Origin: a virus
Lineage: Duplodnaviria > Caudoviricetes
DNA length: 64,000 nucleotides
Strand: one strand, 5' to 3'
IMG/VR virus record: IMGVR_UViG_3300031992_000007
Coordinates: 160,001 to 224,000 of that record
This document shows positions 1 to 64,000 of the stretch, one piece after another. A model generated the notes under the pieces. The model saw nothing but the letters and a program-made list of their open reading frames with translations, was not told the origin of the DNA and did no database searches. The position numbers were made by a program, and so were the translations under genes. Position 1 is the first letter of the stretch; every line of letters begins with the position of its first letter.

Positions 1-1
1 T

Positions 2-3000
2 GCCTAGAGCTTTAGCACCTTTCTTGAGGATACCTTCGTCAGGAGTCTTGGAGATAGCACGAGCCTTCTTCCAGCGTTCTTCCTCAACTGCGTTATTGAA
101 CGCCTCGAGTTTCTTCTCTGCAGACTTGGAGCCCATGTTGATCTTACGCTGCATCGACTCACGGAACTTAGTGATCTCGGCTTCCTTCATGGGCTCTTCA
201 CCACTGCCACCGAAGAAGAATCTCCAGGTAGCTTTAGCAGCTTTTGTGACTTTAGACTCATCAGGCAGTTTGGCTATCTGACGAGCTTTCTCCCACTTCT
301 GCTGGGCTATAGCCTCATTGAACTTGTCGAGCTTTCTCTCAGCCATCTTGTCACCATGGTCAGCACGAGCCTGCATCTTCTTCTGATACTTCTCGATCTC
401 AGCATCGGTGAGAGGTTTGTCCTGATCAGACTCGAACAACATGGAAAGACCGAGTGTACCAATACGTCTTGTCCACTTGAGGGTAGACTTGACAGCACCG
501 CCAAACTTAGCAAGGTTAGACTGAACCTCCTTGCCACAGAGTTTCCTGGCTTTCTTCCAGTTCTGCTCTGTTACAGCTTCGTCGAATTTCTCGAGGATCT
601 TCTCAGCAGCTTTGTTTCCACCATCGGCCATCTTCTGGAGTCGGGCCCGTTCGGTCTCGACTTCCTTATCGGACATTGGTTTGTTCTCGTCCTTCTTCTC
701 GAAGAGCGTCCCAAGCAGGAATCCAGGTATACCACCAATGGCTGTCATTGCGAGTTTACCCCACTTGACATTGCCCTTGCTGTCCTGGAAGAGTTTACCG
801 AAGAGACCGCGCTTCTCTAGGCCGGCTATCTTGCGAGCGTTCTTCCAGTCGCCCTCGGACACATAGTCCTCGAACTTACTAAGAAGTTTCTCTGCATTCT
901 TGCCCTGAGCACCACCCTTTTCGATGAGGCTGTTGAATTTAGCACGAGTCTTCTCGATCTCTTCCTTCTTCATCTCCTCATCCTTCTTACCGAAGAGAAG
1001 ATTACCAAGACCTTTGGTTACCATCCCGATAGGAGAGTTTTTCCACAGAGACTTGATCAGTCCATCAGCTTCCTGTCCAGAGAGTTCACGAGCACGTCTC
1101 CAGTTACCAGCTTCAACAGCTTTCTCGTACTCCTGAAGAATACGATCATAACCAGGCATGCCTTTGTCAATCTTCCTCTGGAGTTTGTTGCGACCAGTTT
1201 CGATTTCCTTATCGGTAAGAGGATTATCATTACCACGAATACCCTTGATGAGTCCGTGAATACCCAGGACCTTGGAAGTAAACTTCATCGCTTTAGCGCC
1301 GATCTTGGAGTTCAAACCAAGTGCGGAGTACATGCGATCTTCACCAGTCAGCTGGTTCTCTTTGGAGATACCATTAGAAGCACCAAGGTTCTCAAGAGTG
1401 TTCTTCTTAGAGAATCCCTTAACACCACGGTAGATACCGTAACCAGCAAGGGCTGCAAGAGCAGCAGGACCAAGAACAGCACCGAGTGAACCGAGGGCCG
1501 CGGTGCCACCAGCAGCTGCTGCACCAGTGGCAGCAGTTCCTGCCGCAGCTGTACCCGCAGCGGCCGTAGTTCCGGCAGCCGCACTACCAGCTCCGAAGAG
1601 ACTACCAAGCCCACCAAGTTTAGCGGCAATTCCGGCCACACCAGGTATCTTCGTAACTAGACCACCGGCTTTAGCTGCCAGCCCACCTAGTTTACCAACA
1701 CCCGGAATCTTGCCAAGAAGTCCACCAACCTTACCGAGGCCAGGTATTTTGCCAAGCAAACCACCGAGACCTTTGAAAGCTCCGCCAAGCATTCCAGGAA
1801 GTTTACCAAGGATGCCTCCGAAACCTTTAACCATAGTTCCAAGGTGACCACCAAGTCCCTTAAGCATGATACCGAGCTTACCACCAAGAGTCTTGGTAAA
1901 TCCACCCAGCTTGCTTCCGAAACCTTTGATCATTCCCTTGGACCAGGTCTTGGCTCCTTCGAACCAACCCTTCATCATCTTTCCGTACTTAGTGTTACCG
2001 AGTTTATCGGTCATCCACTTCTTGGCTTTGCCCCAGAGACCACTGTCTCCGTTACCACCATCTTTACCTTCACCTTCTTCATTCTTCTTACGCCAATCTA
2101 CATCGACGTGTTCAGCGAAGGTAGGACCTTTCTTCTCCTTGTCAGCATTCTGCATCTGGTCGGCGTAAGTACCATCGACGTCACCATCTCCGTCAGCATC
2201 ACCAGCTGCTTTCTTCTTATCCGAAGCTATAAGTTCGACGTCATCACGGATCTTCTTAACAGCATCGAGCAGTTCCTTGTTAACATCGGTTCCACTGCCT
2301 GTATCAATACCGAAGACACGACCAAGGACTTTACCAACGCCTTTAGCTGCTCCCATTCCAAGACCGAAGAGTCCCTTGAAGACAGTGGCGTACAATCCAC
2401 CAGCTCCCTTAAGACCCTTACCAAGGAAAGGAGTAAGTTTCTCTATGGCATTCGCAGTGGCTCCTACGAGTCCTCTAGTTCCTGCATTCATCGAGAGCTT
2501 CTTGCCATTAGCATCAACAAGTCCAGCCTTGATGTCCTCTTCAGAGATGAGCATCTTGGAAATACCAGCAGCATCTTTCTCAACCGGATCGTAAACAGGT
2601 TCGTGGATGTCAGAAGAGTATTTAACCCTTGTTCCATCTTTGAATACGACACCAGGATCACGTTCCTGTTTGAGACGGGTCAGGATGGGTTTGTCCATGT
2701 GACCCTTAACATAAATGTCGCAGTAAGGCTCTGCAGACTTACCGAATACAACGTTACTAGCAGTCTTGAACATACTGCCCGCAAGCTTGAAAGCCCCAGC
2801 CACAGCAGCTCCAGTTACTCCAAAATAACTCTTAAGCAGTCCAGCAGCACCACCGAGAAGTTTACCGATAGGAGATCCGTCGGGCATAGACAGACCATGC
2901 TCAAGGTCTTCAGCAGTGATGAGATAGTTTCCAGTCCTAGGATCTTTGACCGGACGATTGATGTCCTTGGAAGCCTTGACACGCTCACCGTTGTCAGCGA

Positions 3001-6000
3001 ACACTACACCAGGGTCTTCCTTCTGCATGCGAGCAGAGACAAGAGGAGCACCACCTTCTTCACCTTTGCGGTAGATGTCAACGAAAGTAGGTTTCTCAAC
3101 CATCCACTTAGCTGCCTTGGCAGCCTTGTTGACTACATTGCCAGCGAATCCGAACGCTCCCTTGAGAGCACTGCCTGCACCCTTGAGTGCACCACCATAA
3201 ACAAGACCAGCGTAGTGACCAAGGCCCTTAGCAACTTTACCAGCAGCACCAGCAGCGGATTTGATACCACCGCCGATCATCTGGAGCATACCTCTCTTCT
3301 TGATGTAGCCACCCTGTTCAAGGGCAGAGATAAGAGCATCGTGGTTGAAGCCGTTACCGTCTCCACCACCTCCACCAGCCGTACCGATCTTCTCGGTAAT
3401 AGCTGCAAGGAGCTGCTCCTGCGAACCTTTCCAAGTAGCCATCGTGTCGAAGAGAATACCCATCTCTTCAGAGTTCTGTTTCTTCCACTCATCGATCTGC
3501 TCAGTGCGGAACTCAGACTGGAACTTGAACTCCTCAAGGATCTGTTTGAGAGTCTCTGCTTTCTCGTCAGACATACCAGCAAGAGGATCATCAACACTAG
3601 CAGTCGTGTCAGCCTTCTCCCTAGCATCAAGCAGGGTCTGGTTGACAGTCATGATAGCGTCGATAACACTCGTTGGTTTGGACGAATCCTTACTAGCAAA
3701 TACAGTGTTGATAACGGCATTGATACCAGCAGTCTGTGTCTCGAGATTGTGCAGGGTTTCTCTGCAGCTGTCCATGAACACCTTGAATACCGTAAGATCC
3801 TCATCTGAGAAAGTTACGTTAGAAGGACCAGCTGGAGGAGTGAAAAGAGGTTCTCCACCCCCACCTACAGCAGCATCAACTACTTTCTTCTTAACAGACC
3901 CAACAGTCTTCTTGACACTTTCAGGAGTGTGCTTGTCAACGGTTTCCTTGACCTGAGACAACACTTCAGCCGTCTTGGTCTGAACAGCTTGGGTTATGTC
4001 AGCAGCTGCTTTCTTGATACCCTCCTTGTCGGTAGGTATCTTCTCAACGGTCTTGGTGATAGTGTCCTTGACTGTGGAAAGAAGTTCAGCAGCTTCTTCC
4101 TTAGAAGTAGGAATGACGTCGCCGACCTTCTTAACAACATTCTTGACACTTTCTGGTGCGTGTTCGTCGTAGGCTTTGCCAACAGCTGCAGCAGCTGCTT
4201 TAGCAGCACCGGTTGCCTTATCGATACCCTTGTCTATCTTAGCACGAGTTTCCTCGGAGACATGGGATTCGTAGAACTCCTTGGCTGTTTGCTTGGTTTT
4301 CTCAGCCTTATCGACTACAGCATCCTTGATCTCCTCGAACTTCTCCTTGGAAGAAGCACGAAGCTTGTCCATAGCAGCCTTAGGATCTTCACGGATCTCT
4401 TTGGCAAGATCCATCACCTTCTGTCCGCCTTCTTTACCAGCGTTCAGCAGGTCGATACCTTTAGCTTCCAGGTCGGCAAGAATACCAGCACGATAGATTG
4501 GGTCAGTTACGATCTTGCTTGCGAACTCACTGAAGTTACTGGCTATGTCTGACAGGAAGGTTTTCGACTGATCGAATTTACCTTTAGCCCTAGCCATGAT
4601 GTCACGCCCGAAAACAGAAGCAGCATCGCGCTGTTTGCCCATCCAGGCGGTCACTCGATTATAACCAGTCTTCTCCTTAAGTTCTGCAATCTGCGCGTCA
4701 GCTTCCTTAGCAGTCTTGAGCTCCTCAAGGCGTTCACTTTCAGCATTAGACGTATCGACCTGTGAGTAGTCGATGTTCGCCTGAGTGTCAGTAAGGTTAC
4801 TGAGGTTGAAGCTGTTGTTGTCGCTGATGATACCAGCTCCAGCAGCAAGCATTTCCTTAGCCTTAGCAGCTGCATCCTTATCAGGACCTTTAGCTTGCTT
4901 CTCTAAAGACTCCTTAGTCTTCAGAGAGTACTTGTCACTAAGGTAGCTACGGTAACCATAGAGTTCGAACAGACGGGGCATTTCGGTTTTGAACGAGTCC
5001 ATCTTGCGGTAGCCATTGATAGCTTCCTCAAGATCCTGGACAAGGTTCTTATCCACATCACCGTCTTCTGCCAAGCAGCCCTGATAGATAGCACGAAGCA
5101 CTTCATCAGGGTCGTTCTCGAAACCCTTAGTAATGTCCTGGATGTACTGACTGACGTAGGACTTGTCTGTACGAGTAAGGTGTTCACCGATAGCAGCCAG
5201 GTTAAGGAACTGAGCCTTGAGAGCATGGTTGATCAGGAACTTGTTGACATCCTTCTCGTACTTCTTGTAGAATGCAGTAGGATCTTCCGTAGTCTTGTTG
5301 TTGGTTACACCAGCCTTAAGCGTAGCAAGTGCATCCTGGAAAATACCACGACGTGTTGCCTCAGCACCATACAGCTTGTCATAGTAGCCTTCCTTGAGTT
5401 CATCTACGGAAGTGAACTTACGGGAATAAACGTTGTAGACCTGTTGCTCCGTATTCTCATCACCAGTACGGAGAATATCGACAGAGTGAAGGATCTTACT
5501 GAGGTAACCAGGGATGATTTCGACGATGCTCTGTCGGGTCATCGTATCGAATGTAGCTGGTTTCTCGCCACGGTCAACTAGATCGTTAGAGCCACTTGTC
5601 TGGGGAGTAAGTCCAGGCAGGAAGTCAGCGAAGAAGTTGAGAACACGACTATCAGAAGCTTCCCAGTTACGCTTGAGGTTAGCACCCTTAAGTGCAAGAG
5701 CGTTAGCGAATCCACCAACACCCTTGTTAGCACTCTTGAGAAGAGGGGCGTATTTCTGCGCCATCTTCTTAAAGATAGGCGAACCACCAAGTTTACCAAG
5801 GAGCCAACCGCCACCTTGAGCAGCGAGGTTCTTCGGGTTGAAACCGCCTCCGCCCATCTCCTGTGCCATCTCCATCATGTCGACGCCCTGGCCTGCCATA
5901 TCAACAGCATCGCCTATGGACGAGACAGTATCGAGAACACGCTTCTTGATGTTACCGAACAGCTTCTTACGGAAGCCGCTCATGAAGTTGGTCATCAACT

Positions 6001-6877
6001 CGCCGTACTTCTGAGTCATCGCCTTGCGGTGATAGTCGCCTATCTCCACCTTGGCCATGTCAGGAAGCATCGTGTTCTTCTGGATAGCCTGAAGGTATCC
6101 ATTGAACGACTTCATCGATTCAGCCAAGAGGTTGTAAGTATCCCTTGCGATGAAGATGTGCTTGTACTTGAGTTCGAGACTCTTCTTCAGGTAAGCAGTA
6201 TGGATCGTCTTGTGGAAGATCTCAGTTGCACGAGCAGACTGGTACAAGTGCCCCGAAGCAGCAAGTGCTGCCTCGTGACGTTCTGCTTCCACAGCCTGAT
6301 CAGCCAAGTGTCTCTGTTCTGCTGCCAGATCAGAAGCCTGCTGAGCTTCCATCTGAGCACCGAAAATCTCATTCAGGGAGTTGGAGATGTACTCAGCTTC
6401 CTGCTGCTCTTTGGTCTGCTGGAGTCCGGCTTCCATAGCTCGGGACTCAGCACGTTCATCAAGCTTCTTGGTGATCTTCTCGTACATCCCCTTAGGGATG
6501 AAGGCCTGAGCCTTAGGAAGGATCTTCCTTGCACTGTTCTCAAGGGTGGTCATCATTGGGGCAAGCTTCTTACCCACCTCATCCTTGAGATCCTTAAACT
6601 CGTTGAAGCTCTCTGTTATTTCGCCAACTACAGGCTCAACGTTCGGCATGGCTTTGAATAGCTCGGATTTGAAACCCGACTGCAAGCCCTGACCAACGCC
6701 TTTAACGCCAGAGATAAGCATGTCCTTGGTGGGGGACATAGGTTTGCGTCCACCACCAGGCTCGGATAAACCACCAAAAGGATCATCTAGCGAAATGTCA
6801 TCGAACCCACCCATCGACCCGAACTCATCATCGAACGATTCGTCCTTCTTACGATCCTGATCGATTTTACTAGCCAT
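2..6877 (-). CDS. Very large virion protein, phiKZ gp181-like / tape-measure-like (partial, >=2292 aa, runs off the left edge)
   Basis: Not in the ORF track, presumably because no stop codon is reached. ATG at 6877 with GGAGG RBS overlaps the upstream TAG. It begins MASKIDQDRKKDESFDDEFGSMGGFDDISLDDPFGG and the same frame reads ...DEGILKKGAKALG at the window start. Ala/Lys/Gly-rich and helical, with Gly-rich repeats. Family assignment is inferred from size, composition and the acidic N-terminus. Confidence 0.7.
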   Translation of the reverse strand, partial: MASKIDQDRKKDESFDDEFGSMGGFDDISLDDPFGGLSEPGGGRKPMSPTKDMLISGVKGVGQGLQSGFKSELFKAMPNVEPVVGEITESFNEFKDLKDEVGKKLAPMMTTLENSARKILPKAQAFIPKGMYEKITKKLDERAESRAMEAGLQQTKEQQEAEYISNSLNEIFGAQMEAQQASDLAAEQRHLADQAVEAERHEAALAASGHLYQSARATEIFHKTIHTAYLKKSLELKYKHIFIARDTYNLLAESMKSFNGYLQAIQKNTMLPDMAKVEIGDYHRKAMTQKYGELMTNFMSGFRKKLFGNIKKRVLDTVSSIGDAVDMAGQGVDMMEMAQEMGGGGFNPKNLAAQGGGWLLGKLGGSPIFKKMAQKYAPLLKSANKGVGGFANALALKGANLKRNWEASDSRVLNFFADFLPGLTPQTSGSNDLVDRGEKPATFDTMTRQSIVEIIPGYLSKILHSVDILRTGDENTEQQVYNVYSRKFTSVDELKEGYYDKLYGAEATRRGIFQDALATLKAGVTNNKTTEDPTAFYKKYEKDVNKFLINHALKAQFLNLAAIGEHLTRTDKSYVSQYIQDITKGFENDPDEVLRAIYQGCLAEDGDVDKNLVQDLEEAINGYRKMDSFKTEMPRLFELYGYRSYLSDKYSLKTKESLEKQAKGPDKDAAAKAKEMLAAGAGIISDNNSFNLSNLTDTQANIDYSQVDTSNAESERLEELKTAKEADAQIAELKEKTGYNRVTAWMGKQRDAASVFGRDIMARAKGKFDQSKTFLSDIASNFSEFASKIVTDPIYRAGILADLEAKGIDLLNAGKEGGQKVMDLAKEIREDPKAAMDKLRASSKEKFEEIKDAVVDKAEKTKQTAKEFYESHVSEETRAKIDKGIDKATGAAKAAAAAVGKAYDEHAPESVKNVVKKVGDVIPTSKEEAAELLSTVKDTITKTVEKIPTDKEGIKKAAADITQAVQTKTAEVLSQVKETVDKHTPESVKKTVGSVKKKVVDAAVGGGGEPLFTPPAGPSNVTFSDEDLTVFKVFMDSCRETLHNLETQTAGINAVINTVFASKDSSKPTSVIDAIMTVNQTLLDAREKADTTASVDDPLAGMSDEKAETLKQILEEFKFQSEFRTEQIDEWKKQNSEEMGILFDTMATWKGSQEQLLAAITEKIGTAGGGGGDGNGFNHDALISALEQGGYIKKRGMLQMIGGGIKSAAGAAGKVAKGLGHYAGLVYGGALKGAGSALKGAFGFAGNVVNKAAKAAKWMVEKPTFVDIYRKGEEGGAPLVSARMQKEDPGVVFADNGERVKASKDINRPVKDPRTGNYLITAEDLEHGLSMPDGSPIGKLLGGAAGLLKSYFGVTGAAVAGAFKLAGSMFKTASNVVFGKSAEPYCDIYVKGHMDKPILTRLKQERDPGVVFKDGTRVKYSSDIHEPVYDPVEKDAAGISKMLISEEDIKAGLVDANGKKLSMNAGTRGLVGATANAIEKLTPFLGKGLKGAGGLYATVFKGLFGLGMGAAKGVGKVLGRVFGIDTGSGTDVNKELLDAVKKIRDDVELIASDKKKAAGDADGDGDVDGTYADQMQNADKEKKGPTFAEHVDVDWRKKNEEGEGKDGGNGDSGLWGKAKKWMTDKLGNTKYGKMMKGWFEGAKTWSKGMIKGFGSKLGGFTKTLGGKLGIMLKGLGGHLGTMVKGFGGILGKLPGMLGGAFKGLGGLLGKIPGLGKVGGLLGKIPGVGKLGGLAAKAGGLVTKIPGVAGIAAKLGGLGSLFGAGSAAAGTTAAAGTAAAGTAATGAAAAGGTAALGSLGAVLGPAALAALAGYGIYRGVKGFSKKNTLENLGASNGISKENQLTGEDRMYSALGLNSKIGAKAMKFTSKVLGIHGLIKGIRGNDNPLTDKEIETGRNKLQRKIDKGMPGYDRILQEYEKAVEAGNWRRARELSGQEADGLIKSLWKNSPIGMVTKGLGNLLFGKKDEEMKKEEIEKTRAKFNSLIEKGGAQGKNAEKLLSKFEDYVSEGDWKNARKIAGLEKRGLFGKLFQDSKGNVKWGKLAMTAIGGIPGFLLGTLFEKKDENKPMSDKEVETERARLQKMADGGNKAAEKILEKFDEAVTEQNWKKARKLCGKEVQSNLAKFGGAVKSTLKWTRRIGTLGLSMLFESDQDKPLTDAEIEKYQKKMQARADHGDKMAERKLDKFNEAIAQQKWEKARQIAKLPDESKVTKAAKATWRFFFGGSGEEPMKEAEITKFRESMQRKINMGSKSAEKKLEAFNNAVEEERWKKARAISKTPDEGILKKGAKALG

Positions 6878-7679
6878 TTGCTAAATCCTCCATATTGAGA
6901 AGTGATTTATCCACAAACGAAAACTTCTTGCACATAATACTCAAGACGTCCTGCAGGTTGATCAAACCAACTTCAGTATCTTCCTTACCAATGTCAGACA
7001 CTTTGAGTCCGACTATGGAACAGTTGGCCAATTCATGCATTTCCATCATGAGTTTCTGCGATGAGGTTCCAAGCTCAAGGAACCCCTTTACATCGTACAC
7101 ACAGATCATGTCCTGTAGTTTGAGAAGACTCTCTGGAACTTCCGCCCAGTTCCTGTAGTTAGTCAACTCTACCCGAACACCAGGGTCAGCAGCATGGATA
7201 GCACTGACAACTGTATTGATAATGTAAGGATGTAGATCCGGATACCTGTTGTTCAGGGTTATCTTCAAAGACCTGTGAGTTTCCTTGGATTCGTTTTCGG
7301 TGTTCACGAATTTGATGATGTCCTGCAACTCCCTTAGGAACTTAGTAGGAAGAGCTGCAGCTGCAAGGAAAGTCTTGTATTCCTTGACAGGACTGTTGAT
7401 GAAATTATCCAAGTCAGACTCTTTCACACCGAGTTTAGGGAAGAACTTGCATACCTCAAGTGTAGGCGCATCAAGGTATTCCATCAAGTGTTCACGGATG
7501 TAGTTGTAATCCTCTGGACCTTTGATGAAAGACATGAGTGCCGACAGCCTGAAATCGAAGAGTAAATCCAGGTCGATGTACATGAACTCACGCTGGGTCA
7601 TCAGGGGCTTCATAGCCTCCATCGCGACCGACGAAATATCGTTCTGGATGACCTCATCAGAAACTGCAGAATTGTTCAT
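6870..7679 (-). CDS. Hypothetical protein (269 aa), coupled to the giant virion gene
   Basis: Full ORF with N-terminal YIDLDLLFDFRL motif; its stop overlaps the next start (ATGGCTAG). Confidence 0.75.
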   Translation of the reverse strand: MNNSAVSDEVIQNDISSVAMEAMKPLMTQREFMYIDLDLLFDFRLSALMSFIKGPEDYNYIREHLMEYLDAPTLEVCKFFPKLGVKESDLDNFINSPVKEYKTFLAAAALPTKFLRELQDIIKFVNTENESKETHRSLKITLNNRYPDLHPYIINTVVSAIHAADPGVRVELTNYRNWAEVPESLLKLQDMICVYDVKGFLELGTSSQKLMMEMHELANCSIVGLKVSDIGKEDTEVGLINLQDVLSIMCKKFSFVDKSLLNMEDLANG

Positions 7680-7728
7680 GTTTTCAAGCCTTTTTATTTA
7701 AAAAGATAACTATACAATGGCGCTCCCA

Positions 7729-7749
7729 GAGCAGGCGATATGCCTGCTC
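7729..7749 (-). terminator. Intergenic hairpin
   Basis: gagcaggc-gatat-gcctgctc inverted repeat; no clear U-tract. Confidence 0.4.
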
Positions 7750-7761
7750 CAGGATGGGTAT

Positions 7762-8274
7762 TTATTCCGCATCTTCAGCAAGTGGGAAACATTCTGGAAG
7801 CGTATCTTCGACCGCTCTTGGAGCGTCTCGTTTACCCTCTAACTGCTCACAAAAATCCTTTACGACAGACTGCAAAGCACGGCGTGTTTTGATGGTGTAC
7901 TTTCGCATCTCAGCAAGCTCTTGAGAGACACTCGTATTAGTCAAAACATGCTTCATGGATTCGTACTGCCGCATGAGGATCGCACGACGGAAACGATAGT
8001 GTATAAGACGATCGTAGTACGCCTTGAGGATTGGGTTCATTCTCGTGGTGTACAGGTCATCTATGTACTTGTCAAGTTTACCGCCTCTTTGAACAGCACA
8101 AGCAACAACCAATGTGTAAGCATACTCCCACATAGGGAGAGATGACAACCACTTCCTTGGGTGATCTTTGATCATGTCCCAGGTTTCGTGGTTGTAGTTC
8201 TCATTGGTGTTTTCAGGGAACGAAACGTGGAACAATGGTGGTCTATCACACTCCCAAAGATGTTCTTCTGCCAT
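7762..8274 (-). CDS. Hypothetical protein (170 aa)
   Basis: ORF with AAGGAG RBS, packed in an operon. Confidence 0.7.
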   Translation of the reverse strand: MAEEHLWECDRPPLFHVSFPENTNENYNHETWDMIKDHPRKWLSSLPMWEYAYTLVVACAVQRGGKLDKYIDDLYTTRMNPILKAYYDRLIHYRFRRAILMRQYESMKHVLTNTSVSQELAEMRKYTIKTRRALQSVVKDFCEQLEGKRDAPRAVEDTLPECFPLAEDAE

Positions 8275-8276
8275 GT

Positions 8277-8813
8277 CTAAACTCCTTTATGCAAACGTTT
8301 GAGTCTACATACAATTTTGGGACAGGAGCCAGAGCAGTCAGTGAGTTTGGCTGCATTGACGACATAGATGTCGGTGTTGGAACCTTCGAGAGGGCAGTTA
8401 GACTTAGAGATGTTCTTCTCAACCGCCAAGAACCGATCCCACAGCTCGCAGAAGCGGGTGATCCTGGTGACAGGTTTTCCTCTGGTGAGAACCCATCGAT
8501 TGACGAACATCTCAATAGCTTTCGTCCCCATGTTTCGTTCGAAGCGCTTAAGGTCCTTAGCACTTGCGTAGGCGATGAACAGGTCGTTGGAATTCGGGAT
8601 CGCACCTCTAGTTGTGTAGATCCTCTTCTTACCCTTCTTCCTATTATCGAGGGCGACGAACGGAAGTTTTCTTGGAGGATCGGACGCTAGCTCGATCTCG
8701 AACAACGGCAACCATTTGTGAATAGAAGACTTGTGTCGTAAGACCTCAGCAAGCCGGAGAGAAGTTTCACGGCGTATCGAATTTTCTTTCTCTCTTAATA
8801 GCGTCGATGTCAT
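8277..8813 (-). CDS. Hypothetical basic protein (178 aa)
   Basis: ORF overlapping the upstream gene; Lys/Arg-rich. Confidence 0.65.
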   Translation of the reverse strand: MTSTLLREKENSIRRETSLRLAEVLRHKSSIHKWLPLFEIELASDPPRKLPFVALDNRKKGKKRIYTTRGAIPNSNDLFIAYASAKDLKRFERNMGTKAIEMFVNRWVLTRGKPVTRITRFCELWDRFLAVEKNISKSNCPLEGSNTDIYVVNAAKLTDCSGSCPKIVCRLKRLHKGV

Positions 8814-9807
8814 TGTTCATGTCCTCTTTAGTTGGTTTGTGAAACACGTCGCCTATTTTGGATAAGAAAGTTTTCTTCTTGGGAGGGGAGACGATACTCC
8901 ACACATCCAGAAGAGAGTCGACTACATCATCCGGGTCTTTCGAGATCTTACCACCGATGTACTTATCACCAAGGTCAGAGAGGGTATTGATGGCCAGTGC
9001 ACTCTTGAACCCATCACGGACAAGAGTCTCAGACATCTCGTGTGCATCCTGATCGATCTTGTAGATCTTCATGGAGTTGGCGAGATTGATCATGATCTGA
9101 TTGACCTTCTCTGAGTGTCGTTTGTTCTTGACGACTTTGGTGAGAACATCATGCAGTTCCTTCTTGATCGTTTCGGCTTTAGCTTCATCGACCTTGAGGA
9201 GCTGGGAGGTAGAAGCCGAGTGACCTAAGATGTAGGTATACACTCTGATAAGCATGTCTCTAACACCACTGACAAACCCAACATCTGTGTATGACCTAAC
9301 AGGCAGGAAACACATAGGTGCGGGAATGAGAGAAGGATAGAGAATGGGTTCTGTCATCTGAGTGAAGATAGCCCTCGTGCAAGCACAGGTTCTTGCATCT
9401 TTAAATTCTCCAGTGGCTTCCAGGAAGGAACGACATACGTGGGAGATGTAGTGCATGATCATGTAAGGATCATTGATGTCCTTAACATACATCATCCGTC
9501 TGAAGTAATCGATCAGGATATGCCAAGAGTTTTCACTGGGCTGCTCAGCCTTGTCCAGATCCACGTCTTTGCGGATTCCGTGATCGAATACACCTTCATT
9601 TCCATTCAAGAAAGCCCTCCACCTCTGGTTAGCTTCTTCGTAAAGAGCATAGATGTTGTACGACCGGATCTGGTTCCGATCAAGGAACTCAGAAAACACA
9701 ATCGGACTGAAGTGACTGTGCGTGTGCGGCATGGTGATGTCAGACAGCATCATTTGACTGAAGAACATATCGGTCTTTTCTTGTGAGACTCCCTGAAAAC
9801 ATGCCAT
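8767..9807 (-). CDS. Hypothetical protein (346 aa)
   Basis: ORF with GAGG RBS; helical; His-rich motifs HTHSH and HYISH. Confidence 0.75.
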   Translation of the reverse strand: MACFQGVSQEKTDMFFSQMMLSDITMPHTHSHFSPIVFSEFLDRNQIRSYNIYALYEEANQRWRAFLNGNEGVFDHGIRKDVDLDKAEQPSENSWHILIDYFRRMMYVKDINDPYMIMHYISHVCRSFLEATGEFKDARTCACTRAIFTQMTEPILYPSLIPAPMCFLPVRSYTDVGFVSGVRDMLIRVYTYILGHSASTSQLLKVDEAKAETIKKELHDVLTKVVKNKRHSEKVNQIMINLANSMKIYKIDQDAHEMSETLVRDGFKSALAINTLSDLGDKYIGGKISKDPDDVVDSLLDVWSIVSPPKKKTFLSKIGDVFHKPTKEDMNNDIDAIKRERKFDTP

Positions 9808-9822
9808 AACTAATACACCTCT

Positions 9823-10071
9823 TTATTTGTAGGGTTTGTGAAATTTCCTGTGTTTACGTCCGCCTCTGTGTTTACGACGTTTGTGAGGCTTCGTAGGATC
9901 GAAGTGTCCGTCGAAACTAGCGCCGACGAACTTAGGACCTGGATAGCTCTTCTCCACTTTGGACTTCTGGTTCTTGTAGAAAGACATCGTCCTACGCCAA
10001 GCGTACAAAGGAGAAGTCACGATACCTTTTAGGAAGTAGTATAGGTATACTACCGGAGCGAACAGTTTCAT
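9823..10071 (-). CDS. Small protein with hydrophobic N-terminus and very basic C-terminus (82 aa)
   Basis: AAGGAG RBS; ends KPHKRRKHRGGRKHRKFHKPYK. Confidence 0.6.
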   Translation of the reverse strand: MKLFAPVVYLYYFLKGIVTSPLYAWRRTMSFYKNQKSKVEKSYPGPKFVGASFDGHFDPTKPHKRRKHRGGRKHRKFHKPYK

Positions 10072-10152
10072 GTAGGATTAACTCCTTTCGGTTAACTTGA
10101 TCATTATATTAAGGCAACTAGACATAAAAAGAAAACAACACCCGACTGGCTC

Positions 10153-11730
10153 TCACGAGCCAGCGGGTGCATTATTGACCACAATGCCTTCTGTATCATC
10201 CATACCTCTGAACTCTCTGTACACCCTAGACAGACGCTTGAGAATGCTGAACCTTTCCTCAGCATGCGCAACTTGACGAGATATACAATCATCGCATTTA
10301 TCGATGTAGTGCATCTCGATACCATCGGCACGACGAAGACGTCCAAACACTTGTTCTATCAAAGGCGCTGAAGCGACGGACACTGTATTGTACAGGGTTA
10401 TAAGCCCGCGTAAGTCCAAGCCCGTTCCACTCTTACCTGGATTGGAGACGATGATGTCACTCTTCTTCAGGATATCGTTTTCACTACCACCAATGTACTC
10501 GTTGATAGAAAGATCTGGATAAAGCTTTCTCAACTGTTTGACCACTTTGTTGATGAACTCGATGGTTGAACAGATAATCAGCATCTTGTGTCCAGCACCT
10601 TCTTTACGACGGTTGATGAAGTGTGCGTTGATGATAGGTACGAAAATGGTTTGGATGTGATAGTTGCACTTCTGTTCGCTGATAAGTAATTCCTTCTCGT
10701 ACAGTGCGTGCATGTAACCTTTCTTACGACAGCATCTTTCTTCTCTAACCTCACCGTAATAGTGGTAGACGAAGGTAGATACGTATCGATCGTAGGCATC
10801 CATGCCGTACTGAATAGATTCGGGGAACACTCTCTTGAATATCTGTCTAGCAACCCTCTCATTCTGAGTAAAGGTAGCCGAACAGTACAAGTCATAAGGA
10901 ACATTGAGTGCAAGGTCCATCATGGTGTTGGCATGGAACTTCAGATGACACTCATCAACGATCTTAACACCGATTCCATAAGTCTGGAAGAACTTAGAGA
11001 ATGTCCAAGGTAGCAAATCGTAGTCATTGTCACCATTGCAGAAGATCTGCATCGTGCGATGAGAAGCAACGAACATCGCTGGTTTGTACTCTGGATGTTG
11101 AGCTAGTTTAGCCAACGAGTCGAACCCTTCGATCTTGTAGATCTCATCCGACGTTATGTCTGTCTGTTCCCTGATGCTGTCCATCCACTGATCGGTAAGA
11201 CCTCCCACGATGACTATTCCCGCATAACCTAAGTTGACCCAGGACTTGGTGGCACAGTAGGTCTTACCCTTGCCTGTCTGCATAGCAAGACCCTTCATCC
11301 CAGGGACTCTTTCGGAACATTTCTCGATCAACCGGACTTGGTGCGGACGATCAGTGAACTTGGAGTTCATCTTGACATCGATCTTCCTGAGTTCGTAGTC
11401 AGGCAACCTCAAATTCTCAATGACACATCCGAAATCCTCTAGGAGCTTCTGTACGTCATTAGCATAGCAAATAGGAATAATAAGTCTCTGAAGGTCTGTG
11501 TTGTACTTTCCATAGAACCTCTTGTATTCCCAATGTGCATACTCGAACACCAGACGTTTAAGCTCCTTGTTCCATCTCTTACCAGTGGGGATGTACTCCT
11601 TTTCATACAGAGTACTTCTACACCAGTCTCCAACTGCTGTACTGAACGTGGTCTTGCCTATGAGCTGTATCTCAGCGTGGGTATACCCACGGTAGAACGG
11701 GATCTTGGGCCTCAACTCGACCATGGGCAT
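10153..11730 (-). CDS. SF2 (DExH) helicase, phiKZ gp75-like
   Basis: Q motif RPHQ, Walker A MQTGKGKT, Walker B DECH, motif III SAT and motif VI QVFGRLRR; lies downstream of the nvRNAP beta' C-terminal subunit as in phiKZ. Confidence 0.9.
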   Translation of the reverse strand: MPMVELRPKIPFYRGYTHAEIQLIGKTTFSTAVGDWCRSTLYEKEYIPTGKRWNKELKRLVFEYAHWEYKRFYGKYNTDLQRLIIPICYANDVQKLLEDFGCVIENLRLPDYELRKIDVKMNSKFTDRPHQVRLIEKCSERVPGMKGLAMQTGKGKTYCATKSWVNLGYAGIVIVGGLTDQWMDSIREQTDITSDEIYKIEGFDSLAKLAQHPEYKPAMFVASHRTMQIFCNGDNDYDLLPWTFSKFFQTYGIGVKIVDECHLKFHANTMMDLALNVPYDLYCSATFTQNERVARQIFKRVFPESIQYGMDAYDRYVSTFVYHYYGEVREERCCRKKGYMHALYEKELLISEQKCNYHIQTIFVPIINAHFINRRKEGAGHKMLIICSTIEFINKVVKQLRKLYPDLSINEYIGGSENDILKKSDIIVSNPGKSGTGLDLRGLITLYNTVSVASAPLIEQVFGRLRRADGIEMHYIDKCDDCISRQVAHAEERFSILKRLSRVYREFRGMDDTEGIVVNNAPAGS

Positions 11731-11739
11731 ACCTCCTTT

Positions 11740-12357
11740 CTAAGTATTGAAGATCTCAGATTTCACTCTGTTCGCTTCACTGCGTTCGTCTTCACCAATA
11801 ACCCAACTGCCTCGTAATTCTCCCTTTTTGAAATGTGGACAGAATTGCATTGCATAGATTAGATGACAAGGACATTCAGTGCGTCCGCTATTTTGGCAAT
11901 GACACCAGTGGTGTTTACCATAGTCGGAATATTCCCAATGTGCACACACGTAAACACGTGTTTTATCTTCCATCGAAGGATTAGGTATTAGACCAGCCAT
12001 GAGCCTGCATTTCTCTGCATCTACCTTCTCAGGAGCTTGCATCTTCTTGAACTCTTCCTCACTGTTGCCAGTAAGAGTTTGATAAAATGGGAAGTGATTG
12101 TGTGCACAGTACATGGCAGCTTCGTATACACAAAGATGCTTGTCGCTGTACGCACGAGTCGTGTAATCTATAGGTGAGGTGATGTGAAGCTTGTAAGTAG
12201 GTTTTCCATTCTCTATTCCGTTCTTGAAATACTTTCGACTTGTTCCGGGGTAGTTCTCAAGAAAATAATTGACCACAGTATCTTCAGTCTGAATAAGACC
12301 CATCGGATCATGTTCGAAGGCCTTATGAAGTTGTTCACAGATACGTTCAAAAGTCAT
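11740..12357 (-). CDS. Hypothetical protein with Cys/His-rich C-terminus (putative Zn-binding)
   Basis: Start revised to ATG 12357 (AAGGAG RBS); C-terminal CAHW...HHWCHC...CPCH...CPHF. Confidence 0.65.
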   Translation of the reverse strand: MTFERICEQLHKAFEHDPMGLIQTEDTVVNYFLENYPGTSRKYFKNGIENGKPTYKLHITSPIDYTTRAYSDKHLCVYEAAMYCAHNHFPFYQTLTGNSEEEFKKMQAPEKVDAEKCRLMAGLIPNPSMEDKTRVYVCAHWEYSDYGKHHWCHCQNSGRTECPCHLIYAMQFCPHFKKGELRGSWVIGEDERSEANRVKSEIFNT

Positions 12358-12436
12358 GTTGAAGTGTCTCCTTTGTGTTAATGATACCACCCTGGGGTTA
12401 CCAGGGTGGATCTGTAGTTCTCTTTGAGATACATCA

Positions 12437-14461
12437 TTAGATAACCCTCGAGAAACCGAACAAGACATCATAATACCCATAGCCTGACCCAATACAATCC
12501 AAAGTTGGCAATGGATCCCTCATGAAGTCTTTGATGCCCTGGAATGCCAACTTGGTTGACAGAGCAGCATCGGAGATCACGTCAGACAGTCCATTGAACT
12601 TGACTGGAGTCTTGAGATCGGTCAAGATAGGAACGCCAACCTCTCCTTCATTGGGAGCCAAGAAGCAACGCAGCAGAACTTCGATAGCGAAGATGCTTAC
12701 GTCGGACTTGGTGTAAACCAATTCAGAGAAGTCACGCAGACATGCGGCGATGTTGGTGTAGGTACGGATGCCACCTTTGTCGGCCCCCATCAGGAACTTC
12801 TCAACTCGATTCACATAGCTCACCATATCGTCATTGGTAGACGTATAGAGGAACATCGGAAGATCGAAGTCGAAGTCGTCCATCGGGATGTCGATATAGT
12901 CGGCATCTGCAGCTATTTCCTTGTAGTGTTTCCTGAGGTATTCCATCGCATACATCGAGAAATACGGGAAGGTTGTCCCGTCGTTCATCTCGAGTAGTTC
13001 AATGACCTCGTTCTTGGGACTGACTATAGCGATCCTTGAGATGCGGGAGAAGTTGCTACCAGAAGGAAGAACTGCTCGTGTAAGATCGTTCAGCGGACCT
13101 AGCAGGTTGCTGTTCTCGATCCTGATCTTACATTTCTTAATACCCTTGGCTGCACCCTCCTGCCACATGATCGCGTCACCCGATCTCAGGAAGAACTTCA
13201 TCGTACGATCAGGTAGGTTGAACTCTTTGGAAGAAGTCTTGATCAGATGCTTCGCTGACAGGATCTTCTGAGTAACAGAAGACACCACCAAAGTTGCATA
13301 GTTGACACCTGGATGGATATCGGTTGGAAGATAGGCGCTGAGTTTCTGGTGCATGTAACCGGCACAGTGTTCACAGAACCCATCCTTGTGACGACACCCG
13401 AATACAGTCCACATTTGAACTGGACGTTCTACGAACAAGTCGATGTTGTCCTTGGTGATCTCAATGCTGTCATCCTCTGGATACTGCGGCCATTTCCTCT
13501 GAGCAAGTAGGTGTTTCGTGGTTTCGTCCACTCTCACGAACTTGCCGAGATAGTTGTACTTGTGTCCGTTCGGGATGATCACTTCCAGAGTGACATCGGA
13601 ACCACAGCTTCCTTTGTGCAGCACATGCATCTCTGTAGATGCGAGCTTGACTCGACGAGCGAAGTACTGTGCATCCTGAATAACTGCAGAGTTGAAATAC
13701 TCGGCCTTTTTGGCAGACAATGCCTCGATAGCGAAGTCTTCAGCACTCTTCAGTCCAGACATAGCAGACTCACTGATCGCATGTTTCATCATCTTATCGT
13801 CGATGTCGGAACGAGTGCCGTAGGCGTATAGCATCTGGGGCACCTGGTTTCGATTGAACAGCTTGGTACGCATGAACTTCTTGAGTTGATTATTCTCAAG
13901 TTGATCTCCAGCGATAAGAGCCATCATCTCTTTGGAGTCTCTCGCGAACTGTTGCTCGGCAACTTTGGAACCATGAGATGTGTCGATCTTCCTTGCAAGT
14001 ACTTCCTTGAGAGGAGACTGTGCACATAGTCCGGCAACACTCAGTATATCCAGTGACACCTGATACTGTCTTGTGTAGAAGTCGGCGAACGAAGAGAATC
14101 GATTGATAGCCAACCACACCTGAGCAACTGCTTCCATGTGATCGGGTATTCGATGGAATAGGATCAACTCATTGTAGATGGCGTTGGTGCAACGAGTCAC
14201 AGTGTCCGACGTGAAGCTGTAAGAAGCTTTGCCGGTCTCCTTATCCACAGACCTGTCTAGGAAGAATATACGATCTTTTGTGATCGGGATGTTGAAGTGC
14301 AGATATATTGGCCAGAGCAAGCTGTTCAGAACACATAATTGTGTAGGCAGCTTAGCGTGGCCATCGGCCAGCTGAATATCGACCTCTCCTTTTTCTCCGG
14401 CATACTTCTCAATGAACTTTGGTGACGCCACTTGCTCGGCAGTCATTTTTAGTTGTAGCAT
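12437..14461 (-). CDS. Non-virion RNA polymerase beta' subunit, C-terminal part (phiKZ gp74-like)
   Basis: Bridge-helix-like AQYFARRVKL, Zn-site Cys (SCGS, CRHKDGFCEHCAG) and trigger-loop-like TQKILSAKH; synteny with the beta C-terminal subunit and helicase. Confidence 0.88.
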   Translation of the reverse strand: MLQLKMTAEQVASPKFIEKYAGEKGEVDIQLADGHAKLPTQLCVLNSLLWPIYLHFNIPITKDRIFFLDRSVDKETGKASYSFTSDTVTRCTNAIYNELILFHRIPDHMEAVAQVWLAINRFSSFADFYTRQYQVSLDILSVAGLCAQSPLKEVLARKIDTSHGSKVAEQQFARDSKEMMALIAGDQLENNQLKKFMRTKLFNRNQVPQMLYAYGTRSDIDDKMMKHAISESAMSGLKSAEDFAIEALSAKKAEYFNSAVIQDAQYFARRVKLASTEMHVLHKGSCGSDVTLEVIIPNGHKYNYLGKFVRVDETTKHLLAQRKWPQYPEDDSIEITKDNIDLFVERPVQMWTVFGCRHKDGFCEHCAGYMHQKLSAYLPTDIHPGVNYATLVVSSVTQKILSAKHLIKTSSKEFNLPDRTMKFFLRSGDAIMWQEGAAKGIKKCKIRIENSNLLGPLNDLTRAVLPSGSNFSRISRIAIVSPKNEVIELLEMNDGTTFPYFSMYAMEYLRKHYKEIAADADYIDIPMDDFDFDLPMFLYTSTNDDMVSYVNRVEKFLMGADKGGIRTYTNIAACLRDFSELVYTKSDVSIFAIEVLLRCFLAPNEGEVGVPILTDLKTPVKFNGLSDVISDAALSTKLAFQGIKDFMRDPLPTLDCIGSGYGYYDVLFGFSRVI

Positions 14462-14520
14462 GCGTGTTCCTTTCGTTAAAGGGTTAGTTATAACTTAGAG
14501 CTGAAATGTAATTAATAAAC

Positions 14521-14548
14521 CTCTGTGGACCACTAAGGGCCCACAGAG
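14521..14548 (-). terminator. Hairpin between nvRNAP genes
   Basis: ctctgtgg...ccacagag inverted repeat followed by a T-rich stretch on the minus strand. Confidence 0.5.
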
Positions 14549-14559
14549 ATCTATCAGAC

Positions 14560-16719
14560 CTATGCGTCTTTCGGTGCAACACACGAATACCCAACGACAG
14601 AGCACATGTGATTGAACATGGCGATGTTCTGGTTCATCTTCAGCACCTCTTGAGTGTGCATCGGAATACCCAGGAACTGCGTCGGGTGAGGATCTGTCAA
14701 TAGACTCTTGCCCAGCTTAGAAATGATCTCCGGAGCCGAGCTATGCAAGGCATAGAACCTCGCTAGAGTAAGGTCTCTGATCGACATCGAGAGAATACAT
14801 GTTTCATCCTCGCCGAACTTCATTGGTGTGAGGCCCATGATAGCTTGTGACTTGACATGTTTGCTCTTCGGTTTGATCGGGAGTCGGAACTGCGACACAT
14901 AACCCAACTCGATAGCACTCAGCTGACTGGCAGGGAGTTTGCCCAGCACCATCATGTATTTGCTACCGATATAGGTCTTGGTCTTTGTCACGATAGTCCT
15001 TTTTCCACCTGTTTTTGGATCAGGAACATTGTAGCGCAAGTGCGTCTGACGCACTCCATACTTCTTGGCTATCTCCACCAGCTGTTCTGATGTTTGAGAT
15101 TCGCGGAAGCCATTGATCAGATACAGTCCATCGTTCAGACAGCACTCGGTGAAAGCCATCCTGTCGTTGTCTGTCGGCAGAGACTCACACACGAACTGTG
15201 CATACGCTGGCCGGAAGTCGTGGAAGAACTCGATGATGTAAGCGAACGCTTCTTTCCAATGTTGCCGGAAATCCATATTCGACACCCAGTCTTCCTTACC
15301 TTGATGGTTTTGCCAACCACCCAACCAACGATCTTTGACGGTCCTGATCACCATAACTCCAGCTCTGTTCCAGAACGCCTCCAACCACTGGGAAGGATTC
15401 ATTCGGTTAATGACTGAAGCAGGTGTCATGATGATATCAGCACGAACTCCGTCTTCATCTACAGGCATATCGGCTGCAGGACGGATTTCACTGACAACTC
15501 CTTTGCCTCCACTCCTATCGGTCAATTTCGAACCGAGTGTTAGCTTCCTCTTGTACGCATAGGTTATGATCACCACCATGAACTCAACTGGTTCACGAGC
15601 GTCGAAGAGTTGACCTGGTTTCTTGATGTACTCTTTGCTTCCGCTGAGCATGGCAGAACGAACAACCTGAGTATGGAACTCAGGAGAACACGGAAGACCT
15701 TCGCCATCCTTGGAGCACAACTGTTTATATGCCTGCAGGATAGTCTTCTCCTGATAACGGTGCTGATCCCGTATCTCGAAGAATTGTTTGTACTTTGTCG
15801 TGTCCTGGTTCTTAAGTCTCTTCTCAGCATCAGGACTGATGTACACATCCACGTCGACGATCTCAGCTCCAGCTGGAGCACGATGAACTTCGTCATGAAA
15901 GTGCTCGATGTTCCTAAGGTTGCTTGGAGAAGCATCTGTGTGGATGGTGCTCCTGTTCACAGACCTTAAAGCCAGTAATGCCCCATCCCAACGAACTTGT
16001 TCACCTATACCTGGGAAGCACTTATACTCTCCCTCATTACCATAAAGGTTGAGAGGTTGAGCATCATAGTCGATCGTGAGCTTGACTTGCTGAATGGCCG
16101 TGCTCTCACACTTCTTGGCAAACTCATCGCTCACCACGAAAGCGTCTTCAGTTGTACCCCAGTCACCGAGCCATACGACATTGGCGTTTACGCCAGCCAT
16201 GTATCGATTCCCCTTGTGAGAAGGAGATGTGGTAAGCTTGGTTCCTTTCGGGATCAAACTACCTTCGTACATCATGTCGTTATTGAACGCTAGCATCTGG
16301 TTCATGTAGCCGTAACCGTCATGAACCATCGTGTACCGACTCACATCGCAACAATGAACTTGTCGATCGTCTGCTCCAACATAGAGAACTTTCCAGCTTG
16401 GAATATACTTGGCTATCTCGGTGTAGTGAATCGGATCGAACTTGGGAATGATCCTTCGAATAAGACTGTCCTGAGAGATACGGCACGTGCTGAACTCATA
16501 CTTACCGAAGAGTTTCTCGTAACCAGTCATGATGCGAGGTTGCTCAGGGGTAGATAAGTTCATTCTTTGCGTGAAGTGAGACGCTGACATCATGAGCCTC
16601 TGACAGCTTGCATGTTGAATGAATGGGTTCAACAGTGTAGTGCCAGATATATACTCCGGCCGACAGATTAGGTCGGACGAGAGTGTATTCTGCATGAATT
16701 GCTTTACTGGTTTTGTCAT
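14560..16719 (-). CDS. Non-virion RNA polymerase beta subunit, C-terminal part (phiKZ gp71-73-like), uninterrupted
   Basis: RpoB motifs TEDAFVVS, GSKLTDRSGGKGVVS, DMPVDEDGVRADIIMTPASVINRMN and KFGEDE. Confidence 0.93.
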   Translation of the reverse strand: MTKPVKQFMQNTLSSDLICRPEYISGTTLLNPFIQHASCQRLMMSASHFTQRMNLSTPEQPRIMTGYEKLFGKYEFSTCRISQDSLIRRIIPKFDPIHYTEIAKYIPSWKVLYVGADDRQVHCCDVSRYTMVHDGYGYMNQMLAFNNDMMYEGSLIPKGTKLTTSPSHKGNRYMAGVNANVVWLGDWGTTEDAFVVSDEFAKKCESTAIQQVKLTIDYDAQPLNLYGNEGEYKCFPGIGEQVRWDGALLALRSVNRSTIHTDASPSNLRNIEHFHDEVHRAPAGAEIVDVDVYISPDAEKRLKNQDTTKYKQFFEIRDQHRYQEKTILQAYKQLCSKDGEGLPCSPEFHTQVVRSAMLSGSKEYIKKPGQLFDAREPVEFMVVIITYAYKRKLTLGSKLTDRSGGKGVVSEIRPAADMPVDEDGVRADIIMTPASVINRMNPSQWLEAFWNRAGVMVIRTVKDRWLGGWQNHQGKEDWVSNMDFRQHWKEAFAYIIEFFHDFRPAYAQFVCESLPTDNDRMAFTECCLNDGLYLINGFRESQTSEQLVEIAKKYGVRQTHLRYNVPDPKTGGKRTIVTKTKTYIGSKYMMVLGKLPASQLSAIELGYVSQFRLPIKPKSKHVKSQAIMGLTPMKFGEDETCILSMSIRDLTLARFYALHSSAPEIISKLGKSLLTDPHPTQFLGIPMHTQEVLKMNQNIAMFNHMCSVVGYSCVAPKDA

Positions 16720-17481
16720 TTACTTAACTCCTCTCGCGGTTTTAAGTGCTTTGAACTCTACTTCAGCTTCAGCTATTTTGGCTTTGACTGCCTCAATCTG
16801 CTCGGCTGGAGCATTGGTAGAAATCAAACGTTCTAGTGTCTTACGACCATTTAGGGCTCTCATGTAAGCCTTACGTTCTTCCCGATGCTGTTTAAGATAG
16901 ACCGCATTCCTTTGTTTGCGTTCTTCTTTATGGGATTCTTCATACCTCTTTAATGTAGACTGGACTTTTGACTTGTTCTGTACGTAGTATTCCTTTTGAC
17001 GAGCAGAAATTTCTTCTTTGTGTTCCTCACGGTATTCTCTGTCTTTAGCCAGGCATTGTTCACGGTGAGTCGCGTAGTACTTACGAGAGTGTGTAGCATG
17101 TGCTTCTTTGTGTTCTTGTCTGTACTCCGCTTGACGGATGCGGACATTCGGGTCTACCTTGCGACGTTGACGTTCACGTGCATTTATTTGGTCACGGTGT
17201 GTCCTACCGTATTCCGCAGCAAGTGCACGAGCCTTTATAACATCAGGATCTGTCGAATCTACAGGGTCTATACCCATGAGTTTCATCGACTTATGAAGCT
17301 TAACGTGATCTGACACGCTCATTAATATCAAATTATCCGGATCGTTATTGTGACCATTACCATCGATGTGATGGATCACATATCCCTTAGGAATTTTCAT
17401 CCCATGAGTTCGTTCCCACACAACACGATGTTCGCGGACGATATTCCCATCGTCATCTATAGTCTGATCATATCGAGCCAT
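16720..17481 (-). CDS. Free-standing HNH homing endonuclease
   Basis: HRVVWERTHG...VIHHIDGNGHNNDPDNL..SDHVKLH (HNH_3 type), then charged helical repeats. Start revised to ATG 17481 (AAGGAG). More AT-rich than its neighbours. Confidence 0.85.
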   Translation of the reverse strand: MARYDQTIDDDGNIVREHRVVWERTHGMKIPKGYVIHHIDGNGHNNDPDNLILMSVSDHVKLHKSMKLMGIDPVDSTDPDVIKARALAAEYGRTHRDQINARERQRRKVDPNVRIRQAEYRQEHKEAHATHSRKYYATHREQCLAKDREYREEHKEEISARQKEYYVQNKSKVQSTLKRYEESHKEERKQRNAVYLKQHREERKAYMRALNGRKTLERLISTNAPAEQIEAVKAKIAEAEVEFKALKTARGVK

Positions 17482-17560
17482 ATTACCATCTCCTTGAAAT
17501 GTAAAATGTAATAGGACGGCCAGAGCACATTGTATGCAAGGTTTCCTAGTTACCATAAAG

Positions 17561-17568
17561 GTAATATA
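17561..17568 (-). promoter_or_regulatory. phiKZ-type early promoter TATATTAC
   Basis: Exact match upstream of the HNH/nvRNAP beta genes. Confidence 0.7.
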
Positions 17569-17595
17569 TGCTTAACTTTCTGAAGGGAATTTATC

Positions 17596-17961
17596 ATGGA
17601 AGAGAACCAGAGACTGTCTGAACGTATGCACAGTGCGTTTCCGCTCTATGGACCTGGAGATCCACTGTGGGATCAATTTGTCCGAGATCACAAAGAGTGG
17701 CTGAAGAAACAATGCATTCTCAAAAAGTTCAAACCAGAGGAACTCCTTCAGTATCGGTTTCTACCAGCTGAGTTCTTCGTTAGCCAAGAGGGGCAGTTCC
17801 CTGCCACTTGGATTTTCATGTTGGTTAATGGCATTGCCTCACCTATGGAGTTTAACGAAAGTAGAACTCAGTGGTATATCCCGCCACCGGAGATTATAGC
17901 TGAGCTGTACAGCCAGTATGTCTCCTGTACAAGGTCGACTGACATGGAAGACGTTGTTTGA
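17596..17961 (+). CDS. Small phiKZ-like protein, possibly baseplate wedge/LysM-like (121 aa)
   Basis: RBS present; motif Y.F.P..F.......W....VNGI.SPMEF.......IP resembles wedge-type proteins. Confidence 0.55.
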   Translation: MEENQRLSERMHSAFPLYGPGDPLWDQFVRDHKEWLKKQCILKKFKPEELLQYRFLPAEFFVSQEGQFPATWIFMLVNGIASPMEFNESRTQWYIPPPEIIAELYSQYVSCTRSTDMEDVV

Positions 17962-17964
17962 CCA

Positions 17965-18483
17965 TCACTGCATACCTTCAGCAACAGCACCAGCTGCTGC
18001 GATCTGTTTGAGGCGGATGAACTCCTTCTGATAGAGTTTGCTGCCGATAATGAAGATCAGCAGTTCCGGGTTCTCTCTGAGGGTAGCTGTCACTTTCTGT
18101 AATACGACTTTATCCTTATCGGTTTTGTTAAACACCTTGCCTACGGCAGTGATGCCGTGGGCGGTGTTGTTTATTAGAGCGTCCATGAACTCCACTCCAA
18201 GGATAGAGTAAAGATCAGTCAACACTCCGTGACAACGAGCGACGATAAAGTTGTTCGCATCGTTACGCAGTCTCCGGATTTGATTGGTTATCTGGAGACG
18301 GACCTTTTCCTGAACAAGGGTTGAATAGTCAGAGGTGAACAGAACCTGGGCTGTGCTCCCAGAGTTGAACAAAAGGTCGTCCTTGTTAAGGACGTTAATC
18401 GAAAGCTCACGCTCGAAGAACGCGGTTATAAGTGAACACGCGTACTCGTATCGAGCGACGTAATCAGATTCAAGTTTTTTCAT
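17965..18483 (-). CDS. Hypothetical protein (172 aa)
   Basis: AAGGAG RBS, downstream of the spike gene. Confidence 0.7.
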   Translation of the reverse strand: MKKLESDYVARYEYACSLITAFFERELSINVLNKDDLLFNSGSTAQVLFTSDYSTLVQEKVRLQITNQIRRLRNDANNFIVARCHGVLTDLYSILGVEFMDALINNTAHGITAVGKVFNKTDKDKVVLQKVTATLRENPELLIFIIGSKLYQKEFIRLKQIAAAGAVAEGMQ

Positions 18484-18491
18484 AAGTCTCC

Positions 18492-19439
18492 TTACCAGCA
18501 GGCTAGAGGATCAGGACAGGTGTGTCCAGACATACCATTCACGATTGTACCGCCACCAAGAATCATACTTCCATTCCAGTTAAGGTTACCTTCACGAAGT
18601 ATAGACGGTGCTGTTAGAGAATGAGTCACAGTCTCTTCAGTTATACTAGCTCCCATCACTTTAGAGTAAGTGGTTCCATCTATGGTCTGTGTTGGAGCTG
18701 AGCGACTGTAGGAAGTCCCTGCTTTAACCACGATGTTTTTACCTGCTTCCATGGTTATCGTATCTCGACAGTTGATGAAGATATTTTCCTTATCAAGGAT
18801 CACATTACTGTCATCAACGTTGTGCAAGTGCCATTTATGCTCACAAGTCCACAGATGCAAGAAATTACCTTTGCAGTCGTGGAAGACCATCTCACCTTTT
18901 TCTGGCCAGATGTACCAGTCGTATCCAACTCGTTCTCCGTCTGCTTTGGATGTGTGAAGATGAACTTGTTTAGAACCTTTGTTGGTATTGATATCAAGGA
19001 AGTACGAGTTCGTGTCCATTACCTCTTTGTAGGATTCTGGAACAACTGAACTCGGCTGAGCCATTGCGAACCAACGAATGCGCTCGTGTAGACGCAAGCT
19101 TGGGTCTCTTCCAAGTGGTAGCCAGTACATCTGTTCGTTACCCGCGTAGTTCAGGACGCGCACACGTTCACCTTTGTGTATGCAAGGGACAATAGAGTTA
19201 GGCTGACCGAGATAAGTGCAAGTAACAGTTCTCTTGATATGAATCATGTGACACCCACCAGGGCACTGCCACATAAACGGAACACCGACCTTTTGATCTA
19301 TGACCTTGCCTGGACATCCTTGAATGTCCGGAATGAACTCCGGAATGTAGACGTCGATGTTCAATGTTTCGCCGTCGGTAATAGTAGTGTTAGATGTTCC
19401 AACCCACTCTGCCCACGGTGATGATACTGGTACTTCCAT
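18492..19439 (-). CDS. Baseplate central spike / tail-tip protein, phiKZ gp164-like
   Basis: OB-fold-like N-terminus (PCIHKGERVRV...YWLPLGRDPSLRLHE), HLHTSKADGE, and a C-terminal run of short beta-strand repeats. Start revised to 19439 (GGAGG). Confidence 0.7.
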   Translation of the reverse strand: MEVPVSSPWAEWVGTSNTTITDGETLNIDVYIPEFIPDIQGCPGKVIDQKVGVPFMWQCPGGCHMIHIKRTVTCTYLGQPNSIVPCIHKGERVRVLNYAGNEQMYWLPLGRDPSLRLHERIRWFAMAQPSSVVPESYKEVMDTNSYFLDINTNKGSKQVHLHTSKADGERVGYDWYIWPEKGEMVFHDCKGNFLHLWTCEHKWHLHNVDDSNVILDKENIFINCRDTITMEAGKNIVVKAGTSYSRSAPTQTIDGTTYSKVMGASITEETVTHSLTAPSILREGNLNWNGSMILGGGTIVNGMSGHTCPDPLACW

Positions 19440-19449
19440 AGTTACCTCC

Positions 19450-19496
19450 AAAAAATAAAACCCAGGGACTGAGCCGTTGTGGCTCGGTCTCCTGGG
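19450..19496 (-). terminator. Rho-independent terminator
   Basis: cccagggactgagcc / ggctcggtctcctggg stem followed by a T-tract on the minus strand. Confidence 0.7.
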
Positions 19497-19521
19497 TCTT
19501 CTGCACGCTTAGTGTGCCGCG

Positions 19522-20646
19522 TTAGAACGACAGGGAACTCAATGGGTTACCCCATCCAACGGTTCCTCCTGCAGCCCGTAGTCCCCGCATCATCGCAGGA
19601 ACAGCACGAGGGTTGGGAAGAGATGCGCTGAACTTGGAACCCGACATCGAGAAGCGAGTCCGAGCAACACCCTCCATCATCTTGCTGGAGAGAGGAGCTG
19701 GAGCAGACGATGTGCCTGCGGCTGAGAACCTGGACGCAGTCATGACTCCCTTGTCACCGAACGGAGATTCGGACCTGACCGTAGCCGTAGCCACAGTACC
19801 AGAAACACCTTTCTCCTTGATCGGCGAGGAAGAACTGGATGCGTACCACTGCATCGCCTTGTGATAAGCCGCAAGACGACCAGCATGTTCATCGAGCTCC
19901 GCAACCTTCAACTGAACTCCCGTCAACGCCTCATACTTCGACGCGATCCTCTTCAACACGTCCAGAAGAACGTGGAAGATTGCATCCATACGAGGGCATC
20001 CGATCAGAGTCGCTTCATAATAGATTTGCGTCGGTTTGTCAGTCTCGAGCAAATACTTCATGATGTCCCTGATCAGACGGATGGAACTCAGTCTGAGTTT
20101 ACCCTTCATCTTGGTCTCGAACTCTTCTGTGAATACAGAAGATTGCAACTGGGCTGTGTGCTTCTCCCTCTTGTAGAAGATGAAGCCGATCTCAGAACCA
20201 CGAAGCTCGTGATTGTTCAGCTCCTTGACGAACGTCTTGTCCATCCTCTCGATGAACTCGGACATGATGTCCGCTGACTTGAACGACGCGTCCTTCTCTG
20301 TGTTGATGGCATAGTCAGCCATCGACTTCATTGCCTGACGAAGGAGGCAACCAGGAAGAACCTGGAGGAACCCGAAGAACCAATCTTTCTCCGGGTAATA
20401 GCCAACGACCTCTGTGAACGGGTTGACTGCAACCACATCGGGATTGGTCTTCTGGTTTTGTTTGTAAAGACCTATCGCCTTGTTAACTGCATTCTTCCCT
20501 CCGTGTGTACGAACACCGACGAACTCATCGGTGGCTTTGTCTATAACGCGGTTCTCGCTGTCGATGTAGAACACATCGCCTATCTCGATGAGCGTCTTGA
20601 GGAACTCATAGACGTTGTCCGCGTTGAACGTAACTTCTGTTCCCAT
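19522..20646 (-). CDS. Chimalliviridae core protein, phiKZ gp70-like (374 aa)
   Basis: Immediately downstream of picA; size and position match; low-complexity Ser/Gly tail. Confidence 0.6.
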   Translation of the reverse strand: MGTEVTFNADNVYEFLKTLIEIGDVFYIDSENRVIDKATDEFVGVRTHGGKNAVNKAIGLYKQNQKTNPDVVAVNPFTEVVGYYPEKDWFFGFLQVLPGCLLRQAMKSMADYAINTEKDASFKSADIMSEFIERMDKTFVKELNNHELRGSEIGFIFYKREKHTAQLQSSVFTEEFETKMKGKLRLSSIRLIRDIMKYLLETDKPTQIYYEATLIGCPRMDAIFHVLLDVLKRIASKYEALTGVQLKVAELDEHAGRLAAYHKAMQWYASSSSSPIKEKGVSGTVATATVRSESPFGDKGVMTASRFSAAGTSSAPAPLSSKMMEGVARTRFSMSGSKFSASLPNPRAVPAMMRGLRAAGGTVGWGNPLSSLSF

Positions 20647-20664
20647 TTGGTTTATCCTTTCTGA

Positions 20665-22305
20665 TTAGAATGAGAGATCTCCTGCACCGTAGTTGGGAGC
20701 ACTTGCATCAGCAGGTTGTTCTGCGTGCGAGTAGTCTTGAACTTCAGGCGCAGCCTGGTCGATGTCGAATGCTGGATTACCGAGTGCACCGAACTGAGTC
20801 TTGCCTTGGGTGAGCAAGAGCAACTGGCTCAACACATGTCCATTGCCTCTGAATGTGGCAAGATTACCGACACTGGTTGTGGTCACAGCACCCATTCGCA
20901 TAGGCGACTCGATCCACGCATCGGCGGACAGGTTGGTATTCATGTCGAAGTCATCCAGCTGAAGGTTGACTAGACACTCGCCAGTGTTGGAATACCTCAC
21001 AGCAACTGTAAAGTCTCCAACTACAGGAACGATGAACATCGCCACGTTCTTTTCGAACATCATCTTGAACATTTCGACCGCACTCACCAGAGTCTTCTTG
21101 AGCAGCTCAGGATCATTGGGAGGTGACACCAGATAAGTATCTTCAGGTGCGACCTGGAAGGTACTCGGCATCGACTCTTCGAAGGAGGACTTCATTGGAT
21201 CATTTGAAGTATACATGAACGATATGGACGATAGTCCTGTATCCATCGCAAGACCTATGATTGAACTCCCAATGAACGACGAGTACGCGACCTTGGGATT
21301 CTCCAAGTTCTGCGGCACTACTTCGTATTGTGCAGTCGGACTGACTCTCTGAACTTTTATCTTGAGACCGTTGTTATACATCCGATCGAGTTCGCCGATG
21401 GATATCAACTTGGTGACATCGATACCGTTTGTCTGTGGACGGCATCCCATCGAGAGCTGTGACATCTTGTTCGTGAACCCGGTCTTGTATTGGTCGAGAT
21501 CGTCTGCAGGCGACAACGTATCCAGACTGCTGAGCCCGTCTGGAGAGAACTCAGAAGCTTTCGCTTCCTTGTTCTGAGTATCAAGACCCTTGAGGATCTT
21601 GCTCATGTGAACACCTGGAGTCTTGAGTGCAACCGGAACAGGATTTCTGTTCATTGCAGCGATGGCACACTGTTGCTCCTGGGACATTGCAATATCACCA
21701 TCGTCGAAGTACTCGAGAACAGTGAACGGTGTAGTCAAGAACAACTGTTGATTGTTTGAACCGAGTTCTATCGACGGATCGATGATATCCTCGGCTGCCA
21801 TGATCCTCTGCTTTTGATACATTCCACCCGCACCTGCCTGCAGGTTAGACCTCATCAACTGACGGCTGTGAACCAGCAGCTGACAATTCTCGTTGATCGA
21901 ACCCATCGGTCCAACGGGCTCGTCGAGACACTGACCCGTCATGATCGTGGTAATAAAACCCGACGACTGAATAGCCAAACTCTTGTAGTTGTTCGGCTGT
22001 CTGATGAACAAGAGGAACGTCCACATCGTCGATGCAACATCCATGCTCAGGTTCACACCTTGGGGATGAGGCCGGATACATCCAGCCACTTCCTCTTTAC
22101 TTGCGATATCCTGTCGCTTGAAAGCGTCGGACATAACTCCTTCGCCAGCACCAAGTAATGTGTCAACAGCCTCATTCGTGAACTGATACACATACGGCCT
22201 CATGACCTGATCTCCGTAGATCCTCGGGGTGTAGAGAAACAGAATAGCTATTGGCTTATTCGGATTCTCCGCACCAGGGATAAACGGATTCATGTTATCC
22301 ATCAT
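20665..22305 (-). CDS. picA: Phage-nucleus protein import factor PicA/Imp1 (phiKZ gp69-like)
   Basis: Position between gp68-like and gp70-like genes; N-terminal YGDQVMRPY, WTFLL and IMTG...GSINENC motifs match my recollection of the gp69 family. Confidence 0.7.
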   Translation of the reverse strand: MMDNMNPFIPGAENPNKPIAILFLYTPRIYGDQVMRPYVYQFTNEAVDTLLGAGEGVMSDAFKRQDIASKEEVAGCIRPHPQGVNLSMDVASTMWTFLLFIRQPNNYKSLAIQSSGFITTIMTGQCLDEPVGPMGSINENCQLLVHSRQLMRSNLQAGAGGMYQKQRIMAAEDIIDPSIELGSNNQQLFLTTPFTVLEYFDDGDIAMSQEQQCAIAAMNRNPVPVALKTPGVHMSKILKGLDTQNKEAKASEFSPDGLSSLDTLSPADDLDQYKTGFTNKMSQLSMGCRPQTNGIDVTKLISIGELDRMYNNGLKIKVQRVSPTAQYEVVPQNLENPKVAYSSFIGSSIIGLAMDTGLSSISFMYTSNDPMKSSFEESMPSTFQVAPEDTYLVSPPNDPELLKKTLVSAVEMFKMMFEKNVAMFIVPVVGDFTVAVRYSNTGECLVNLQLDDFDMNTNLSADAWIESPMRMGAVTTTSVGNLATFRGNGHVLSQLLLLTQGKTQFGALGNPAFDIDQAAPEVQDYSHAEQPADASAPNYGAGDLSF

Positions 22306-22329
22306 CTTTCTAACCTCCTGAAGTTTGTT

Positions 22330-23577
22330 TTAACTCAAAGTGAACAGCGGAACCTGGTAGTCTCTGATCAATGAACGTGAACACAATGCGTGTACCGACA
22401 AGTCAACGTAGTAACGTTTGCACTTATCGTTCGCATACCTAAAGGTAATATATACTTCTTCCGCCCACGAGCGCGCTACGTGTACAGAAACTACGTTCTG
22501 CAACTTGAGCTCTCGGATTTGGTGGATGACTTTCTTTACCACGGTATCTTCCGCCTGAGTGTGGTCAGCACCAAGCGTACGACTTTGGATGTTCATGTCA
22601 AACGGATTATACCTACGGAAATAACCCGGTTGTACTGAGCTTACTGCAAGTTCGAATTCACCATAGGGTATTGCTTCGATGTACTCAATTATCGAGAACA
22701 CATCGCGGTCATCATTTCTCTCGACATTGATCTCCGTGTCACTTGGAAGTGGCTCCATCATGAATCCACGCTGGAAACAGTGAAGACCAAAACTAGGACT
22801 AATGAGATACATGATCTCTTTCAGAAGAACTGGACCCCACAGTAACAGTTTGAGAACTGCACATGTCGAGAGAGGTGAAGTATCAGTCCACTTTTCGGGA
22901 AGCTCAGCACCTCTAAGAACATCTATTGGGTCAGGTCTGTACCAATCATCTTCGAACGCGTAAATGTCCGACAGTGCTCTTATGTTCGCACCGATCGTCA
23001 GGTAAAGATCCTGTCCGTTCACCTCAGGTTTGAACTCACTTATTCTGACGATGTCATCTCTGGATGGATAGTTGACGAGCAGCTTGACTATTTCTGGACT
23101 CGGATAGAACATCAAGTTATTGAACGCTCCAAGTTCATCTGCGATGGCAGCTTCGATTGGAACGTCCTTTGTCTCATCTATCTCGAACCTCATGAGAGCT
23201 CGTACATTTTCCCACAGGATGTACTTTCTTCGTTTGTACGTTTTGGGGTCGGTTACTGCAACCCACAGACAGTAGAGTAAAGTCTTCTTCGATTTCCCAA
23301 TGTGCAATACATCAATGGGTGACTCGGATAGACAGAAGTACTCCACTATTCCGTGGATTGTATTCTCGATCAGCTTGAACCTGAACCAAGTATCGACACC
23401 TGTCGGAACATCCGTCTCGGCACCGAACTCAATGAACATGTCATCAGAGGGCGATTCGAACCCGTATACCCTTTGAATGTTGGATATAGGAGGACAACAG
23501 GATACCTCTGACGATACCTCGGCCGTTCGTTTGAACTGTTTGAGCCTTCTTGGTAGAAGGACTATATCGTCGATCAT
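22330..23577 (-). CDS. Hypothetical protein, paralog of 23587-24780, possible divergent PicA paralog
   Basis: Shares GVxxWFx(F/Y)KL and V.V.RS..E(E/D)V.IT...Y.DL.....S..LI with its neighbour. Confidence 0.6.
   Translation of the reverse strand: MIDDIVLLPRRLKQFKRTAEVSSEVSCCPPISNIQRVYGFESPSDDMFIEFGAETDVPTGVDTWFRFKLIENTIHGIVEYFCLSESPIDVLHIGKSKKTLLYCLWVAVTDPKTYKRRKYILWENVRALMRFEIDETKDVPIEAAIADELGAFNNLMFYPSPEIVKLLVNYPSRDDIVRISEFKPEVNGQDLYLTIGANIRALSDIYAFEDDWYRPDPIDVLRGAELPEKWTDTSPLSTCAVLKLLLWGPVLLKEIMYLISPSFGLHCFQRGFMMEPLPSDTEINVERNDDRDVFSIIEYIEAIPYGEFELAVSSVQPGYFRRYNPFDMNIQSRTLGADHTQAEDTVVKKVIHQIRELKLQNVVSVHVARSWAEEVYITFRYANDKCKRYYVDLSVHALCSRSLIRDYQVPLFTLS
22445..22452 (-). promoter_or_regulatory. 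Early promoter TATATTAC upstream of picA (inside the preceding gene)
   Basis: Exact match 140 nt upstream of the picA start. Confidence 0.55.
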
Positions 23578-23586
23578 GTTTTCTCC

Positions 23587-24780
23587 TTAAAGGTAAGTAC
23601 GATCAATCAGACCATGACTTGAAGCCATGATCCACCAGACGAGGTCGATATATCCATACACATCTCCCGTTTCGAGATCAGTGATAGACACATCTTCCAT
23701 ACAAGATCTATGGACTCGTACCTTTTTACCATTGCCTAGACCTATGCACTTCAGGTAGAGATGCAGAAGATCTTTAGCTACTGGCGAAACGCTCGGCATC
23801 GACTTGTTGAACTGGGTGTCAGTGTATACATGTGTCACGTATGTGTCAGGGATAGTTGGATGAGGGTCGTTCATGTCAACGTCGAAGTAGAAGTCATCGT
23901 ACTGCTGCAAGAACATCGCGATCATCTTACCCATGAAGTATGTATTAGTTGGATGAATGCATAACGCATACGACGAAACAACTTTGTTACAAACCTCATC
24001 CCAGTTCTTCATCGAAGCTACGACCGCATTCCGCACGTTGTCGGTCTTGTCCAAAAACTCGTTTATGTACGGCTGAATTTCTCCCCAGGATACTGCATGC
24101 GCTACTTTAAGAAATGTATCAGGATAAACCGCAATGTTGTTGATAGTAGCGAACTTATTTACAAGTGCCGCAAGTTTGACATTGTTCTCCATGTCGCGGA
24201 TGCGACCACTAACCATGTTGTTCATCTGCTCTAGACTGTAGTCCACATCAGCTGGAGAGAACCCACTCTTAGCCAACTCTATACCTTCAGTTAAGAACAC
24301 ATCCGGTGGAGGGTGACCTGTATTGAGAGTGTAGTTTTCAGACAGGAAGTCCAGAGGGGAGATAATTTCTCCTGCTGCGTAGAAGTCATTAGTCCTCAAA
24401 AGTCTTTCGATACTCTTGGTGAACAGGACTGTCATGCCACAGCAGTGTCCGTAGATCGGATAGATTACATTGGAGTAGTGGGTATCGTAGTTATCGAGAT
24501 TGATCTCTGTGCTCGAAACGATGACGATCTCCGACTCGCTCATGCATGCATTTGGATCGCTCAGGAACATCTTTGCTTGATCCTTGAGATCGTTGAACGT
24601 ATCTTGCATGACGAGTTTGTATTTGAACCATCGCCTTACACCCAGACTGAACTCTCTACCGACAGAGTATGAAGCCGCACCGGAATCAAAACCATCGATA
24701 GGATCTATTCCTAACAACTGATCGGTGTTGTCCAGGAAAGCCTGGGTGAAGTTAGGTAGAGGGATCACTGCTGTTATCAT
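23587..24780 (-). CDS. Hypothetical protein, possible divergent PicA paralog
   Basis: Start revised to 24780 (AAGGAG). Several short motifs are collinear with PicA (see findings). Confidence 0.6.
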   Translation of the reverse strand: MITAVIPLPNFTQAFLDNTDQLLGIDPIDGFDSGAASYSVGREFSLGVRRWFKYKLVMQDTFNDLKDQAKMFLSDPNACMSESEIVIVSSTEINLDNYDTHYSNVIYPIYGHCCGMTVLFTKSIERLLRTNDFYAAGEIISPLDFLSENYTLNTGHPPPDVFLTEGIELAKSGFSPADVDYSLEQMNNMVSGRIRDMENNVKLAALVNKFATINNIAVYPDTFLKVAHAVSWGEIQPYINEFLDKTDNVRNAVVASMKNWDEVCNKVVSSYALCIHPTNTYFMGKMIAMFLQQYDDFYFDVDMNDPHPTIPDTYVTHVYTDTQFNKSMPSVSPVAKDLLHLYLKCIGLGNGKKVRVHRSCMEDVSITDLETGDVYGYIDLVWWIMASSHGLIDRTYL

Positions 24781-24809
24781 ATTCCTCTCCTTATGGAAAT
24801 AAAGGTTAA

Positions 24810-24839
24810 CCTCCACGACTCTCTAAGGAGTCGTGGAGG
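24810..24839 (-). terminator. Terminator-like hairpin after the sigma-like subunit
   Basis: cctccacgactc / gagtcgtggagg perfect 12-bp stem. Confidence 0.6.
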
Positions 24840-24844
24840 GTAGA

Positions 24845-26527
24845 TCAGAATGCTTCTGAATCGAATACGCTGACCAACTTGCACGCATCCTCAGTGATTT
24901 CCACTGTTGGGATGATCTCCTCGCCATTGTGGATGAACGAACCGATGGGCTCGGTACTTCCAGGAGGAGTGAGCTCAAGAATGTAGTCCGGCACGTTAGC
25001 CGTATACTTGACAGTCGCAAGGTCGTTGATGAGTTCCTCCATCTGCATATCCCAGGCACGCTCACGCACGCTCTTGGTAACATCCAGATAGATATCTCCG
25101 CTATCACCAGTTGCGAATCTGGAACGACAGTCGATGTAGTTCGGCCTGGTAGGAGCCATGCGCTTGAACAGATCTTCATTCTTACCGAGCGTCAGTCGGA
25201 CGTTATTGGTCTTCGTTGCAGTCAGTGCCACCATGAGAGGATACATACCCATACTCAAGGCAATTAGCTGCAACATCACGATCAATTGGGTATACGCCTT
25301 GGTGTCGATGATGTCGATACCACGACCTCCACCCATAGCCCGTCCGAACACAACCGTAGCCACATACCTGTTGAGAGGTGTCTGATAGCACGGATGCCCG
25401 TTCAGGAAGTAGTTCAAACAAGCATCGAACTCGTCCTTGGTGATGTCGTACATGACACGATAGTCGTCGATGATCGAGTTGATCGAATCCTCGATGATCA
25501 GTTCCGTATCGACCGTACCATCACTTACAAGAGAGTCGATCTCGATCTGAGCCATCTTACCGCCATCATCTCCGGATAGCATGGAACCAGGGGCATTCCT
25601 CAGTTTGACCTGGGCTTGCTTGGCTTTGGAGTCCTGAGTCTGGACAAGGGTTCTTGTCATCGTGTCGGTATACCGGATGATATTCGACTCTGGCTGTTCG
25701 AGGTTGCAAAGTACGAAGTTCCTAACCATCAACGAAGACATGATCGCTGCGACACGAGTGCTTGGAGTGTGACCAGCGAATACCGGAGCAACATTGTTCT
25801 CCGTGTTCTTGTCACACATACCCTTGACGATGTGTCCGATATAGAACTCGAGCCTACCTATCAGTGCAGGGAAATAGTTCGCCTGGATGGTAGACAGGAA
25901 CCACGAACACCTGGATTCCCTCTGGCGCGGATGCTTGCGAGACCTGTCGCGATCTCCAGCCGGAAGGTTGTTGATCAGCTCGCCGAAGATCGGCGTCGCC
26001 AGTTTGCAGAACATAGCCAGAACCATGGTCTGCCTGATTTCAGGTTCTTTGAATGTCAATTCAGGAGTATCCTGAGGACGGTCTCCGAACGTAGACGTAT
26101 CCTGAAGCTGAATGGTTGAAGCATACTCAGAGAACAGGTCATAAAGCTTGACCTTGTTACACATGTCGTAATACTGCTTACCGAGTTCCTCTACGCACTG
26201 GATGAACACCATAGGTGCCCGCATCTCAGGAACTTCAGCCATCTTCTTCGGCAACGACTCTCTGATGGTGTAGCAAGCACTGCCGAAATACTTGGCTACT
26301 TCGATCTTGTTCTCAGGACTGAGCTTGTTGAGAGCCCAGTTGGTGATCTTGAAGATGTACTCGAAACCTTCGGTCTTCTTACCAGGTTCGTACACCTGGA
26401 TGCTGTTGAACATCGAGCAGTTGAAGATGAGGTAGGGTTTGAGAACCTCTTTGTGCTCGAAGTCAATGTCATCTATGTTAAGTTGAACTTTGTTGCTGCC
26501 GTTAACTGCGACGCATTCGAACTTCAT
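24845..26527 (-). CDS. Non-virion RNA polymerase sigma-like subunit (phiKZ gp68-like)
   Basis: 560 aa, helical, directly downstream of ChmC; motif TFKEPEIRQTMVLAMFCKLATPIFGELI; core-block synteny. Confidence 0.7.
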   Translation of the reverse strand: MKFECVAVNGSNKVQLNIDDIDFEHKEVLKPYLIFNCSMFNSIQVYEPGKKTEGFEYIFKITNWALNKLSPENKIEVAKYFGSACYTIRESLPKKMAEVPEMRAPMVFIQCVEELGKQYYDMCNKVKLYDLFSEYASTIQLQDTSTFGDRPQDTPELTFKEPEIRQTMVLAMFCKLATPIFGELINNLPAGDRDRSRKHPRQRESRCSWFLSTIQANYFPALIGRLEFYIGHIVKGMCDKNTENNVAPVFAGHTPSTRVAAIMSSLMVRNFVLCNLEQPESNIIRYTDTMTRTLVQTQDSKAKQAQVKLRNAPGSMLSGDDGGKMAQIEIDSLVSDGTVDTELIIEDSINSIIDDYRVMYDITKDEFDACLNYFLNGHPCYQTPLNRYVATVVFGRAMGGGRGIDIIDTKAYTQLIVMLQLIALSMGMYPLMVALTATKTNNVRLTLGKNEDLFKRMAPTRPNYIDCRSRFATGDSGDIYLDVTKSVRERAWDMQMEELINDLATVKYTANVPDYILELTPPGSTEPIGSFIHNGEEIIPTVEITEDACKLVSVFDSEAF

Positions 26528-26582
26528 GATTTTGCTTTTCCTTTCTGAGGTTTATAGAACGTAACGCAATCTATCCAACTAA

Positions 26583-26590
26583 GTAATATA
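26583..26590 (-). promoter_or_regulatory. Early promoter TATATTAC
   Basis: Exact match in the intergenic region upstream of the gp68-like gene. Confidence 0.7.
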
Positions 26591-26675
26591 TCTACAAAGC
26601 AACAACCGAAAAAGAATAAGCACCTGTACTGCATGAAGCAGTACAGGGCTTAACAGAGTGCATGTAGTTCGCGAC

Positions 26676-27332
26676 TTAGAACGGGAGATCGTCAGGATTC
26701 GATGCGAATTCGTTTGTGGGCTGCGGGGGCGGAGGATTGCCACCTCCACCGTTCCTGGGCTGGTAACCTCCTGTGGGACGATTACCCCCACGCTGGAAGT
26801 TGCCACGACCACCGCGCTGTGCATTCGGATCGTACGGCTTGATGGTAGCGATGTACCACCTCTGCACCTGGGTGAACCAGTCAATAAGATCCTGAAGCAT
26901 GTCGGCTGAGCAGTCTGCTTCACTCATCGGGTCAGAACCGATCTGGACGGACTGAGAACCGTTTAGAGCGAACGTGAACGTCCTGCCACCATTGCTTGCA
27001 TCCGTGAGATGAATGCGATAGCACATCTTGGCGTCCTTCTCGAGAACGAGTACCCAGACAAGCTTCCTCTGCTTCGACTGCATGTCGAACGTGGTGAACT
27101 TGCAAGGGAGCTTAGTCTCAGGCGGGCAGGTGAGAAGCTTCTCAGCCATCTTCTTGATCTTGCGGAACAGAGAGGCGCGATCAAGCTTCTTCAAAAACAA
27201 CGGCGGCGCATTCTTGTCACCACCACGACCACGAACACGGACGTAGACTTTGCCGTCGTACAATCCGAGGATGAGTGTCTGACCAGCCTGGCGATCCATC
27301 ACCGCCCAGTCAGGGAACCTTATGTCGAGCAT
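26676..27332 (-). CDS. chmC: ChmC-like nucleic-acid-binding protein (phiKZ gp67-like)
   Basis: Alpha/beta core plus a disordered RGG/Gly/Asn-rich tail ending DDLPF; immediately upstream of the gp68-like gene. Confidence 0.7.
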   Translation of the reverse strand: MLDIRFPDWAVMDRQAGQTLILGLYDGKVYVRVRGRGGDKNAPPLFLKKLDRASLFRKIKKMAEKLLTCPPETKLPCKFTTFDMQSKQRKLVWVLVLEKDAKMCYRIHLTDASNGGRTFTFALNGSQSVQIGSDPMSEADCSADMLQDLIDWFTQVQRWYIATIKPYDPNAQRGGRGNFQRGGNRPTGGYQPRNGGGGNPPPPQPTNEFASNPDDLPF

Positions 27333-27347
27333 GTTATTTCTCCTTTG

Positions 27348-28199
27348 TTAATCAAGTGAATAAGGAAGAGGGAATGAATTTCTACGGATCTTCTCCGTCA
27401 CGAAATTATTCGTGTGCATTATCATCCTTTCGGATTTGCACAAATCCATAAACCGTTTCTTGTCCTGTTTCTCAAGAACACCTTTGACGAGGTACTTGTC
27501 TCCAAGTAGAACGTGGGTTATTGGATAGAATGGGACGTCAGTGTTTTTGAATACTACTGGCGCTAGAGAAGACGGTTCAAGTTTGACTTTAGCTCCAGTA
27601 TGACTTCTGAAGAGGAACCCTGGTCTACCTGTGCCAGTGCAGCTATGATAGTCCATGGGCATGTGAGAAAGAAGCAGAAGAGGAACGTCCTTCTGGACGA
27701 GCTTCTCAACCACATCCCTTATTCCTTTATAAGAAGGAACTCGCATCTGAGGAGCCATCCTCACATGAGCCTCAACATTCCCTTCTTTCTGGTCACCAAC
27801 AGAGAGTGACCTGAGTAGAAGTCTGAGTGCGTTGTTAGTCACAATTGCCGAGGCGCTATTAGACACCCTTCTGAAGTTGCTGCTAACAGCCTTCGAGTTG
27901 TCCACATAGTAGAAAAGGATGTGATGCTTGTTCTGCGCCCACCTTTGTCCACAGATGTAGGCAATCTCGTTGGCTATGAGAGACATCGTCTTCTTAACCT
28001 CAGCTACAGCATCCTCAGGTTTGACGTGAGTTGTATCTGCAGCGTTCCGAACAAGAGTCTCGATGTTGATAGCAAGCATGACCACATAGTTCGAAGGAGC
28101 TTCGTTTAGATAACCGATGATCGCATCAAGAGCCTCAGTTGTGCCGTAACCAGCACGCCCTTTTTCGGCCTTGTCCTCTGGTTTCATAGGTTCTGCCAT
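27348..28199 (-). CDS. phiKZ gp66-like protein (PIN/5'-nuclease-like)
   Basis: GYGTTEAL, LAINIETLVRN, LLSHMPMD, SHTG and VPFYPITHVLLGD motifs; start revised to 28199 (AGGAGG). Confidence 0.6.
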   Translation of the reverse strand: MAEPMKPEDKAEKGRAGYGTTEALDAIIGYLNEAPSNYVVMLAINIETLVRNAADTTHVKPEDAVAEVKKTMSLIANEIAYICGQRWAQNKHHILFYYVDNSKAVSSNFRRVSNSASAIVTNNALRLLLRSLSVGDQKEGNVEAHVRMAPQMRVPSYKGIRDVVEKLVQKDVPLLLLSHMPMDYHSCTGTGRPGFLFRSHTGAKVKLEPSSLAPVVFKNTDVPFYPITHVLLGDKYLVKGVLEKQDKKRFMDLCKSERMIMHTNNFVTEKIRRNSFPLPYSLD

Positions 28200-28209
28200 A
28201 GATAACCTC

Positions 28210-29331
28210 CTACTTGGTTTCTGCAACTGTCGAAATTACAGTGTGAAGATCTGCTGGACTGATTTTGTGAGACCTTCTCTCTATTATCGGCATCAATAGT
28301 GTTTCGATATTCCCTGGTGTAATGACAGGTAATTCTTCTAGACACGTGTTGACGTTCTCGAGTATCTGGTCTCGTTTAACAGTCTTAGCAGCATCAACTA
28401 TCGACCACTTCCAGATTTCTCTGGCAGCCGTTCGACAAGCATCGTTGATTGTTTTATCATCTGTCTTAACTCGAACGTGTACCCACTCACCTTCAGCGAA
28501 AGTAGATGCTAGTTTTGTCCACTTCTTACAGAAGAACTGAAGTGCAGCTTCCTTATCCTCACCAAAACCCAGAAGGTCTACCGTGATGAATTTGTTAGCT
28601 TCCTTGTTCTCTATGAAGTTGAACTTGTACTTATCATCATCGATGTCGATCTGGTAGAAACCCTTAGGACCATCTTCATCGTGTGCAAGACGGTCAAAAG
28701 ACCCTATGGAGATAACATTCCTGAAGATGGAAGAACGATGTACGTGTCCATTCAGCACACACCCTTTGATGTACTTCTGGATAATATCCACATCCAGAGC
28801 ATCCTTATCCGGTTTAACTCCAGGTGGGAACATGTGGATGAAATACCCATGATGGACAAGGATATCTGCCTTCTCGACATTGTGAGCCTTAAGCAGTTCA
28901 GCTATATCAGCATATATGTCTTTAGAACCATGGTCGTCCGGAATGTACACGATGTTCAGTCCGGACTTCTCATGATACTCGAAGGAGATTTTGTCGAACA
29001 TTTTAACAGATGTGTCGTTCGGATCTTCCCTGTGAACGAAGTGAAGAGGCTGGTCTCTATCGTGGGAATAGGTTCCTCTTAACACTCTGAGGTCACATCC
29101 TACTTTCCGACACAGCATCTTGAGCTCCTTGATGATCATCAACGCTTCTCTAGACGAAGGGTTGCTCAAGTTGATCAGAGTGTCGAAGAAGTCCCCGCAG
29201 ATAAAAAGAATACTGATATCTTTGGTGATCCTTGGATAAACGTACTTAATAAGTCGTTCATGAAGAAGAAAGGGATCGAGTCTCGGACACCCGATGTGGA
29301 CATCCGAGATCGCAAGAACTGATGTGTGCAT
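28210..29331 (-). CDS. sbcD: Mre11/SbcD-like metallophosphoesterase nuclease (phiKZ gp65-like)
   Basis: Motifs SDVHIG, GDFFD, GTYSHD, HHG, NGHVH and GSFDRL. Confidence 0.88.
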   Translation of the reverse strand: MHTSVLAISDVHIGCPRLDPFLLHERLIKYVYPRITKDISILFICGDFFDTLINLSNPSSREALMIIKELKMLCRKVGCDLRVLRGTYSHDRDQPLHFVHREDPNDTSVKMFDKISFEYHEKSGLNIVYIPDDHGSKDIYADIAELLKAHNVEKADILVHHGYFIHMFPPGVKPDKDALDVDIIQKYIKGCVLNGHVHRSSIFRNVISIGSFDRLAHDEDGPKGFYQIDIDDDKYKFNFIENKEANKFITVDLLGFGEDKEAALQFFCKKWTKLASTFAEGEWVHVRVKTDDKTINDACRTAAREIWKWSIVDAAKTVKRDQILENVNTCLEELPVITPGNIETLLMPIIERRSHKISPADLHTVISTVAETK

Positions 29332-29342
29332 CAGGAACCTCC

Positions 29343-30005
29343 TTAGAAGTCAAACATGTCCTGAGGTATAGCATCAGAATCCTTTTGTGAATTTTTAGTT
29401 CCTTCTTCACCACCGTCAACCAAAGCCTTCTCCGCTCTGGCAAACTCTTCCTCACTTCCCTTATCAGGTGGGTTGATAGCGGTGATAAGCTGACCTATTA
29501 CGTAACCGTACTTCTCGAACTCTGCCTGAGCAATGGGATTGTCCTGAGCTTTGGCAGTGTTAAGGAACGAGTTAATCAATCCGGCAGCCACATTACTACC
29601 AAGTTCGTTCAGCGTCTTAAGCTGTCTAAACATGGCAGGGATAGTGTGGACTACCTCGTGGTACTGACGTGTTCCCGGCACGTAAATAACTTCCCCAGAG
29701 AAGTCTTCAGGGTCAGATACATATCCACCATAGATCTTGATCGGGTGCTGGAGAGAGAAGGTGCTCTGATAAGCAGTATAGAGTTTCTTCTGCTCTCTAT
29801 CAGACATCCTCTCCATAGCCTTCTTGTTGAATAGAGGCTGGAACTTAGCAAATGCATTAACACTAACAATGTTGGATTCGGGGATCTGTACCTTGAGGAA
29901 GGCTTTGCAGTCGCCAGCAAGAGTTCTACGTTCGGTATCAGATGGCCTCTCAACCTTCTGAATGTTAGCTTCCGAAGGTATTACTGGTTCACTAGATTGA
30001 GACAT
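29343..30005 (-). CDS. Core-block hypothetical protein (phiKZ gp64-like)
   Basis: GGAGG RBS; synteny; acidic C-terminus. Confidence 0.55.
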   Translation of the reverse strand: MSQSSEPVIPSEANIQKVERPSDTERRTLAGDCKAFLKVQIPESNIVSVNAFAKFQPLFNKKAMERMSDREQKKLYTAYQSTFSLQHPIKIYGGYVSDPEDFSGEVIYVPGTRQYHEVVHTIPAMFRQLKTLNELGSNVAAGLINSFLNTAKAQDNPIAQAEFEKYGYVIGQLITAINPPDKGSEEEFARAEKALVDGGEEGTKNSQKDSDAIPQDMFDF

Positions 30006-30016
30006 TTAAATCCTCC

Positions 30017-30451
30017 TTACTTAGAGGTAAAGGTTGGGGTAAACGAAGCACCATCCTTACCTACCTTGATCTGCTGTCTCGGGATAATGGCTGATTGATT
30101 CTTGTCAACCATCGCGATAGCAAGACCATAGTTGCCTTGATACGTCCCGTCATCCGCATAGCCATCTTTCTTCTCAACAGTTACCAAAGCCTGGTACTCC
30201 ATATCCGGAAAGTAGTGAGCCAACGCATCCGTTAGACGAACTTCGATCTCGTGTGCAAGGACATCCGGCTGACTTCCATACTGAGCCTCAAGATACTTGT
30301 AGCTCAGCATTTCATTTCTATTAATGGTGGAAGTATGACCAGGGTTGTTGAACAGCCAGGTGATGAGATAGAGTGCAACATCAGCAGGTTTCTTCAAGTT
30401 GGGTGAAGAGATGCTGAAGCACGTCGGACATACAGGAGTTGGCTCTGCCAT
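30017..30451 (-). CDS. Core-block protein (phiKZ gp62-like)
   Basis: Motif S......LSYKYL..QY...P..L...I...L...L..YF; synteny. Confidence 0.55.
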   Translation of the reverse strand: MAEPTPVCPTCFSISSPNLKKPADVALYLITWLFNNPGHTSTINRNEMLSYKYLEAQYGSQPDVLAHEIEVRLTDALAHYFPDMEYQALVTVEKKDGYADDGTYQGNYGLAIAMVDKNQSAIIPRQQIKVGKDGASFTPTFTSK

Positions 30452-30454
30452 TTC

Positions 30455-30985
30455 CTAGTTCCTTTCTGAAATAATTTTGTCTTTCCGTACCTTCTTGATT
30501 TCTGTCCAGATAGATTTGAACAGCATATAACGGTTACGGACTTCTGCCATATCGAAGTTGCTCTTGCGCAGAGTAAACATATTGCTCAGAGGGAACTTGT
30601 TGAATGAAGACTGCAAGTCATTCGGACTCTGAGTGATGGTGAATGTTGGTAGAGTGTATACATACTCGTCGTTGAACTCTATCCTTGCACATATTGCTGC
30701 CGCACCATCGTCCACAACCTCTACGAGCAAGTAGATGCCTGTGTTAACTACAGCAACGATATTCCCAACTTCAGGTGTAGCAAGCATAGCTGGGATAACA
30801 TCGTTGATGACGCTATCGTCCATAGATACCATACCTCCACTTATGGCTTTGACTGCTCCAGTAGTGTGAAGGTAGTTGAGTATTCCGGACTCTTTGACAC
30901 CAAGACGTGCTTGACTGTCATCTGCTGTCGCTGGTAGCCGAAGAAGTTTCTTCTTAAGTTCCATATAGGACATTGTGATGTTCAT
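30455..30985 (-). CDS. Core-block protein (phiKZ gp61-like)
   Basis: Start revised to 30985 (AAGGAG); synteny. Confidence 0.5.
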   Translation of the reverse strand: MNITMSYMELKKKLLRLPATADDSQARLGVKESGILNYLHTTGAVKAISGGMVSMDDSVINDVIPAMLATPEVGNIVAVVNTGIYLLVEVVDDGAAAICARIEFNDEYVYTLPTFTITQSPNDLQSSFNKFPLSNMFTLRKSNFDMAEVRNRYMLFKSIWTEIKKVRKDKIISERN

Positions 30986-31061
30986 GGATTTCTCCTTTCT
31001 AGACAAAAATAAAAGAAGCACGATGACTCACGAGGAGTCATCGTGCACGTAAGTGTTACAA

Positions 31062-31706
31062 TCAATCGACCGGTTGAATGTCGCCCATCCGATTGGGGAA
31101 GTCCGTGAAGTCTCGTTTATCTCCCTCGGGACCCAGCTCAGCCTCCAAGAAGCTGCAGATGAAGTCTCTGGTAGTTTCGATCTTCTCCAACTCCTCACTC
31201 GTGAACTCAGGATCATTGGACTTGAACGTCCATGTAACCAGCCCATCCGGTTTGTAGTCCGGATCGGAAGTACTGAACCTGCCGTTCTTGATGAGACGAC
31301 CGACCACATCCTCTTCAGGCATATCCTGACTCTTGACGCCCCATGCACTAAGCTGCCCACTTTCGTAGAACGGCCTGATACGAGGATCTGTAAGAATAGG
31401 GATGTACATACATGCAGGGATGCTGAAGAAATCTTCGCTGCACAGGATCTCTTGGACCTTGTTCGGACACACTTCCGCCTCGATGGTCTTGAGCACCGTG
31501 TCATGAATCTCCTGTGCCTGACTCATAACCATATTCGAGAACGCTTTGAACTTCTCACCGAACGTATCTTGACCGAATATGACTCCGCCTCCCGCATTAC
31601 GCCAGGATTTGTTGAGCTCATTCAGCACGGCCTGCTGACCATATCCTCCAGTATAAACACCAAGAGGTAGGGAGACCGGCATGTCAATGAATTGAAGTAC
31701 CTCCAT
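31062..31706 (-). CDS. Core-block protein (phiKZ gp59-like)
   Basis: Motif IPACMYIPILTDPRIRPFYESGQLSAWG; first gene after nvRNAP beta' N; start revised to 31706 (GGAGG). Confidence 0.55.
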   Translation of the reverse strand: MEVLQFIDMPVSLPLGVYTGGYGQQAVLNELNKSWRNAGGGVIFGQDTFGEKFKAFSNMVMSQAQEIHDTVLKTIEAEVCPNKVQEILCSEDFFSIPACMYIPILTDPRIRPFYESGQLSAWGVKSQDMPEEDVVGRLIKNGRFSTSDPDYKPDGLVTWTFKSNDPEFTSEELEKIETTRDFICSFLEAELGPEGDKRDFTDFPNRMGDIQPVD

Positions 31707-31781
31707 TGTATCCTCCAAACTGATTTAAAGATGGCTTCATATAGATGATATATGTTTGTAACTTGATACAACTACCGAACG

Positions 31782-31808
31782 CCTACCGTCTCGTGATGAG
31801 ACGGTAGG
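31782..31808 (-). terminator. Hairpin after the nvRNAP beta' N gene
   Basis: cctaccgtctc / gagacggtagg perfect 11-bp stem. Confidence 0.55.
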
Positions 31809-31828
31809 TTGTCCGATAGAGTAAGTTG

Positions 31829-33463
31829 TTACGCCACTTTGGGATGCAACTCGTTCCAATACTTGTCCAGATCAAGCTGATCATCATCCGTGAAATACGA
31901 ATGACTTGCAATAGCCATCTCATCGGACATGTGAACTGTGGACGAGAGTGCCTCACCCGTACCATTCAACAGAGTCATGGACGGATGGATCTTAAGGAAG
32001 TCGATAACTGATCCCATCTCCTTGATCGAACTGAGGTAGAGTGCGTCCCCGTCGTAGTCTGCATTGGGCGCCGTTATGGAGAACGGACTCATACCTACAG
32101 TATCGTCATAGATGTTGGTCTTGAACCCCGCAAAGAATAACTGCACGGCACCTAAACGCAAGGTCGGGTTACGCCCCATAGTTACCGGTAGACCTTTATA
32201 CGGACACTGATCCACAAGATCCTGCAAACACATCTGGACCATGTGCGTCATGTTCAAGACTTCCTGTTTCACCCGCTCATCCTTTTCATCTTCCGATGGA
32301 GGAACAAGAGCTTGTGTCCAGTAAGCCATAGCTGTCGGGTGGTTCAATCCGAACTTCCGTCGAAGGACGTTCAGGATCTCCAGTTTGTACATACCAACAG
32401 CCATCTTCCACGGTAGCTCGACCTCATCAGCCATGTGTGGTTTGATGATGGGGACGATAACGCCGCGACCTGAGCAGTGCACACGTGCACCGAGAATGTT
32501 CTTGCGGGCAAATCCTTTCTTGCCCTGTATCTTGTCTTTAATGATCGAGTCAGTGTAGTTCATCCACGACTTGAACGCACCGAAAGCTCTCTGGTCCAAC
32601 GTCTTTTCTGACTTGACTGGGTTGTGGTTGTACTGCTGGATCATGTTGTGGATTTCCAAGCACGTTTCCAGGATATACCCAGACGAAGTATCGTCGTACC
32701 GCATAGAGCCGTTGGTCGTGATGACGTGGAGCGACTGATTCAATATAGGGATGTGTCTTGTGAACAAGCGATCTTTGTATCGCTCTAGGAACCTGAAGAT
32801 ATCTGTATCGCCAGCAGCCTTCTGACCTTTGTGCTTGGACGCAATGTAGTTGATGATATCCCAGAAGTTGTTGTAGAAGTACGTCATACCTCCTCTTGTG
32901 AACATGGTGTTCAAAGGTGGAGGGACGTCAGCATCGATGTTTAGGATGCTGTCCAGGATACTTACCTTGCGTTTGGCTGCGCCTATCCACTTATCCAAGA
33001 CTCTGTAGACTACAGGCTGTAGGAAAGGAGGGAAAGGCTCAGGTATCTCGAGCCAGGCTCGGATAGCTATTTCGTCGGCGAACAGAGTGTGAACTTTAGT
33101 TTTGCAAATAGGACACGTAAGATCCAGATTGGGGTTGCCCTTGAGATGACCACAGTCACACGACGCGACGTAATTGATTCCGCCGTCGGAGGTCATGAAC
33201 AGCCTATCGACGATGTCGTCAACAGAACCACCCATAGCCACACTATCGTTTTCTGCACCACATGGGAGCAACATAGCACCTTTGGCTCGACTCTCTAGGA
33301 AAAGCTTGTCGAAATCCAGGACTTCTAGTTTGCTGACCACCTGAGTGACTTTGGTACCAAGATACGATGAACGCCAAGCTTTAAGAAGCGGCATCCAGTG
33401 CTGGGCAACTTGTTCGTTCTTGAAGATCAGTGGTTCATACCACTCTTGTTTCGTTTGTCCCAT
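31829..33463 (-). CDS. Non-virion RNA polymerase beta' subunit, N-terminal/catalytic part (phiKZ gp55-56.1-like), uninterrupted
   Basis: Zn ribbon CDCG...CPIC, GKKGFARKNILGARVHCSGRGVI, RNPTL and catalytic NADYDGD. Confidence 0.93.
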   Translation of the reverse strand: MGQTKQEWYEPLIFKNEQVAQHWMPLLKAWRSSYLGTKVTQVVSKLEVLDFDKLFLESRAKGAMLLPCGAENDSVAMGGSVDDIVDRLFMTSDGGINYVASCDCGHLKGNPNLDLTCPICKTKVHTLFADEIAIRAWLEIPEPFPPFLQPVVYRVLDKWIGAAKRKVSILDSILNIDADVPPPLNTMFTRGGMTYFYNNFWDIINYIASKHKGQKAAGDTDIFRFLERYKDRLFTRHIPILNQSLHVITTNGSMRYDDTSSGYILETCLEIHNMIQQYNHNPVKSEKTLDQRAFGAFKSWMNYTDSIIKDKIQGKKGFARKNILGARVHCSGRGVIVPIIKPHMADEVELPWKMAVGMYKLEILNVLRRKFGLNHPTAMAYWTQALVPPSEDEKDERVKQEVLNMTHMVQMCLQDLVDQCPYKGLPVTMGRNPTLRLGAVQLFFAGFKTNIYDDTVGMSPFSITAPNADYDGDALYLSSIKEMGSVIDFLKIHPSMTLLNGTGEALSSTVHMSDEMAIASHSYFTDDDQLDLDKYWNELHPKVA

Positions 33464-33499
33464 TTCGCTCTCCTAAAAATAGAGTTGAAGAAAGATTAA

Positions 33500-33529
33500 A
33501 CCCACCGATGACCGAAATCATCGGTGGGT
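33500..33529 (-). terminator. Terminator downstream of chimallin
   Basis: acccaccgatga / tcatcggtgggt 12-bp stem followed by a T-rich stretch on the minus strand. Confidence 0.7.
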
Positions 33530-33551
33530 CGTACAGTCTCGCCCTCTATTC

Positions 33552-35162
33552 TTAGAATGCGAAGCCGCCCGCAGAGGCCCAGAGACCCGCCGGCGCGATG
33601 CCCGACTGGAACATCGGCATGGTACCGATATTCTCCACATCGAACCCGCGGATGGACGACAGATCGTACGTGGCCTCGGCAAAGGTGCCATCGACCTCGA
33701 GCATGATCGTCTCGTTCATGTCGTTGGTGATGTTGCACACCCACTCCGGCTCGAGGACCGTGCGTGTCGTGATGTAGCGCATCTGAGCACCAGGCACGAA
33801 GTGCTTGACGATCTCAGCACGCTTGGACGCATCGACCATCGGATCGGTATCGATCACGAACTTGTAGAGGTCCGCAACCTCGCCCGAATCGACGCCCTGA
33901 CCGATGAGGTACAGCGGATCGATCGTACGAGTGTCGACCTCCATCGCCGTGCCCTTGCTGACGATCTTGCAAACGCCATCGAAGCGACGACGATCGACCT
34001 GGTGGATACCACGGGCGCTGGAAGCACCCTTGCCACCGGTGAACGAATCGATCTCCGCATTGAGCTTCGCCGGGTTCGTGAAGATGTCCTTGAGACCAGG
34101 CATGAGCGGCTGGCCGAGCTGGACGTCGAGCGCCAGACGCGGTACCTTGTTCGCCAGGTAGTTGTTGAGGATGTTGTTCCTCGAGACAACGTCCGTGACC
34201 GTGTAGAGCTTGCCTGTATCCTGATCGACCGCGAGCTTGCCGATATCCGGCGCGTCCTTGGTGTAACGGGAATACGGCTCGAGCCACTGACCCTTCGTGA
34301 TGAAGACCGTCGCGGAAGCCGCAAGACCTAGAGCCGTGAGACGGCTGGTCGGACGACGCGAGTAGATGCCAGTGATGATGAACACCGGAGCATGACGGAG
34401 CTCGCTCGTGAACATCGAACCGGACTTCGCATAGATGAACTCCGTGTAACCTGTGACAGCAACGAGAGGAATGACTTCCATTGCCTGCTTGCCATCCGCA
34501 CCAACCTGACCCTTGATCGGGCGAGTGCCGTAGATGAGGAAGCCGACGTCATGACGAGGAAGCACATCGATCGGCCAGCAGCTGCGGATGTACTGAGTCA
34601 CACGCTCGGGATCCGTGGTGACCTTGAGAACCGTGTCCTTGAACGAAGCGATCGAGAGATGCTTCATCTCCGAGTCGGTCTCGCAGATCATGTAGTTGAT
34701 GATGAAGGACGACATGCTCTCGGCGAGATCATACATCGGCTTCGTGACGAGAATGAACTGTTCGAGCTTCTCCGGATCGATCTTGGCCTGGGAGGCGAGC
34801 GAGTTGCGGAAGTCGTTGATGCTCGCAGCAGCAGGCATACCGTCACCCGTGAACTGGAGCGTCTCAAGCATAACGAACCCGAACACCTTGTCGAAGATCG
34901 ACAGAGCGTAACCTTCGTAGTTCGCACCAGCGATGCGCGTCATCGTGGCTTCGGGGAACGAAGCCTTGACAGCCGTCTCGATCTTGTTGATGTATTCGCG
35001 ACCCTCAACAGAAAGCGTGGACGCAGTGCGCGCCATCTTCATGATGTCGAGAATCGAACCAGCGCCTGCAGGAGCAGACGTCGTGACCGTGGTTTTCGTA
35101 GGGGCGCCTGCATCTCCCGTGGGAGCGGCACCACCCCTGAACAACTGAGTAGTATCAGCCAT
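33552..35162 (-). CDS. chmA: Chimallin, major phage nuclear shell protein
   Basis: Immediately upstream of nvRNAP beta' N, as for phiKZ gp54/gp55. Collinear family-like motifs PVFIITG, LGLAA..VF....W, DIGKL, ALDV..G, DTRTIDPL and R.VL.P.W. Has its own promoter and terminator and strongly biased codons. Confidence 0.85.
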   Translation of the reverse strand: MADTTQLFRGGAAPTGDAGAPTKTTVTTSAPAGAGSILDIMKMARTASTLSVEGREYINKIETAVKASFPEATMTRIAGANYEGYALSIFDKVFGFVMLETLQFTGDGMPAAASINDFRNSLASQAKIDPEKLEQFILVTKPMYDLAESMSSFIINYMICETDSEMKHLSIASFKDTVLKVTTDPERVTQYIRSCWPIDVLPRHDVGFLIYGTRPIKGQVGADGKQAMEVIPLVAVTGYTEFIYAKSGSMFTSELRHAPVFIITGIYSRRPTSRLTALGLAASATVFITKGQWLEPYSRYTKDAPDIGKLAVDQDTGKLYTVTDVVSRNNILNNYLANKVPRLALDVQLGQPLMPGLKDIFTNPAKLNAEIDSFTGGKGASSARGIHQVDRRRFDGVCKIVSKGTAMEVDTRTIDPLYLIGQGVDSGEVADLYKFVIDTDPMVDASKRAEIVKHFVPGAQMRYITTRTVLEPEWVCNITNDMNETIMLEVDGTFAEATYDLSSIRGFDVENIGTMPMFQSGIAPAGLWASAGGFAF

Positions 35163-35270
35163 TTCTGTATTTCCTTTGTTTTTGTGTTAACACTGCTACT
35201 CCATTGCTGAAGCAGCGACCTAGGTTTCGTCTCAGCCTCCAGCAGACAATCTAGAGACTTCAACAAATTG

Positions 35271-35278
35271 GTAATATA
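35271..35278 (-). promoter_or_regulatory. Early promoter TATATTAC for chimallin
   Basis: Exact match about 110 nt upstream of the chmA start. Confidence 0.72.
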
Positions 35279-35288
35279 TGCACAAACA

Positions 35289-35990
35289 TTACACGGAAGT
35301 TTGTGCATCTTCTGGTTTGCGAGCTTCTTCAGGAACGACTCCTTCACGAATCGTCGCAACACCATTGACGACGGTATTGGCAGACTTAACTACCTTTTCT
35401 GCAGCCTCGACAATATCGGACTGTTTACTGGCCGTGTCAGCAGCTTTAGCCGCAAGAGCTTCAAGAGTTGCAGGATCGACCATGATCTTGATCTTACCTT
35501 CACGTGCAGCTTCAAGAACCTTGCTAAGCTTCTTATCTCCTTTACCACCTTGAAGGGTGATAACGAAATCGATCTTGCCAAAACAGTCAGTATAGGTGAT
35601 CTGTTTGATAGGCATGTACACGAGTTCGGACTTCACCCAAAGACCCATGTACTCAAGATTGGACTCAAGCTTACCAGGCGAGTTATCTGTCATTCCGTGA
35701 TAATAAAGACACGGATAACCATAAGTCGTTTTCTTGTACTTGATGCCAACCCAACCCGCACTGTCTTTAAGTTCGGTACTCTCGAGCATGCACTTGATGA
35801 ATTGTCCAACAACAGTGATGTTGTGTTTCTTCATCCAGTGAGGATTGACGATACCGTGAGCTCTACCAGCACTGTCTTTCTCAATGAACTTGGTGATAGA
35901 ATTCAAAGCAGAATCTTCTGATGATGCAGGAGGGGCTTCTTTGTCGGACACAACGTGCATTACGGAACTCCTTTCAATTTTATGTTCCAT
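35289..35990 (-). CDS. Hypothetical protein (233 aa)
   Basis: Long ORF with coding-like codon use; Ala/Lys-rich helical C-terminus. Confidence 0.65.
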   Translation of the reverse strand: MEHKIERSSVMHVVSDKEAPPASSEDSALNSITKFIEKDSAGRAHGIVNPHWMKKHNITVVGQFIKCMLESTELKDSAGWVGIKYKKTTYGYPCLYYHGMTDNSPGKLESNLEYMGLWVKSELVYMPIKQITYTDCFGKIDFVITLQGGKGDKKLSKVLEAAREGKIKIMVDPATLEALAAKAADTASKQSDIVEAAEKVVKSANTVVNGVATIREGVVPEEARKPEDAQTSV

Positions 35991-36062
35991 TTTTCAACTA
36001 GCTTTAACAGCAAGTCATACCAGTGGAGCGAAATCGTAAATTTATATCAACTGGAGGAACCG

Positions 36063-37235
36063 ATGATCAGACCGTTACTTGATGTTATCCCAGCAGGGAA
36101 CCGAAAGTATCCGATCCGCTATAGACGTTCGATCAACATCCTGTATTCCAGATTGGACTACCTGAAGTTCAAGTTTCTCGAAATGGGAATGACAAACTCT
36201 TCAGGTCTACTCCTTATTAAAGCACTGCTTGAAGGAGCAGACTTGAATGAGATTGATTCGTATCAGACTGACCTCGACAGGTTCATTTACGTGATCCAGT
36301 CTTACAAACAGTCGAGACTCAATCAGTTCGATCCCGTGTACTCCGGAAAATTTACAACCGGATACTTTTCTTCAGGCCAAAGTTCCTACGCTGGAATAAC
36401 GGAGATCTTACTCGACGTAGATACTGCTCATCCGCTCAATACTCTCCCCTTGGAGAAAGATTGGTCAGAGTGGCAGTATTTGCGTGGTCTTCGGATCATT
36501 TCACACGACTCACTGGAAATTCCAGAAACGATCACTTCTTCTCTTATTACCTTCGTTAAGGATGCACCAACAATCCTTGTCATGTCGATCGATGTTCCTG
36601 TACTCCTCTTCAAATACTACAAGTACTGGAAGAATTGTAAGGATGCCGGAATCGAATGTGTGTTGACTGACTTCCTTAAGAGATATGAGTACGCCAATTT
36701 CTTCTCTGATCTGTTGGATGCATGGGTTCTCAATTTGTTCCCATTTGTCTTTACAGCTAGAGGACAGAACTTGACTGTCAACGAAGTGGTCAAAGGTCTG
36801 ACAGTTCCTACAAGAGTTGCAACTGACAATGTCCTTAGAGAAGTTGTTGGCGGACTCTTCGAGTATGCAACTCTTTACCAACAGAACTCTCTCAAACCTC
36901 AGGACTTCATGGATACTCCATGGATGCCAAACAACCAGACATTCAGAGAGAAGATATTGGACTACTGTGATCGTGTACAGTTCCCGCCACAACGCAACTA
37001 CTTGTGGTGCAAAGCTCTATTCTGGCTTCCGTTCGTTGATATCATCACAAGTTCCCTCATCGTGTTCCCCAGTAGTCCGGTGTCTAACCAGATAGCTGCT
37101 AGGGCAAGACAGCTTTGGAGGAAGGAATTCCAGTTCTCTAACATGACAAGTATAGCTAGAGGGACGGCTGTTAAGACAGCAGCCTCTGGTATAGGAGAAA
37201 TGCTTGAAGAATTGACGAAAGAACGGGCGGGCTGA
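36063..37235 (+). CDS. phiKZ-like putative virion structural protein
   Basis: Start revised to 36063 (GGAGG); motifs EILL, W..L..LRII.HD and IDVPVL...Y..Y resemble conserved phiKZ-like virion proteins. Confidence 0.55.
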   Translation: MIRPLLDVIPAGNRKYPIRYRRSINILYSRLDYLKFKFLEMGMTNSSGLLLIKALLEGADLNEIDSYQTDLDRFIYVIQSYKQSRLNQFDPVYSGKFTTGYFSSGQSSYAGITEILLDVDTAHPLNTLPLEKDWSEWQYLRGLRIISHDSLEIPETITSSLITFVKDAPTILVMSIDVPVLLFKYYKYWKNCKDAGIECVLTDFLKRYEYANFFSDLLDAWVLNLFPFVFTARGQNLTVNEVVKGLTVPTRVATDNVLREVVGGLFEYATLYQQNSLKPQDFMDTPWMPNNQTFREKILDYCDRVQFPPQRNYLWCKALFWLPFVDIITSSLIVFPSSPVSNQIAARARQLWRKEFQFSNMTSIARGTAVKTAASGIGEMLEELTKERAG

Positions 37236-37310
37236 TACTCTGGTGCCGAGGCTCTCGCCCCAGCACAGATTCATATGTATAGAGTCAGCTGTATAAAAGA
37301 ATACACCGAT

Positions 37311-37339
37311 AGGTACCCTGCCGTAGAGGCAGGGTACCT
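37311..37339. terminator. Bidirectional terminator between convergent genes
   Basis: aggtaccctgcc / ggcagggtacct perfect 12-bp stem, with A-rich and T-rich flanks. Confidence 0.7.
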
Positions 37340-37350
37340 TCGGGGTTATT

Positions 37351-38790
37351 TTAAACATGCGATTCGCCAACAGCTTGAACATTGTCGTAGTTCAACGTAA
37401 CTGCAGCCGTACACACCATCATCGGCATGATAGGCGTATCAGCACGAATGAACTCGTACATAACCTTCTCGGCCTGTCCGACTATCTTCTTCAAACACTG
37501 AGGGTGGTCGTAGTAGAAGAACACCTTGGTGTGAGGAGTGAAGATCCATGGTTCGGCGTAGTTCCAGACAAACATAAGGGAAGTTCCTTGATACGACCTA
37601 AGCTCACTCTTGATCTTGTAGTCGTTATCCTTACCTCTCTGTTGTTCGAATTTAACCACCTGCTTCTTATCAACAGGATCGGTCGAAAGGACTTGGAGAA
37701 GGTTACGGTGCCTGGAGATCTTCCACTTGTTATCTGCGATGAGCTTACGGTGGCCATCAAGGATGATCTGAGACTGCTGAGAGTCAATACCAGTAGGAGC
37801 ATTCTCAGTTCCTAGATCACTCCAGTTGATAGCATCAACTTCATCGTTGACCAAGATGTTAACACCAGCTGCAGGGCACTTATAATGCCAACACTGCTGA
37901 CCCTTCTGGATGTTACCACCTACAGAATACACATGGATAGGATTCTCCTTACGAGGAGATCCGTATCTTGGGTAAACATACCAACAGTTCTTTTTGAGAC
38001 ACTTCCAGTATCTGGTGATGTAACTGCAGAACCCGTTGTTGTAAACTCCAAGACCAGGAGCGTTCTGAAGATAGGACATAGCCTCTTCGAAATGCATGTA
38101 GGGGATCAAAAGGTTAGTGTACTTCCACTTGTTGTCTGGAACAGCTATCTGCTCCTTGGCGATATGAAAGTGCGACACAACACTCTCAATAGCCGAATCC
38201 ATCTTCGTATTCTTGAGAAGAAGGTTGATCATCTGCTTACGAGCAGAGAAGATGTCTGGGAAGATGAACTCTACCTTCATGTGGTAGGTGGCTCTATCCC
38301 TATCATGTTCGTCTCTATCACCATCCATGCGACAGGGTGATTTCTTACCATCCCACCACTGAGGATAGATACGATCTACACTAAGCTTCTTGAAGATATC
38401 CTCGTACTCAACAAGCACGCACTTGAAAGTGAAGGTATTCTCATCAGAGGCTTCCTGCCACCTTTGAATAGCATCTTTGTGAGTAAGGGTAGGATCAACC
38501 TGACCGATAGTGCACTTGCACTTGAGGTTCTTCCTTAAGAAGTACAGTGTAATGTACTCATTACGGTTGAGCTCGAGATCGCAGGTGATCTTGTCGGTTA
38601 TGTTGTTGACGAAGTCCTGCTCGATCGTGAAACGTTTGATTGCGTGCTGCAGAAGGTCAACACGTACTTTGGGGAAGATGTCGGAAGTGAAGATAAGCTG
38701 GATGTTATACACACAGGATTTCTTAACTACCTTCTTCCTGATCTTTTCGACAGCTTTCGCCATCGCGTCTGTCATATCTGTACCTAACAT
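37351..38790 (-). CDS. Virion structural protein, phiKZ gp101-like (baseplate hub-like)
   Basis: IEQDFVNNITDKI, LLIPYM, YLQN..G.GVYNNGFCSY and WYVYPRY motifs; gp98-101 synteny. Confidence 0.65.
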   Translation of the reverse strand: MLGTDMTDAMAKAVEKIRKKVVKKSCVYNIQLIFTSDIFPKVRVDLLQHAIKRFTIEQDFVNNITDKITCDLELNRNEYITLYFLRKNLKCKCTIGQVDPTLTHKDAIQRWQEASDENTFTFKCVLVEYEDIFKKLSVDRIYPQWWDGKKSPCRMDGDRDEHDRDRATYHMKVEFIFPDIFSARKQMINLLLKNTKMDSAIESVVSHFHIAKEQIAVPDNKWKYTNLLIPYMHFEEAMSYLQNAPGLGVYNNGFCSYITRYWKCLKKNCWYVYPRYGSPRKENPIHVYSVGGNIQKGQQCWHYKCPAAGVNILVNDEVDAINWSDLGTENAPTGIDSQQSQIILDGHRKLIADNKWKISRHRNLLQVLSTDPVDKKQVVKFEQQRGKDNDYKIKSELRSYQGTSLMFVWNYAEPWIFTPHTKVFFYYDHPQCLKKIVGQAEKVMYEFIRADTPIMPMMVCTAAVTLNYDNVQAVGESHV

Positions 38791-38800
38791 AAACTCTCCT

Positions 38801-39283
38801 TTACATGAAGGCCATTAGGTCAAGGATGTTGTTGGACTTAGGCTTTCTCTCGTTCTGTGAATCATTATACCTGCGAACATTGGTGTTCAACATATGCAAA
38901 GCCGTCTTGCAGTTGGATACGAACGCAGCATAATCCGGATGTGCAGAAAGGTCAATACCTTCAGCCTGGGCAAGATAGTCAGTAAGCCACTTCTGCATGA
39001 ACATCATGTCAGAGGTATAAAGGAACTCGATATACTTCCCGTTAACCAAAGCATCGACGATGTATCTTGAAGAAAGACTGGCGTGACAAATATCGTTGTA
39101 GTTGAAATCGTCAAGTTGACGGATGGGTGGAGGCTGTTTGTCTCCAAACACAGCTGAGTTGTGTACGATGTTTGTAGTTGCCGAATAGTTCTCCTGGACG
39201 AGTACATCGAATTCTATTTTGTCTATGTTGTCATAGACATCAGGGAACATCTTTCGTGTAGCTGGATCAAATGGTGCGGACAT
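38801..39283 (-). CDS. phiKZ gp100-like protein
   Basis: Size and position between gp99-like and gp101-like genes. Confidence 0.5.
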   Translation of the reverse strand: MSAPFDPATRKMFPDVYDNIDKIEFDVLVQENYSATTNIVHNSAVFGDKQPPPIRQLDDFNYNDICHASLSSRYIVDALVNGKYIEFLYTSDMMFMQKWLTDYLAQAEGIDLSAHPDYAAFVSNCKTALHMLNTNVRRYNDSQNERKPKSNNILDLMAFM

Positions 39284-39327
39284 TATACTTCCTCCATTTT
39301 GCTAAAAATTCATAGAATAGAAATACC

Positions 39328-39353
39328 TCGGTAGGCCCTTACAGGCCTACCGA
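39328..39353 (-). terminator. Terminator-like hairpin
   Basis: tcggtaggcc / ggcctaccga stem with a T-rich tail on the minus strand. Confidence 0.55.
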
Positions 39354-39364
39354 AGTTGAGCATT

Positions 39365-40846
39365 TTAGCGTTGCCAGTCAAGGCCTTCCAAATGTTGAAT
39401 GTACATCTGCGCTTTATCAGCAAGGAACTCGTAGATCGGCATCTTGTAGAACTGCTCCAACAACGGAAGCGACCAGACCTCTTCGATACAGGTGTGGAGA
39501 AGTTTCAGGTCAATCTTCCTAGTAAGAAGGAAGAGACGCATCAACTTAACATGTGCCACAGAACCCAAAAGAATGAGGTCTAGGGTGCCACCGAGTCCAG
39601 AGGAAGATCCATCTTCTTCCTCATCGCCCATACACTCTCTGTAGTGAGGATGCAGGTGCAGTAGCAAGTCACCGACTATCTTGTCATCCGATTCATCTCC
39701 AGCAGGAATGGTTGGAATGGATGAGTCTGCTGGGATTTCTCCCTCAGTAGTATCATCACCACTACCATCATCATTGACCTGGTCGAACCAGTCCTTGAGG
39801 TTCATCGACTTGATCCAGTACAAATACATCTTGTTCGTAAGGGCATTGTGTTTAACGCTCTTACTACCGAGGATGTGGATCTGAGACATAGTCGATGTAG
39901 GAACAGTCTCAAGAGGAAGATTCTCATCCAACAGAGCTACCCACACAGATACATCGATGAATGGTGCTCCTCTGAATAACTGCACCGGACGATAGCCAGC
40001 TTCGGTATGTTCAAGAGTCCTGAGTAGGAAGTCCACGATGTATGGATCGTAGATGTTGTCCGGACGCATGTAGCTGAACATCAGGTTCTTGTCGAGGAAC
40101 TTGGCAGTATGATACTTGATCATCCTGAGTCGCTGCTTCTTCAAGTACTTGAGTTCAACATATTCGTCGTGATAGAGAAGTGCTCCAGGCTCATTGAGGA
40201 ATCTAGTCTTATCGAACCATGCTTCGTCAGTGATACCTTGTTCAAGGGTTTCAATAACGTCGTTCGATACCCACTCGACCATCGCGAACTGGATCTTGTA
40301 GTACGTCGAGGCGCGGATAGACAACCTGGAAGGATGATCCGTAACCTGCATCAACGCGCACTTACCAGTATCGACCTCCATGACGAACTTATCACCCTTC
40401 TCAGGTCTGAACCCAGGATAGGTCAGAGCTTCACCAGAGAGTTTACTCTTGGTTTCAGCAGTATCGTGTTCGTACTGGAGTGAACCTGTCATCCGCAACT
40501 CGAAGTTGTGAATCTTCAAGACGGACTTGTGGACGTCATGAACTCCGTCATCCGTATCATCGTACTTACCCCGAACATCCGTTTCCGAATAATGCTCCTT
40601 GTAGTAAGTGACGGTTATGGCAGAACCTTCAGCATACCCCTTCATATCAGCAACAACCTGGAACGAGCGATCGGTGTTGATACCGGTCGCGTTGTTCTGG
40701 GTGTTGATGACATACTTACGATTAGCCAACTCCTTGTCAGGATCGAGGATAGTGAGTTCTTCACGTCCAGTAATTCCTGGAGTGTTGGCATCAACGATAG
40801 GAGTAGCGGCTACTTCTTTGTGACCTTTAGTAGGATAGAAACTCAT
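39365..40846 (-). CDS. Virion structural protein, phiKZ gp99-like
   Basis: YAEGS..VTYY, IHNFELRM, GEALTYPGFRP.KGD.F...VDTG and YDPYIV.F motifs. Confidence 0.7.
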   Translation of the reverse strand: MSFYPTKGHKEVAATPIVDANTPGITGREELTILDPDKELANRKYVINTQNNATGINTDRSFQVVADMKGYAEGSAITVTYYKEHYSETDVRGKYDDTDDGVHDVHKSVLKIHNFELRMTGSLQYEHDTAETKSKLSGEALTYPGFRPEKGDKFVMEVDTGKCALMQVTDHPSRLSIRASTYYKIQFAMVEWVSNDVIETLEQGITDEAWFDKTRFLNEPGALLYHDEYVELKYLKKQRLRMIKYHTAKFLDKNLMFSYMRPDNIYDPYIVDFLLRTLEHTEAGYRPVQLFRGAPFIDVSVWVALLDENLPLETVPTSTMSQIHILGSKSVKHNALTNKMYLYWIKSMNLKDWFDQVNDDGSGDDTTEGEIPADSSIPTIPAGDESDDKIVGDLLLHLHPHYRECMGDEEEDGSSSGLGGTLDLILLGSVAHVKLMRLFLLTRKIDLKLLHTCIEEVWSLPLLEQFYKMPIYEFLADKAQMYIQHLEGLDWQR

Positions 40847-40860
40847 AGATCGTCAACTCC

Positions 40861-43212
40861 TTATCCTTGTTTCTTGTGTATGCAGAAAGTAACCTGGAAC
40901 ACTCTGCAAGCGTTGTAACCCTTGTAACTGTTGATGTAGTGATCATTCTTAGTCGTCGGGGTTACTATCGGTTCTTCAAGAGGTTTGTCCGGGTTATCCG
41001 TGTAGAGGTGTTTAACCTGAAGGGTTTCCAGAACTTCTTCCAGAGGTGTACCAGCAGGGATTTCAACTTCCTCGTAGACAGGAAGACTATCGTCACCAGC
41101 AGTCATGGACAGAGCAAGAAGATGCATCCTATTACCAAGAGACATATTCACCTCGGCTTTATTGATGTAGTACTTCTTATCATCCGCTTCCTTGATGTAG
41201 ACAGTTGTGTCTGTAGGGAGTTCGTCACCGAATTCTAGTCCAGTGAGCTCTTCCATTTCTCCATCAGCATTCTTGGTGTAGTACTTGATGTCATACTTGA
41301 CAGTCTTGTCCGTACAGACAGTATACCCAACAATAGGTTCTTCCGTACCGATAATGTCCTCACCGAACACCGCATCCTTGTACTCGTACACACAACCAGC
41401 TTCTGCCAGATGGGATTTAATATCCGACACCAGAAGGTCTACAGGGAACGCAACCTGAGAATAGGCATCTGTACCAACACTGTAGGTGTAATAAGCCTTG
41501 TCCTTAAGAATACGATTATCCTTGGTCACCACATACTCATCACCATCCTTCTCATACACCTCTTCGACCTTAGCTATCCTAGCATACACGTCAGATATAG
41601 GTTCACCCTCAGTAGTCGGGATCTGAACATAGTCGCTAGCGATAGGGTCGAAGTAGTAATAAGTCTTGTCAGTGTTGACAATAGAGTCTTTGGTGTTGAT
41701 GTACGAAGGAGCGGTCAGGTCGTACCATCTAGACGGATAGACCTCGCACTGCAAAGGTTTGGCTGTCAGATTAATCGGTTTAGGATTGAGACTGATCACC
41801 AACCTGTACTGCGTGTACGGTCTCTGGGCACGAACTATAAGCTTGTCTCCCTTGATCTCGATAACAGGTTTGACGTTGTCTTCGATTTGGGTAGGAGTTC
41901 CAAGCTGGTAGTCTTCGGCGAACACAGCTATGTTCAGGTACTTGTTAGGAAGGAGAAGATCTCTTCCGTGACGAGAACGAATCTCCTGGATGAGATCGTC
42001 ATTCAACTTAATACCAGGGAGTCCGTGTACCAAGTCTATAACAGTCTCACGTTCAGATACCGTCTCTTCTTCACCTGTCTCTGGATTAGTCCTGGTTGTC
42101 GTAACTGGGTCATCCAAGCAAAAAGCAATAACTGCTATAGGTTGGAACCCTCTCTGCATCTGTATAGAGTTAGGAGGAAGATCCCAGTCGTCCCACCAAG
42201 GATAATGAACTGCACGAAGTCTATCCGGATACATGGTAGCCCACAGCTGGGTTACAGCAAGGTTCCTCCACATAACCGGACTCCCAAGTCCGTTGCTTGC
42301 ACGAAGCTTGGGATCAACAGGGATGTAGTTGAAATCCACGAACTGGTTGTTGACGATGATGGGGTATTTCAGCATGAGACGATTAGCTCTTGCGAACTGA
42401 ACCGTCACATTGAACTGAATGTAAGCACCATCTGGTTCGCCTGGTGTAGGCGCTTCCTGTGTACACTCGATCTGGTAGAGTGCCTGGAAGTGATTTTTCT
42501 TAACAACCAACTCTCTCTGGTCGGGGTTATTTCTGTTCTGAACGATATCGATATTGTTCTCGGACTGTCTGATCATTCTGTCTGCATAGTCTGAATCACC
42601 CATCAGATCAGCAATGTGCTTGTACACACTCTGTAGCAGTGTTGGGATTGGATAGTCGTACTGTACATCAACGTATCCGATCATTTCACCATTCTGGAAA
42701 CACTGGAACATCCTAGTCAAACACTCGAAAGCCATAGCGTCATCTTTGAAGTCCGCTTGTACTTCCATAGTGAGCGTCGAACCAACGGAGTATTCCACAA
42801 GATCTGTGAACGCATCCACATCAGACATCACCGAAGCGTTGCCTTCTGTATAATGACTTTTAGCAAAAGCCTGTCTCTGCGTCACATTACCGGGGTTGTT
42901 GGTGATCAGGTGGTTGCCGTTACCAAGATCGATAGTGGTTCCGTTTCCCTGCCACTTAACAGTTTGAGGGTTAAGGTTCCAATTCAGTTTGGCTCTTACA
43001 CGGTTGTGGTGGATCTCAGGGTTGCCATCTTTGTCAACAGCTTTGGAAGTACCCGTGAAATCCGACACCATGTCAATATTGCCGTTCCTCCTGAAGAACT
43101 CGAGATAACCCAACTTCTCCAGGATGAACTGAAGTACTTGCTTGGCTACAGGCTCGACTATGTGAACATGTTGCTCTGGAACGCTGTGAGTTAGACTCAA
43201 ACGAAAGGACAT
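40861..43212 (-). CDS. Virion structural protein, phiKZ gp98-like, with an insertion of Tyr-rich repeat modules near the C-terminus
   Basis: IVEPVAKQV, YDYPIP, LKYPIIVNNQ and P.WDDW motifs; extra TxD....K.YY repeats at about aa 500-750. Confidence 0.65.
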   Translation of the reverse strand: MSFRLSLTHSVPEQHVHIVEPVAKQVLQFILEKLGYLEFFRRNGNIDMVSDFTGTSKAVDKDGNPEIHHNRVRAKLNWNLNPQTVKWQGNGTTIDLGNGNHLITNNPGNVTQRQAFAKSHYTEGNASVMSDVDAFTDLVEYSVGSTLTMEVQADFKDDAMAFECLTRMFQCFQNGEMIGYVDVQYDYPIPTLLQSVYKHIADLMGDSDYADRMIRQSENNIDIVQNRNNPDQRELVVKKNHFQALYQIECTQEAPTPGEPDGAYIQFNVTVQFARANRLMLKYPIIVNNQFVDFNYIPVDPKLRASNGLGSPVMWRNLAVTQLWATMYPDRLRAVHYPWWDDWDLPPNSIQMQRGFQPIAVIAFCLDDPVTTTRTNPETGEEETVSERETVIDLVHGLPGIKLNDDLIQEIRSRHGRDLLLPNKYLNIAVFAEDYQLGTPTQIEDNVKPVIEIKGDKLIVRAQRPYTQYRLVISLNPKPINLTAKPLQCEVYPSRWYDLTAPSYINTKDSIVNTDKTYYYFDPIASDYVQIPTTEGEPISDVYARIAKVEEVYEKDGDEYVVTKDNRILKDKAYYTYSVGTDAYSQVAFPVDLLVSDIKSHLAEAGCVYEYKDAVFGEDIIGTEEPIVGYTVCTDKTVKYDIKYYTKNADGEMEELTGLEFGDELPTDTTVYIKEADDKKYYINKAEVNMSLGNRMHLLALSMTAGDDSLPVYEEVEIPAGTPLEEVLETLQVKHLYTDNPDKPLEEPIVTPTTKNDHYINSYKGYNACRVFQVTFCIHKKQG

Positions 43213-43238
43213 GTTAGCCTCCTGATAAAAATAAAAGT

Positions 43239-43249
43239 CATAAAATTGA
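43239..43249 (-). promoter_or_regulatory. Candidate late promoter (TCAATTTTATG, TATG core)
   Basis: An identical 11-mer lies at 46522-46532; both are about 25-30 nt upstream of likely late genes. TATG is the phiKZ late consensus. Confidence 0.45.
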
Positions 43250-43294
43250 CGGGCGTATTATACCTATATAAAAGAATGAGAGTTACCCATGTAA

Positions 43295-43673
43295 TGCTGA
43301 TCAAAAAAGAGAGGGCCGGTTAGTAGGATAACCGACTCTCTCTTCAACTCACAACAAACATGCACTGAAGTAAAACCCAGATTGAGCACTGCTATCGATG
43401 ATGGTGGACCGACTATCTAACCAGTAAGGCTATTGCCATACCGCGAAGGATAACGGACATTATTGCCACAAACTTCGCACGACCGTGAAGACCGTGAAGT
43501 TTTGTGTCGCACAGCAAGAGCCAGACGGCTAAAGCTGGTTTACCAAACAAAGAAAGTAGTGCCATTTCTGGGTTCCTTTGTGAATGGTTATGGCTGGACC
43601 TGGGAGAACCTCTCCCAGTGTCAATCCAGTCTTTACACTTCAGTAATGTATAAGTGAGCATTTTTGATCAGCA
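43295..43673 (+). ncRNA. Large structured non-coding RNA candidate (~380 nt), family not recognised
   Basis: A 13-bp perfect terminal helix encloses at least 8 nested helices; G-U pairs favour the + strand; no credible ORF. Confidence 0.65.
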
Positions 43674-43707
43674 CTTTCAATTTCTCAAGTAAAGAAAGGA
43701 ATAACTA

Positions 43708-45144
43708 ATGTTTAGCTTGTTCGCACCTGGAGAAGCTCCGAGGATGACAAATCCGATAAGCTTCAATACGGACACAATGTTCGACATCATCTCAGGTCAA
43801 TTCGAACGTGGGTACGATGGCAAGTGGTACCTCAATGGCGGACTTGGTCCTGCTGTAGCTGGCATACAAGGCAGACAGCAGACATTCAAGTCTACTCTAG
43901 CTGGATCTTTTGCCATGCGCATGAGCGCCATCTACAATACCCAGATGGTTGTCTTTGACTCGGAACTTGCGTTTATAAGCGATCTCAACCGTATCGTCAG
44001 ACTAGCTGGTTCTCACGCTAGCAAGATCACAACCGACTACATTGTTCCTCTCAACGCTAAGACTGAATATGACCTTGAGTCCATCCGAAAGATGATTCAG
44101 GAACTTGGCGAGAGGAAGAAGGCTGCTGGTAAAGATGTGATGATCACAACTCCTTTCCTTGATCTGTCTACAGGTGAAAGGATCAAGTGCTTCCAGCCTT
44201 CTACGATCTTCATTGACTCCTACTCTGAATGTTTCTCAACTGCTGAGAAGGAGTTGGTCACAGACAAAGGTCTTGATGACAGTAGAGCTAACACCTTGAT
44301 GATGCTTGATGCCAACAAGAAGACTTCTACTCTGCGTAACCTTAGTCGGTATGCTGCTGATTATGGAATGCAGATAGTTGCTTCTGCTCACTACGGCAAG
44401 AAGATGAACATGGACAGCTATGCTCCTCAGCCGAAGTATCTTCCGTGGGCTAATCAGGACGACGCTCCGAAAAACGTTGGATCGAAGTGGGGATTCCTGA
44501 CATCACCTCTGATGCTCATCAACGGCTGTTCTAAACTGATGGATGATGCCAAACAGGCTAAGTATCAGCTGAACAAAGATACGCACGCAACCGATCTGTT
44601 TGAACTCGCAGTATTGGCTCAGCGGTGCAAAAAGAACTCCTCTGGCTCCTGTCATCCTTTCGTGGTGTCTCAGGACAATGGGTTACTTGAAGAAACCTCG
44701 AACTACAACTACCTTCGTTCCATGAAGGCCTTTGGTTTCCTTGGCAACAATGTGACTCACCAGAACGTCTTCCTCCCTGATGTCAGTATGACGAGGAACT
44801 CTTTCCGTGGTATCTGCGAGAAAGATGCCCGTCTGTCTAGAGCTCTTCAGCTTACAGCGCAGCTTTGCTACATCCAGAATAACTGGAGTACAGCTGGATG
44901 GCAGTTCCCCATGATGGTAGATCCCAAAATGTTGGCTGATGTCTTGTACTCTGACAAGAACAAGATGTCTGTCGACAAGATCCTGCATTCGAGAGGGTAT
45001 TGGCTTCCTGATGAGATCCCATCTGACCAGGAGTACATGAGTATCATCGACGTTCTTGAGTTCGCTGCTAACAACGGTCTGGTGGATAAAATTCACAAGA
45101 TCGAAGTTGAAGCAGAACTCAAATACAAGGCTGGAAAGAAATGA
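43708..45144 (+). CDS. uvsX: UvsX/RecA-like recombinase (phiKZ gp152-like)
   Basis: WYLNGGL, P-loop GRQQTFKST, VFDSE, Walker B IFIDS and terminal RCK. Confidence 0.82.
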   Translation: MFSLFAPGEAPRMTNPISFNTDTMFDIISGQFERGYDGKWYLNGGLGPAVAGIQGRQQTFKSTLAGSFAMRMSAIYNTQMVVFDSELAFISDLNRIVRLAGSHASKITTDYIVPLNAKTEYDLESIRKMIQELGERKKAAGKDVMITTPFLDLSTGERIKCFQPSTIFIDSYSECFSTAEKELVTDKGLDDSRANTLMMLDANKKTSTLRNLSRYAADYGMQIVASAHYGKKMNMDSYAPQPKYLPWANQDDAPKNVGSKWGFLTSPLMLINGCSKLMDDAKQAKYQLNKDTHATDLFELAVLAQRCKKNSSGSCHPFVVSQDNGLLEETSNYNYLRSMKAFGFLGNNVTHQNVFLPDVSMTRNSFRGICEKDARLSRALQLTAQLCYIQNNWSTAGWQFPMMVDPKMLADVLYSDKNKMSVDKILHSRGYWLPDEIPSDQEYMSIIDVLEFAANNGLVDKIHKIEVEAELKYKAGKK

Positions 45145-45350
45145 AACTGTGGTGGCTAGCCGTTGTACTGGTTCTGTGTGGGTGTAGGACTCGTTACTAT
45201 GACCTGCGATACAATCAGCTTAGAGTAGGTATACTTGAAACTGAGGAGCAGTACATCGACGGGTCCTACTACAGAATCGAATCCACTGATGGGGTTACCT
45301 TGAAGTGGTTCCCTGAAATACCAGTTCTGGACAAGTTCCTCTATTGGTGA
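45141..45350 (+). CDS. Small lipoprotein (69 aa)
   Basis: MKLWWLAVVLVLCG-C lipobox; ATGA overlap with uvsX. Confidence 0.6.
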   Translation: MKLWWLAVVLVLCGCRTRYYDLRYNQLRVGILETEEQYIDGSYYRIESTDGVTLKWFPEIPVLDKFLYW

Positions 45351-45364
45351 AAATAAAAGGTTAG

Positions 45365-45396
45365 AGGCAGAGGACCCCGCAAGGGGTCCTCTGCCT
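45365..45396. terminator. Bidirectional terminator
   Basis: 14-bp perfect stem with a GCAA loop between convergent genes. Confidence 0.75.
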
Positions 45397-45400
45397 TCTG

Positions 45401-46495
45401 TTATTTCTTTCTGTTCTTGTGGGTGGTCCATGCCTGCTTAAGAGCTTCTAGAGCTTTAATCCTAGCAGGTTTAGGGATGAAGCTTATGATGCTAACGATG
45501 AACATCACTACCTTCATAACTCCTACCCTTAGTTTCTGAAACCAATTAAGTTCCTTTTCTACAGGTTTAGGAGCTTCCTCTACCGGAGCAGGTGTGTCTT
45601 CATCTATTACCTCATCATCTAGGTGAGAGCCGATGTGTATCTTTTTGCTTTTGGACTTCTTGCGGAAAATGCTCGATAGACAAAGTGTCAGGATAATAAC
45701 ACATATGGCTATTGCGGCAGAACCGAACAATATGAGGATGGTTTTCTCAGATCTTGTTAGGACGTGATCCACAACATTCTCAGCACGATCCATGGTGCCG
45801 TTGACTTCATGAACGACTTCTTTGACTTCTTTGACGACGTTAGTGGCGCTGGATATGGTACCTTCAAGGGGATTTACCAAGTCATGCACCGTATCGGTTA
45901 CAGGATCAGTAACAGCCTTGATTACCTCAGGGGTTTTGTTGACAACATTGTCCACTCCTGTTGGTTTAAGGTTAGCTACAGACACCGCATTAGAGGTAAC
46001 TGCTTTAGCACCCAGTTGCATAACAGCATCTCTAGTCGTCACGATAGAGTCGGGGAACTTAGGAGCTTTAGCAGCTGTAACTACACCCTCTGCTAACTTT
46101 AGCTTGACCTCCATAGGAACATCAGGATTGACGAAGGCTTCATTCAAGTTACCCTCGTTGAACTGAAGGTTAGACCTAAAAGTAGTGATCTTATTTTCTG
46201 CGCCTGAAGCAGAGAAGATCCCACCGCCAGCAGAGGTAGTGGACTCGAATGAAGCCCCGCCTCTAACAGCAGCAACTACTTGTTTAGAAGAGCCTATAAC
46301 AACACCAACATAGTTAGCATCACCTACAGGAACTCTAGCAGCGAAGCCCATGGTCTCGTTCTCGATAAGCATGTTGTGACCACACCCAGCATTAAGCAGG
46401 ATAAGGACAACACACAATAAGACCAACAAAGCTTCCATAACCGGACTTCCTCCCATGAAAATGAGGAAGTCTAACCAATTACGTATTCTGTTCAT
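45401..46495 (-). CDS. Membrane lipoprotein with C-terminal transmembrane segment(s), possible unimolecular spanin
   Basis: LLVLLCVVLILLNAG-C lipobox; TM segment ILILFGSAAIAICVIILTLCLSSIF followed by RKKSKSKK; second hydrophobic segment near the end. Confidence 0.55.
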   Translation of the reverse strand: MNRIRNWLDFLIFMGGSPVMEALLVLLCVVLILLNAGCGHNMLIENETMGFAARVPVGDANYVGVVIGSSKQVVAAVRGGASFESTTSAGGGIFSASGAENKITTFRSNLQFNEGNLNEAFVNPDVPMEVKLKLAEGVVTAAKAPKFPDSIVTTRDAVMQLGAKAVTSNAVSVANLKPTGVDNVVNKTPEVIKAVTDPVTDTVHDLVNPLEGTISSATNVVKEVKEVVHEVNGTMDRAENVVDHVLTRSEKTILILFGSAAIAICVIILTLCLSSIFRKKSKSKKIHIGSHLDDEVIDEDTPAPVEEAPKPVEKELNWFQKLRVGVMKVVMFIVSIISFIPKPARIKALEALKQAWTTHKNRKK

Positions 46496-46535
46496 TCATT
46501 TCTCCTTATTGGGATGAGAGACATAAAATTGAACC

Positions 46536-46561
46536 CTCCTACCAGCCGAAGCTGGTAGGAG
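46536..46561 (-). terminator. Terminator with UUCG loop
   Basis: ctcctaccagc-cgaa-gctggtaggag (TTCG loop on the minus strand). Confidence 0.7.
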
Positions 46562-46569
46562 AGTAATGA

Positions 46570-49269
46570 TCACGTTGAAGGTTCCGGTTGATAGTCCTCA
46601 ATCGTACATGAGTGGTCGTGCAACACGCTGGCTACTCTAGATAGCTTGAATTGCATTCCAGAGATCACGCGGAAGGTCATGTTGCATTCATAACGACCGA
46701 AGGAGTTGGTCCCCTCTCCACTATACTTAGTAGTAGAGTGGAAAGTTGCGAGGTAGGTTACCTCAACCCACGAAGCGTCAAGACCAGGCATCTTAACAGA
46801 CAACACACCAGGCTGACTCTGAGAACTGGAATCAGTACCGTTGGACGATTCGGCGGCAAACATCAAGTTGATTGTGCCGTGAGATATACCATTCGGGACT
46901 GTCCAGGTCAGGGTCTTCGCAGTTGTGTCCAGAACACCTGTACAAGCAGCGCGAGTATTCCAGTCTGGTACGTGATTGACCGTACTCAGTGCGCGGATGA
47001 ATCGTTGTTCGTATTCCTCGATTTTGTCCGACATCTCAAGGATGGCGTACCTATCGCGGAGTGCAACACCTTGATCCCAGAATGCTTCTTGATCACAGTC
47101 TTCAGGTAGGAAGAACCTAGGAGTGACAAACGACTCATTTGAGATATCAACGAAGTTGTCATCGTTGATAGCCATCTTGAGATAATAATCATTCGTCTGC
47201 ATCTTAGGTCCGACCCAAGTCTGGTTCCTTGTAAGCAACTTGAACGGGTGATAACCGGTGTAGGTAGCAACGAAGGTGTGTACAGGCGGTTCGGTTACAT
47301 CGGAACACGACTGACCGTTCACGACCCAAGTGTCATCTATCTTGATCCAGTGTAGGTCCTCAACATAACCGCTGAATTTGACAGTCTCGCCTTCCTTGAG
47401 GTAAATCATACCAAACCAGCCAGCAGTACGTGTAGCCCAGGGATAAGTGCGACTGTTTGCAGCGCTACCAGCCCAGTATGTCCACGTCTGACCGTTGTAC
47501 CAGTCGAAGAAGGATGGGTCATCCTGTGTGCAGCACTTCTTGAGCATACTGCAACCATTGGTGATATACGGACCGATGAAGGAAGTCCACGTACGGGTGT
47601 TTCCCTGTGGATTCATATCGCCGTAGAAGTTAGACGACTTCCACTCAAGAAGTTTGAGAGCATCATCACATCTAGCAGGATGAGTCCACAAGTTAGGATC
47701 GATAGTCTCATCCTGGCTAACTGCAGGACTCTTCCACATTCTCACGAGCAGACCTGGCTTAGGATCAGGACGGTAGTTGTTGCGATCCCTAACTTCCTCC
47801 GTGTAGGTTATCTCTTTCTCACAACCTTCCTTCAAGAAGAAGATAGGCTCAGAGACAGACTCGTTGGAAATAGTAAGGAAGGTCTCACCACCATCGAGAG
47901 ACATTCTGAACGGGATGTTCGTACTAAACACATCAGCCTGTGGAGCAGGTTTCGGCCCAACAGTCATCATGCTGTAGATAGCCATCCTGAAGGTGTACAA
48001 CCCAGCATTGGTAGCAGTGAACTCATACTTAGGAAGAGTTTCTGAATCGTAACTCTTTTCACGAAGAGTATCTCCGTACCACTGCCAGCAGTTGTTTTCA
48101 TCAGTTCTGGTCAACACGGTATTACCGATCTGCAACAGAACTGCGTCGTCAACTACACCAGCGAAGATGATCCTCTGACCAGCATTGAGTTTGATGCGGC
48201 CTTCCCAGACCATGATCCTAGGAGAATACGGGTCGATGGTTGGATGGTCAGGATCTCCACTGTAGAAATCCCAGTAGAGTCCATTCGACCAGTCGAAGTA
48301 TCCAGGTTGATCGATCGTGCAGGTTGTATCCAGGATAGAACAACCCACCGTCAAACACGGACCCTGTACCTTCTTCAGATCAGCGTACACCTTCTCGTAG
48401 TACGTGACACCTGCCTCGAACTCTTCTCCAGTGAATAAGTAGACTATCTTGTCAACGACGTAGTAGTATACCTTGTTAGGATCAGGTTCGGTGTCAGATG
48501 TTACCTTGGTGTAGAACACGGCATCTTTGAATGAAGTGTCACTCAGGCTTGGGATGAAGTTCTTGTTCGACAAGGAACCTCTGTCAGTACCTCCAGGAGA
48601 AGTACCGCTAGGAAGCGGAGTGAACTCCGTTGGTACATAATCCGTAGCATACAAAGCAACCTTCAACCCAGGACGGAGAGGATGAGTCTCGTCATTCGGT
48701 TCCACATAGGTGTACATGTACTTAACCCAATCGTAGAACTTACGTTTGAGCAAGAAATCGTTCGGGTTGTTGTACGTGAGCCAAGGAGCTATGCTGTTCT
48801 TGAGCTTGAGGAAGATCTCCCATGTAGGAGCATACAACTTCTCATCAGCAACCTTAGTGTCGTAACTGTTGACAAGGTTGTTGTAAGTAAGGGCTTTAAC
48901 AGAACCATCGAGACCAACATCCTGAAGGATCTGGTTGAGGACGAAAGCAGTTATGACATGTGCCTTAATCCCAGAAGGAGCCAAGTAGTTGGAAGCATCC
49001 CTCGAAAGAGAGATGTTCTTGTACTTCTCGTACTCCAGCTTGGAGGTCATCAACTCATCACGAAGAGCATGATTCCGAGCATGATCAGTACGGGACTGAA
49101 GATGCTCGGTAAGATTCTTGCTCTGCTCAACAGCCGACTTCCTCATGTACTGAGGATGTGGCTGTGGGTTGCTTGTGTGATTAGCCAGTGTCTCAACACT
49201 CGCTGCTCCCTGAACTGCAGGAGACCCAACGGCTTTAGAAACTCTGAACCTAAAATCAGTTGTTGCCAT
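46570..49269 (-). CDS. Tail fibre / receptor-binding protein with two PA14-like domains
   Basis: N-terminal H....PHPQY fibre motif; two internal repeats with WEGRIKL...F.G.VDD...L.I and WFGMIYL...FSGYVED....I (PA14/GLEYA-like). Confidence 0.7.
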   Translation of the reverse strand: MATTDFRFRVSKAVGSPAVQGAASVETLANHTSNPQPHPQYMRKSAVEQSKNLTEHLQSRTDHARNHALRDELMTSKLEYEKYKNISLSRDASNYLAPSGIKAHVITAFVLNQILQDVGLDGSVKALTYNNLVNSYDTKVADEKLYAPTWEIFLKLKNSIAPWLTYNNPNDFLLKRKFYDWVKYMYTYVEPNDETHPLRPGLKVALYATDYVPTEFTPLPSGTSPGGTDRGSLSNKNFIPSLSDTSFKDAVFYTKVTSDTEPDPNKVYYYVVDKIVYLFTGEEFEAGVTYYEKVYADLKKVQGPCLTVGCSILDTTCTIDQPGYFDWSNGLYWDFYSGDPDHPTIDPYSPRIMVWEGRIKLNAGQRIIFAGVVDDAVLLQIGNTVLTRTDENNCWQWYGDTLREKSYDSETLPKYEFTATNAGLYTFRMAIYSMMTVGPKPAPQADVFSTNIPFRMSLDGGETFLTISNESVSEPIFFLKEGCEKEITYTEEVRDRNNYRPDPKPGLLVRMWKSPAVSQDETIDPNLWTHPARCDDALKLLEWKSSNFYGDMNPQGNTRTWTSFIGPYITNGCSMLKKCCTQDDPSFFDWYNGQTWTYWAGSAANSRTYPWATRTAGWFGMIYLKEGETVKFSGYVEDLHWIKIDDTWVVNGQSCSDVTEPPVHTFVATYTGYHPFKLLTRNQTWVGPKMQTNDYYLKMAINDDNFVDISNESFVTPRFFLPEDCDQEAFWDQGVALRDRYAILEMSDKIEEYEQRFIRALSTVNHVPDWNTRAACTGVLDTTAKTLTWTVPNGISHGTINLMFAAESSNGTDSSSQSQPGVLSVKMPGLDASWVEVTYLATFHSTTKYSGEGTNSFGRYECNMTFRVISGMQFKLSRVASVLHDHSCTIEDYQPEPST

Positions 49270-49283
49270 ATCGTCTTTCTCCT

Positions 49284-51974
49284 TTAGTTAACGGTGTCAA
49301 TACGAGTGTATTTCGACGCATCCGCCTTGTAATACCAGTAAGTGCCATCACTCATCAGTTCGAGATTATCGATGGTGATACCATCACCGTTGAAACTGCT
49401 GTAGATGTAAGCTCTCTCAGTAGACTCATCTACCCTGGTGTAGGAAATACGGACTTTCGATCCGTAAGCTCCGGCTATAGCCAGGATAAGTTTCTTACCG
49501 AAAGGAATACTAGAAGGTTCAGGGAGGTGTATCTCCTGAACTCTCGGCAGCACTTCAGAGTAGAGGGTGATACCACAGAACAAAGTCAGTTCTCCGAGCA
49601 TCATCCAGTTACGGAGTTTCTCGGCACTTAGATCCAAGTTCTGATAAGCATCAGGAGACGTGAAGGACCTAGCGACAGAACCTCCAGTCAAGCAAGCCCA
49701 CTCAGACCAGGTATCATTCCAGTGACTGTACGAGCGCATCCAGATGGTTGTATCCTGGATAAAGAGCTGGGTCACATCAGCAGTATGTGCAGGAGCACGC
49801 GCAGTATCCGACTCGTAGTACACAATGCCAGTCTTGAAGTCAATGAGACCAGGGCAGGCCGTCATCACCTTATTGCAAGGATCAAACGTGTAATACGTCT
49901 TACCTTCAACAACCGAAGTGTCGCTGGTGATGAAGTACTGATCGAGTTCGTGTGTAACTGACTGCAAGGCATAGTCCTGACCGAACACAACAAGTCTAGC
50001 TCCCTTCTCCTTGTCAGCGAAGAGAGGATAACCAGTAGGTTCAGACAGTCCTTCAGGGATCCAGTAGACACCACCTTCCTTGACATCATCGGGATGAATA
50101 GAAAGGAAAGCAGCACCCATGAGGAGACCACGCTTCTGAAGTTTGCCAGCCAGATCAGTGTAACCGCTTATGATCGCCTGCAGATTGGCAGGAGTGTCCT
50201 CAGTCGTGGCAGTCTTCGGAAGAAGTCCGTTATCCTTAAGGAGTTCGAACATCTTGGCAGAGAAGCCATACCCATCCATCTCCTCCTTGGATACATAGGA
50301 ACCAGGATGAGGATCAGGTACGAAAGACAGCACAGGGAAGATGTTACCACGAGCGTCGATGTGACCCTTGGAGCCATCGCCCAAACCAGGGGTAATCACA
50401 ACATACACAATGTCGTTGCGATAGACTTTGTGCTGGTAGTGGACAGGAACACCAGGAGTGAGGCTATCGGAAGTCAAGGTAAGCAGATCCTCTATACCCG
50501 AATCAGGATCGATCTCGTAGTACTGGATCGTGCAGTCGAACCTACCATCTTCGATGATAGCTATCTTGAAGACTCCTTCAGCAGCTGAGGATTCATAAGG
50601 AACCTTGGTGAAGTAGGTCTTGTAAGGATCAGGTGCAACATCCTTGGTGGGGAAGAAGTTGACAGGGTTCCTCGAATCGAACCGCTTGATCTGAAGAATC
50701 CAGTCTTTGTCCTTGAAGAGGTCATTCTTGCTTATGGTAAACTTGAGGAAACCATCACAGCAGACAGAGCGGTTGATGTAGAGAGGCTGCTTGGAAGGAT
50801 GAGAATAAGCTCCACTATCAGCAGAGTACTTCCTGTTGGAATAATCAATGATGTCCCTGATACCCAGTTCAGTGTGAGCATCCAGAAGTTCGACTATGCC
50901 AGTAGTGAACTCAGTCTCATCAGCATCGACTTTGAGGTGCCAGGTGTTACCGATAATGGTAGCACTGCCAGAAGCATCATCCATCCTTGGAGCAACCTCG
51001 AAGACGTACTCGGTAGGAACAAGCCCTTCCTTGTAAGCCTCTTCAGTTCTCACAGTGTTCCTACGAGGAGCAGGGGTGCAAGTGATCTGCATCTTCTCGT
51101 AGTCAGCTTCACCTTCCGTACCATACTCGTAAACGACATTGGTTGCCCAGAGCTGTCTATCTTCCGAGTTGGGATCAGGATGTTGGATGATCTTGATGGT
51201 AGAACCAAGCTTCTGAGTGTTGGCGTCAGGGAGATCGAAACGAGGGATGTTAGTGTGAACAGAGTAGACGGCGTTGGTTATCGGGTTGACAACCTCTTCC
51301 ATACGAGCATCGGTAACTACGATGTACTGGGTTTCTCCATTGAGAGTCATCCAGTTACCCCACTTGTACCTGAACTGTGTCTGTCCCGTTACATCGACAT
51401 AACTCTCGTATCTTCCAACACGAGTGTACGACTGAGGTTCATCCTGATCATCGTTGTCTACGAAGAACAACTGACGAATAGGAGATCCGATAGGAAGCTC
51501 GTTCTTGTACTCTATCTCGTGGTCACCATTCGGAGTACCACGATAGGCTTCCACCTCAAGTGCTTTGGAAGTTATCTCGATGTCTTCTGCAGTCTTAGGG
51601 AATTCCTGCGGACCCCAGTACAGTTCGCCTGTAGGAAGAACACCGAGAGTGTAAAGGAATCCACCATAAGGCGTCTGATCTCCAGTCTCTTCTTCACGAA
51701 CTGCATACTTGGGACCGTTGATGTAAGTTCCCTCTGCGATGTGTCTGCAACCCGAGTCGATGATGAGGTCTAAATCGACCTTGTCGCCATCGAAATACTT
51801 GGCGTCGAATGCACTGCTTTTTACGACAGTGTCTCCGCGAAATATATCGGCAACAGCTCTAGCAGTCAGAACAGTCTGCTGCTGTGCAACATCACCCTTT
51901 CTCAGATCACGAATGTCATCAGAAACACGCTGCACCGGCACCGGTTTCATGTTAGGCTGAATGGTCGTGTCCAT
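49284..51974 (-). CDS. Tail fibre-like protein (~896 aa)
   Basis: Start revised to 51974 (AAGGAG). Two knob-like units (G.Y......P...G.L.V......Q.F......R....W..W) each followed by an LP.......I.I unit. Confidence 0.6.
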   Translation of the reverse strand: MDTTIQPNMKPVPVQRVSDDIRDLRKGDVAQQQTVLTARAVADIFRGDTVVKSSAFDAKYFDGDKVDLDLIIDSGCRHIAEGTYINGPKYAVREEETGDQTPYGGFLYTLGVLPTGELYWGPQEFPKTAEDIEITSKALEVEAYRGTPNGDHEIEYKNELPIGSPIRQLFFVDNDDQDEPQSYTRVGRYESYVDVTGQTQFRYKWGNWMTLNGETQYIVVTDARMEEVVNPITNAVYSVHTNIPRFDLPDANTQKLGSTIKIIQHPDPNSEDRQLWATNVVYEYGTEGEADYEKMQITCTPAPRRNTVRTEEAYKEGLVPTEYVFEVAPRMDDASGSATIIGNTWHLKVDADETEFTTGIVELLDAHTELGIRDIIDYSNRKYSADSGAYSHPSKQPLYINRSVCCDGFLKFTISKNDLFKDKDWILQIKRFDSRNPVNFFPTKDVAPDPYKTYFTKVPYESSAAEGVFKIAIIEDGRFDCTIQYYEIDPDSGIEDLLTLTSDSLTPGVPVHYQHKVYRNDIVYVVITPGLGDGSKGHIDARGNIFPVLSFVPDPHPGSYVSKEEMDGYGFSAKMFELLKDNGLLPKTATTEDTPANLQAIISGYTDLAGKLQKRGLLMGAAFLSIHPDDVKEGGVYWIPEGLSEPTGYPLFADKEKGARLVVFGQDYALQSVTHELDQYFITSDTSVVEGKTYYTFDPCNKVMTACPGLIDFKTGIVYYESDTARAPAHTADVTQLFIQDTTIWMRSYSHWNDTWSEWACLTGGSVARSFTSPDAYQNLDLSAEKLRNWMMLGELTLFCGITLYSEVLPRVQEIHLPEPSSIPFGKKLILAIAGAYGSKVRISYTRVDESTERAYIYSSFNGDGITIDNLELMSDGTYWYYKADASKYTRIDTVN

Positions 51975-52078
51975 AGAGGCTTTTCTCCTTTTAAGAAAGG
52001 TCAAATTACATAAGAATGGTTCCCACAAGTAGCCATGTTATGATTTATTTTTTCACGCCTGAAAGGTGGTAAAACGCT

Positions 52079-55000
52079 ATGGCAACAGATCAAAACACAA
52101 AGGTCAGCAAAGCCGTATTCGACCCCTCCAGAAACGATCATGATAACTCGGATCAGAGGACGTTGTACGGTCAGGTGCTAAGATTTCCTAGTCTGCCACC
52201 TGCACACATGGTTTTCGAAGGCGTAACTGTTTTCGACACGTCCACCAAAGACTTCTACGAATGCCAACACATCGTCACTGAAACTGCAGACTACTACGAG
52301 TGGGTAGCTGTTACTTTCGGTGCAGCGAGAGTGTTCCTTGTTCCTGTAGGTAAGCTTACTGAGAATGACATCTCCGACTACACCGACAAGAGTGCGATAG
52401 ATTGTGTGGCCAAGACCATCAACGAAATCATCGCTGGTCTTCACAGGTACGGAAAACATTTCGATTACCTTGGCTACAGAACTGTTCATGTAGGAGAAGT
52501 CCTTGATCCTAATAAGGACTACTATGGATACAAGAACAACGATCTCATCGACATCGTTGGGAACGAGCTTAACAAGATCTACACCGGTGAAGTGAGACTT
52601 CTCGATCCTTCCGAGTATGTGGTGTCAGTCCCTGTTGAGGAAGACTACAAGTACTTCCTTAAGTCAGATGAGCCGGATATGACCGACTGTGTCAACCGAC
52701 TCAATGAGATCATCGCTCTGCTCAACAAGCACTTCGCGGATATTCCTCTCATTGACATTCGCGAGACTGAGTACGATGCGATAGCTCATGTACTCAACCT
52801 GGTTGTTGAAGAGGTCAACCCGTTCGCGGTACCGTGGCAGGTTGTTATCTACCGCATCTGGCATCTCGAACAGAAGGTTGGTAATGGGACGTTTGTACCG
52901 AACCTGGACGAGAGTCCAGTAGACTTCCCATCCTGGCTGGCGTACAAGTGGCTCAACTACGACAGTGATGAATTTGGTGAACTCAAGGGAGCTACCGTCT
53001 GTCAGATCAACGACACTATCTTCAAGCTCATCGCTTCGATGGATGGGCAGATTGGTGATCTGATCACCTTCTTGTCTGAAGAGACTACCAAGTACAGACC
53101 TGGCAATCCATTCATCAACTTGGTTGACTACCTCAAGTTCGTTGTTGCTCAGATCCCTGAGATCAGAGCTAAACTCGAACTGACTCTTGAAGGTATCCGC
53201 CAGTTGCGCAACTCTCTCGGCAACCTTGGCTATATCGTTTCCACCCACATTACATTCAGTAGCGATACTGAGTATTACTCGTGGAACAACGAGAATGCCA
53301 AGATGGACAAGCTTACTCGTGGTACAGACTACAACACGGGTGACAACGTAGAGGACTGGTGCACTGCGCATGATGTTACCCACATCTACACCTGGTCGTC
53401 TAATGATACTGCAGAACAACTTATCAAACACAATGCTGCGGAAATTGCAAAGAACCGTGCAGACATCGCTGCGATCAATGCGATCCTCGGTACGGAGCTT
53501 GGTGACAAGTTCTACATCGAAACCATCAGTGTTCCTGTGGTGATCGATGGTGTTGAACAACCTGTCTTTAAGTGTGAGGTTGGCTCTGACGAGGGTTATG
53601 GTGCGAACAAGAACACAGTCTTCGAAGAGATCGACATCTACGATCAGTCTGGAGTGCTCCGTCCCTACGAGGATCTTTACAAAGAGTATGGACCTCTCTT
53701 CGTACTTGGTACACCCAAGGTCGTGACCAAGATCGTCGAGATGAACAACCGAGAGATAGCTGCCCTCAACAGGCGGATATCCAAACGAGTCACGGATATC
53801 GAAGAGAACATGAACGTCCGTGCCGAGGCTCTTAAGGAACTGACTGGTGTTGAAGGTAACACCAAGGAAGTTGAGTCCTGGCATGTCGATGGTTACAAGA
53901 AGGTAGTTCTTCCTTGCTCTACCAGGTCCGTGTTCTTCGAGGCTTACACTCGTTATTACAAGAAAGTCGAGGTTGCTGATGGAGAGGAATACGAAAACCA
54001 CTTCATCACGAAACCTAAGGCTACGCTTGATAAGGTGTTCAAGGAGGGCAAGACCTACTACACTCCTATTCGCGGGTCGGTACATGAGCCGGACTACAAC
54101 GAACCTATCGGGTTCCGTGAGCTAGTTCCTGGAACAGACTATCAGATCGGTGATTCTATCGTCCCTGGTGAGTTCGGTGACTTCATCATGGAACTACAGG
54201 AAACCTACACGAACACCAAACCTTTCTTGTTCGTTGAACTTAAGGAAGGCACTGCGGCTCAGGTAGAGGCAGGTGAAGCGGATTACTGTCTGCCTAACTA
54301 TGTCCTTACTGCGGACACTGTGTTCCAGAGTGATAAAGAGTACTTCATCAGGAACGTAGCTGGTAACTACATCAAGGCTACTGGCGGAACGTGGGAAGAG
54401 TACCAGGCTGGAACTGTTTCCTACTGGATCAACTCGTATTACAGGACAAGTGACAAGACGTTCCAGGAGGATAAGGAATACTACTCGTACGTCGAAGATA
54501 CTGGCGAGTATGCCTTGCTGGAAGCTGGTGTCGATTATCAGATCGGCGTTACTATCACTGGCGAGATCTACGAGTACGGTACACAGACTGTTCCTCCGAA
54601 CAGCTTCTACGAGTACGTGGTTCCTGAATCCTCGATCATCAACCGCTACAGCAATGTCTGGGTGAGAGATCGTCAGTGGAAGGAGTACAACACTCACAGA
54701 GGTCTTATCGACAGGAACACTGACGACATCGCAAGGTGTCTGAAGAACTGTGGGTTGTTCCAGGACTGGACCAAGGGTCAGGTTGCTGCTATCAAGGACT
54801 TCATCATGTACATGATGCTTGCTACCTTGGACATCGTGACTCAGGAAAACAGCACCTTCTCTATTCTGCACAACACGACGGCTAAACTGGTTACCATTCT
54901 CAACGCCATTGCCAAGCTTGAAGGTAAAGTTACCTACAAGCATGCTGACGGTGTGTACGACGCTGCTTACGACTACTACAGGGCTATCGGATTCGATCTC

Positions 55001-55585
55001 ACGACGGATACGACCTTCGTACCTGGTAAGACGTACTTCGTTCTTGATGGAACCACGTTCCGTGAAGCTACCGTTGAGAAGTATGCTCCTATCCCTGAGA
55101 ACAAGTACTACGAAGCTGTCGAGTTCCACAAGCTTGTTCAGGAAGTGGATTACAGTATCGGACTTGAAGTGTCTCCTCGTATCTTCACTGTTGACTTGGT
55201 TATGCCCACCGTGGAAAACTACACGATGACAGAGATCAAGGATGCAGTTAACAGGATACTCAGGAACTACATGGCTGATCCAAACCTTCCCGTGTACACT
55301 CCGCTACCTGTTGACCAGCCTATTCAGGAGAACATCGTCTACTACAGAAACGTAGATGAAGCGTGGGAGAGGATCGTGCCTGAGGAGGACGACCCCGACA
55401 TGATAGGTCAGCTCATCAAGGAATACGATCCTGAACATGTGTGGTACATCAAACTGGATGAGGAAATCCCGGATGACGGCTACACGATGACTTGGATCCG
55501 TGTTCTGATGAACGAGATGATCCGTCTTCACAACAGAGGTGCTGAGACGTTCAACAACGCCTTCCAGAACTTCATAGCCAGCTAA
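52079..55585 (+). CDS. Large acidic virion/fibre protein with coiled coils and Tyr-rich repeats (1168 aa)
   Basis: Repeats TLDKVFKEGKTYY, TADTVFQSDKEYF, TSDKTFQEDKEYY and TTDTTFVPGKTYF, often followed by L..G.DY..G; coiled-coil segments. Confidence 0.6.
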   Translation: MATDQNTKVSKAVFDPSRNDHDNSDQRTLYGQVLRFPSLPPAHMVFEGVTVFDTSTKDFYECQHIVTETADYYEWVAVTFGAARVFLVPVGKLTENDISDYTDKSAIDCVAKTINEIIAGLHRYGKHFDYLGYRTVHVGEVLDPNKDYYGYKNNDLIDIVGNELNKIYTGEVRLLDPSEYVVSVPVEEDYKYFLKSDEPDMTDCVNRLNEIIALLNKHFADIPLIDIRETEYDAIAHVLNLVVEEVNPFAVPWQVVIYRIWHLEQKVGNGTFVPNLDESPVDFPSWLAYKWLNYDSDEFGELKGATVCQINDTIFKLIASMDGQIGDLITFLSEETTKYRPGNPFINLVDYLKFVVAQIPEIRAKLELTLEGIRQLRNSLGNLGYIVSTHITFSSDTEYYSWNNENAKMDKLTRGTDYNTGDNVEDWCTAHDVTHIYTWSSNDTAEQLIKHNAAEIAKNRADIAAINAILGTELGDKFYIETISVPVVIDGVEQPVFKCEVGSDEGYGANKNTVFEEIDIYDQSGVLRPYEDLYKEYGPLFVLGTPKVVTKIVEMNNREIAALNRRISKRVTDIEENMNVRAEALKELTGVEGNTKEVESWHVDGYKKVVLPCSTRSVFFEAYTRYYKKVEVADGEEYENHFITKPKATLDKVFKEGKTYYTPIRGSVHEPDYNEPIGFRELVPGTDYQIGDSIVPGEFGDFIMELQETYTNTKPFLFVELKEGTAAQVEAGEADYCLPNYVLTADTVFQSDKEYFIRNVAGNYIKATGGTWEEYQAGTVSYWINSYYRTSDKTFQEDKEYYSYVEDTGEYALLEAGVDYQIGVTITGEIYEYGTQTVPPNSFYEYVVPESSIINRYSNVWVRDRQWKEYNTHRGLIDRNTDDIARCLKNCGLFQDWTKGQVAAIKDFIMYMMLATLDIVTQENSTFSILHNTTAKLVTILNAIAKLEGKVTYKHADGVYDAAYDYYRAIGFDLTTDTTFVPGKTYFVLDGTTFREATVEKYAPIPENKYYEAVEFHKLVQEVDYSIGLEVSPRIFTVDLVMPTVENYTMTEIKDAVNRILRNYMADPNLPVYTPLPVDQPIQENIVYYRNVDEAWERIVPEEDDPDMIGQLIKEYDPEHVWYIKLDEEIPDDGYTMTWIRVLMNEMIRLHNRGAETFNNAFQNFIAS

Positions 55586-55600
55586 ACTTAGGAGGAGAAA

Positions 55601-57778
55601 ATGGCAACTAAGAGTGCAAATTCTGTGGTCAAACCAAGGTGGCCTAAACCTCTTAAAGCAGTATCGGCCAACGATGGTCACGTCTATTATCTCATCGGGG
55701 ACGATGGTGATGAAGGTGTAGCGAATGTAACGTTCGTAGACTTCTACTCATCCCTTAACCAGTTCGCGCCTAAGGCAGCTAGCGCTCCGTGGAATGACCC
55801 TGACGGGTTCTTCTTCGTGCGCGATGCTGCCTCGAGCGGTCCGGATCACTACGGTGATCCGACCGTTCATGCGGGCTGGGCTATGTACATCTGGGATGGT
55901 ACGAAGTACAAACCTGAGTCCTCGAATTCCGGATGGATCAAAATCTCCCAACAGGGTGACACCGACTGGGATATCACTGATGAGCTAAAAGCGATGTTCG
56001 TTCTCAAGACGGTTTACAACGTCAAGATGAACGAAATCGACAAACACTTCCAGAGGGTTGAAGGTTCGATCATCCAGATTGGCTCTCGAGTCAAAACACT
56101 CGAGGTCAAGATGGACAAGATCTATCCCATGGCTCACGTCCATGTCAACAAGGAAGTTCTGGATCAGTTATCTGAACCTTATCTCAATGTCCTATATTAC
56201 AAAGGTCGTCCTATAGGAGGCAACTCCTACATTTACAACCACGTTGAGGATGTTGACGGAACAAAGGAGATCACTTGGTGCGATCCTACTCTGACTGAGG
56301 ATAAGTGGACCCACGAGGTAGTTGACAACTCCGAGGCAATAGCCAATAAGTTCACTGAGACCGACCTGGCTAGACTTGGACTGACTCTCATCGTTGTTGA
56401 AGCAGATGGTTCTCTGTCTCTGTTCAAGTACATCAATAACCCAGATGGTGAAGGTATAGTTCCCAAGTTCGCTCAGACCATCGTCAGAGATAACCTCGGT
56501 CTCGCTGAATATGTGATCATGCTTCCTCCTGCTGCCAAGCAGTATGTTGGACGTGGTTGCTGGGTACCTGTGCAGGATGACGGTGTTCATACCGTCAACC
56601 ACTTGCACAAGTGTATCAAGGTTACCGATGATGTAGAGACCGGCGCTCATCACTACGAGTGGACTGACGTTACCAACAACGGAAGTCAGCTCGGAGTAAA
56701 GGGTTCGGAAATCGATATCTGTTTCTCCGAAAACTACACCATGTGGACTAGGAACCATCTCCACTTCACTATCCCTGCCGATACTACCAAAGAGGGTAAC
56801 ATCCCTGTTCGGTGGGCTAAGACAGTTATCGTGAGGAAGTTCGGTTCTGCTCCGGAGAATGCCAACGATGGTACTGTGGTGCTTACCTTGACTGACAAGT
56901 CCAAGTACGCAACTGAGTGCTTCATCGATACTGTTCCGTATATCAGTCATCTGAAGAACGATGAACCGATGTACTGGTATTACAGGGCGTTTTCTACGAC
57001 TATGTCTGGTGACACCTATTCTGCTACAGATGCTGTTGTTGCTAAGAAGCTTGACTGGAAGATGATCTACTCTATCCTTCATGGAGATAACGCGGATATC
57101 GTGTTCCATGTGGGTGATGAAATCTACCTCCCTCATCATGCCGAGTACGGTGACATCCTCTGCGAAATAGTTGGTGTTAACACGACTGTCTTCGGTTCTG
57201 AGGAACCTGGACTTCTGGTGGTTACTAAGAACGTTCTCTGTGAGAAAGAGATAGATGCTGCTGAACCTGCTAGTGCGTCTGGTTCTAGTAACCCCGAGTG
57301 GATAGGTGAGGCACATGGTAGCAACGGATCGTTGCTGAACAATGTCCACAACCTTACTACCCTGAACATCATCAACTGGCTTAACAGCACAGAACAAACT
57401 GTTACGTACAAGAAGACGGCATTCGATCAGACTCCTTCCTACGGGACGGAAGCTGGTTTCATGTCAGGCTTCGATGTTGATGATCGTGCAGTGTTCGGTT
57501 ATCATCCGTCGTTCGCGACAGGTAACGAACAGATCGATGCAGTTAAGGTATGTTTGCCTAGGTCAGAGATGCGTTCCTGGGATAACATCACCAAGACCAA
57601 GACGATCGGTAACTCGACAACTCCAACTGTCTGGGCTTCGATGACTGGTGTGGACAGTGCTGCATCTAACCGACCCAAGTTCAAATTCAAGCTTAGCGAT
57701 GGCAATGATGTTCTGCCTGAGGAAACAACGGGTATCGTCCCGATGTTCTTCTTGGTAGGCATAGATCCTGAAGCATAA
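55601..57778 (+). CDS. Fibre/receptor-binding protein with FN3-like and degenerate DUF6273 (lectin-fold) domains
   Basis: GDPTVHAGWAMY and H.H.NKEVLDQL fibre motifs; KTVIVRKFG.AP....DG...YYRAF; FHVGDEI...CEIVG, I.NWLN and GIVPMF. Confidence 0.65.
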   Translation: MATKSANSVVKPRWPKPLKAVSANDGHVYYLIGDDGDEGVANVTFVDFYSSLNQFAPKAASAPWNDPDGFFFVRDAASSGPDHYGDPTVHAGWAMYIWDGTKYKPESSNSGWIKISQQGDTDWDITDELKAMFVLKTVYNVKMNEIDKHFQRVEGSIIQIGSRVKTLEVKMDKIYPMAHVHVNKEVLDQLSEPYLNVLYYKGRPIGGNSYIYNHVEDVDGTKEITWCDPTLTEDKWTHEVVDNSEAIANKFTETDLARLGLTLIVVEADGSLSLFKYINNPDGEGIVPKFAQTIVRDNLGLAEYVIMLPPAAKQYVGRGCWVPVQDDGVHTVNHLHKCIKVTDDVETGAHHYEWTDVTNNGSQLGVKGSEIDICFSENYTMWTRNHLHFTIPADTTKEGNIPVRWAKTVIVRKFGSAPENANDGTVVLTLTDKSKYATECFIDTVPYISHLKNDEPMYWYYRAFSTTMSGDTYSATDAVVAKKLDWKMIYSILHGDNADIVFHVGDEIYLPHHAEYGDILCEIVGVNTTVFGSEEPGLLVVTKNVLCEKEIDAAEPASASGSSNPEWIGEAHGSNGSLLNNVHNLTTLNIINWLNSTEQTVTYKKTAFDQTPSYGTEAGFMSGFDVDDRAVFGYHPSFATGNEQIDAVKVCLPRSEMRSWDNITKTKTIGNSTTPTVWASMTGVDSAASNRPKFKFKLSDGNDVLPEETTGIVPMFFLVGIDPEA

Positions 57779-57790
57779 AGCAAACCCTAC

Positions 57791-57831
57791 CCCTAGTGCC
57801 CGCGAGGGCACTAGGGATGGGATTCTTTTTT
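57791..57831 (+). terminator. Terminator between convergent genes
   Basis: ccctagtgccc-gcga-gggcactaggg followed by a T-run. Confidence 0.7.
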
Positions 57832-58376
57832 CAGTCCGTAATAACGGCATCCTGATAGGTCATGAACCCAGTCTTGAAGATATGGAACAACCTGTAGCAG
57901 TAGGAGTCTGGGTTCGAACCGATTCTGTCGAATGGTATCGGATAGCCCATGACTCCGTCCTCAGCAATGGAGCTGAACAGAGTAGTTCCATCATCGATGT
58001 TCTCTGGCATGGAACCCTTCTTGCACACAAGCACATCCCGGTCAAACACATCTACTTCTATTCTGTCAACAGCATTAAGCATGTTAGAGATGTGGAGTAG
58101 ATAGTGTGTACCACTGCGCACGAGGATAACAGATCCTTCTGGGTCGGGGAAGATGTTGCCATCGAAGGTGATGTCAACCCACTCCCCTTCCTTCTGCACG
58201 TAGTAGTGCATGGCAACATATCCAGCTTGTGTATCGACCAACCTGAAGACGGACCCTGGAGGAAGGGTAGACGGATCAGGAAGTTCGGTAGTACATCTGA
58301 CCATGATTGGCATAGCCGAGAGGTTAGCAATGGGCTCGTATGTCTTAACAGAACCTTTAATCTTCATTGTCAGCAC
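57831..58376 (-). CDS. Small fibre-associated protein with FN3-like module (181 aa)
   Basis: VLVCKKGSMPENIDDGT...YCYRLF is shared with neighbouring genes. Confidence 0.55.
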   Translation of the reverse strand: MLTMKIKGSVKTYEPIANLSAMPIMVRCTTELPDPSTLPPGSVFRLVDTQAGYVAMHYYVQKEGEWVDITFDGNIFPDPEGSVILVRSGTHYLLHISNMLNAVDRIEVDVFDRDVLVCKKGSMPENIDDGTTLFSSIAEDGVMGYPIPFDRIGSNPDSYCYRLFHIFKTGFMTYQDAVITD

Positions 58377-58382
58377 TCCTTA

Positions 58383-60134
58383 CTAGGCTACGATACAACA
58401 CCAGGCAACACCAGGTGCAGTCTGTATCCCATTAACATCTGTTTTGTCAGCCGCTACCTTTGACATACTGCAAGGAGCAGTGCTCACTACCTCAGTCCCT
58501 AGAGGAGGAGGTTCAGTGAACCCTCTGCTCTTGACAGACCATACCGACGAGTCTCCTATTACAGAGTACACGTTAGGTGAAATCTCTATCATTCCCAAGG
58601 ATCTGGTGTAATAGCCAGACAACTGTCCGTTCACATCGTACTTGACGTGAGATCTTGTTTCACCCAATTCAGGGATCTCGATCTCTGGGTTGAAGTACGT
58701 CCAGAACAATCCTTCAGGAACAGTGAAGAAGACCGCACTGTTCTTGCCGAAGAGTTCATAGTACGAAGGAATGAAGATCTTGTCCTTCGTCACCACTGGA
58801 GGATAACGGGGAGTCGATCCAGGATGAGTCAAGTCACTACCAAGAGTTGTGACAGCAGCATCAGCTAGAACATTCCTAAACTCTGCTTCTAGGAAGTCGT
58901 AGAATCCAGGCATTTCTCGCTTGCCGTATACACAAACCTGTTCACCAGCACCTGCGGGCAGATCATGAGGATGGGTAGGTTCGAATTCGTAGAACGCCTC
59001 GAAATACCCAAGCTCTTTCGGGTTAACTCTGTCCGGCCACGGTGGAATAGGAACTTGGATGTAGTTGCCTTCTTCAAGAATGAAGTAGTACTTGTTCAGA
59101 TCCCACTTGACGTCCTCAGACACCGTGAATCTGGTGTGTTTATTGAGGAACTGTCTCAAGTTGGATGATACCCAATCAGCTCTTCCTCTTTCACTTGCCC
59201 AGTAGGTCTTGTCCGCCTCACTGATGTTATCAGCTGGGTTGACAACTGTCTGCCTGAGTTCATTGATAATGGAATGCTGCTCCTTGGCATCATAAGTACA
59301 CTTGGGGAGGCAGTGTCTCGACATAAAGATAACACCTGGTTTCTGAACAACAGTGTCTCCTTGGTACACAGGGATATTAGTTCCCATATGAACAACTTGG
59401 AGATCAAGAGTTCCAAGAAGTCCGTGCTCGATCTCGACACAGTCTCCAACAGCGAAGATAGTTCCGCCTTTCCCAGCACGGATAATATCCCGAACATCTT
59501 CCCAAGTGAGAGTCTTGGAACCTTCTGCATCCAAGCCAGTTGCTACACCGTACTTAGTAACAGCGAAGATGTTGTAGGAGTAGTTCATCCCTCTAGGATA
59601 AGTGTCGAACAGAGGATCCTCCGCAGTGTAGTGATCACGTACACCAGACATGGCAACTATCTCACCATCGTGGATAGTCTTGGGCTGATAGGCATCAGGG
59701 TCTCCACCAGAAGGTACGAACTTGCGTACCACGACAGTATAAGCCCAAGTTGCACTGTCAGCAGCATCTCTGTACTTCTTGTCCTTAGGATCAGTCCAAT
59801 ACAAAGTTGTGTAACCACTGTAGCTATCGATGGTGATGTTGACATCACTAACCTTATCCAGAGCACCAGCTTCAGAGAAGGTAGCTATCTCCCAGGAGTA
59901 GACGATAACCTTGATACCAGTTGAAGGATCAACCTCATAGTGTGACACGCACTTATAGACATAACCCTTGAGGTAAATGCGATCACCTACTTTGCAGGAC
60001 TCTCTTAGGAAGAAACTCTGACCAAAGTTATCCTTACTAGGTGTAGGCAGTTCGTCTACAACATGGATGAGAGAACGAAGATCTTCAGGTAAAGCGACCA
60101 ATTCATCGTTGTCGATCAGTCTGTATTTCTTCAT
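58383..60134 (-). CDS. FN3-like + DUF6273 lectin-fold protein (583 aa)
   Basis: FAVGD, W..SNLRQFLN, TKDKIFIPSYYELFG, EG..W.YF, YYTRS (WWLRS equivalent) and GVAWCCIV. Confidence 0.75.
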   Translation of the reverse strand: MKKYRLIDNDELVALPEDLRSLIHVVDELPTPSKDNFGQSFFLRESCKVGDRIYLKGYVYKCVSHYEVDPSTGIKVIVYSWEIATFSEAGALDKVSDVNITIDSYSGYTTLYWTDPKDKKYRDAADSATWAYTVVVRKFVPSGGDPDAYQPKTIHDGEIVAMSGVRDHYTAEDPLFDTYPRGMNYSYNIFAVTKYGVATGLDAEGSKTLTWEDVRDIIRAGKGGTIFAVGDCVEIEHGLLGTLDLQVVHMGTNIPVYQGDTVVQKPGVIFMSRHCLPKCTYDAKEQHSIINELRQTVVNPADNISEADKTYWASERGRADWVSSNLRQFLNKHTRFTVSEDVKWDLNKYYFILEEGNYIQVPIPPWPDRVNPKELGYFEAFYEFEPTHPHDLPAGAGEQVCVYGKREMPGFYDFLEAEFRNVLADAAVTTLGSDLTHPGSTPRYPPVVTKDKIFIPSYYELFGKNSAVFFTVPEGLFWTYFNPEIEIPELGETRSHVKYDVNGQLSGYYTRSLGMIEISPNVYSVIGDSSVWSVKSRGFTEPPPLGTEVVSTAPCSMSKVAADKTDVNGIQTAPGVAWCCIVA

Positions 60135-60142
60135 AATTCTCC

Positions 60143-61450
60143 TTAACCGATAGATAGGATAACGTAAGACGTTTTCTTCGACTTGGCCACATCCAGCTCA
60201 GTGTAGTACTTCCCTAGAGAGTAGTATCTGTACCAGAGTTTGAAAGTGTCTTCGATATTGGGAGTCATTGACCAACCAGTTAGGTTGTACTGCTCTAGTT
60301 CACTAACTGTAGGAAGACGCACTCTATTTGGAACATTGTCCAGGAAGTCATTAGTTTCCAGGATCATGCTCGTGAAGATAGAGTCTAGTCCATTTAGGTA
60401 GTTGATGAATGTACCATTGAGGTAAGCTCTAGATGTGCTAGTGCTCCACTTGTTACTACCATTGGCAACAGCTTCCATATCTGTTTCCTTGACATAGATA
60501 CCCATGCTGGAAGTGATGTGCGTACCAGTAGGAACGGATGTCACAACGAACAATCCATTCTTCTTGATGTAATACACCTTGGTACCTTTGGCAGGAGCTA
60601 TCTCATCTGTTACAAGGATGTACTGAGCGTGGGCATTATCGAAGGCAAGGTTTGCAACAGTTGACTTACTCCTGAGTGCAACCGACCTAGGTCTAGCTGC
60701 ATCGGTAGAGTGGAACATATCGAACCCTATAACCTCAAAAGAAAAACGTTTGGAACCATTAACCAAGGTTATCTCATCTCCGATGTGGAAGATCTTGTCT
60801 GCAAATCCATTCTGAATCTGGGTTGACATGATCGGTCCCCACTCGGGAGACTGAGGAATAACCTGACAGGTATCATCAGAGGAAACTACTCCATCTGCAC
60901 TGTAAGCGAAGACTTTGTAGCGAGCAGCACCAGAGAGTCGTTCAGGAAGGAGATCAATGAATGCTTCACTCTGTCCCCAGTACTGATCCCTGATAGTGGA
61001 TTCAACTACAACCGTCCCGTCATTTTCATTGGCAGGATAGTCCTGGAACTTACGGACGACACGAGTTTTCTTCCACGCATACCTTCCAGTGTTCTCAGGA
61101 TCTTTCCACCTGAGGATAACAGAAGACTTATCGGGAGACTGAACACATGTGATCTCAGTAGGTATACCAACTCCCTTGGTAGGAGCACTCAACCTAACCC
61201 ACTTGGTAACATCAACATTCTTCTCCGTGGTGAGCACTTCCCCCGGCTGGAACGAGCCTATTCTGACTGACGGGATACAAATCTTGTGCGGGTAAATACC
61301 AACATCAGGAAGTACATCAACGAATTTATACGCCCAACAGATGTCTGTACCATCTGGAATCACTTCCTCGCTACCGATCTTACCTGATCTCGTACAAAAC
61401 TCAGCTTCTGGTGGAATATAAGGAACGAACTTCTCCATGATTCTAGCCAT
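60143..61450 (-). CDS. FN3-like + DUF6273 lectin-fold protein (435 aa)
   Basis: LRWKDPE...WKKTRVVRKF..YP....DGTVVV; FHIGDEI...FEVIGFD, NKWSTSTSRAYLN, VRLPTVSEL and WSMTP. Confidence 0.72.
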   Translation of the reverse strand: MARIMEKFVPYIPPEAEFCTRSGKIGSEEVIPDGTDICWAYKFVDVLPDVGIYPHKICIPSVRIGSFQPGEVLTTEKNVDVTKWVRLSAPTKGVGIPTEITCVQSPDKSSVILRWKDPENTGRYAWKKTRVVRKFQDYPANENDGTVVVESTIRDQYWGQSEAFIDLLPERLSGAARYKVFAYSADGVVSSDDTCQVIPQSPEWGPIMSTQIQNGFADKIFHIGDEITLVNGSKRFSFEVIGFDMFHSTDAARPRSVALRSKSTVANLAFDNAHAQYILVTDEIAPAKGTKVYYIKKNGLFVVTSVPTGTHITSSMGIYVKETDMEAVANGSNKWSTSTSRAYLNGTFINYLNGLDSIFTSMILETNDFLDNVPNRVRLPTVSELEQYNLTGWSMTPNIEDTFKLWYRYYSLGKYYTELDVAKSKKTSYVILSIG

Positions 61451-61470
61451 GGTTACAAATTCCTTTCTTA

Positions 61471-61500
61471 GCTAGTGAACCCCATGGAGGGTTCACTAGC
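61471..61500. terminator. Perfect 12-bp hairpin (terminator or regulatory)
   Basis: gctagtgaaccc / gggttcactagc directly upstream of the RBS of 61450; no U-tract. Confidence 0.45.
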
Positions 61501-61531
61501 ATGTTTAGATTGTGAACAGCATAAGATGGAA

Positions 61532-61852
61532 TTACGTCTTTGCCTGTTCTTGCATCAACTTGTCCCTGTATGCACAATCTCTTCCTTTGTCTGGATTGAC
61601 TATACACTTCCTGTACGGGCAGTAGAACTGTTCGGACCTAGGAGTTGGAGGCTGGTTCAACTTCTTAAGAACTCCATCGATGATCCTTTCAGCTGGAGAA
61701 GGTGTTAGCTTCTGTAGAGCTGGGCACTGGGAACAGGACTTAAGATAGTTCACTATGCCCGTGTGCCACTTCCACCTGCGCCTGATAGCTAAAGGTGAGT
61801 TGTCAGTTAGATCAGGAAGGTCATGATGCTTCTTTCGCAGGGCTTGAGGCAT
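61532..61852 (-). CDS. Small basic Cys-rich protein
   Basis: Likely start ATG 61852; CSQC and CPYRKC...C motifs. Confidence 0.5.
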   Translation of the reverse strand: MPQALRKKHHDLPDLTDNSPLAIRRRWKWHTGIVNYLKSCSQCPALQKLTPSPAERIIDGVLKKLNQPPTPRSEQFYCPYRKCIVNPDKGRDCAYRDKLMQEQAKT

Positions 61853-62807
61853 TGCTTTTCTTTCCTTTCTTAGATGGTTTTGGAGCTTCAATTTCCTCTG
61901 TCATCTCGTCAGGTGTATTCCCCGATGAGATCTCAATGGTAGCAGCTAAAGGTTTCTTAGCTTCTTCCTCAGGATCTATCTTGGGTTGTGGTTCATCTCT
62001 GTCATCAGGGAGGATGATAGGTTCAGCTGGAACAACTTCCACTCTAACATCTCTGGCAGGAATAGCTTTCTCAGCGTAACCAGGACGATGAGGTGGTTCC
62101 AGTTCCTGTTTAGGTTGCCCGAACAAGAACTTGTCATTCTTAAGAGCCGCTTCTCTTTCCTCTTCTGACATCTTCACGTACCTTACTTCCTCCTGAGGAG
62201 CTTTAGGTAGACTGTCAGCCGGTGGGATATACCTGGGTTTGTCAGGATCAAGATGGTAGCTTGCTGGAGCTTGAGCACGAACGTCCTTAATAAGACTATC
62301 GAAGTCAACTCTAACAGGAGCTGTTCCCATGATCTCAGCTGCAGTTATCTTGTGTTTGAAGAAAGAAGTGTCAACCTTGTCTTTCCTGAGGATGTGGAGA
62401 GAAGCTCCCTGTCTGGCAGCATCGCTTTCCATCCACTTCTTCAACAGTCTTTCTACCTCGATAGACTTTGTCAAGAAGACAGACATCTTCTCACTGTCCA
62501 TCTGAGTAACTGTATAAAGAACTCTAAGGGCTGCAAGGAGTTTAACCAACTCTCTTCTGCACAATGTCTGAAGTCTTTTCCTCTCTTCAGCTAGGTCTTT
62601 GTCGTAGAGATCCAAGGAGTTAGCAACTGCTATATTCTCGTAGATGTACTGAGTGTGATCAGTAATGCACTTACCCAGAGTGTCCCTATAGACTCGACTA
62701 AGTACATTTTCATCCAAAGTAGCTTGCTGCATCAAGATGTGAAGTTCCCTAGATCTCTCTAGAACAGTAAGTGTAGGAGGAGTCCTTTGGTCCCTGGTAG
62801 TTTCCAT
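61821..62807 (-). CDS. avd: Avd-like four-helix-bundle protein (DGR accessory type) with a long low-complexity C-terminal extension
   Basis: Start 62807 (TAATG coupling). Pattern R...L.V...REL...YR.TL...I.......I..AN.L......ER..LQ......L..L...W..SD..R matches the Avd-like proteins found beside DUF6273 targets. Confidence 0.65.
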   Translation of the reverse strand: METTRDQRTPPTLTVLERSRELHILMQQATLDENVLSRVYRDTLGKCITDHTQYIYENIAVANSLDLYDKDLAEERKRLQTLCRRELVKLLAALRVLYTVTQMDSEKMSVFLTKSIEVERLLKKWMESDAARQGASLHILRKDKVDTSFFKHKITAAEIMGTAPVRVDFDSLIKDVRAQAPASYHLDPDKPRYIPPADSLPKAPQEEVRYVKMSEEEREAALKNDKFLFGQPKQELEPPHRPGYAEKAIPARDVRVEVVPAEPIILPDDRDEPQPKIDPEEEAKKPLAATIEISSGNTPDEMTEEIEAPKPSKKGKKSNASSPAKEAS

Positions 62808-63079
62808 TATCGTATCCCCCAATTTTTAACAGGTAAGTGTTGTCTTGGAATAGGACTACTGGGAATATAGAGATCAGAATAAATGTACCTACGAAACGCT
62901 GATTCGAGATATGAAGCATGTCCGTATCTGACTCGTGGTATCTGTGTTTCCAACGACCCAGACAAAACTCTACGTCTCAGCTGTGCGTTTTCGACTATAT
63001 CGAGGATCTTCTGTCCGTCTCTATCGGAGAGTTCTACAAGCTCAGATTCGCCACCATTAACGGCTAATTCTAGTAACAT
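62807..63079 (-). CDS. Hypothetical protein (90 aa)
   Basis: AAGGAGG RBS; translational coupling to the next gene. Confidence 0.6.
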   Translation of the reverse strand: MLLELAVNGGESELVELSDRDGQKILDIVENAQLRRRVLSGSLETQIPRVRYGHASYLESAFRRYIYSDLYIPSSPIPRQHLPVKNWGIR

Positions 63080-63091
63080 GATTAACCTCCT

Positions 63092-63703
63092 TCATCTACA
63101 AAGGTAGGACAGCATAGCTTCTCTACGCCATGTCCTAAGTCTAACTTCCTTCTTAACCAACTTGAGAAGTACCTTGATAGCTTTGTTCTTCAGCCTTAAG
63201 AACTTCTTTAGGTTATACATCTCATTCAGTGTCTTGTCAGACATGGGACCAGATGCAGCCACAGCTCGTTCATAATACTTAAAGTACTCTGATGGACGGT
63301 ATGCATTGGAACCACCAGGGAACGCATGACGTACAACGTATTCGCTACAGCTCGGATCAAATGCATAACTAACAACGTAGATCATGTCTTCTGCAATGTA
63401 GAAGTACACCTCTTCAACTCTGTTCAGTTCAACAATAAATGCCGGCTTGTCTGACTTATAGACTAGCACATTACCACTTTCGATCTGATAAACAGTTCTC
63501 ACCATCCCTGTAGCAGCTCCGAAGTGGGATAGTTCACCTACAAAGTTGTAAAGAGATTTAAGACACGCTCTATGATTGACATATTCCTTCAGTATGTTCT
63601 CACGAACTTTCTCACTCTTGACTATCAGTCTGCGTTCATGTCTGGCAGACCAATTCTTGAGGTTCTCGAAGAACGATTTGTTGTTAAATAACCATTTGAA
63701 CAT
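63092..63703 (-). CDS. Hypothetical protein (203 aa)
   Basis: AAGGAG RBS; basic. Confidence 0.65.
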   Translation of the reverse strand: MFKWLFNNKSFFENLKNWSARHERRLIVKSEKVRENILKEYVNHRACLKSLYNFVGELSHFGAATGMVRTVYQIESGNVLVYKSDKPAFIVELNRVEEVYFYIAEDMIYVVSYAFDPSCSEYVVRHAFPGGSNAYRPSEYFKYYERAVAASGPMSDKTLNEMYNLKKFLRLKNKAIKVLLKLVKKEVRLRTWRREAMLSYLCR

Positions 63704-63740
63704 CTTGGATTCTCCTTTCGAAATAGTTGATATAACATCT

Positions 63741-63779
63741 AAAAAGAAAACAAAAAAGAAATCCCCACTGGATGTGGGG
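63741..63779 (-). terminator. Rho-independent terminator
   Basis: ccccac...gtgggg stem plus a long T-tract on the minus strand. Confidence 0.6.
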
Positions 63780-63787
63780 CTCTTTGA

Positions 63788-64000
63788 TCACACTGTACCT
63801 TCCATGTAGTGTGCCAGATAGTCATACGGATCTTCGTGACCCTCGTAGTTCGTCAAACGACATATGCTCCCATCAGACATAACTCCTACTGGGAATCCAC
63901 ATTCGTTGATGGCTGCTCGGATTATACGATCGAACTGCTCGACTCTGAGCATCTTTCCTGTATACCCCAGACTATCCAACCTCTGTGAGAGGTCAGCCCA
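63788..64000 (-). CDS. Hypothetical protein, 3' part (open to the right edge)
   Basis: The frame stays open upstream of the track's TTG start (WADLSQRLDSLGY...). Confidence 0.55.
   Translation of the reverse strand, partial: WADLSQRLDSLGYTGKMLRVEQFDRIIRAAINECGFPVGVMSDGSICRLTNYEGHEDPYDYLAHYMEGTV

Follow-up and report, generated by a model that had tools for sequence, protein, structure and literature searches.

To our knowledge, no selectivity factor other than Imp1 (PicA) is universal in import across the chimallin shell, and its gene is regarded as a core gene present in one copy. The window analysed here, a stretch of 64,000 nucleotides of viral DNA, raises the question of what two additional genes are doing directly beside it. 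Three minus-strand genes stand in a row at 20665-22305, 22330-23577 and 23587-24780, with products of 546, 415 (hereafter P2) and 397 residues (hereafter P3), and an initial annotation made from the letters alone had read them as a tandem triplication of picA. The PicA/Imp1 proteins of phiKZ and Goslar are described as occurring in shell puncta, as essential and as required for selective import (PMC11087766; 10.1101/2024.03.27.586873), and the papers considered here present a single core gene and nowhere mention paralogs or a duplication (10.1101/2024.03.27.586873; 10.64898/2026.09.21.753271; PMC11087766).

Gene order at the gp68-picA junction

The window carries, on the minus strand, a block syntenic with phiKZ gp65-gp75, in which gp65-, gp66-, gp67-, gp68- and gp69-like genes as well as the split nvRNAP subunits are present in the phiKZ order. 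A gene of the gp67/Imp6/ChmC family (26676..27332, minus strand, 218 aa) was assigned through PHROG 3284, the phiKZ gp67 family (E 1.6e-8), and the 560-aa protein encoded at 24845..26527 on the same strand matches PHROG 3209 (E 5e-8) and aligns with the gp68 family (hhalign 98.6%, E 9e-16, 435 columns), which identifies it as the ortholog of gp68, the fifth nvRNAP subunit. For the 546-aa protein (20665..22305, minus strand), pairwise BLASTP against P2, P3, phiKZ gp69, gp68 and gp70 returned nothing significant, so that profiles were needed. It matches PHROG 3141, the gp69 family, collinearly (E 6e-4), and hhalign comparisons with gp69 families gave 96.8% (E 2.5e-10, 421 columns) and 97.1% (E 6.7e-11, 413 columns). 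Its gene has the place usual for PicA/Imp1, with the gp68 homolog on one side, the gp70 homolog on the other and the nvRNAP beta and beta' genes downstream, and is the sole picA/imp1 copy in the complete 265-kb genome. The 374-aa gene in the gp70 slot (19522..20646, minus strand) was assigned by synteny and by alignment with the gp70 family (hhalign 73%, E 3e-5, 221 columns). Two statements of the initial annotation are borne out by these assignments, namely that the 546-aa protein is a gp69 homolog in its conserved slot and that two extra genes occupy the place between it and the gp68 ortholog. The order is gp68 ortholog, P3 (23587..24780, minus strand), P2 (22330..23577, minus strand) and picA, with P3 starting at the ATG at 24780 behind the Shine-Dalgarno sequence AAGGAGAGG; an identical 397-aa product is already on record.

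The extra gene pair is absent from all 12 cultured chimalliviruses examined, and gp68 and gp69 adjoin with nothing between them in phiKZ, PhiPA3, FLC9, RSL2, BONAISHI and RAY as well as in MadMel, Yaphecito, Proteus phage 10, SPLA10 and pVa-21. The pair is kept, in the same order, in nine of nine related metagenomic contigs examined (L002, L003, L004, L017, L026, L028 and three without DNA, one only 2.5 kb). Megablast and tblastn searches with the region and the three proteins found no relative among 50,697 phage records, and as far as sequence comparison reaches, the lineage is without a cultured member among these records. A locus search in IMG/VR with the P2 alignment gave no confirmed locus. 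P2 and P3 were also considered as non-genes or as a recent mobile insertion; both ideas were rejected, as length and position are kept while the Imp1 orthologs diverge to 26% identity.

In the complete 265-kb genome, chimallin was not matched by PHROG 4795, by phiKZ gp54, by an HMM of seven ChmA sequences or through the PDB. Since no chimallin is detectable by sequence, we infer nucleus formation only from the other core genes. A syntenic chimallin candidate of 536 aa is encoded at 33552-35162, just ahead of the gp55-like polymerase gene, the same place that ChmA takes in six cultured phages.

Relations of P2 and P3 to each other and to Imp1

The two proteins of about 400 residues had been proposed to be paralogs. 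Pairwise BLASTP was merely suggestive here (E 0.055), whereas their deep profiles aligned over 316 columns (hhalign 96.8%, E 2.2e-10); a separate hhalign comparison had reached 94% for the N-terminal 103 columns. In addition, when the HMM of the 397-aa family alone was run against the 877 ORFs of the genome, the P2 reading frame was the only other match (E 4e-6), and the paralogy is thereby confirmed. The P3 family comprises 36 representatives, all metagenomic where looked up. Their lengths span 164-416 aa, with 34 falling within 373-416 aa, and cluster entries for ten of them carried no names. P3 is the fastest-evolving gene of the block, showing 19-35% identity to its counterparts while its neighbours show 26-81% in the same contigs. 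Neither P2 nor P3 matched Pfam, PHROG, PADLOC or PDB sequences, and the prediction of a P2-P3 complex scored 0.00 with "no answer", which speaks neither for nor against such a complex.

The five motif pairs by which the initial annotation had tied P3 to PicA did not rise above chance; P3 and PicA gave a best BLASTP E of 1.1 and profile-profile E values of 0.35 or worse. P2 has no PHROG match to the gp69 family, and its best hhalign alignments with that family cover only 49-51 C-terminal columns at a non-significant E of 0.1-0.23; of the five motif pairs, only the last coincides with this best local alignment between the P2 family and the Imp1 families. A merged P2 and P3 profile, run in local and global mode against Imp1, gp68, gp70 and ChmA profiles, found nothing. 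Pairwise profile comparison of the trio joined P2 to P3 and the 546-aa protein to gp69, but neither P2 nor P3 to Imp1, with which they share no homology detectable at the sequence level.

The predicted folds carried the comparison further. The AlphaFold model of P2 is confident (pLDDT 80.7, pTM 0.81), and its only significant structural neighbours in a Foldseek search of BFVD were 16 chimallivirus proteins of about 500 aa, Imp1 homologs, among which two, those of Moabite/Yaphecito and MadMel, were verified as such. E values ranged from 1.5e-9 to 6e-5, with probabilities of 0.99-1.0 and TM scores of 0.43-0.51, and the alignments extended over about 480-540 columns, that is, over more than one domain. 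As these homologs are the only significant neighbours, the fold of P2 does not appear unrelated to that of PicA, and P2 is predicted to have the Imp1 fold. This link compares one predicted model with other predicted models by Foldseek significance, without domain-by-domain superposition, and the TM score of about 0.5 together with an rmsd of about 10 Å means that the domain arrangement differs or that only parts superpose. No significant neighbour of the P2 model was found in the PDB. The same procedure was less telling for P3, whose model is poor (pLDDT 43): 13 of the 16 Imp1 homologs stood within its top 50 matches, at non-significant E values of 0.016-1, and P3 is linked to the Imp1 fold indirectly, through its paralogy to P2. 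Both models also matched the BFVD entries A0A6G5XY76, A0A6G5XX02, A0A6G5XYG0 and A0A6G5XYJ8, which are 357-382 aa long.

Transcription signals and C-terminal tails

A terminator-like hairpin on the minus strand (24810..24839) separates the gp68 stop codon from P3. It has a perfect 12-bp stem and a 6-nt loop (dG -23.5 kcal/mol, z -5.0) and leads into a T-rich tract (24795-24809); equivalent stems of different sequence occur in L002, L003, L004, L017 and L028. The early-promoter-like octamer TATATTAC lies at 26583..26590 on the minus strand, about 55 nt ahead of the gp68-like gene, an arrangement repeated in L002, L003 and L028 (for the phiKZ promoter motif, see PMC7058600, Table 2). A further copy is found inside the 3' end of P2 (22445..22452, minus strand), about 140 nt before the start codon of picA, where it is read in frame as codons Tyr376-Ile377-Thr378. 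The letters TAT ATT AC are identical in seven of seven loci, while the flanking codons vary synonymously. The hairpin ahead of the paralogs and the early promoter of picA, both noted initially, thus hold up and are conserved in relatives. P3 and P2 have no TATATTAC of their own; the gap between them is 9 nt, and in L003 and L017 stop and start codons overlap.

The proteins of this block also differ at their C-termini. The picA product ends in a disordered tail closing with GDLSF, the gp70-slot product in a Ser/Ala/Gly-rich tail closing with SSLSF, and the gp67/Imp6-like product in a Gly-rich tail closing with DDLPF; such a tail is common to the Imp1, gp70-like and gp67/Imp6-like proteins and to the shell-protein candidate. 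P2 (ending ...VPLFTLS) and P3 (ending ...GLIDRTYL) are without it, and stop directly after the last predicted helix.

Origin and role of the inserted pair

Taken together, the Imp1-like predicted fold of P2 and the paralogy of P2 and P3 make it most likely that both are imp1 duplicates, and an expansion of the Imp1 family is probable. The word triplication fits insofar as an ancient, strongly diverged expansion is the best reading; three similar copies are not what the locus holds, P2 and P3 being tail-less and 130-150 residues shorter than PicA. We consider, with a probability of about 0.5, that P2 and P3 are diverged imp1 duplicates and predicted accessory import factors of an uncultivated chimallivirus-like lineage. 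In such a large jumbo lineage, the P3-P2 pair would have been inserted at the gp68-picA junction of the early nucleus/nvRNAP block, the ancient duplicates most likely having shed some 130-150 residues and, with them, the disordered C-terminal tail. They would act alongside the single tailed Imp1, perhaps as extra subunits or as cargo-selective adaptors like phiKZ Imp2, Imp4, Imp5 and Imp7, with the very fast-evolving P3 bearing specificity. Lineage-specific import adaptors and an Imp1 that serves as a multi-interface hub provide a precedent (10.1101/2024.03.27.586873; 10.64898/2026.09.21.753271). Transcription would run from the early promoter into gp68 and meet the strong hairpin behind it, P3 and P2 would be tightly coupled, and the second TATATTAC within the end of P2 would re-initiate transcription for picA. 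Given the hairpin after gp68, the lack of an own octamer for P3 and P2 and the presumed re-initiation at picA, the amount or timing of the pair would differ from that of Imp1. What we infer for P2 and P3 is that they descend from imp1, that they take part in import and that they are expressed in this way.

It is rather doubtful, yet worth weighing, that the two proteins, imp1-derived or of Imp1 fold, have taken on a different task at the shell, at the polymerase or in their vicinity, such as assembly or chaperoning of gp68-nvRNAP, regulation of Imp1 or, together with the gp67/ChmC-like protein, export of mRNA, without selecting or carrying cargo. By position alone, a transcription-related role is equally compatible, because the pair adjoins an RNA polymerase subunit gene; P3 and P2 come directly after gp68 and are set off from picA by the promoter of the latter. 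The missing tail, common to the presumed shell-associated proteins, and a divergence from Imp1 beyond sequence recognition, which a new function would lead one to expect, point the same way. However, no feature speaks for a specific alternative activity, the searches of Pfam, PHROG, PADLOC and PDB being without a match, and the importer family is the only significant structural neighbour. This last result also weighs against the idea that P2 resembles Imp1 by analogy, or through a partial or domain-level match of predicted models, and that P2 and P3 form an unrelated lineage-specific pair, for example a host-takeover or counter-defence module. We regard this as unlikely, as the top of the list consists of sixteen independent Imp1 homologs, with near-full probability and with alignments that exceed a single domain, no other BFVD or PDB family comes near, the matched family is that of the adjacent gene, and the pair, unlike mobile accessory genes, stays fixed at one site despite the divergence of the Imp1 orthologs.

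The initial annotation had proposed a heteromeric pore or several import routes specific to cargo or time. A stronger form of the first idea, in which Imp1 would join with P2 and P3 as obligate parts of a single heteromeric pore or translocon in the shell, seems less probable still. Translational coupling of P3 and P2 across the short gap or the overlap would suit it, as would the constant co-presence of the three genes in related contigs, but the own promoter of picA and the hairpin before P3 and P2 argue against equal stoichiometry, the pair has no tail of the kind carried by other shell-block proteins, and in cultured chimalliviruses import involves only one Imp1 (PMC11087766).

Returning to diverged imp1 duplicates with an accessory import role, we tentatively put forward, as a possible elaboration, a three-member Imp1 family that arose by duplication, in which a tailed, shell-docked core importer would be accompanied by two tail-less cargo-specificity paralogs and the embedded promoter would uncouple their dosage. 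If this is true, import selectivity can evolve by duplication, beyond the recruitment of unrelated adaptors, and the fastest-evolving paralog would track lineage-specific cargos or host defences. An importer fold in three diverged forms would offer natural separation-of-function variants, and a comparison of tailed with tail-less forms could tell the parts that dock to the shell from those that recognise cargo. The embedded promoter coincides with three invariant codons (Tyr-Ile-Thr); it provides a clear case of dual coding and predicts transcript ends.

Among known systems, PicA/Imp1 itself (phiKZ gp69, PhiPA3 gp63, 201phi2-1 gp125; PHROG 3141) resembles the 546-aa protein in slot, length, profile and preceding octamer, and P2 in predicted fold, with Foldseek E values down to 1.5e-9. 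P2 and P3 differ from it in their shorter, tail-less form, and constitute families of their own, found in the uncultivated lineage only and without significant sequence similarity to Imp1. The phiKZ import adaptors Imp2 (gp47), Imp4 (gp48), Imp5 (gp287) and Imp7 (gp166) belong to one sub-lineage and act with the universal Imp1 on particular cargos (10.1101/2024.03.27.586873; 10.64898/2026.09.21.753271). The likeness to P2 and P3 lies in the presumed role, whereas the genes of those adaptors, presented in these papers as uncharacterised factors with no link drawn to Imp1, are scattered, and P2 and P3 sit beside imp1, P2 being Imp1-like by predicted fold. If the expansion is real, it would have a eukaryotic parallel in the nuclear transport receptors, among which one receptor fold, that of the karyopherins/importin-beta, gave rise to paralogs with different cargo sets. 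This is an analogy only: karyopherins are related to P2 or P3 neither in structure nor by evolution, and the phage shell is a protein lattice.

The phiKZ-like gene block and the inserted pair

The parent record of the window is a 265,480-bp IMG/VR virus rated complete. A close cultured relative is absent: for the non-virion RNA polymerase (nvRNAP) beta subunit of this virus, identity to phage records does not exceed 29%. Between 29331 and 10153, the minus strand of the window corresponds gene by gene to phiKZ gp65-gp75. An SbcD-like gene (28210-29331; PHROG 100, E 8e-33), a gp66-like gene (27348-28226; PHROG 3229), a gp67/Imp6/ChmC-like gene (26676-27332; PHROG 3284, E 1.6e-8) and the gp68-like nvRNAP subunit gene (24845-26527; PHROG 3209, E 5e-8; hhalign 98.6%, E 9e-16) are followed by two extra genes, P3 (23587-24780, 397 aa) and P2 (22330-23577, 415 aa), then by a 546-aa gene (20665-22305; PHROG 3141) and a gene in the gp70 slot (19522-20646; hhalign 73%, E 3e-5), all on the minus strand. 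Two more genes separate the latter from a small gene on the opposite strand (17596-17961; PHROG 3455), beyond which a free-standing HNH endonuclease (16720-17556; 15 PHROG HNH families, best E 1.5e-18) adjoins the start of the unsplit nvRNAP beta gene (14560-16719), followed by nvRNAP beta' (12437-14461) and a helicase, again on the minus strand. In the related contigs L003 (14769-18479) and L017 (15067-17200), HNH_3 or NUMOD1 genes lie in the beta region and the beta gene appears split. Between the gp70-like and the small opposite-strand gene, inside this early nucleus/polymerase block, a 319-aa minus-strand gene (18492-19451) matches PHROG 3216, 'baseplate assembly protein', at E 5e-30; related contigs have a 310-398-aa gene in the same slot.

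By profile comparison, the 546-aa protein is PicA/Imp1, as the initial annotation had proposed in calling it a homolog of phiKZ gp69. Pairwise BLASTP gave no match between the two proteins; PHROG 3141, which matches phiKZ gp69 at E 3e-179, aligned collinearly with the 546-aa protein at E 6e-4. An hhalign comparison of this protein and its relatives (14 metagenomic) with ten cultured gp69 homologs reached 96.8% (E 2.5e-10, 421 columns), rising to 97.1% (E 6.7e-11) with two extra relatives, while the gp68 and gp70 profiles used as negative controls stayed above E 0.3. Imp1 is single-copy, the 546-aa gene being the sole copy in the genome.

The gp68 and gp69 genes are directly adjacent in every cultured chimallivirus examined: phiKZ, PhiPA3, FLC9, RSL2, BONAISHI, RAY, MadMel, Yaphecito, Proteus phage 10, SPLA10 and pVa-21. 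The order gp68-like, P3-like, P2-like, Imp1-like, gp70-like is found in all related metagenomic contigs long enough to show it, namely six with DNA (L002, L003, L004, L017, L026 and L028) and two known from their gene tables; a further contig known in this way, of 2.5 kb, is too short to give an order. Judged by gene order, the pair was fixed long ago in a broad uncultivated lineage, since this order is kept even in the most distant contig, whose Imp1 ortholog is 26% identical to that of the window. Small genes lie between the P3-like and P2-like genes in L026 (7171-7853; 136 and 100 aa) and in a 267,822-bp contig (149 aa, with a HAD_SAK_2 match), and HNH-type genes occur between gp68 and P3; the block junctions thus accept insertions.

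Promoter motif and hairpin

The window contains five copies of the octamer TATATTAC, where 0.74 would be expected, four of them on the coding strand; PMC7058600 lists it as the predicted promoter motif of phiKZ. It precedes the candidate shell protein (35271-35278), gp68 (26583-26590) and the HNH/nvRNAP-beta genes (17561-17568), in each case on the coding strand, and lies within P2 on the minus strand (22445-22452), some 140 nt ahead of the picA start codon. Each of the seven loci with DNA (the window and the same six contigs) has this last copy at the equivalent site, 108-129 nt before the P2 stop and in frame as TAT ATT ACN, which encodes an invariant Tyr-Ile-Thr; the codons just 5' of it differ synonymously among the seven. 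Assuming equal synonymous codon use, the chance of the same choice is about 1/6 per independent lineage. Because identical codons in seven diverged lineages are unlikely to result from coding constraint alone, the octamer appears to double as codons and predicted promoter, and the Tyr-Ile-Thr invariance in the P2 family may be imposed by the picA promoter and not by the protein.

A hairpin (24810-24839) with a perfect 12-bp stem, a dG of -23.5 kcal/mol and a z of -5.0, followed by a T-rich run, separates the gp68 stop from P3. Equally strong stems of other sequence occupy the equivalent site in L002, L003, L004, L017 and L028, each with a U-rich tract after it. Neither P3 nor P2 has its own TATATTAC, and the gap between them is 9 nt in the window, with overlapping stop and start in L003 and L017. 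Given the conserved hairpin, the lack of the octamer before P3 and P2 and its presence before picA, the layout first read from the window, in which picA keeps an early promoter motif and a hairpin precedes the paralogs, is confirmed and extends to the related contigs. The P3 start at ATG 24780 likewise stands, with a strong Shine-Dalgarno sequence and a 397-aa product on record; the alternative upstream GTG (24816) falls within the hairpin stem.

Relatedness of P2, P3 and Imp1

Profile alignments show that P2 and P3 are paralogs of each other. BLASTP gave collinear hints only (N-terminus E 0.055, C-terminus E 0.39), and an early profile comparison of six P3 sequences with P2 was weak (E 0.029). 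A full HMMER run of the P3 profile against 1.84 billion representatives retrieved 36 proteins; they range over 164-416 aa, with 34 at 373-416 aa. The P2 profile recognises none of them, and P3 is therefore a separate, very diverse family. The deep P3 alignment matched P2 at 94% over 103 N-terminal columns and, after three P2 members were added, at 96.8% (E 2.2e-10); the latter alignment covers 316 columns, almost the full length. Against the 877 ORFs of the genome, the P3-only HMM had the window P2 as its sole other significant match (E 4e-6, two collinear stretches). The motif pairs by which the two had originally been likened are located within these alignments. P3 is the most diverged block gene in every contig comparison (35% identity between L003 and the window, compared with 81% for gp68, 60% for P2, 67% for Imp1 and 71% for gp70), and P2 diverges at about the rate of Imp1.

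Neither P2 nor P3 could be linked to Imp1 by any sequence method. For P2 against Imp1, the best hhalign results, with two target profiles, were not significant (E 0.1-0.23, about 50 C-terminal columns), and pair P2 VSVHVARSWAEEVYITF with window Imp1 FTVAVRYSNTGECLVNL and phiKZ gp69 FKISMHSDLAGDTVIDI. Five motif pairs said to connect P3 with PicA could not be upheld: the last is this same non-significant stretch, and the other four have no statistical support. The P3 model, which predates the deep alignment, is poor (pLDDT 43), with a secondary-structure order that parallels P2. Against BFVD it retrieved the Imp1 homologs that are also the structural neighbours of the P2 AlphaFold model, and the same ~380-aa entries (E 3e-4 to 1), which we take as only a hint of an Imp1 fold. 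The P2 model matches four BFVD entries with neighbouring accessions (A0A6G5XY76, A0A6G5XX02, A0A6G5XYG0 and A0A6G5XYJ8; 357-382 aa) at E 1.4e-5 to 0.1, and the P3 model matches the same four at E 2.7e-4 to 0.9; these entries may be P2/P3-like proteins from a single deposited genome. From predicted structures and adjacency, we consider it likely, with a probability of roughly 0.75, that P2 and P3 represent diverged paralogs with the Imp1 fold. A likeness of fold between P2 and Imp1 without common descent is a rival reading that we think improbable.

C-terminal tails, possible roles and comparison with phiKZ

Disordered tails ending in hydrophobic-x-Phe are present in Imp1 (GDLSF), the gp70-like (SSLSF) and gp67-like (DDLPF) proteins and a 536-aa shell candidate (GGFAF); P2 and P3 have no C-terminal tail. 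Across the contigs compared (L002, L003, L017, L026 and L028), the Imp1 and gp70-like termini co-vary (LSF/LSF in the window and L003, LRM/LRM in L017), and the gp67-like proteins hold DDLPF or a near variant. Chimallin was not found in the complete 265-kb genome with PHROG 4795, phiKZ gp54, a 7-sequence ChmA HMM or PDB sequences. The shell candidate (33552-35162, minus strand), which has disordered N- and C-terminal ends and is preceded by TATATTAC, lies directly upstream of a gp55-like polymerase gene (31829-33463), the slot held by ChmA in phiKZ, PhiPA3, Noxifer, DT01, Desertfox, Eowyn and Goslar.

The reading with the best support is that the importer fold expanded long ago into two tail-less paralogs, which would work with the single tailed Imp1. 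A pair derived from Imp1 but recruited to another function, for instance one linked to the polymerase, would suit the position of P3 and P2 behind gp68, and we consider it rather unlikely. Still more doubtful is an obligate heteromeric pore of Imp1, P2 and P3, to which the constant joint presence of the three genes lends itself and the tail-less termini of the pair do not. Under the expansion of the importer fold, P2 and P3 would probably be accessory or cargo-selective factors beside Imp1, with a putative role in import. The publications that present picA/imp1 as a single conserved core gene (10.1101/2024.03.27.586873; 10.64898/2026.09.21.753271; PMC11087766) make no mention of paralogs or duplication of it. 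In phiKZ, Imp1 is a multi-interface hub aided by the lineage-specific adaptors Imp2, Imp4, Imp5 and Imp7 (10.1101/2024.03.27.586873; 10.64898/2026.09.21.753271).

Follow-up and report, generated by a model that had tools for sequence, protein, structure and literature searches.

We favor, with some reserve, the interpretation that the strongly folded element found at positions 43295-43673 of the window, a 64,000-nt stretch of phage DNA, is a self-contained early cassette, read from the minus strand and specifying a small protein through an mRNA which folds back on itself, and not a plus-strand non-coding RNA of ~380 nt. The window corresponds to bases 160001-224000 of a 265,480-bp IMG/VR virus record (G000 in the coordinates given below) which, as judged from sequence, is that of a phiKZ-like jumbo phage; the gene starting at G000 8535 matches phrog_3231, the major head protein, and PF25620 (PhiKZ_MCP) adjoins uvsX in the locus of one relative. 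The element sits in a 495-nt gap (43213-43707), bordered on one side by a 783-aa minus-strand gene of unknown function (phrog_3289) and on the other by a 478-aa UvsX-like plus-strand gene (phrog_97).

In the proposed scheme, a promoter of the virion-RNA-polymerase type (upstream box 43661-43673, octamer 43643-43650) would start an RNA near 43636; beyond a 5' hairpin and a Shine-Dalgarno (SD) sequence, this RNA would contain the 50-aa ORF (43565-43413), specifying a hydrophobic peptide of two helices, and then a 3' UTR of ~100 nt. It would end at, or partly read through, a terminator-like hairpin and U-run near 43303, for a predicted length of about 335 nt. The SD-ATG spacer and the first codons would pair with the 3' UTR (helices P4 and P5), and the resulting lock might be released through RNA processing, by the ribosome, or by a second RNA, antisense or competing. 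We thereby infer the start and end of the transcript, the translation of the window ORF, the translational gating and the function of the peptide. The anatomy, its conservation in seven phages, and both the coding selection and the mRNA-fold covariation seen in the relatives are directly supported.

All six long-range helices of the original prediction were found where it had placed them: P1 (43295-43307/43661-43673, 13 bp), P2 (43348-52/43654-58, 5 bp), P3 (43364-71/43637-44, 8 bp) and P4 (43374-81/43567-74, 8 bp) are perfect Watson-Crick helices, P5 (43386-43393/43555-43562) contains one G.T and P6 (43403-10/43537-44) two. The local hairpins proposed at 43307-44 and 43592-631 are likewise present. 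The minimum free energy (MFE) of the 379 nt is -148.6 kcal/mol on the plus and -150.7 on the minus strand, with fold z-scores of -9.75 and -9.99, respectively, when 100 shuffles per strand are used, and of -10.8 and -7.6 with 60 shuffles. The suggestion that G-U pairs favor the plus strand holds for P5 and P6 only, the MFE structures as a whole having 6 G.U pairs on the plus versus 17 on the minus strand. No tmRNA, RNase P or intron-type signature had been recognized by eye, and the Rfam search agrees: no match in the whole window reaches the gathering score, those listed at E<=10 being noise at chance level. Rfam covariance models, including those of tmRNA, RNase P, introns, retron msr and hok/sok-type RNAs, gave no match in the loci of five relatives either, and blastn of the gap against GenBank phages found nothing similar.

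Along the minus strand, the right arm of P1 (43661-43673), the perfect 13-bp complement of the left arm, doubles as the upstream box of an early promoter. It is similar to the upstream boxes of other early promoters of the genome, for example aatgTTGATCAAttc at G000 19121, and the 25 nt upstream of the window octamer, arm included, closely resemble the upstream part, aatgTTGATCAAttctgttgacaga, of the promoter located there; the 12-nt spacing from upstream box to octamer is the same as at 111753. The octamer itself, TACATTAC (43643-43650), has one mismatch to the genome-wide word TATATTAC, and from it a transcription start at about 43636 is predicted. A sigma-70 scan found a single weak minus-strand site, at chance level. 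Right after the predicted start comes hairpin HpA (43592-43631), a feature kept in 7/7 phages with differing sequences, and then the SD sequence AAGGA (43574-43578), 8 nt before the ATG at 43565; at the matching place the relatives carry GGAGG or GAGGGGG. The 50-aa ORF (P0064; 43413-43565, minus strand) corresponds in position, strand and size to a gene of 55-58 aa in the relatives, and a public protein collection contains exactly its 50-aa product. The gap, previously described as non-coding, is not simply so: the last 50 codons of its 82-aa minus-strand ORF make up this ORF with an SD of its own. In the minus-strand MFE structure the 5' arm of P4 (43567-43575, partner 43373-43381) falls between the SD sequence and the start codon, codons 2-4 being within P5. 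The unit is closed by hairpin HpB (43303-43344, minus strand), whose stem (43307-43344) is followed by UUUUUU (43308-43303) and whose inner stem is matched, on the minus strand, by a terminator scan. A stem of 13-16 bp (-13 to -22 kcal/mol) plus T-run is found in 7/7 phages; 4 of the 13 HpB pairs covary, and 95% of the cells are paired. Beyond it lies the left arm of P1 (43295-43307), the other half of the flanking inverted repeat.

Genome-wide, no AT-rich word is more intergenic-specific than the octamer TATATTAC. Of its 18 copies in the 265-kb genome, 15 are intergenic and 17 belong to the minus strand, most copies being found 40-120 nt ahead of a gene start. Jumbo-phage early promoters are ~10-nt AT-rich motifs whose center is near -10 and which have a T-rich upstream part (PMC7598289, PMC8244752), and since TATATTAC fits this description we take it as the early promoter, recognized by the virion RNA polymerase. 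Within the element it is exact in five relatives, and reads TATATCAC in a sixth (L037). An extended form, (c/t)aTATATTAC(c/t)tnnnTG, can be written for the motif, a subset of copies having a TTGATCAA-like box 12 nt upstream; the window has copies, each of them minus-strand, at 17561-17568, 22445-22452, 26583-26590 and 35271-35278, and a further 14 occur in the genome.

Also enriched across the genome, 23-38 nt before starts, is the motif cAtTTTATGa(t/c)ttt, which matches the TATG core of the phiKZ late consensus, T-3ATG+1 (PMC7598289); examples precede the genes starting at 46495 (minus) and 52079 (plus) of the window. The 783-aa gene has such a late-type motif 27 nt before its ATG (TTATG core 43239-43243, minus strand, G at 43239, context CAATTTTATGAC), as in all relatives, and so is served by a promoter of its own, outside the element. 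Another, degenerate octamer, TATAATAC (43255-43262, minus strand), for which the relatives have AATATATACA, lies 50 nt before the start of this late-type gene and may be a further early promoter for it. On the uvsX side, relatives lacking the cassette have a TTATG 40-50 nt before uvsX; in phages bearing it, uvsX is without a proximal TTATG promoter, and a TTATG or ATATG is found opposite the SD of the small gene. In the window this candidate core (43588-43592, plus strand) is a weak match opposite the 5' UTR of the small gene, the distance being 116 nt, and may serve uvsX-sense transcription.

UvsX homologues form a graded series of identity. The closest phages, at 82-88% UvsX identity, are L011, L012, L034, L035 and L036, to which L037, a short contig without uvsX sequence, was added by means of a peptide profile. 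All six have a gap of ~500 nt at the matching place, and in it a ~340-370-nt unit on the minus strand. The layout is common to 7/7 phages, the window included: octamer, predicted start at a conserved GTAA(A)GA, 5' UTR of 71-85 nt with a hairpin, SD, ORF of 50-58 aa, 3' UTR of 91-107 nt, and a 13-16-bp hairpin with T-run. The predicted transcripts measure 337-371 nt across the seven, and a 12-17-bp inverted repeat, P1, brackets the whole unit.

The element is absent from UvsX relatives at <=64% identity, and nhmmer found no match to it in the distant uvsX loci. At the matching site the gap of L031 and L032 measures ~115-140 nt and is accompanied by a divergent 137-aa gene, L014 has an HNH-endonuclease-like ORF run into uvsX, and L013 a 1357-nt array of GGCTCTCC-bounded repeats. 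Given these differing contents, the site is variable and the element specific to one small clade. An 18-mer scan of IMG/VR returned a lone match, L039, which shares no further similarity and was dismissed as a chance match. The L013 array (L013:1644-3000, in a relative with 64% UvsX identity) consists of ~8 units of ~140 nt, each ending in GGCTCTCC and restarting with GGAGGT, whose frames specify G/Y/W-rich peptides ending in ...RLS; GGCTCTCC occurs 53 times in the genome of the window, 23 of them intergenic. In L014 (L014:1616-3883) the Cys-rich ORF of ~295 aa is in one frame with uvsX (755 aa, P0010), and looks like a free-standing homing endonuclease at a variable site; P0006 (778 aa) and P0015 (828 aa) are of similar length.

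The ORF of the L011 group has a pN/pS of 0.14-0.21 (L011 versus the other members), its variable sites being distributed 11/7/23 over codon positions 1/2/3, the pattern of a real gene under purifying selection. Translation of the 82-aa minus-strand ORF had been named at the outset as an outcome that would count against a non-coding RNA, and with the relatives' ORF under such selection that outcome is nearly reached. The 58-aa product of L012 shows 31% identity (shuffle z 8.7). A profile search of 1.8 billion representatives added a sole further and distant member, P0065 (E 4.7e-7), encoded on a 629-bp contig with a matching layout and a fold z of -7.0. The family motif (A7) is LQGxVIxxEGPxxGN...FW...AH. 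The peptides, 50-58 aa long, are predicted to contain two hydrophobic stretches, and the AlphaFold model of the family is a two-helix hairpin (H6-25 and H32-54, pLDDT 76). Searches of Pfam, PHROGs and PADLOC with the peptides found no relative, and the ESM Atlas no usable match. The family, previously unnamed, has six members in phiKZ-like metagenomic phages and no Pfam/PHROG match. In a comparison with class II holins the two-helix prediction fits; the promoter motif is of the early type, and holin families gave no match for the peptides, which are shorter than typical class II holins.

The ORF of the window shows no detectable similarity to this family. The family HMM (hmmsearch) failed to match it at 43413-43565, or any other ORF of the window or of the whole genome; the shuffle z of the 50-aa product against the family is about 0, and among 5.8 billion proteins only the product itself was found. 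Its AlphaFold single-sequence model is nevertheless a two-helix hydrophobic hairpin (H3-20 and H27-49, pLDDT 72). Because family similarity is missing, its coding status depends on position, SD and shape. The phage is otherwise close to the L011 group (86-87% identity in UvsX, 69-79% in the 783-aa protein), nearer than L012 is, and at about, or nearly, the distance separating the members of the group in both proteins. Similarity between window and relatives, as detected by blastn, ends at the inner ends of both P1 arms, from which we conclude that the interior has been replaced, or changed beyond recognition, with the layout kept.

A shared fold of the mRNA was evaluated on the ORF strand of the six relatives by RNAalifold. 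With a consensus structure derived from the very alignment being tested, 84.9% of the cells are paired, versus 77.5+-0.9 in shuffles, and 26 pairs are changed on both sides, versus 12.8+-2.5 in shuffles (none of 500 reaching 26) and 3-14 in slid controls. Covariation in homologs, suggested earlier as a check, thus exceeds both types of control. Helices of the coding region covary too, many conserved G.U pairs occur on the ORF strand, and in L011 and L012 the minus strand, the sense of both the 783-aa gene and the ORF, folds 27-30 kcal/mol better than the plus strand. These data support selection on the fold of the relatives' ORF-sense mRNA. The region of the start codon has, in every phage, its pairing partner a short way past the stop codon (10-40 nt in the relatives). 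In the window, in silico, the 3' UTR is paired to the SD-ATG spacer by P4 and to codons 2-4 by P5; with its start region so engaged, the ORF would be expected to remain untranslated as long as the fold stays closed. The idea of a novel phage non-coding RNA survives in part, selection for structure at the RNA level being supported and no known RNA family matching; a non-coding RNA on the plus strand, or a leader of uvsX, is unsupported. From the evidence, the main RNA is a minus-strand one, the mRNA for a small protein with a promoter and terminator-like hairpin of its own, and no feature was found in support of a ribozyme, a retron/DGR substrate or a scaffold RNA.

The long-range helices have a recognizable origin. 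The 54 nt at 43345-43398 (plus strand), which include the left arms of P2-P5 and on the minus strand are the 3' UTR of the small ORF, are 83% identical to G000:C1:8493-8543 (E 5.8e-7; local alignment z 15.5), a stretch which runs from the end of the gene preceding that of the major head protein, through the spacer, and into the first head protein codons. The right end of the element, on the minus strand, is an inverted copy of the same junction module, interrupted by HpA; the left copy is interrupted by HpB, and the third is the one at the capsid gene. P1-P5 arise from pairing of one inverted copy with the other. Within the blocks that pair (CTGAAGT, AACCCAGA and GCACT), left and right copies agree with each other and differ from the capsid junction, which would fit either tuning for pairing or gene conversion. 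In the minus-strand RNA, this part of the 3' UTR is complementary to the region where translation of the capsid mRNA starts, and a duplex of -69.5 kcal/mol is predicted for the two. The cassettes of the relatives do not resemble the capsid junction of this genome.

It would be a long shot to see in the cassette RNA a timing device coupled to capsid expression or, separately, in the flanking repeat the mark of a new exchangeable promoter-to-terminator cassette of jumbo phages. According to the timing version, the 54-nt capsid-complementary stretch of the 3' UTR would also lock the ribosome-binding site of the small ORF, with two conceivable outcomes: the early cassette RNA might repress translation of the capsid protein, or the capsid mRNA, abundant at late times, might open the lock and switch on a small membrane peptide late in infection.

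The outer helices are not accommodated by the cassette model. In the coordinates of the minus-strand promoter, the right arm of P1 spans about -38 to -26 and that of P3 -8 to -1; lying at or upstream of the promoter, the right arms of P1-P3 cannot be part of the predicted minus transcript, and these helices cannot form in it. The model thus leaves P1, the 13-bp flanking repeat, as well as P2 and P3 unexplained. P1 is nonetheless kept in 7/7 phages by compensatory changes (AAAAA/TTTTT, GAAA/TTTC, GAAGCCA/TGGCTCC, CGACCGAGGC/GCCTCGGTCG). Its single mismatches, G.U or A.C depending on phage and strand, are too mixed to allow a strand call. A plus transcript starting at the TTATG of 43588-92, inside the element, would exclude the left arms. 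Candidate explanations for P1 are a closing or processing stem in a plus-strand read-through RNA, a function at the DNA level, or arms kept matched by recombination. No other P1-like motif is present in the 265-kb genome, a scan of IMG/VR for the P1...P1 pattern gave no match, and no target-site duplication is seen at the flanks of the element.

The cassette model is supported by the blueprint common to seven phages; by the strongly intergenic octamer (15/18, with 17 copies on the minus strand); by the relatives' ORF, a real gene with a covarying ORF-sense fold; by the SD of the window ORF, the presence of its product in a protein collection and its helical hairpin, like that of the family; and by the precedents of phiKZ (PMC10914365) and of hok fold-back (PMC9841398). 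It is weakened by the missing family similarity of the window ORF despite closeness to the L011 group, by window strands which fold about equally well, with P5 and P6 carrying their G.U on the plus strand, by P1-P3, unable to form in the transcript even though P1 is kept by compensatory change, and by the mismatch in the window octamer. The first of these points could be turned into a different account, in which the ancestral small gene was lost or replaced, the ~335-nt early minus-strand transcript acts as RNA, and the 50-aa ORF is fortuitous. Such an RNA would agree with the unrelated ORF, with a fold stronger in the window (z about -8 to -10) than in the relatives, and with the predicted antisense duplex at the head protein translation start. 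We regard it as unlikely, given that SD, ATG, lengths of ORF and UTRs and the predicted two-helix product all match the coding relatives, as is hardly to be expected of a dead frame.

Another account is a uvsX-sense transcript running across the element, either as a long leader or as the antisense partner of the small-gene mRNA, in which P1-P6 would all form: only a plus-strand RNA starting left of 43295 could hold both arms of P1, P2 and P3, HpB has no U-run on this strand and so would not stop it, and the G.U pairs of P5 and P6, the compensatory changes of P1 in seven phages and the lack of a proximal TTATG promoter for uvsX in cassette-bearing phages all point the same way. Such a transcript is, in our view, no likelier than the non-coding minus-strand RNA, as no convincing plus promoter is found to the left of 43295, a transcript from the best TTATG (43588-92, internal to the element) would lack the left arms, the plus strand of the relatives folds 27-30 kcal/mol worse, and the P1 mismatches are mixed. 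Alternatively, the outer helices may have no RNA role, an inverted duplication of a ~75-nt promoter/5' UTR/start module bracketing the cassette; its upkeep would be due to template switching or gene conversion, or to its being the ends of an exchangeable, invertible or mobile cassette. The two inverted module copies and the third at the capsid gene, the end of similarity to the relatives at the inner ends of P1, the endonuclease-like ORF (L014) and the repeat array (L013) found at this site elsewhere, and the location of P1 outside both predicted transcripts are consistent with this explanation. We hold it to be rather improbable, however: the element is single-copy, its P1 motif recurring nowhere in the genome, it lacks a target-site duplication and an adjoining recombinase gene, it has one orientation in 7/7 phages, and arms of 13 bp, 350 nt apart, are unfavorable for template switching.

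Among known systems, the small-protein cassette would correspond to a moron-like unit with a fold-back mRNA of the type I toxin kind. Translation of hok mRNA is inhibited by fold-back pairing of its 5' and 3' regions (PMC9841398). Like the type I toxin mRNAs (hok/sok; PMC9841398, PMC2887945), the cassette is a compact self-contained locus for a small peptide of 50-58 aa, predicted to be hydrophobic and helical, and features, in silico, long-range 5'-3' pairing over the ribosome-binding site. The weak TTATG at 43588-92, on the opposite strand, is a candidate promoter for an antisense RNA, which would overlap the 5' UTR by ~45 nt. Unlike most type I toxins, which have one helix, the peptide is predicted to have two, and the cassette resides in a lytic jumbo phage under a phage early promoter, with no Rfam or Pfam family match. 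In phiKZ, promoter-plus-terminator units have been described, together with short abundant RNAs ended by 5'-proximal terminators (PMC10914365). With these RNAs, and with phage morons, the cassette shares the autonomous promoter and terminator unit between conserved genes, a short structured transcript, an intrinsic-type terminator and possible read-through into the next gene; it differs in its maintained 12-17-bp inverted repeat and in the structural selection acting on the whole mRNA, coding part included. Two further types of element fit less well. Invertons such as fimS are alike in being a ~380-bp segment between divergent genes, with short inverted repeats and a promoter at one end; the single orientation in 7/7 loci, the lack of an adjoining invertase gene and the interior long-range pairing, unexpected in an inverton, speak against this class. 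Similarly, a MITE-like mobile element is at variance with a P1 motif unique in the 265-kb genome and not found in IMG/VR, and with flanks devoid of a duplication.

These observations indicate that the fold signal of a phage "gap", even a very strong one, can stem from the mRNA of a tiny gene, and not from a non-coding RNA, and describe a new family of small proteins in which peptide and mRNA fold are both under selection. Fold-back gating, if true, would mean that translational locking in the style of type I toxins also operates on early genes in lytic phages that form a nucleus. The exchange of the ORF within constant inverted-repeat borders and the captured capsid-leader fragment bear on the evolution of such cassettes, and on their possible wiring into the infection timetable.

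Two other gaps of the genome, both outside the window, deserve mention. The 714-nt gap at G000:C1:69529-70242 has an early octamer at 70128 (minus strand), whose upstream region (CATTTCTTCGT) finds its complement in a 10-mer located 454 nt downstream, and fold z-scores of -5.5 on the plus and -2.5 on the minus strand; it may be another early unit bracketed by an inverted repeat. The 268-nt gap at G000:C1:36267-36534, between two minus-strand genes, contains several GC-rich hairpins, its fold z-scores being -6.0 on the plus and -7.3 on the minus strand.
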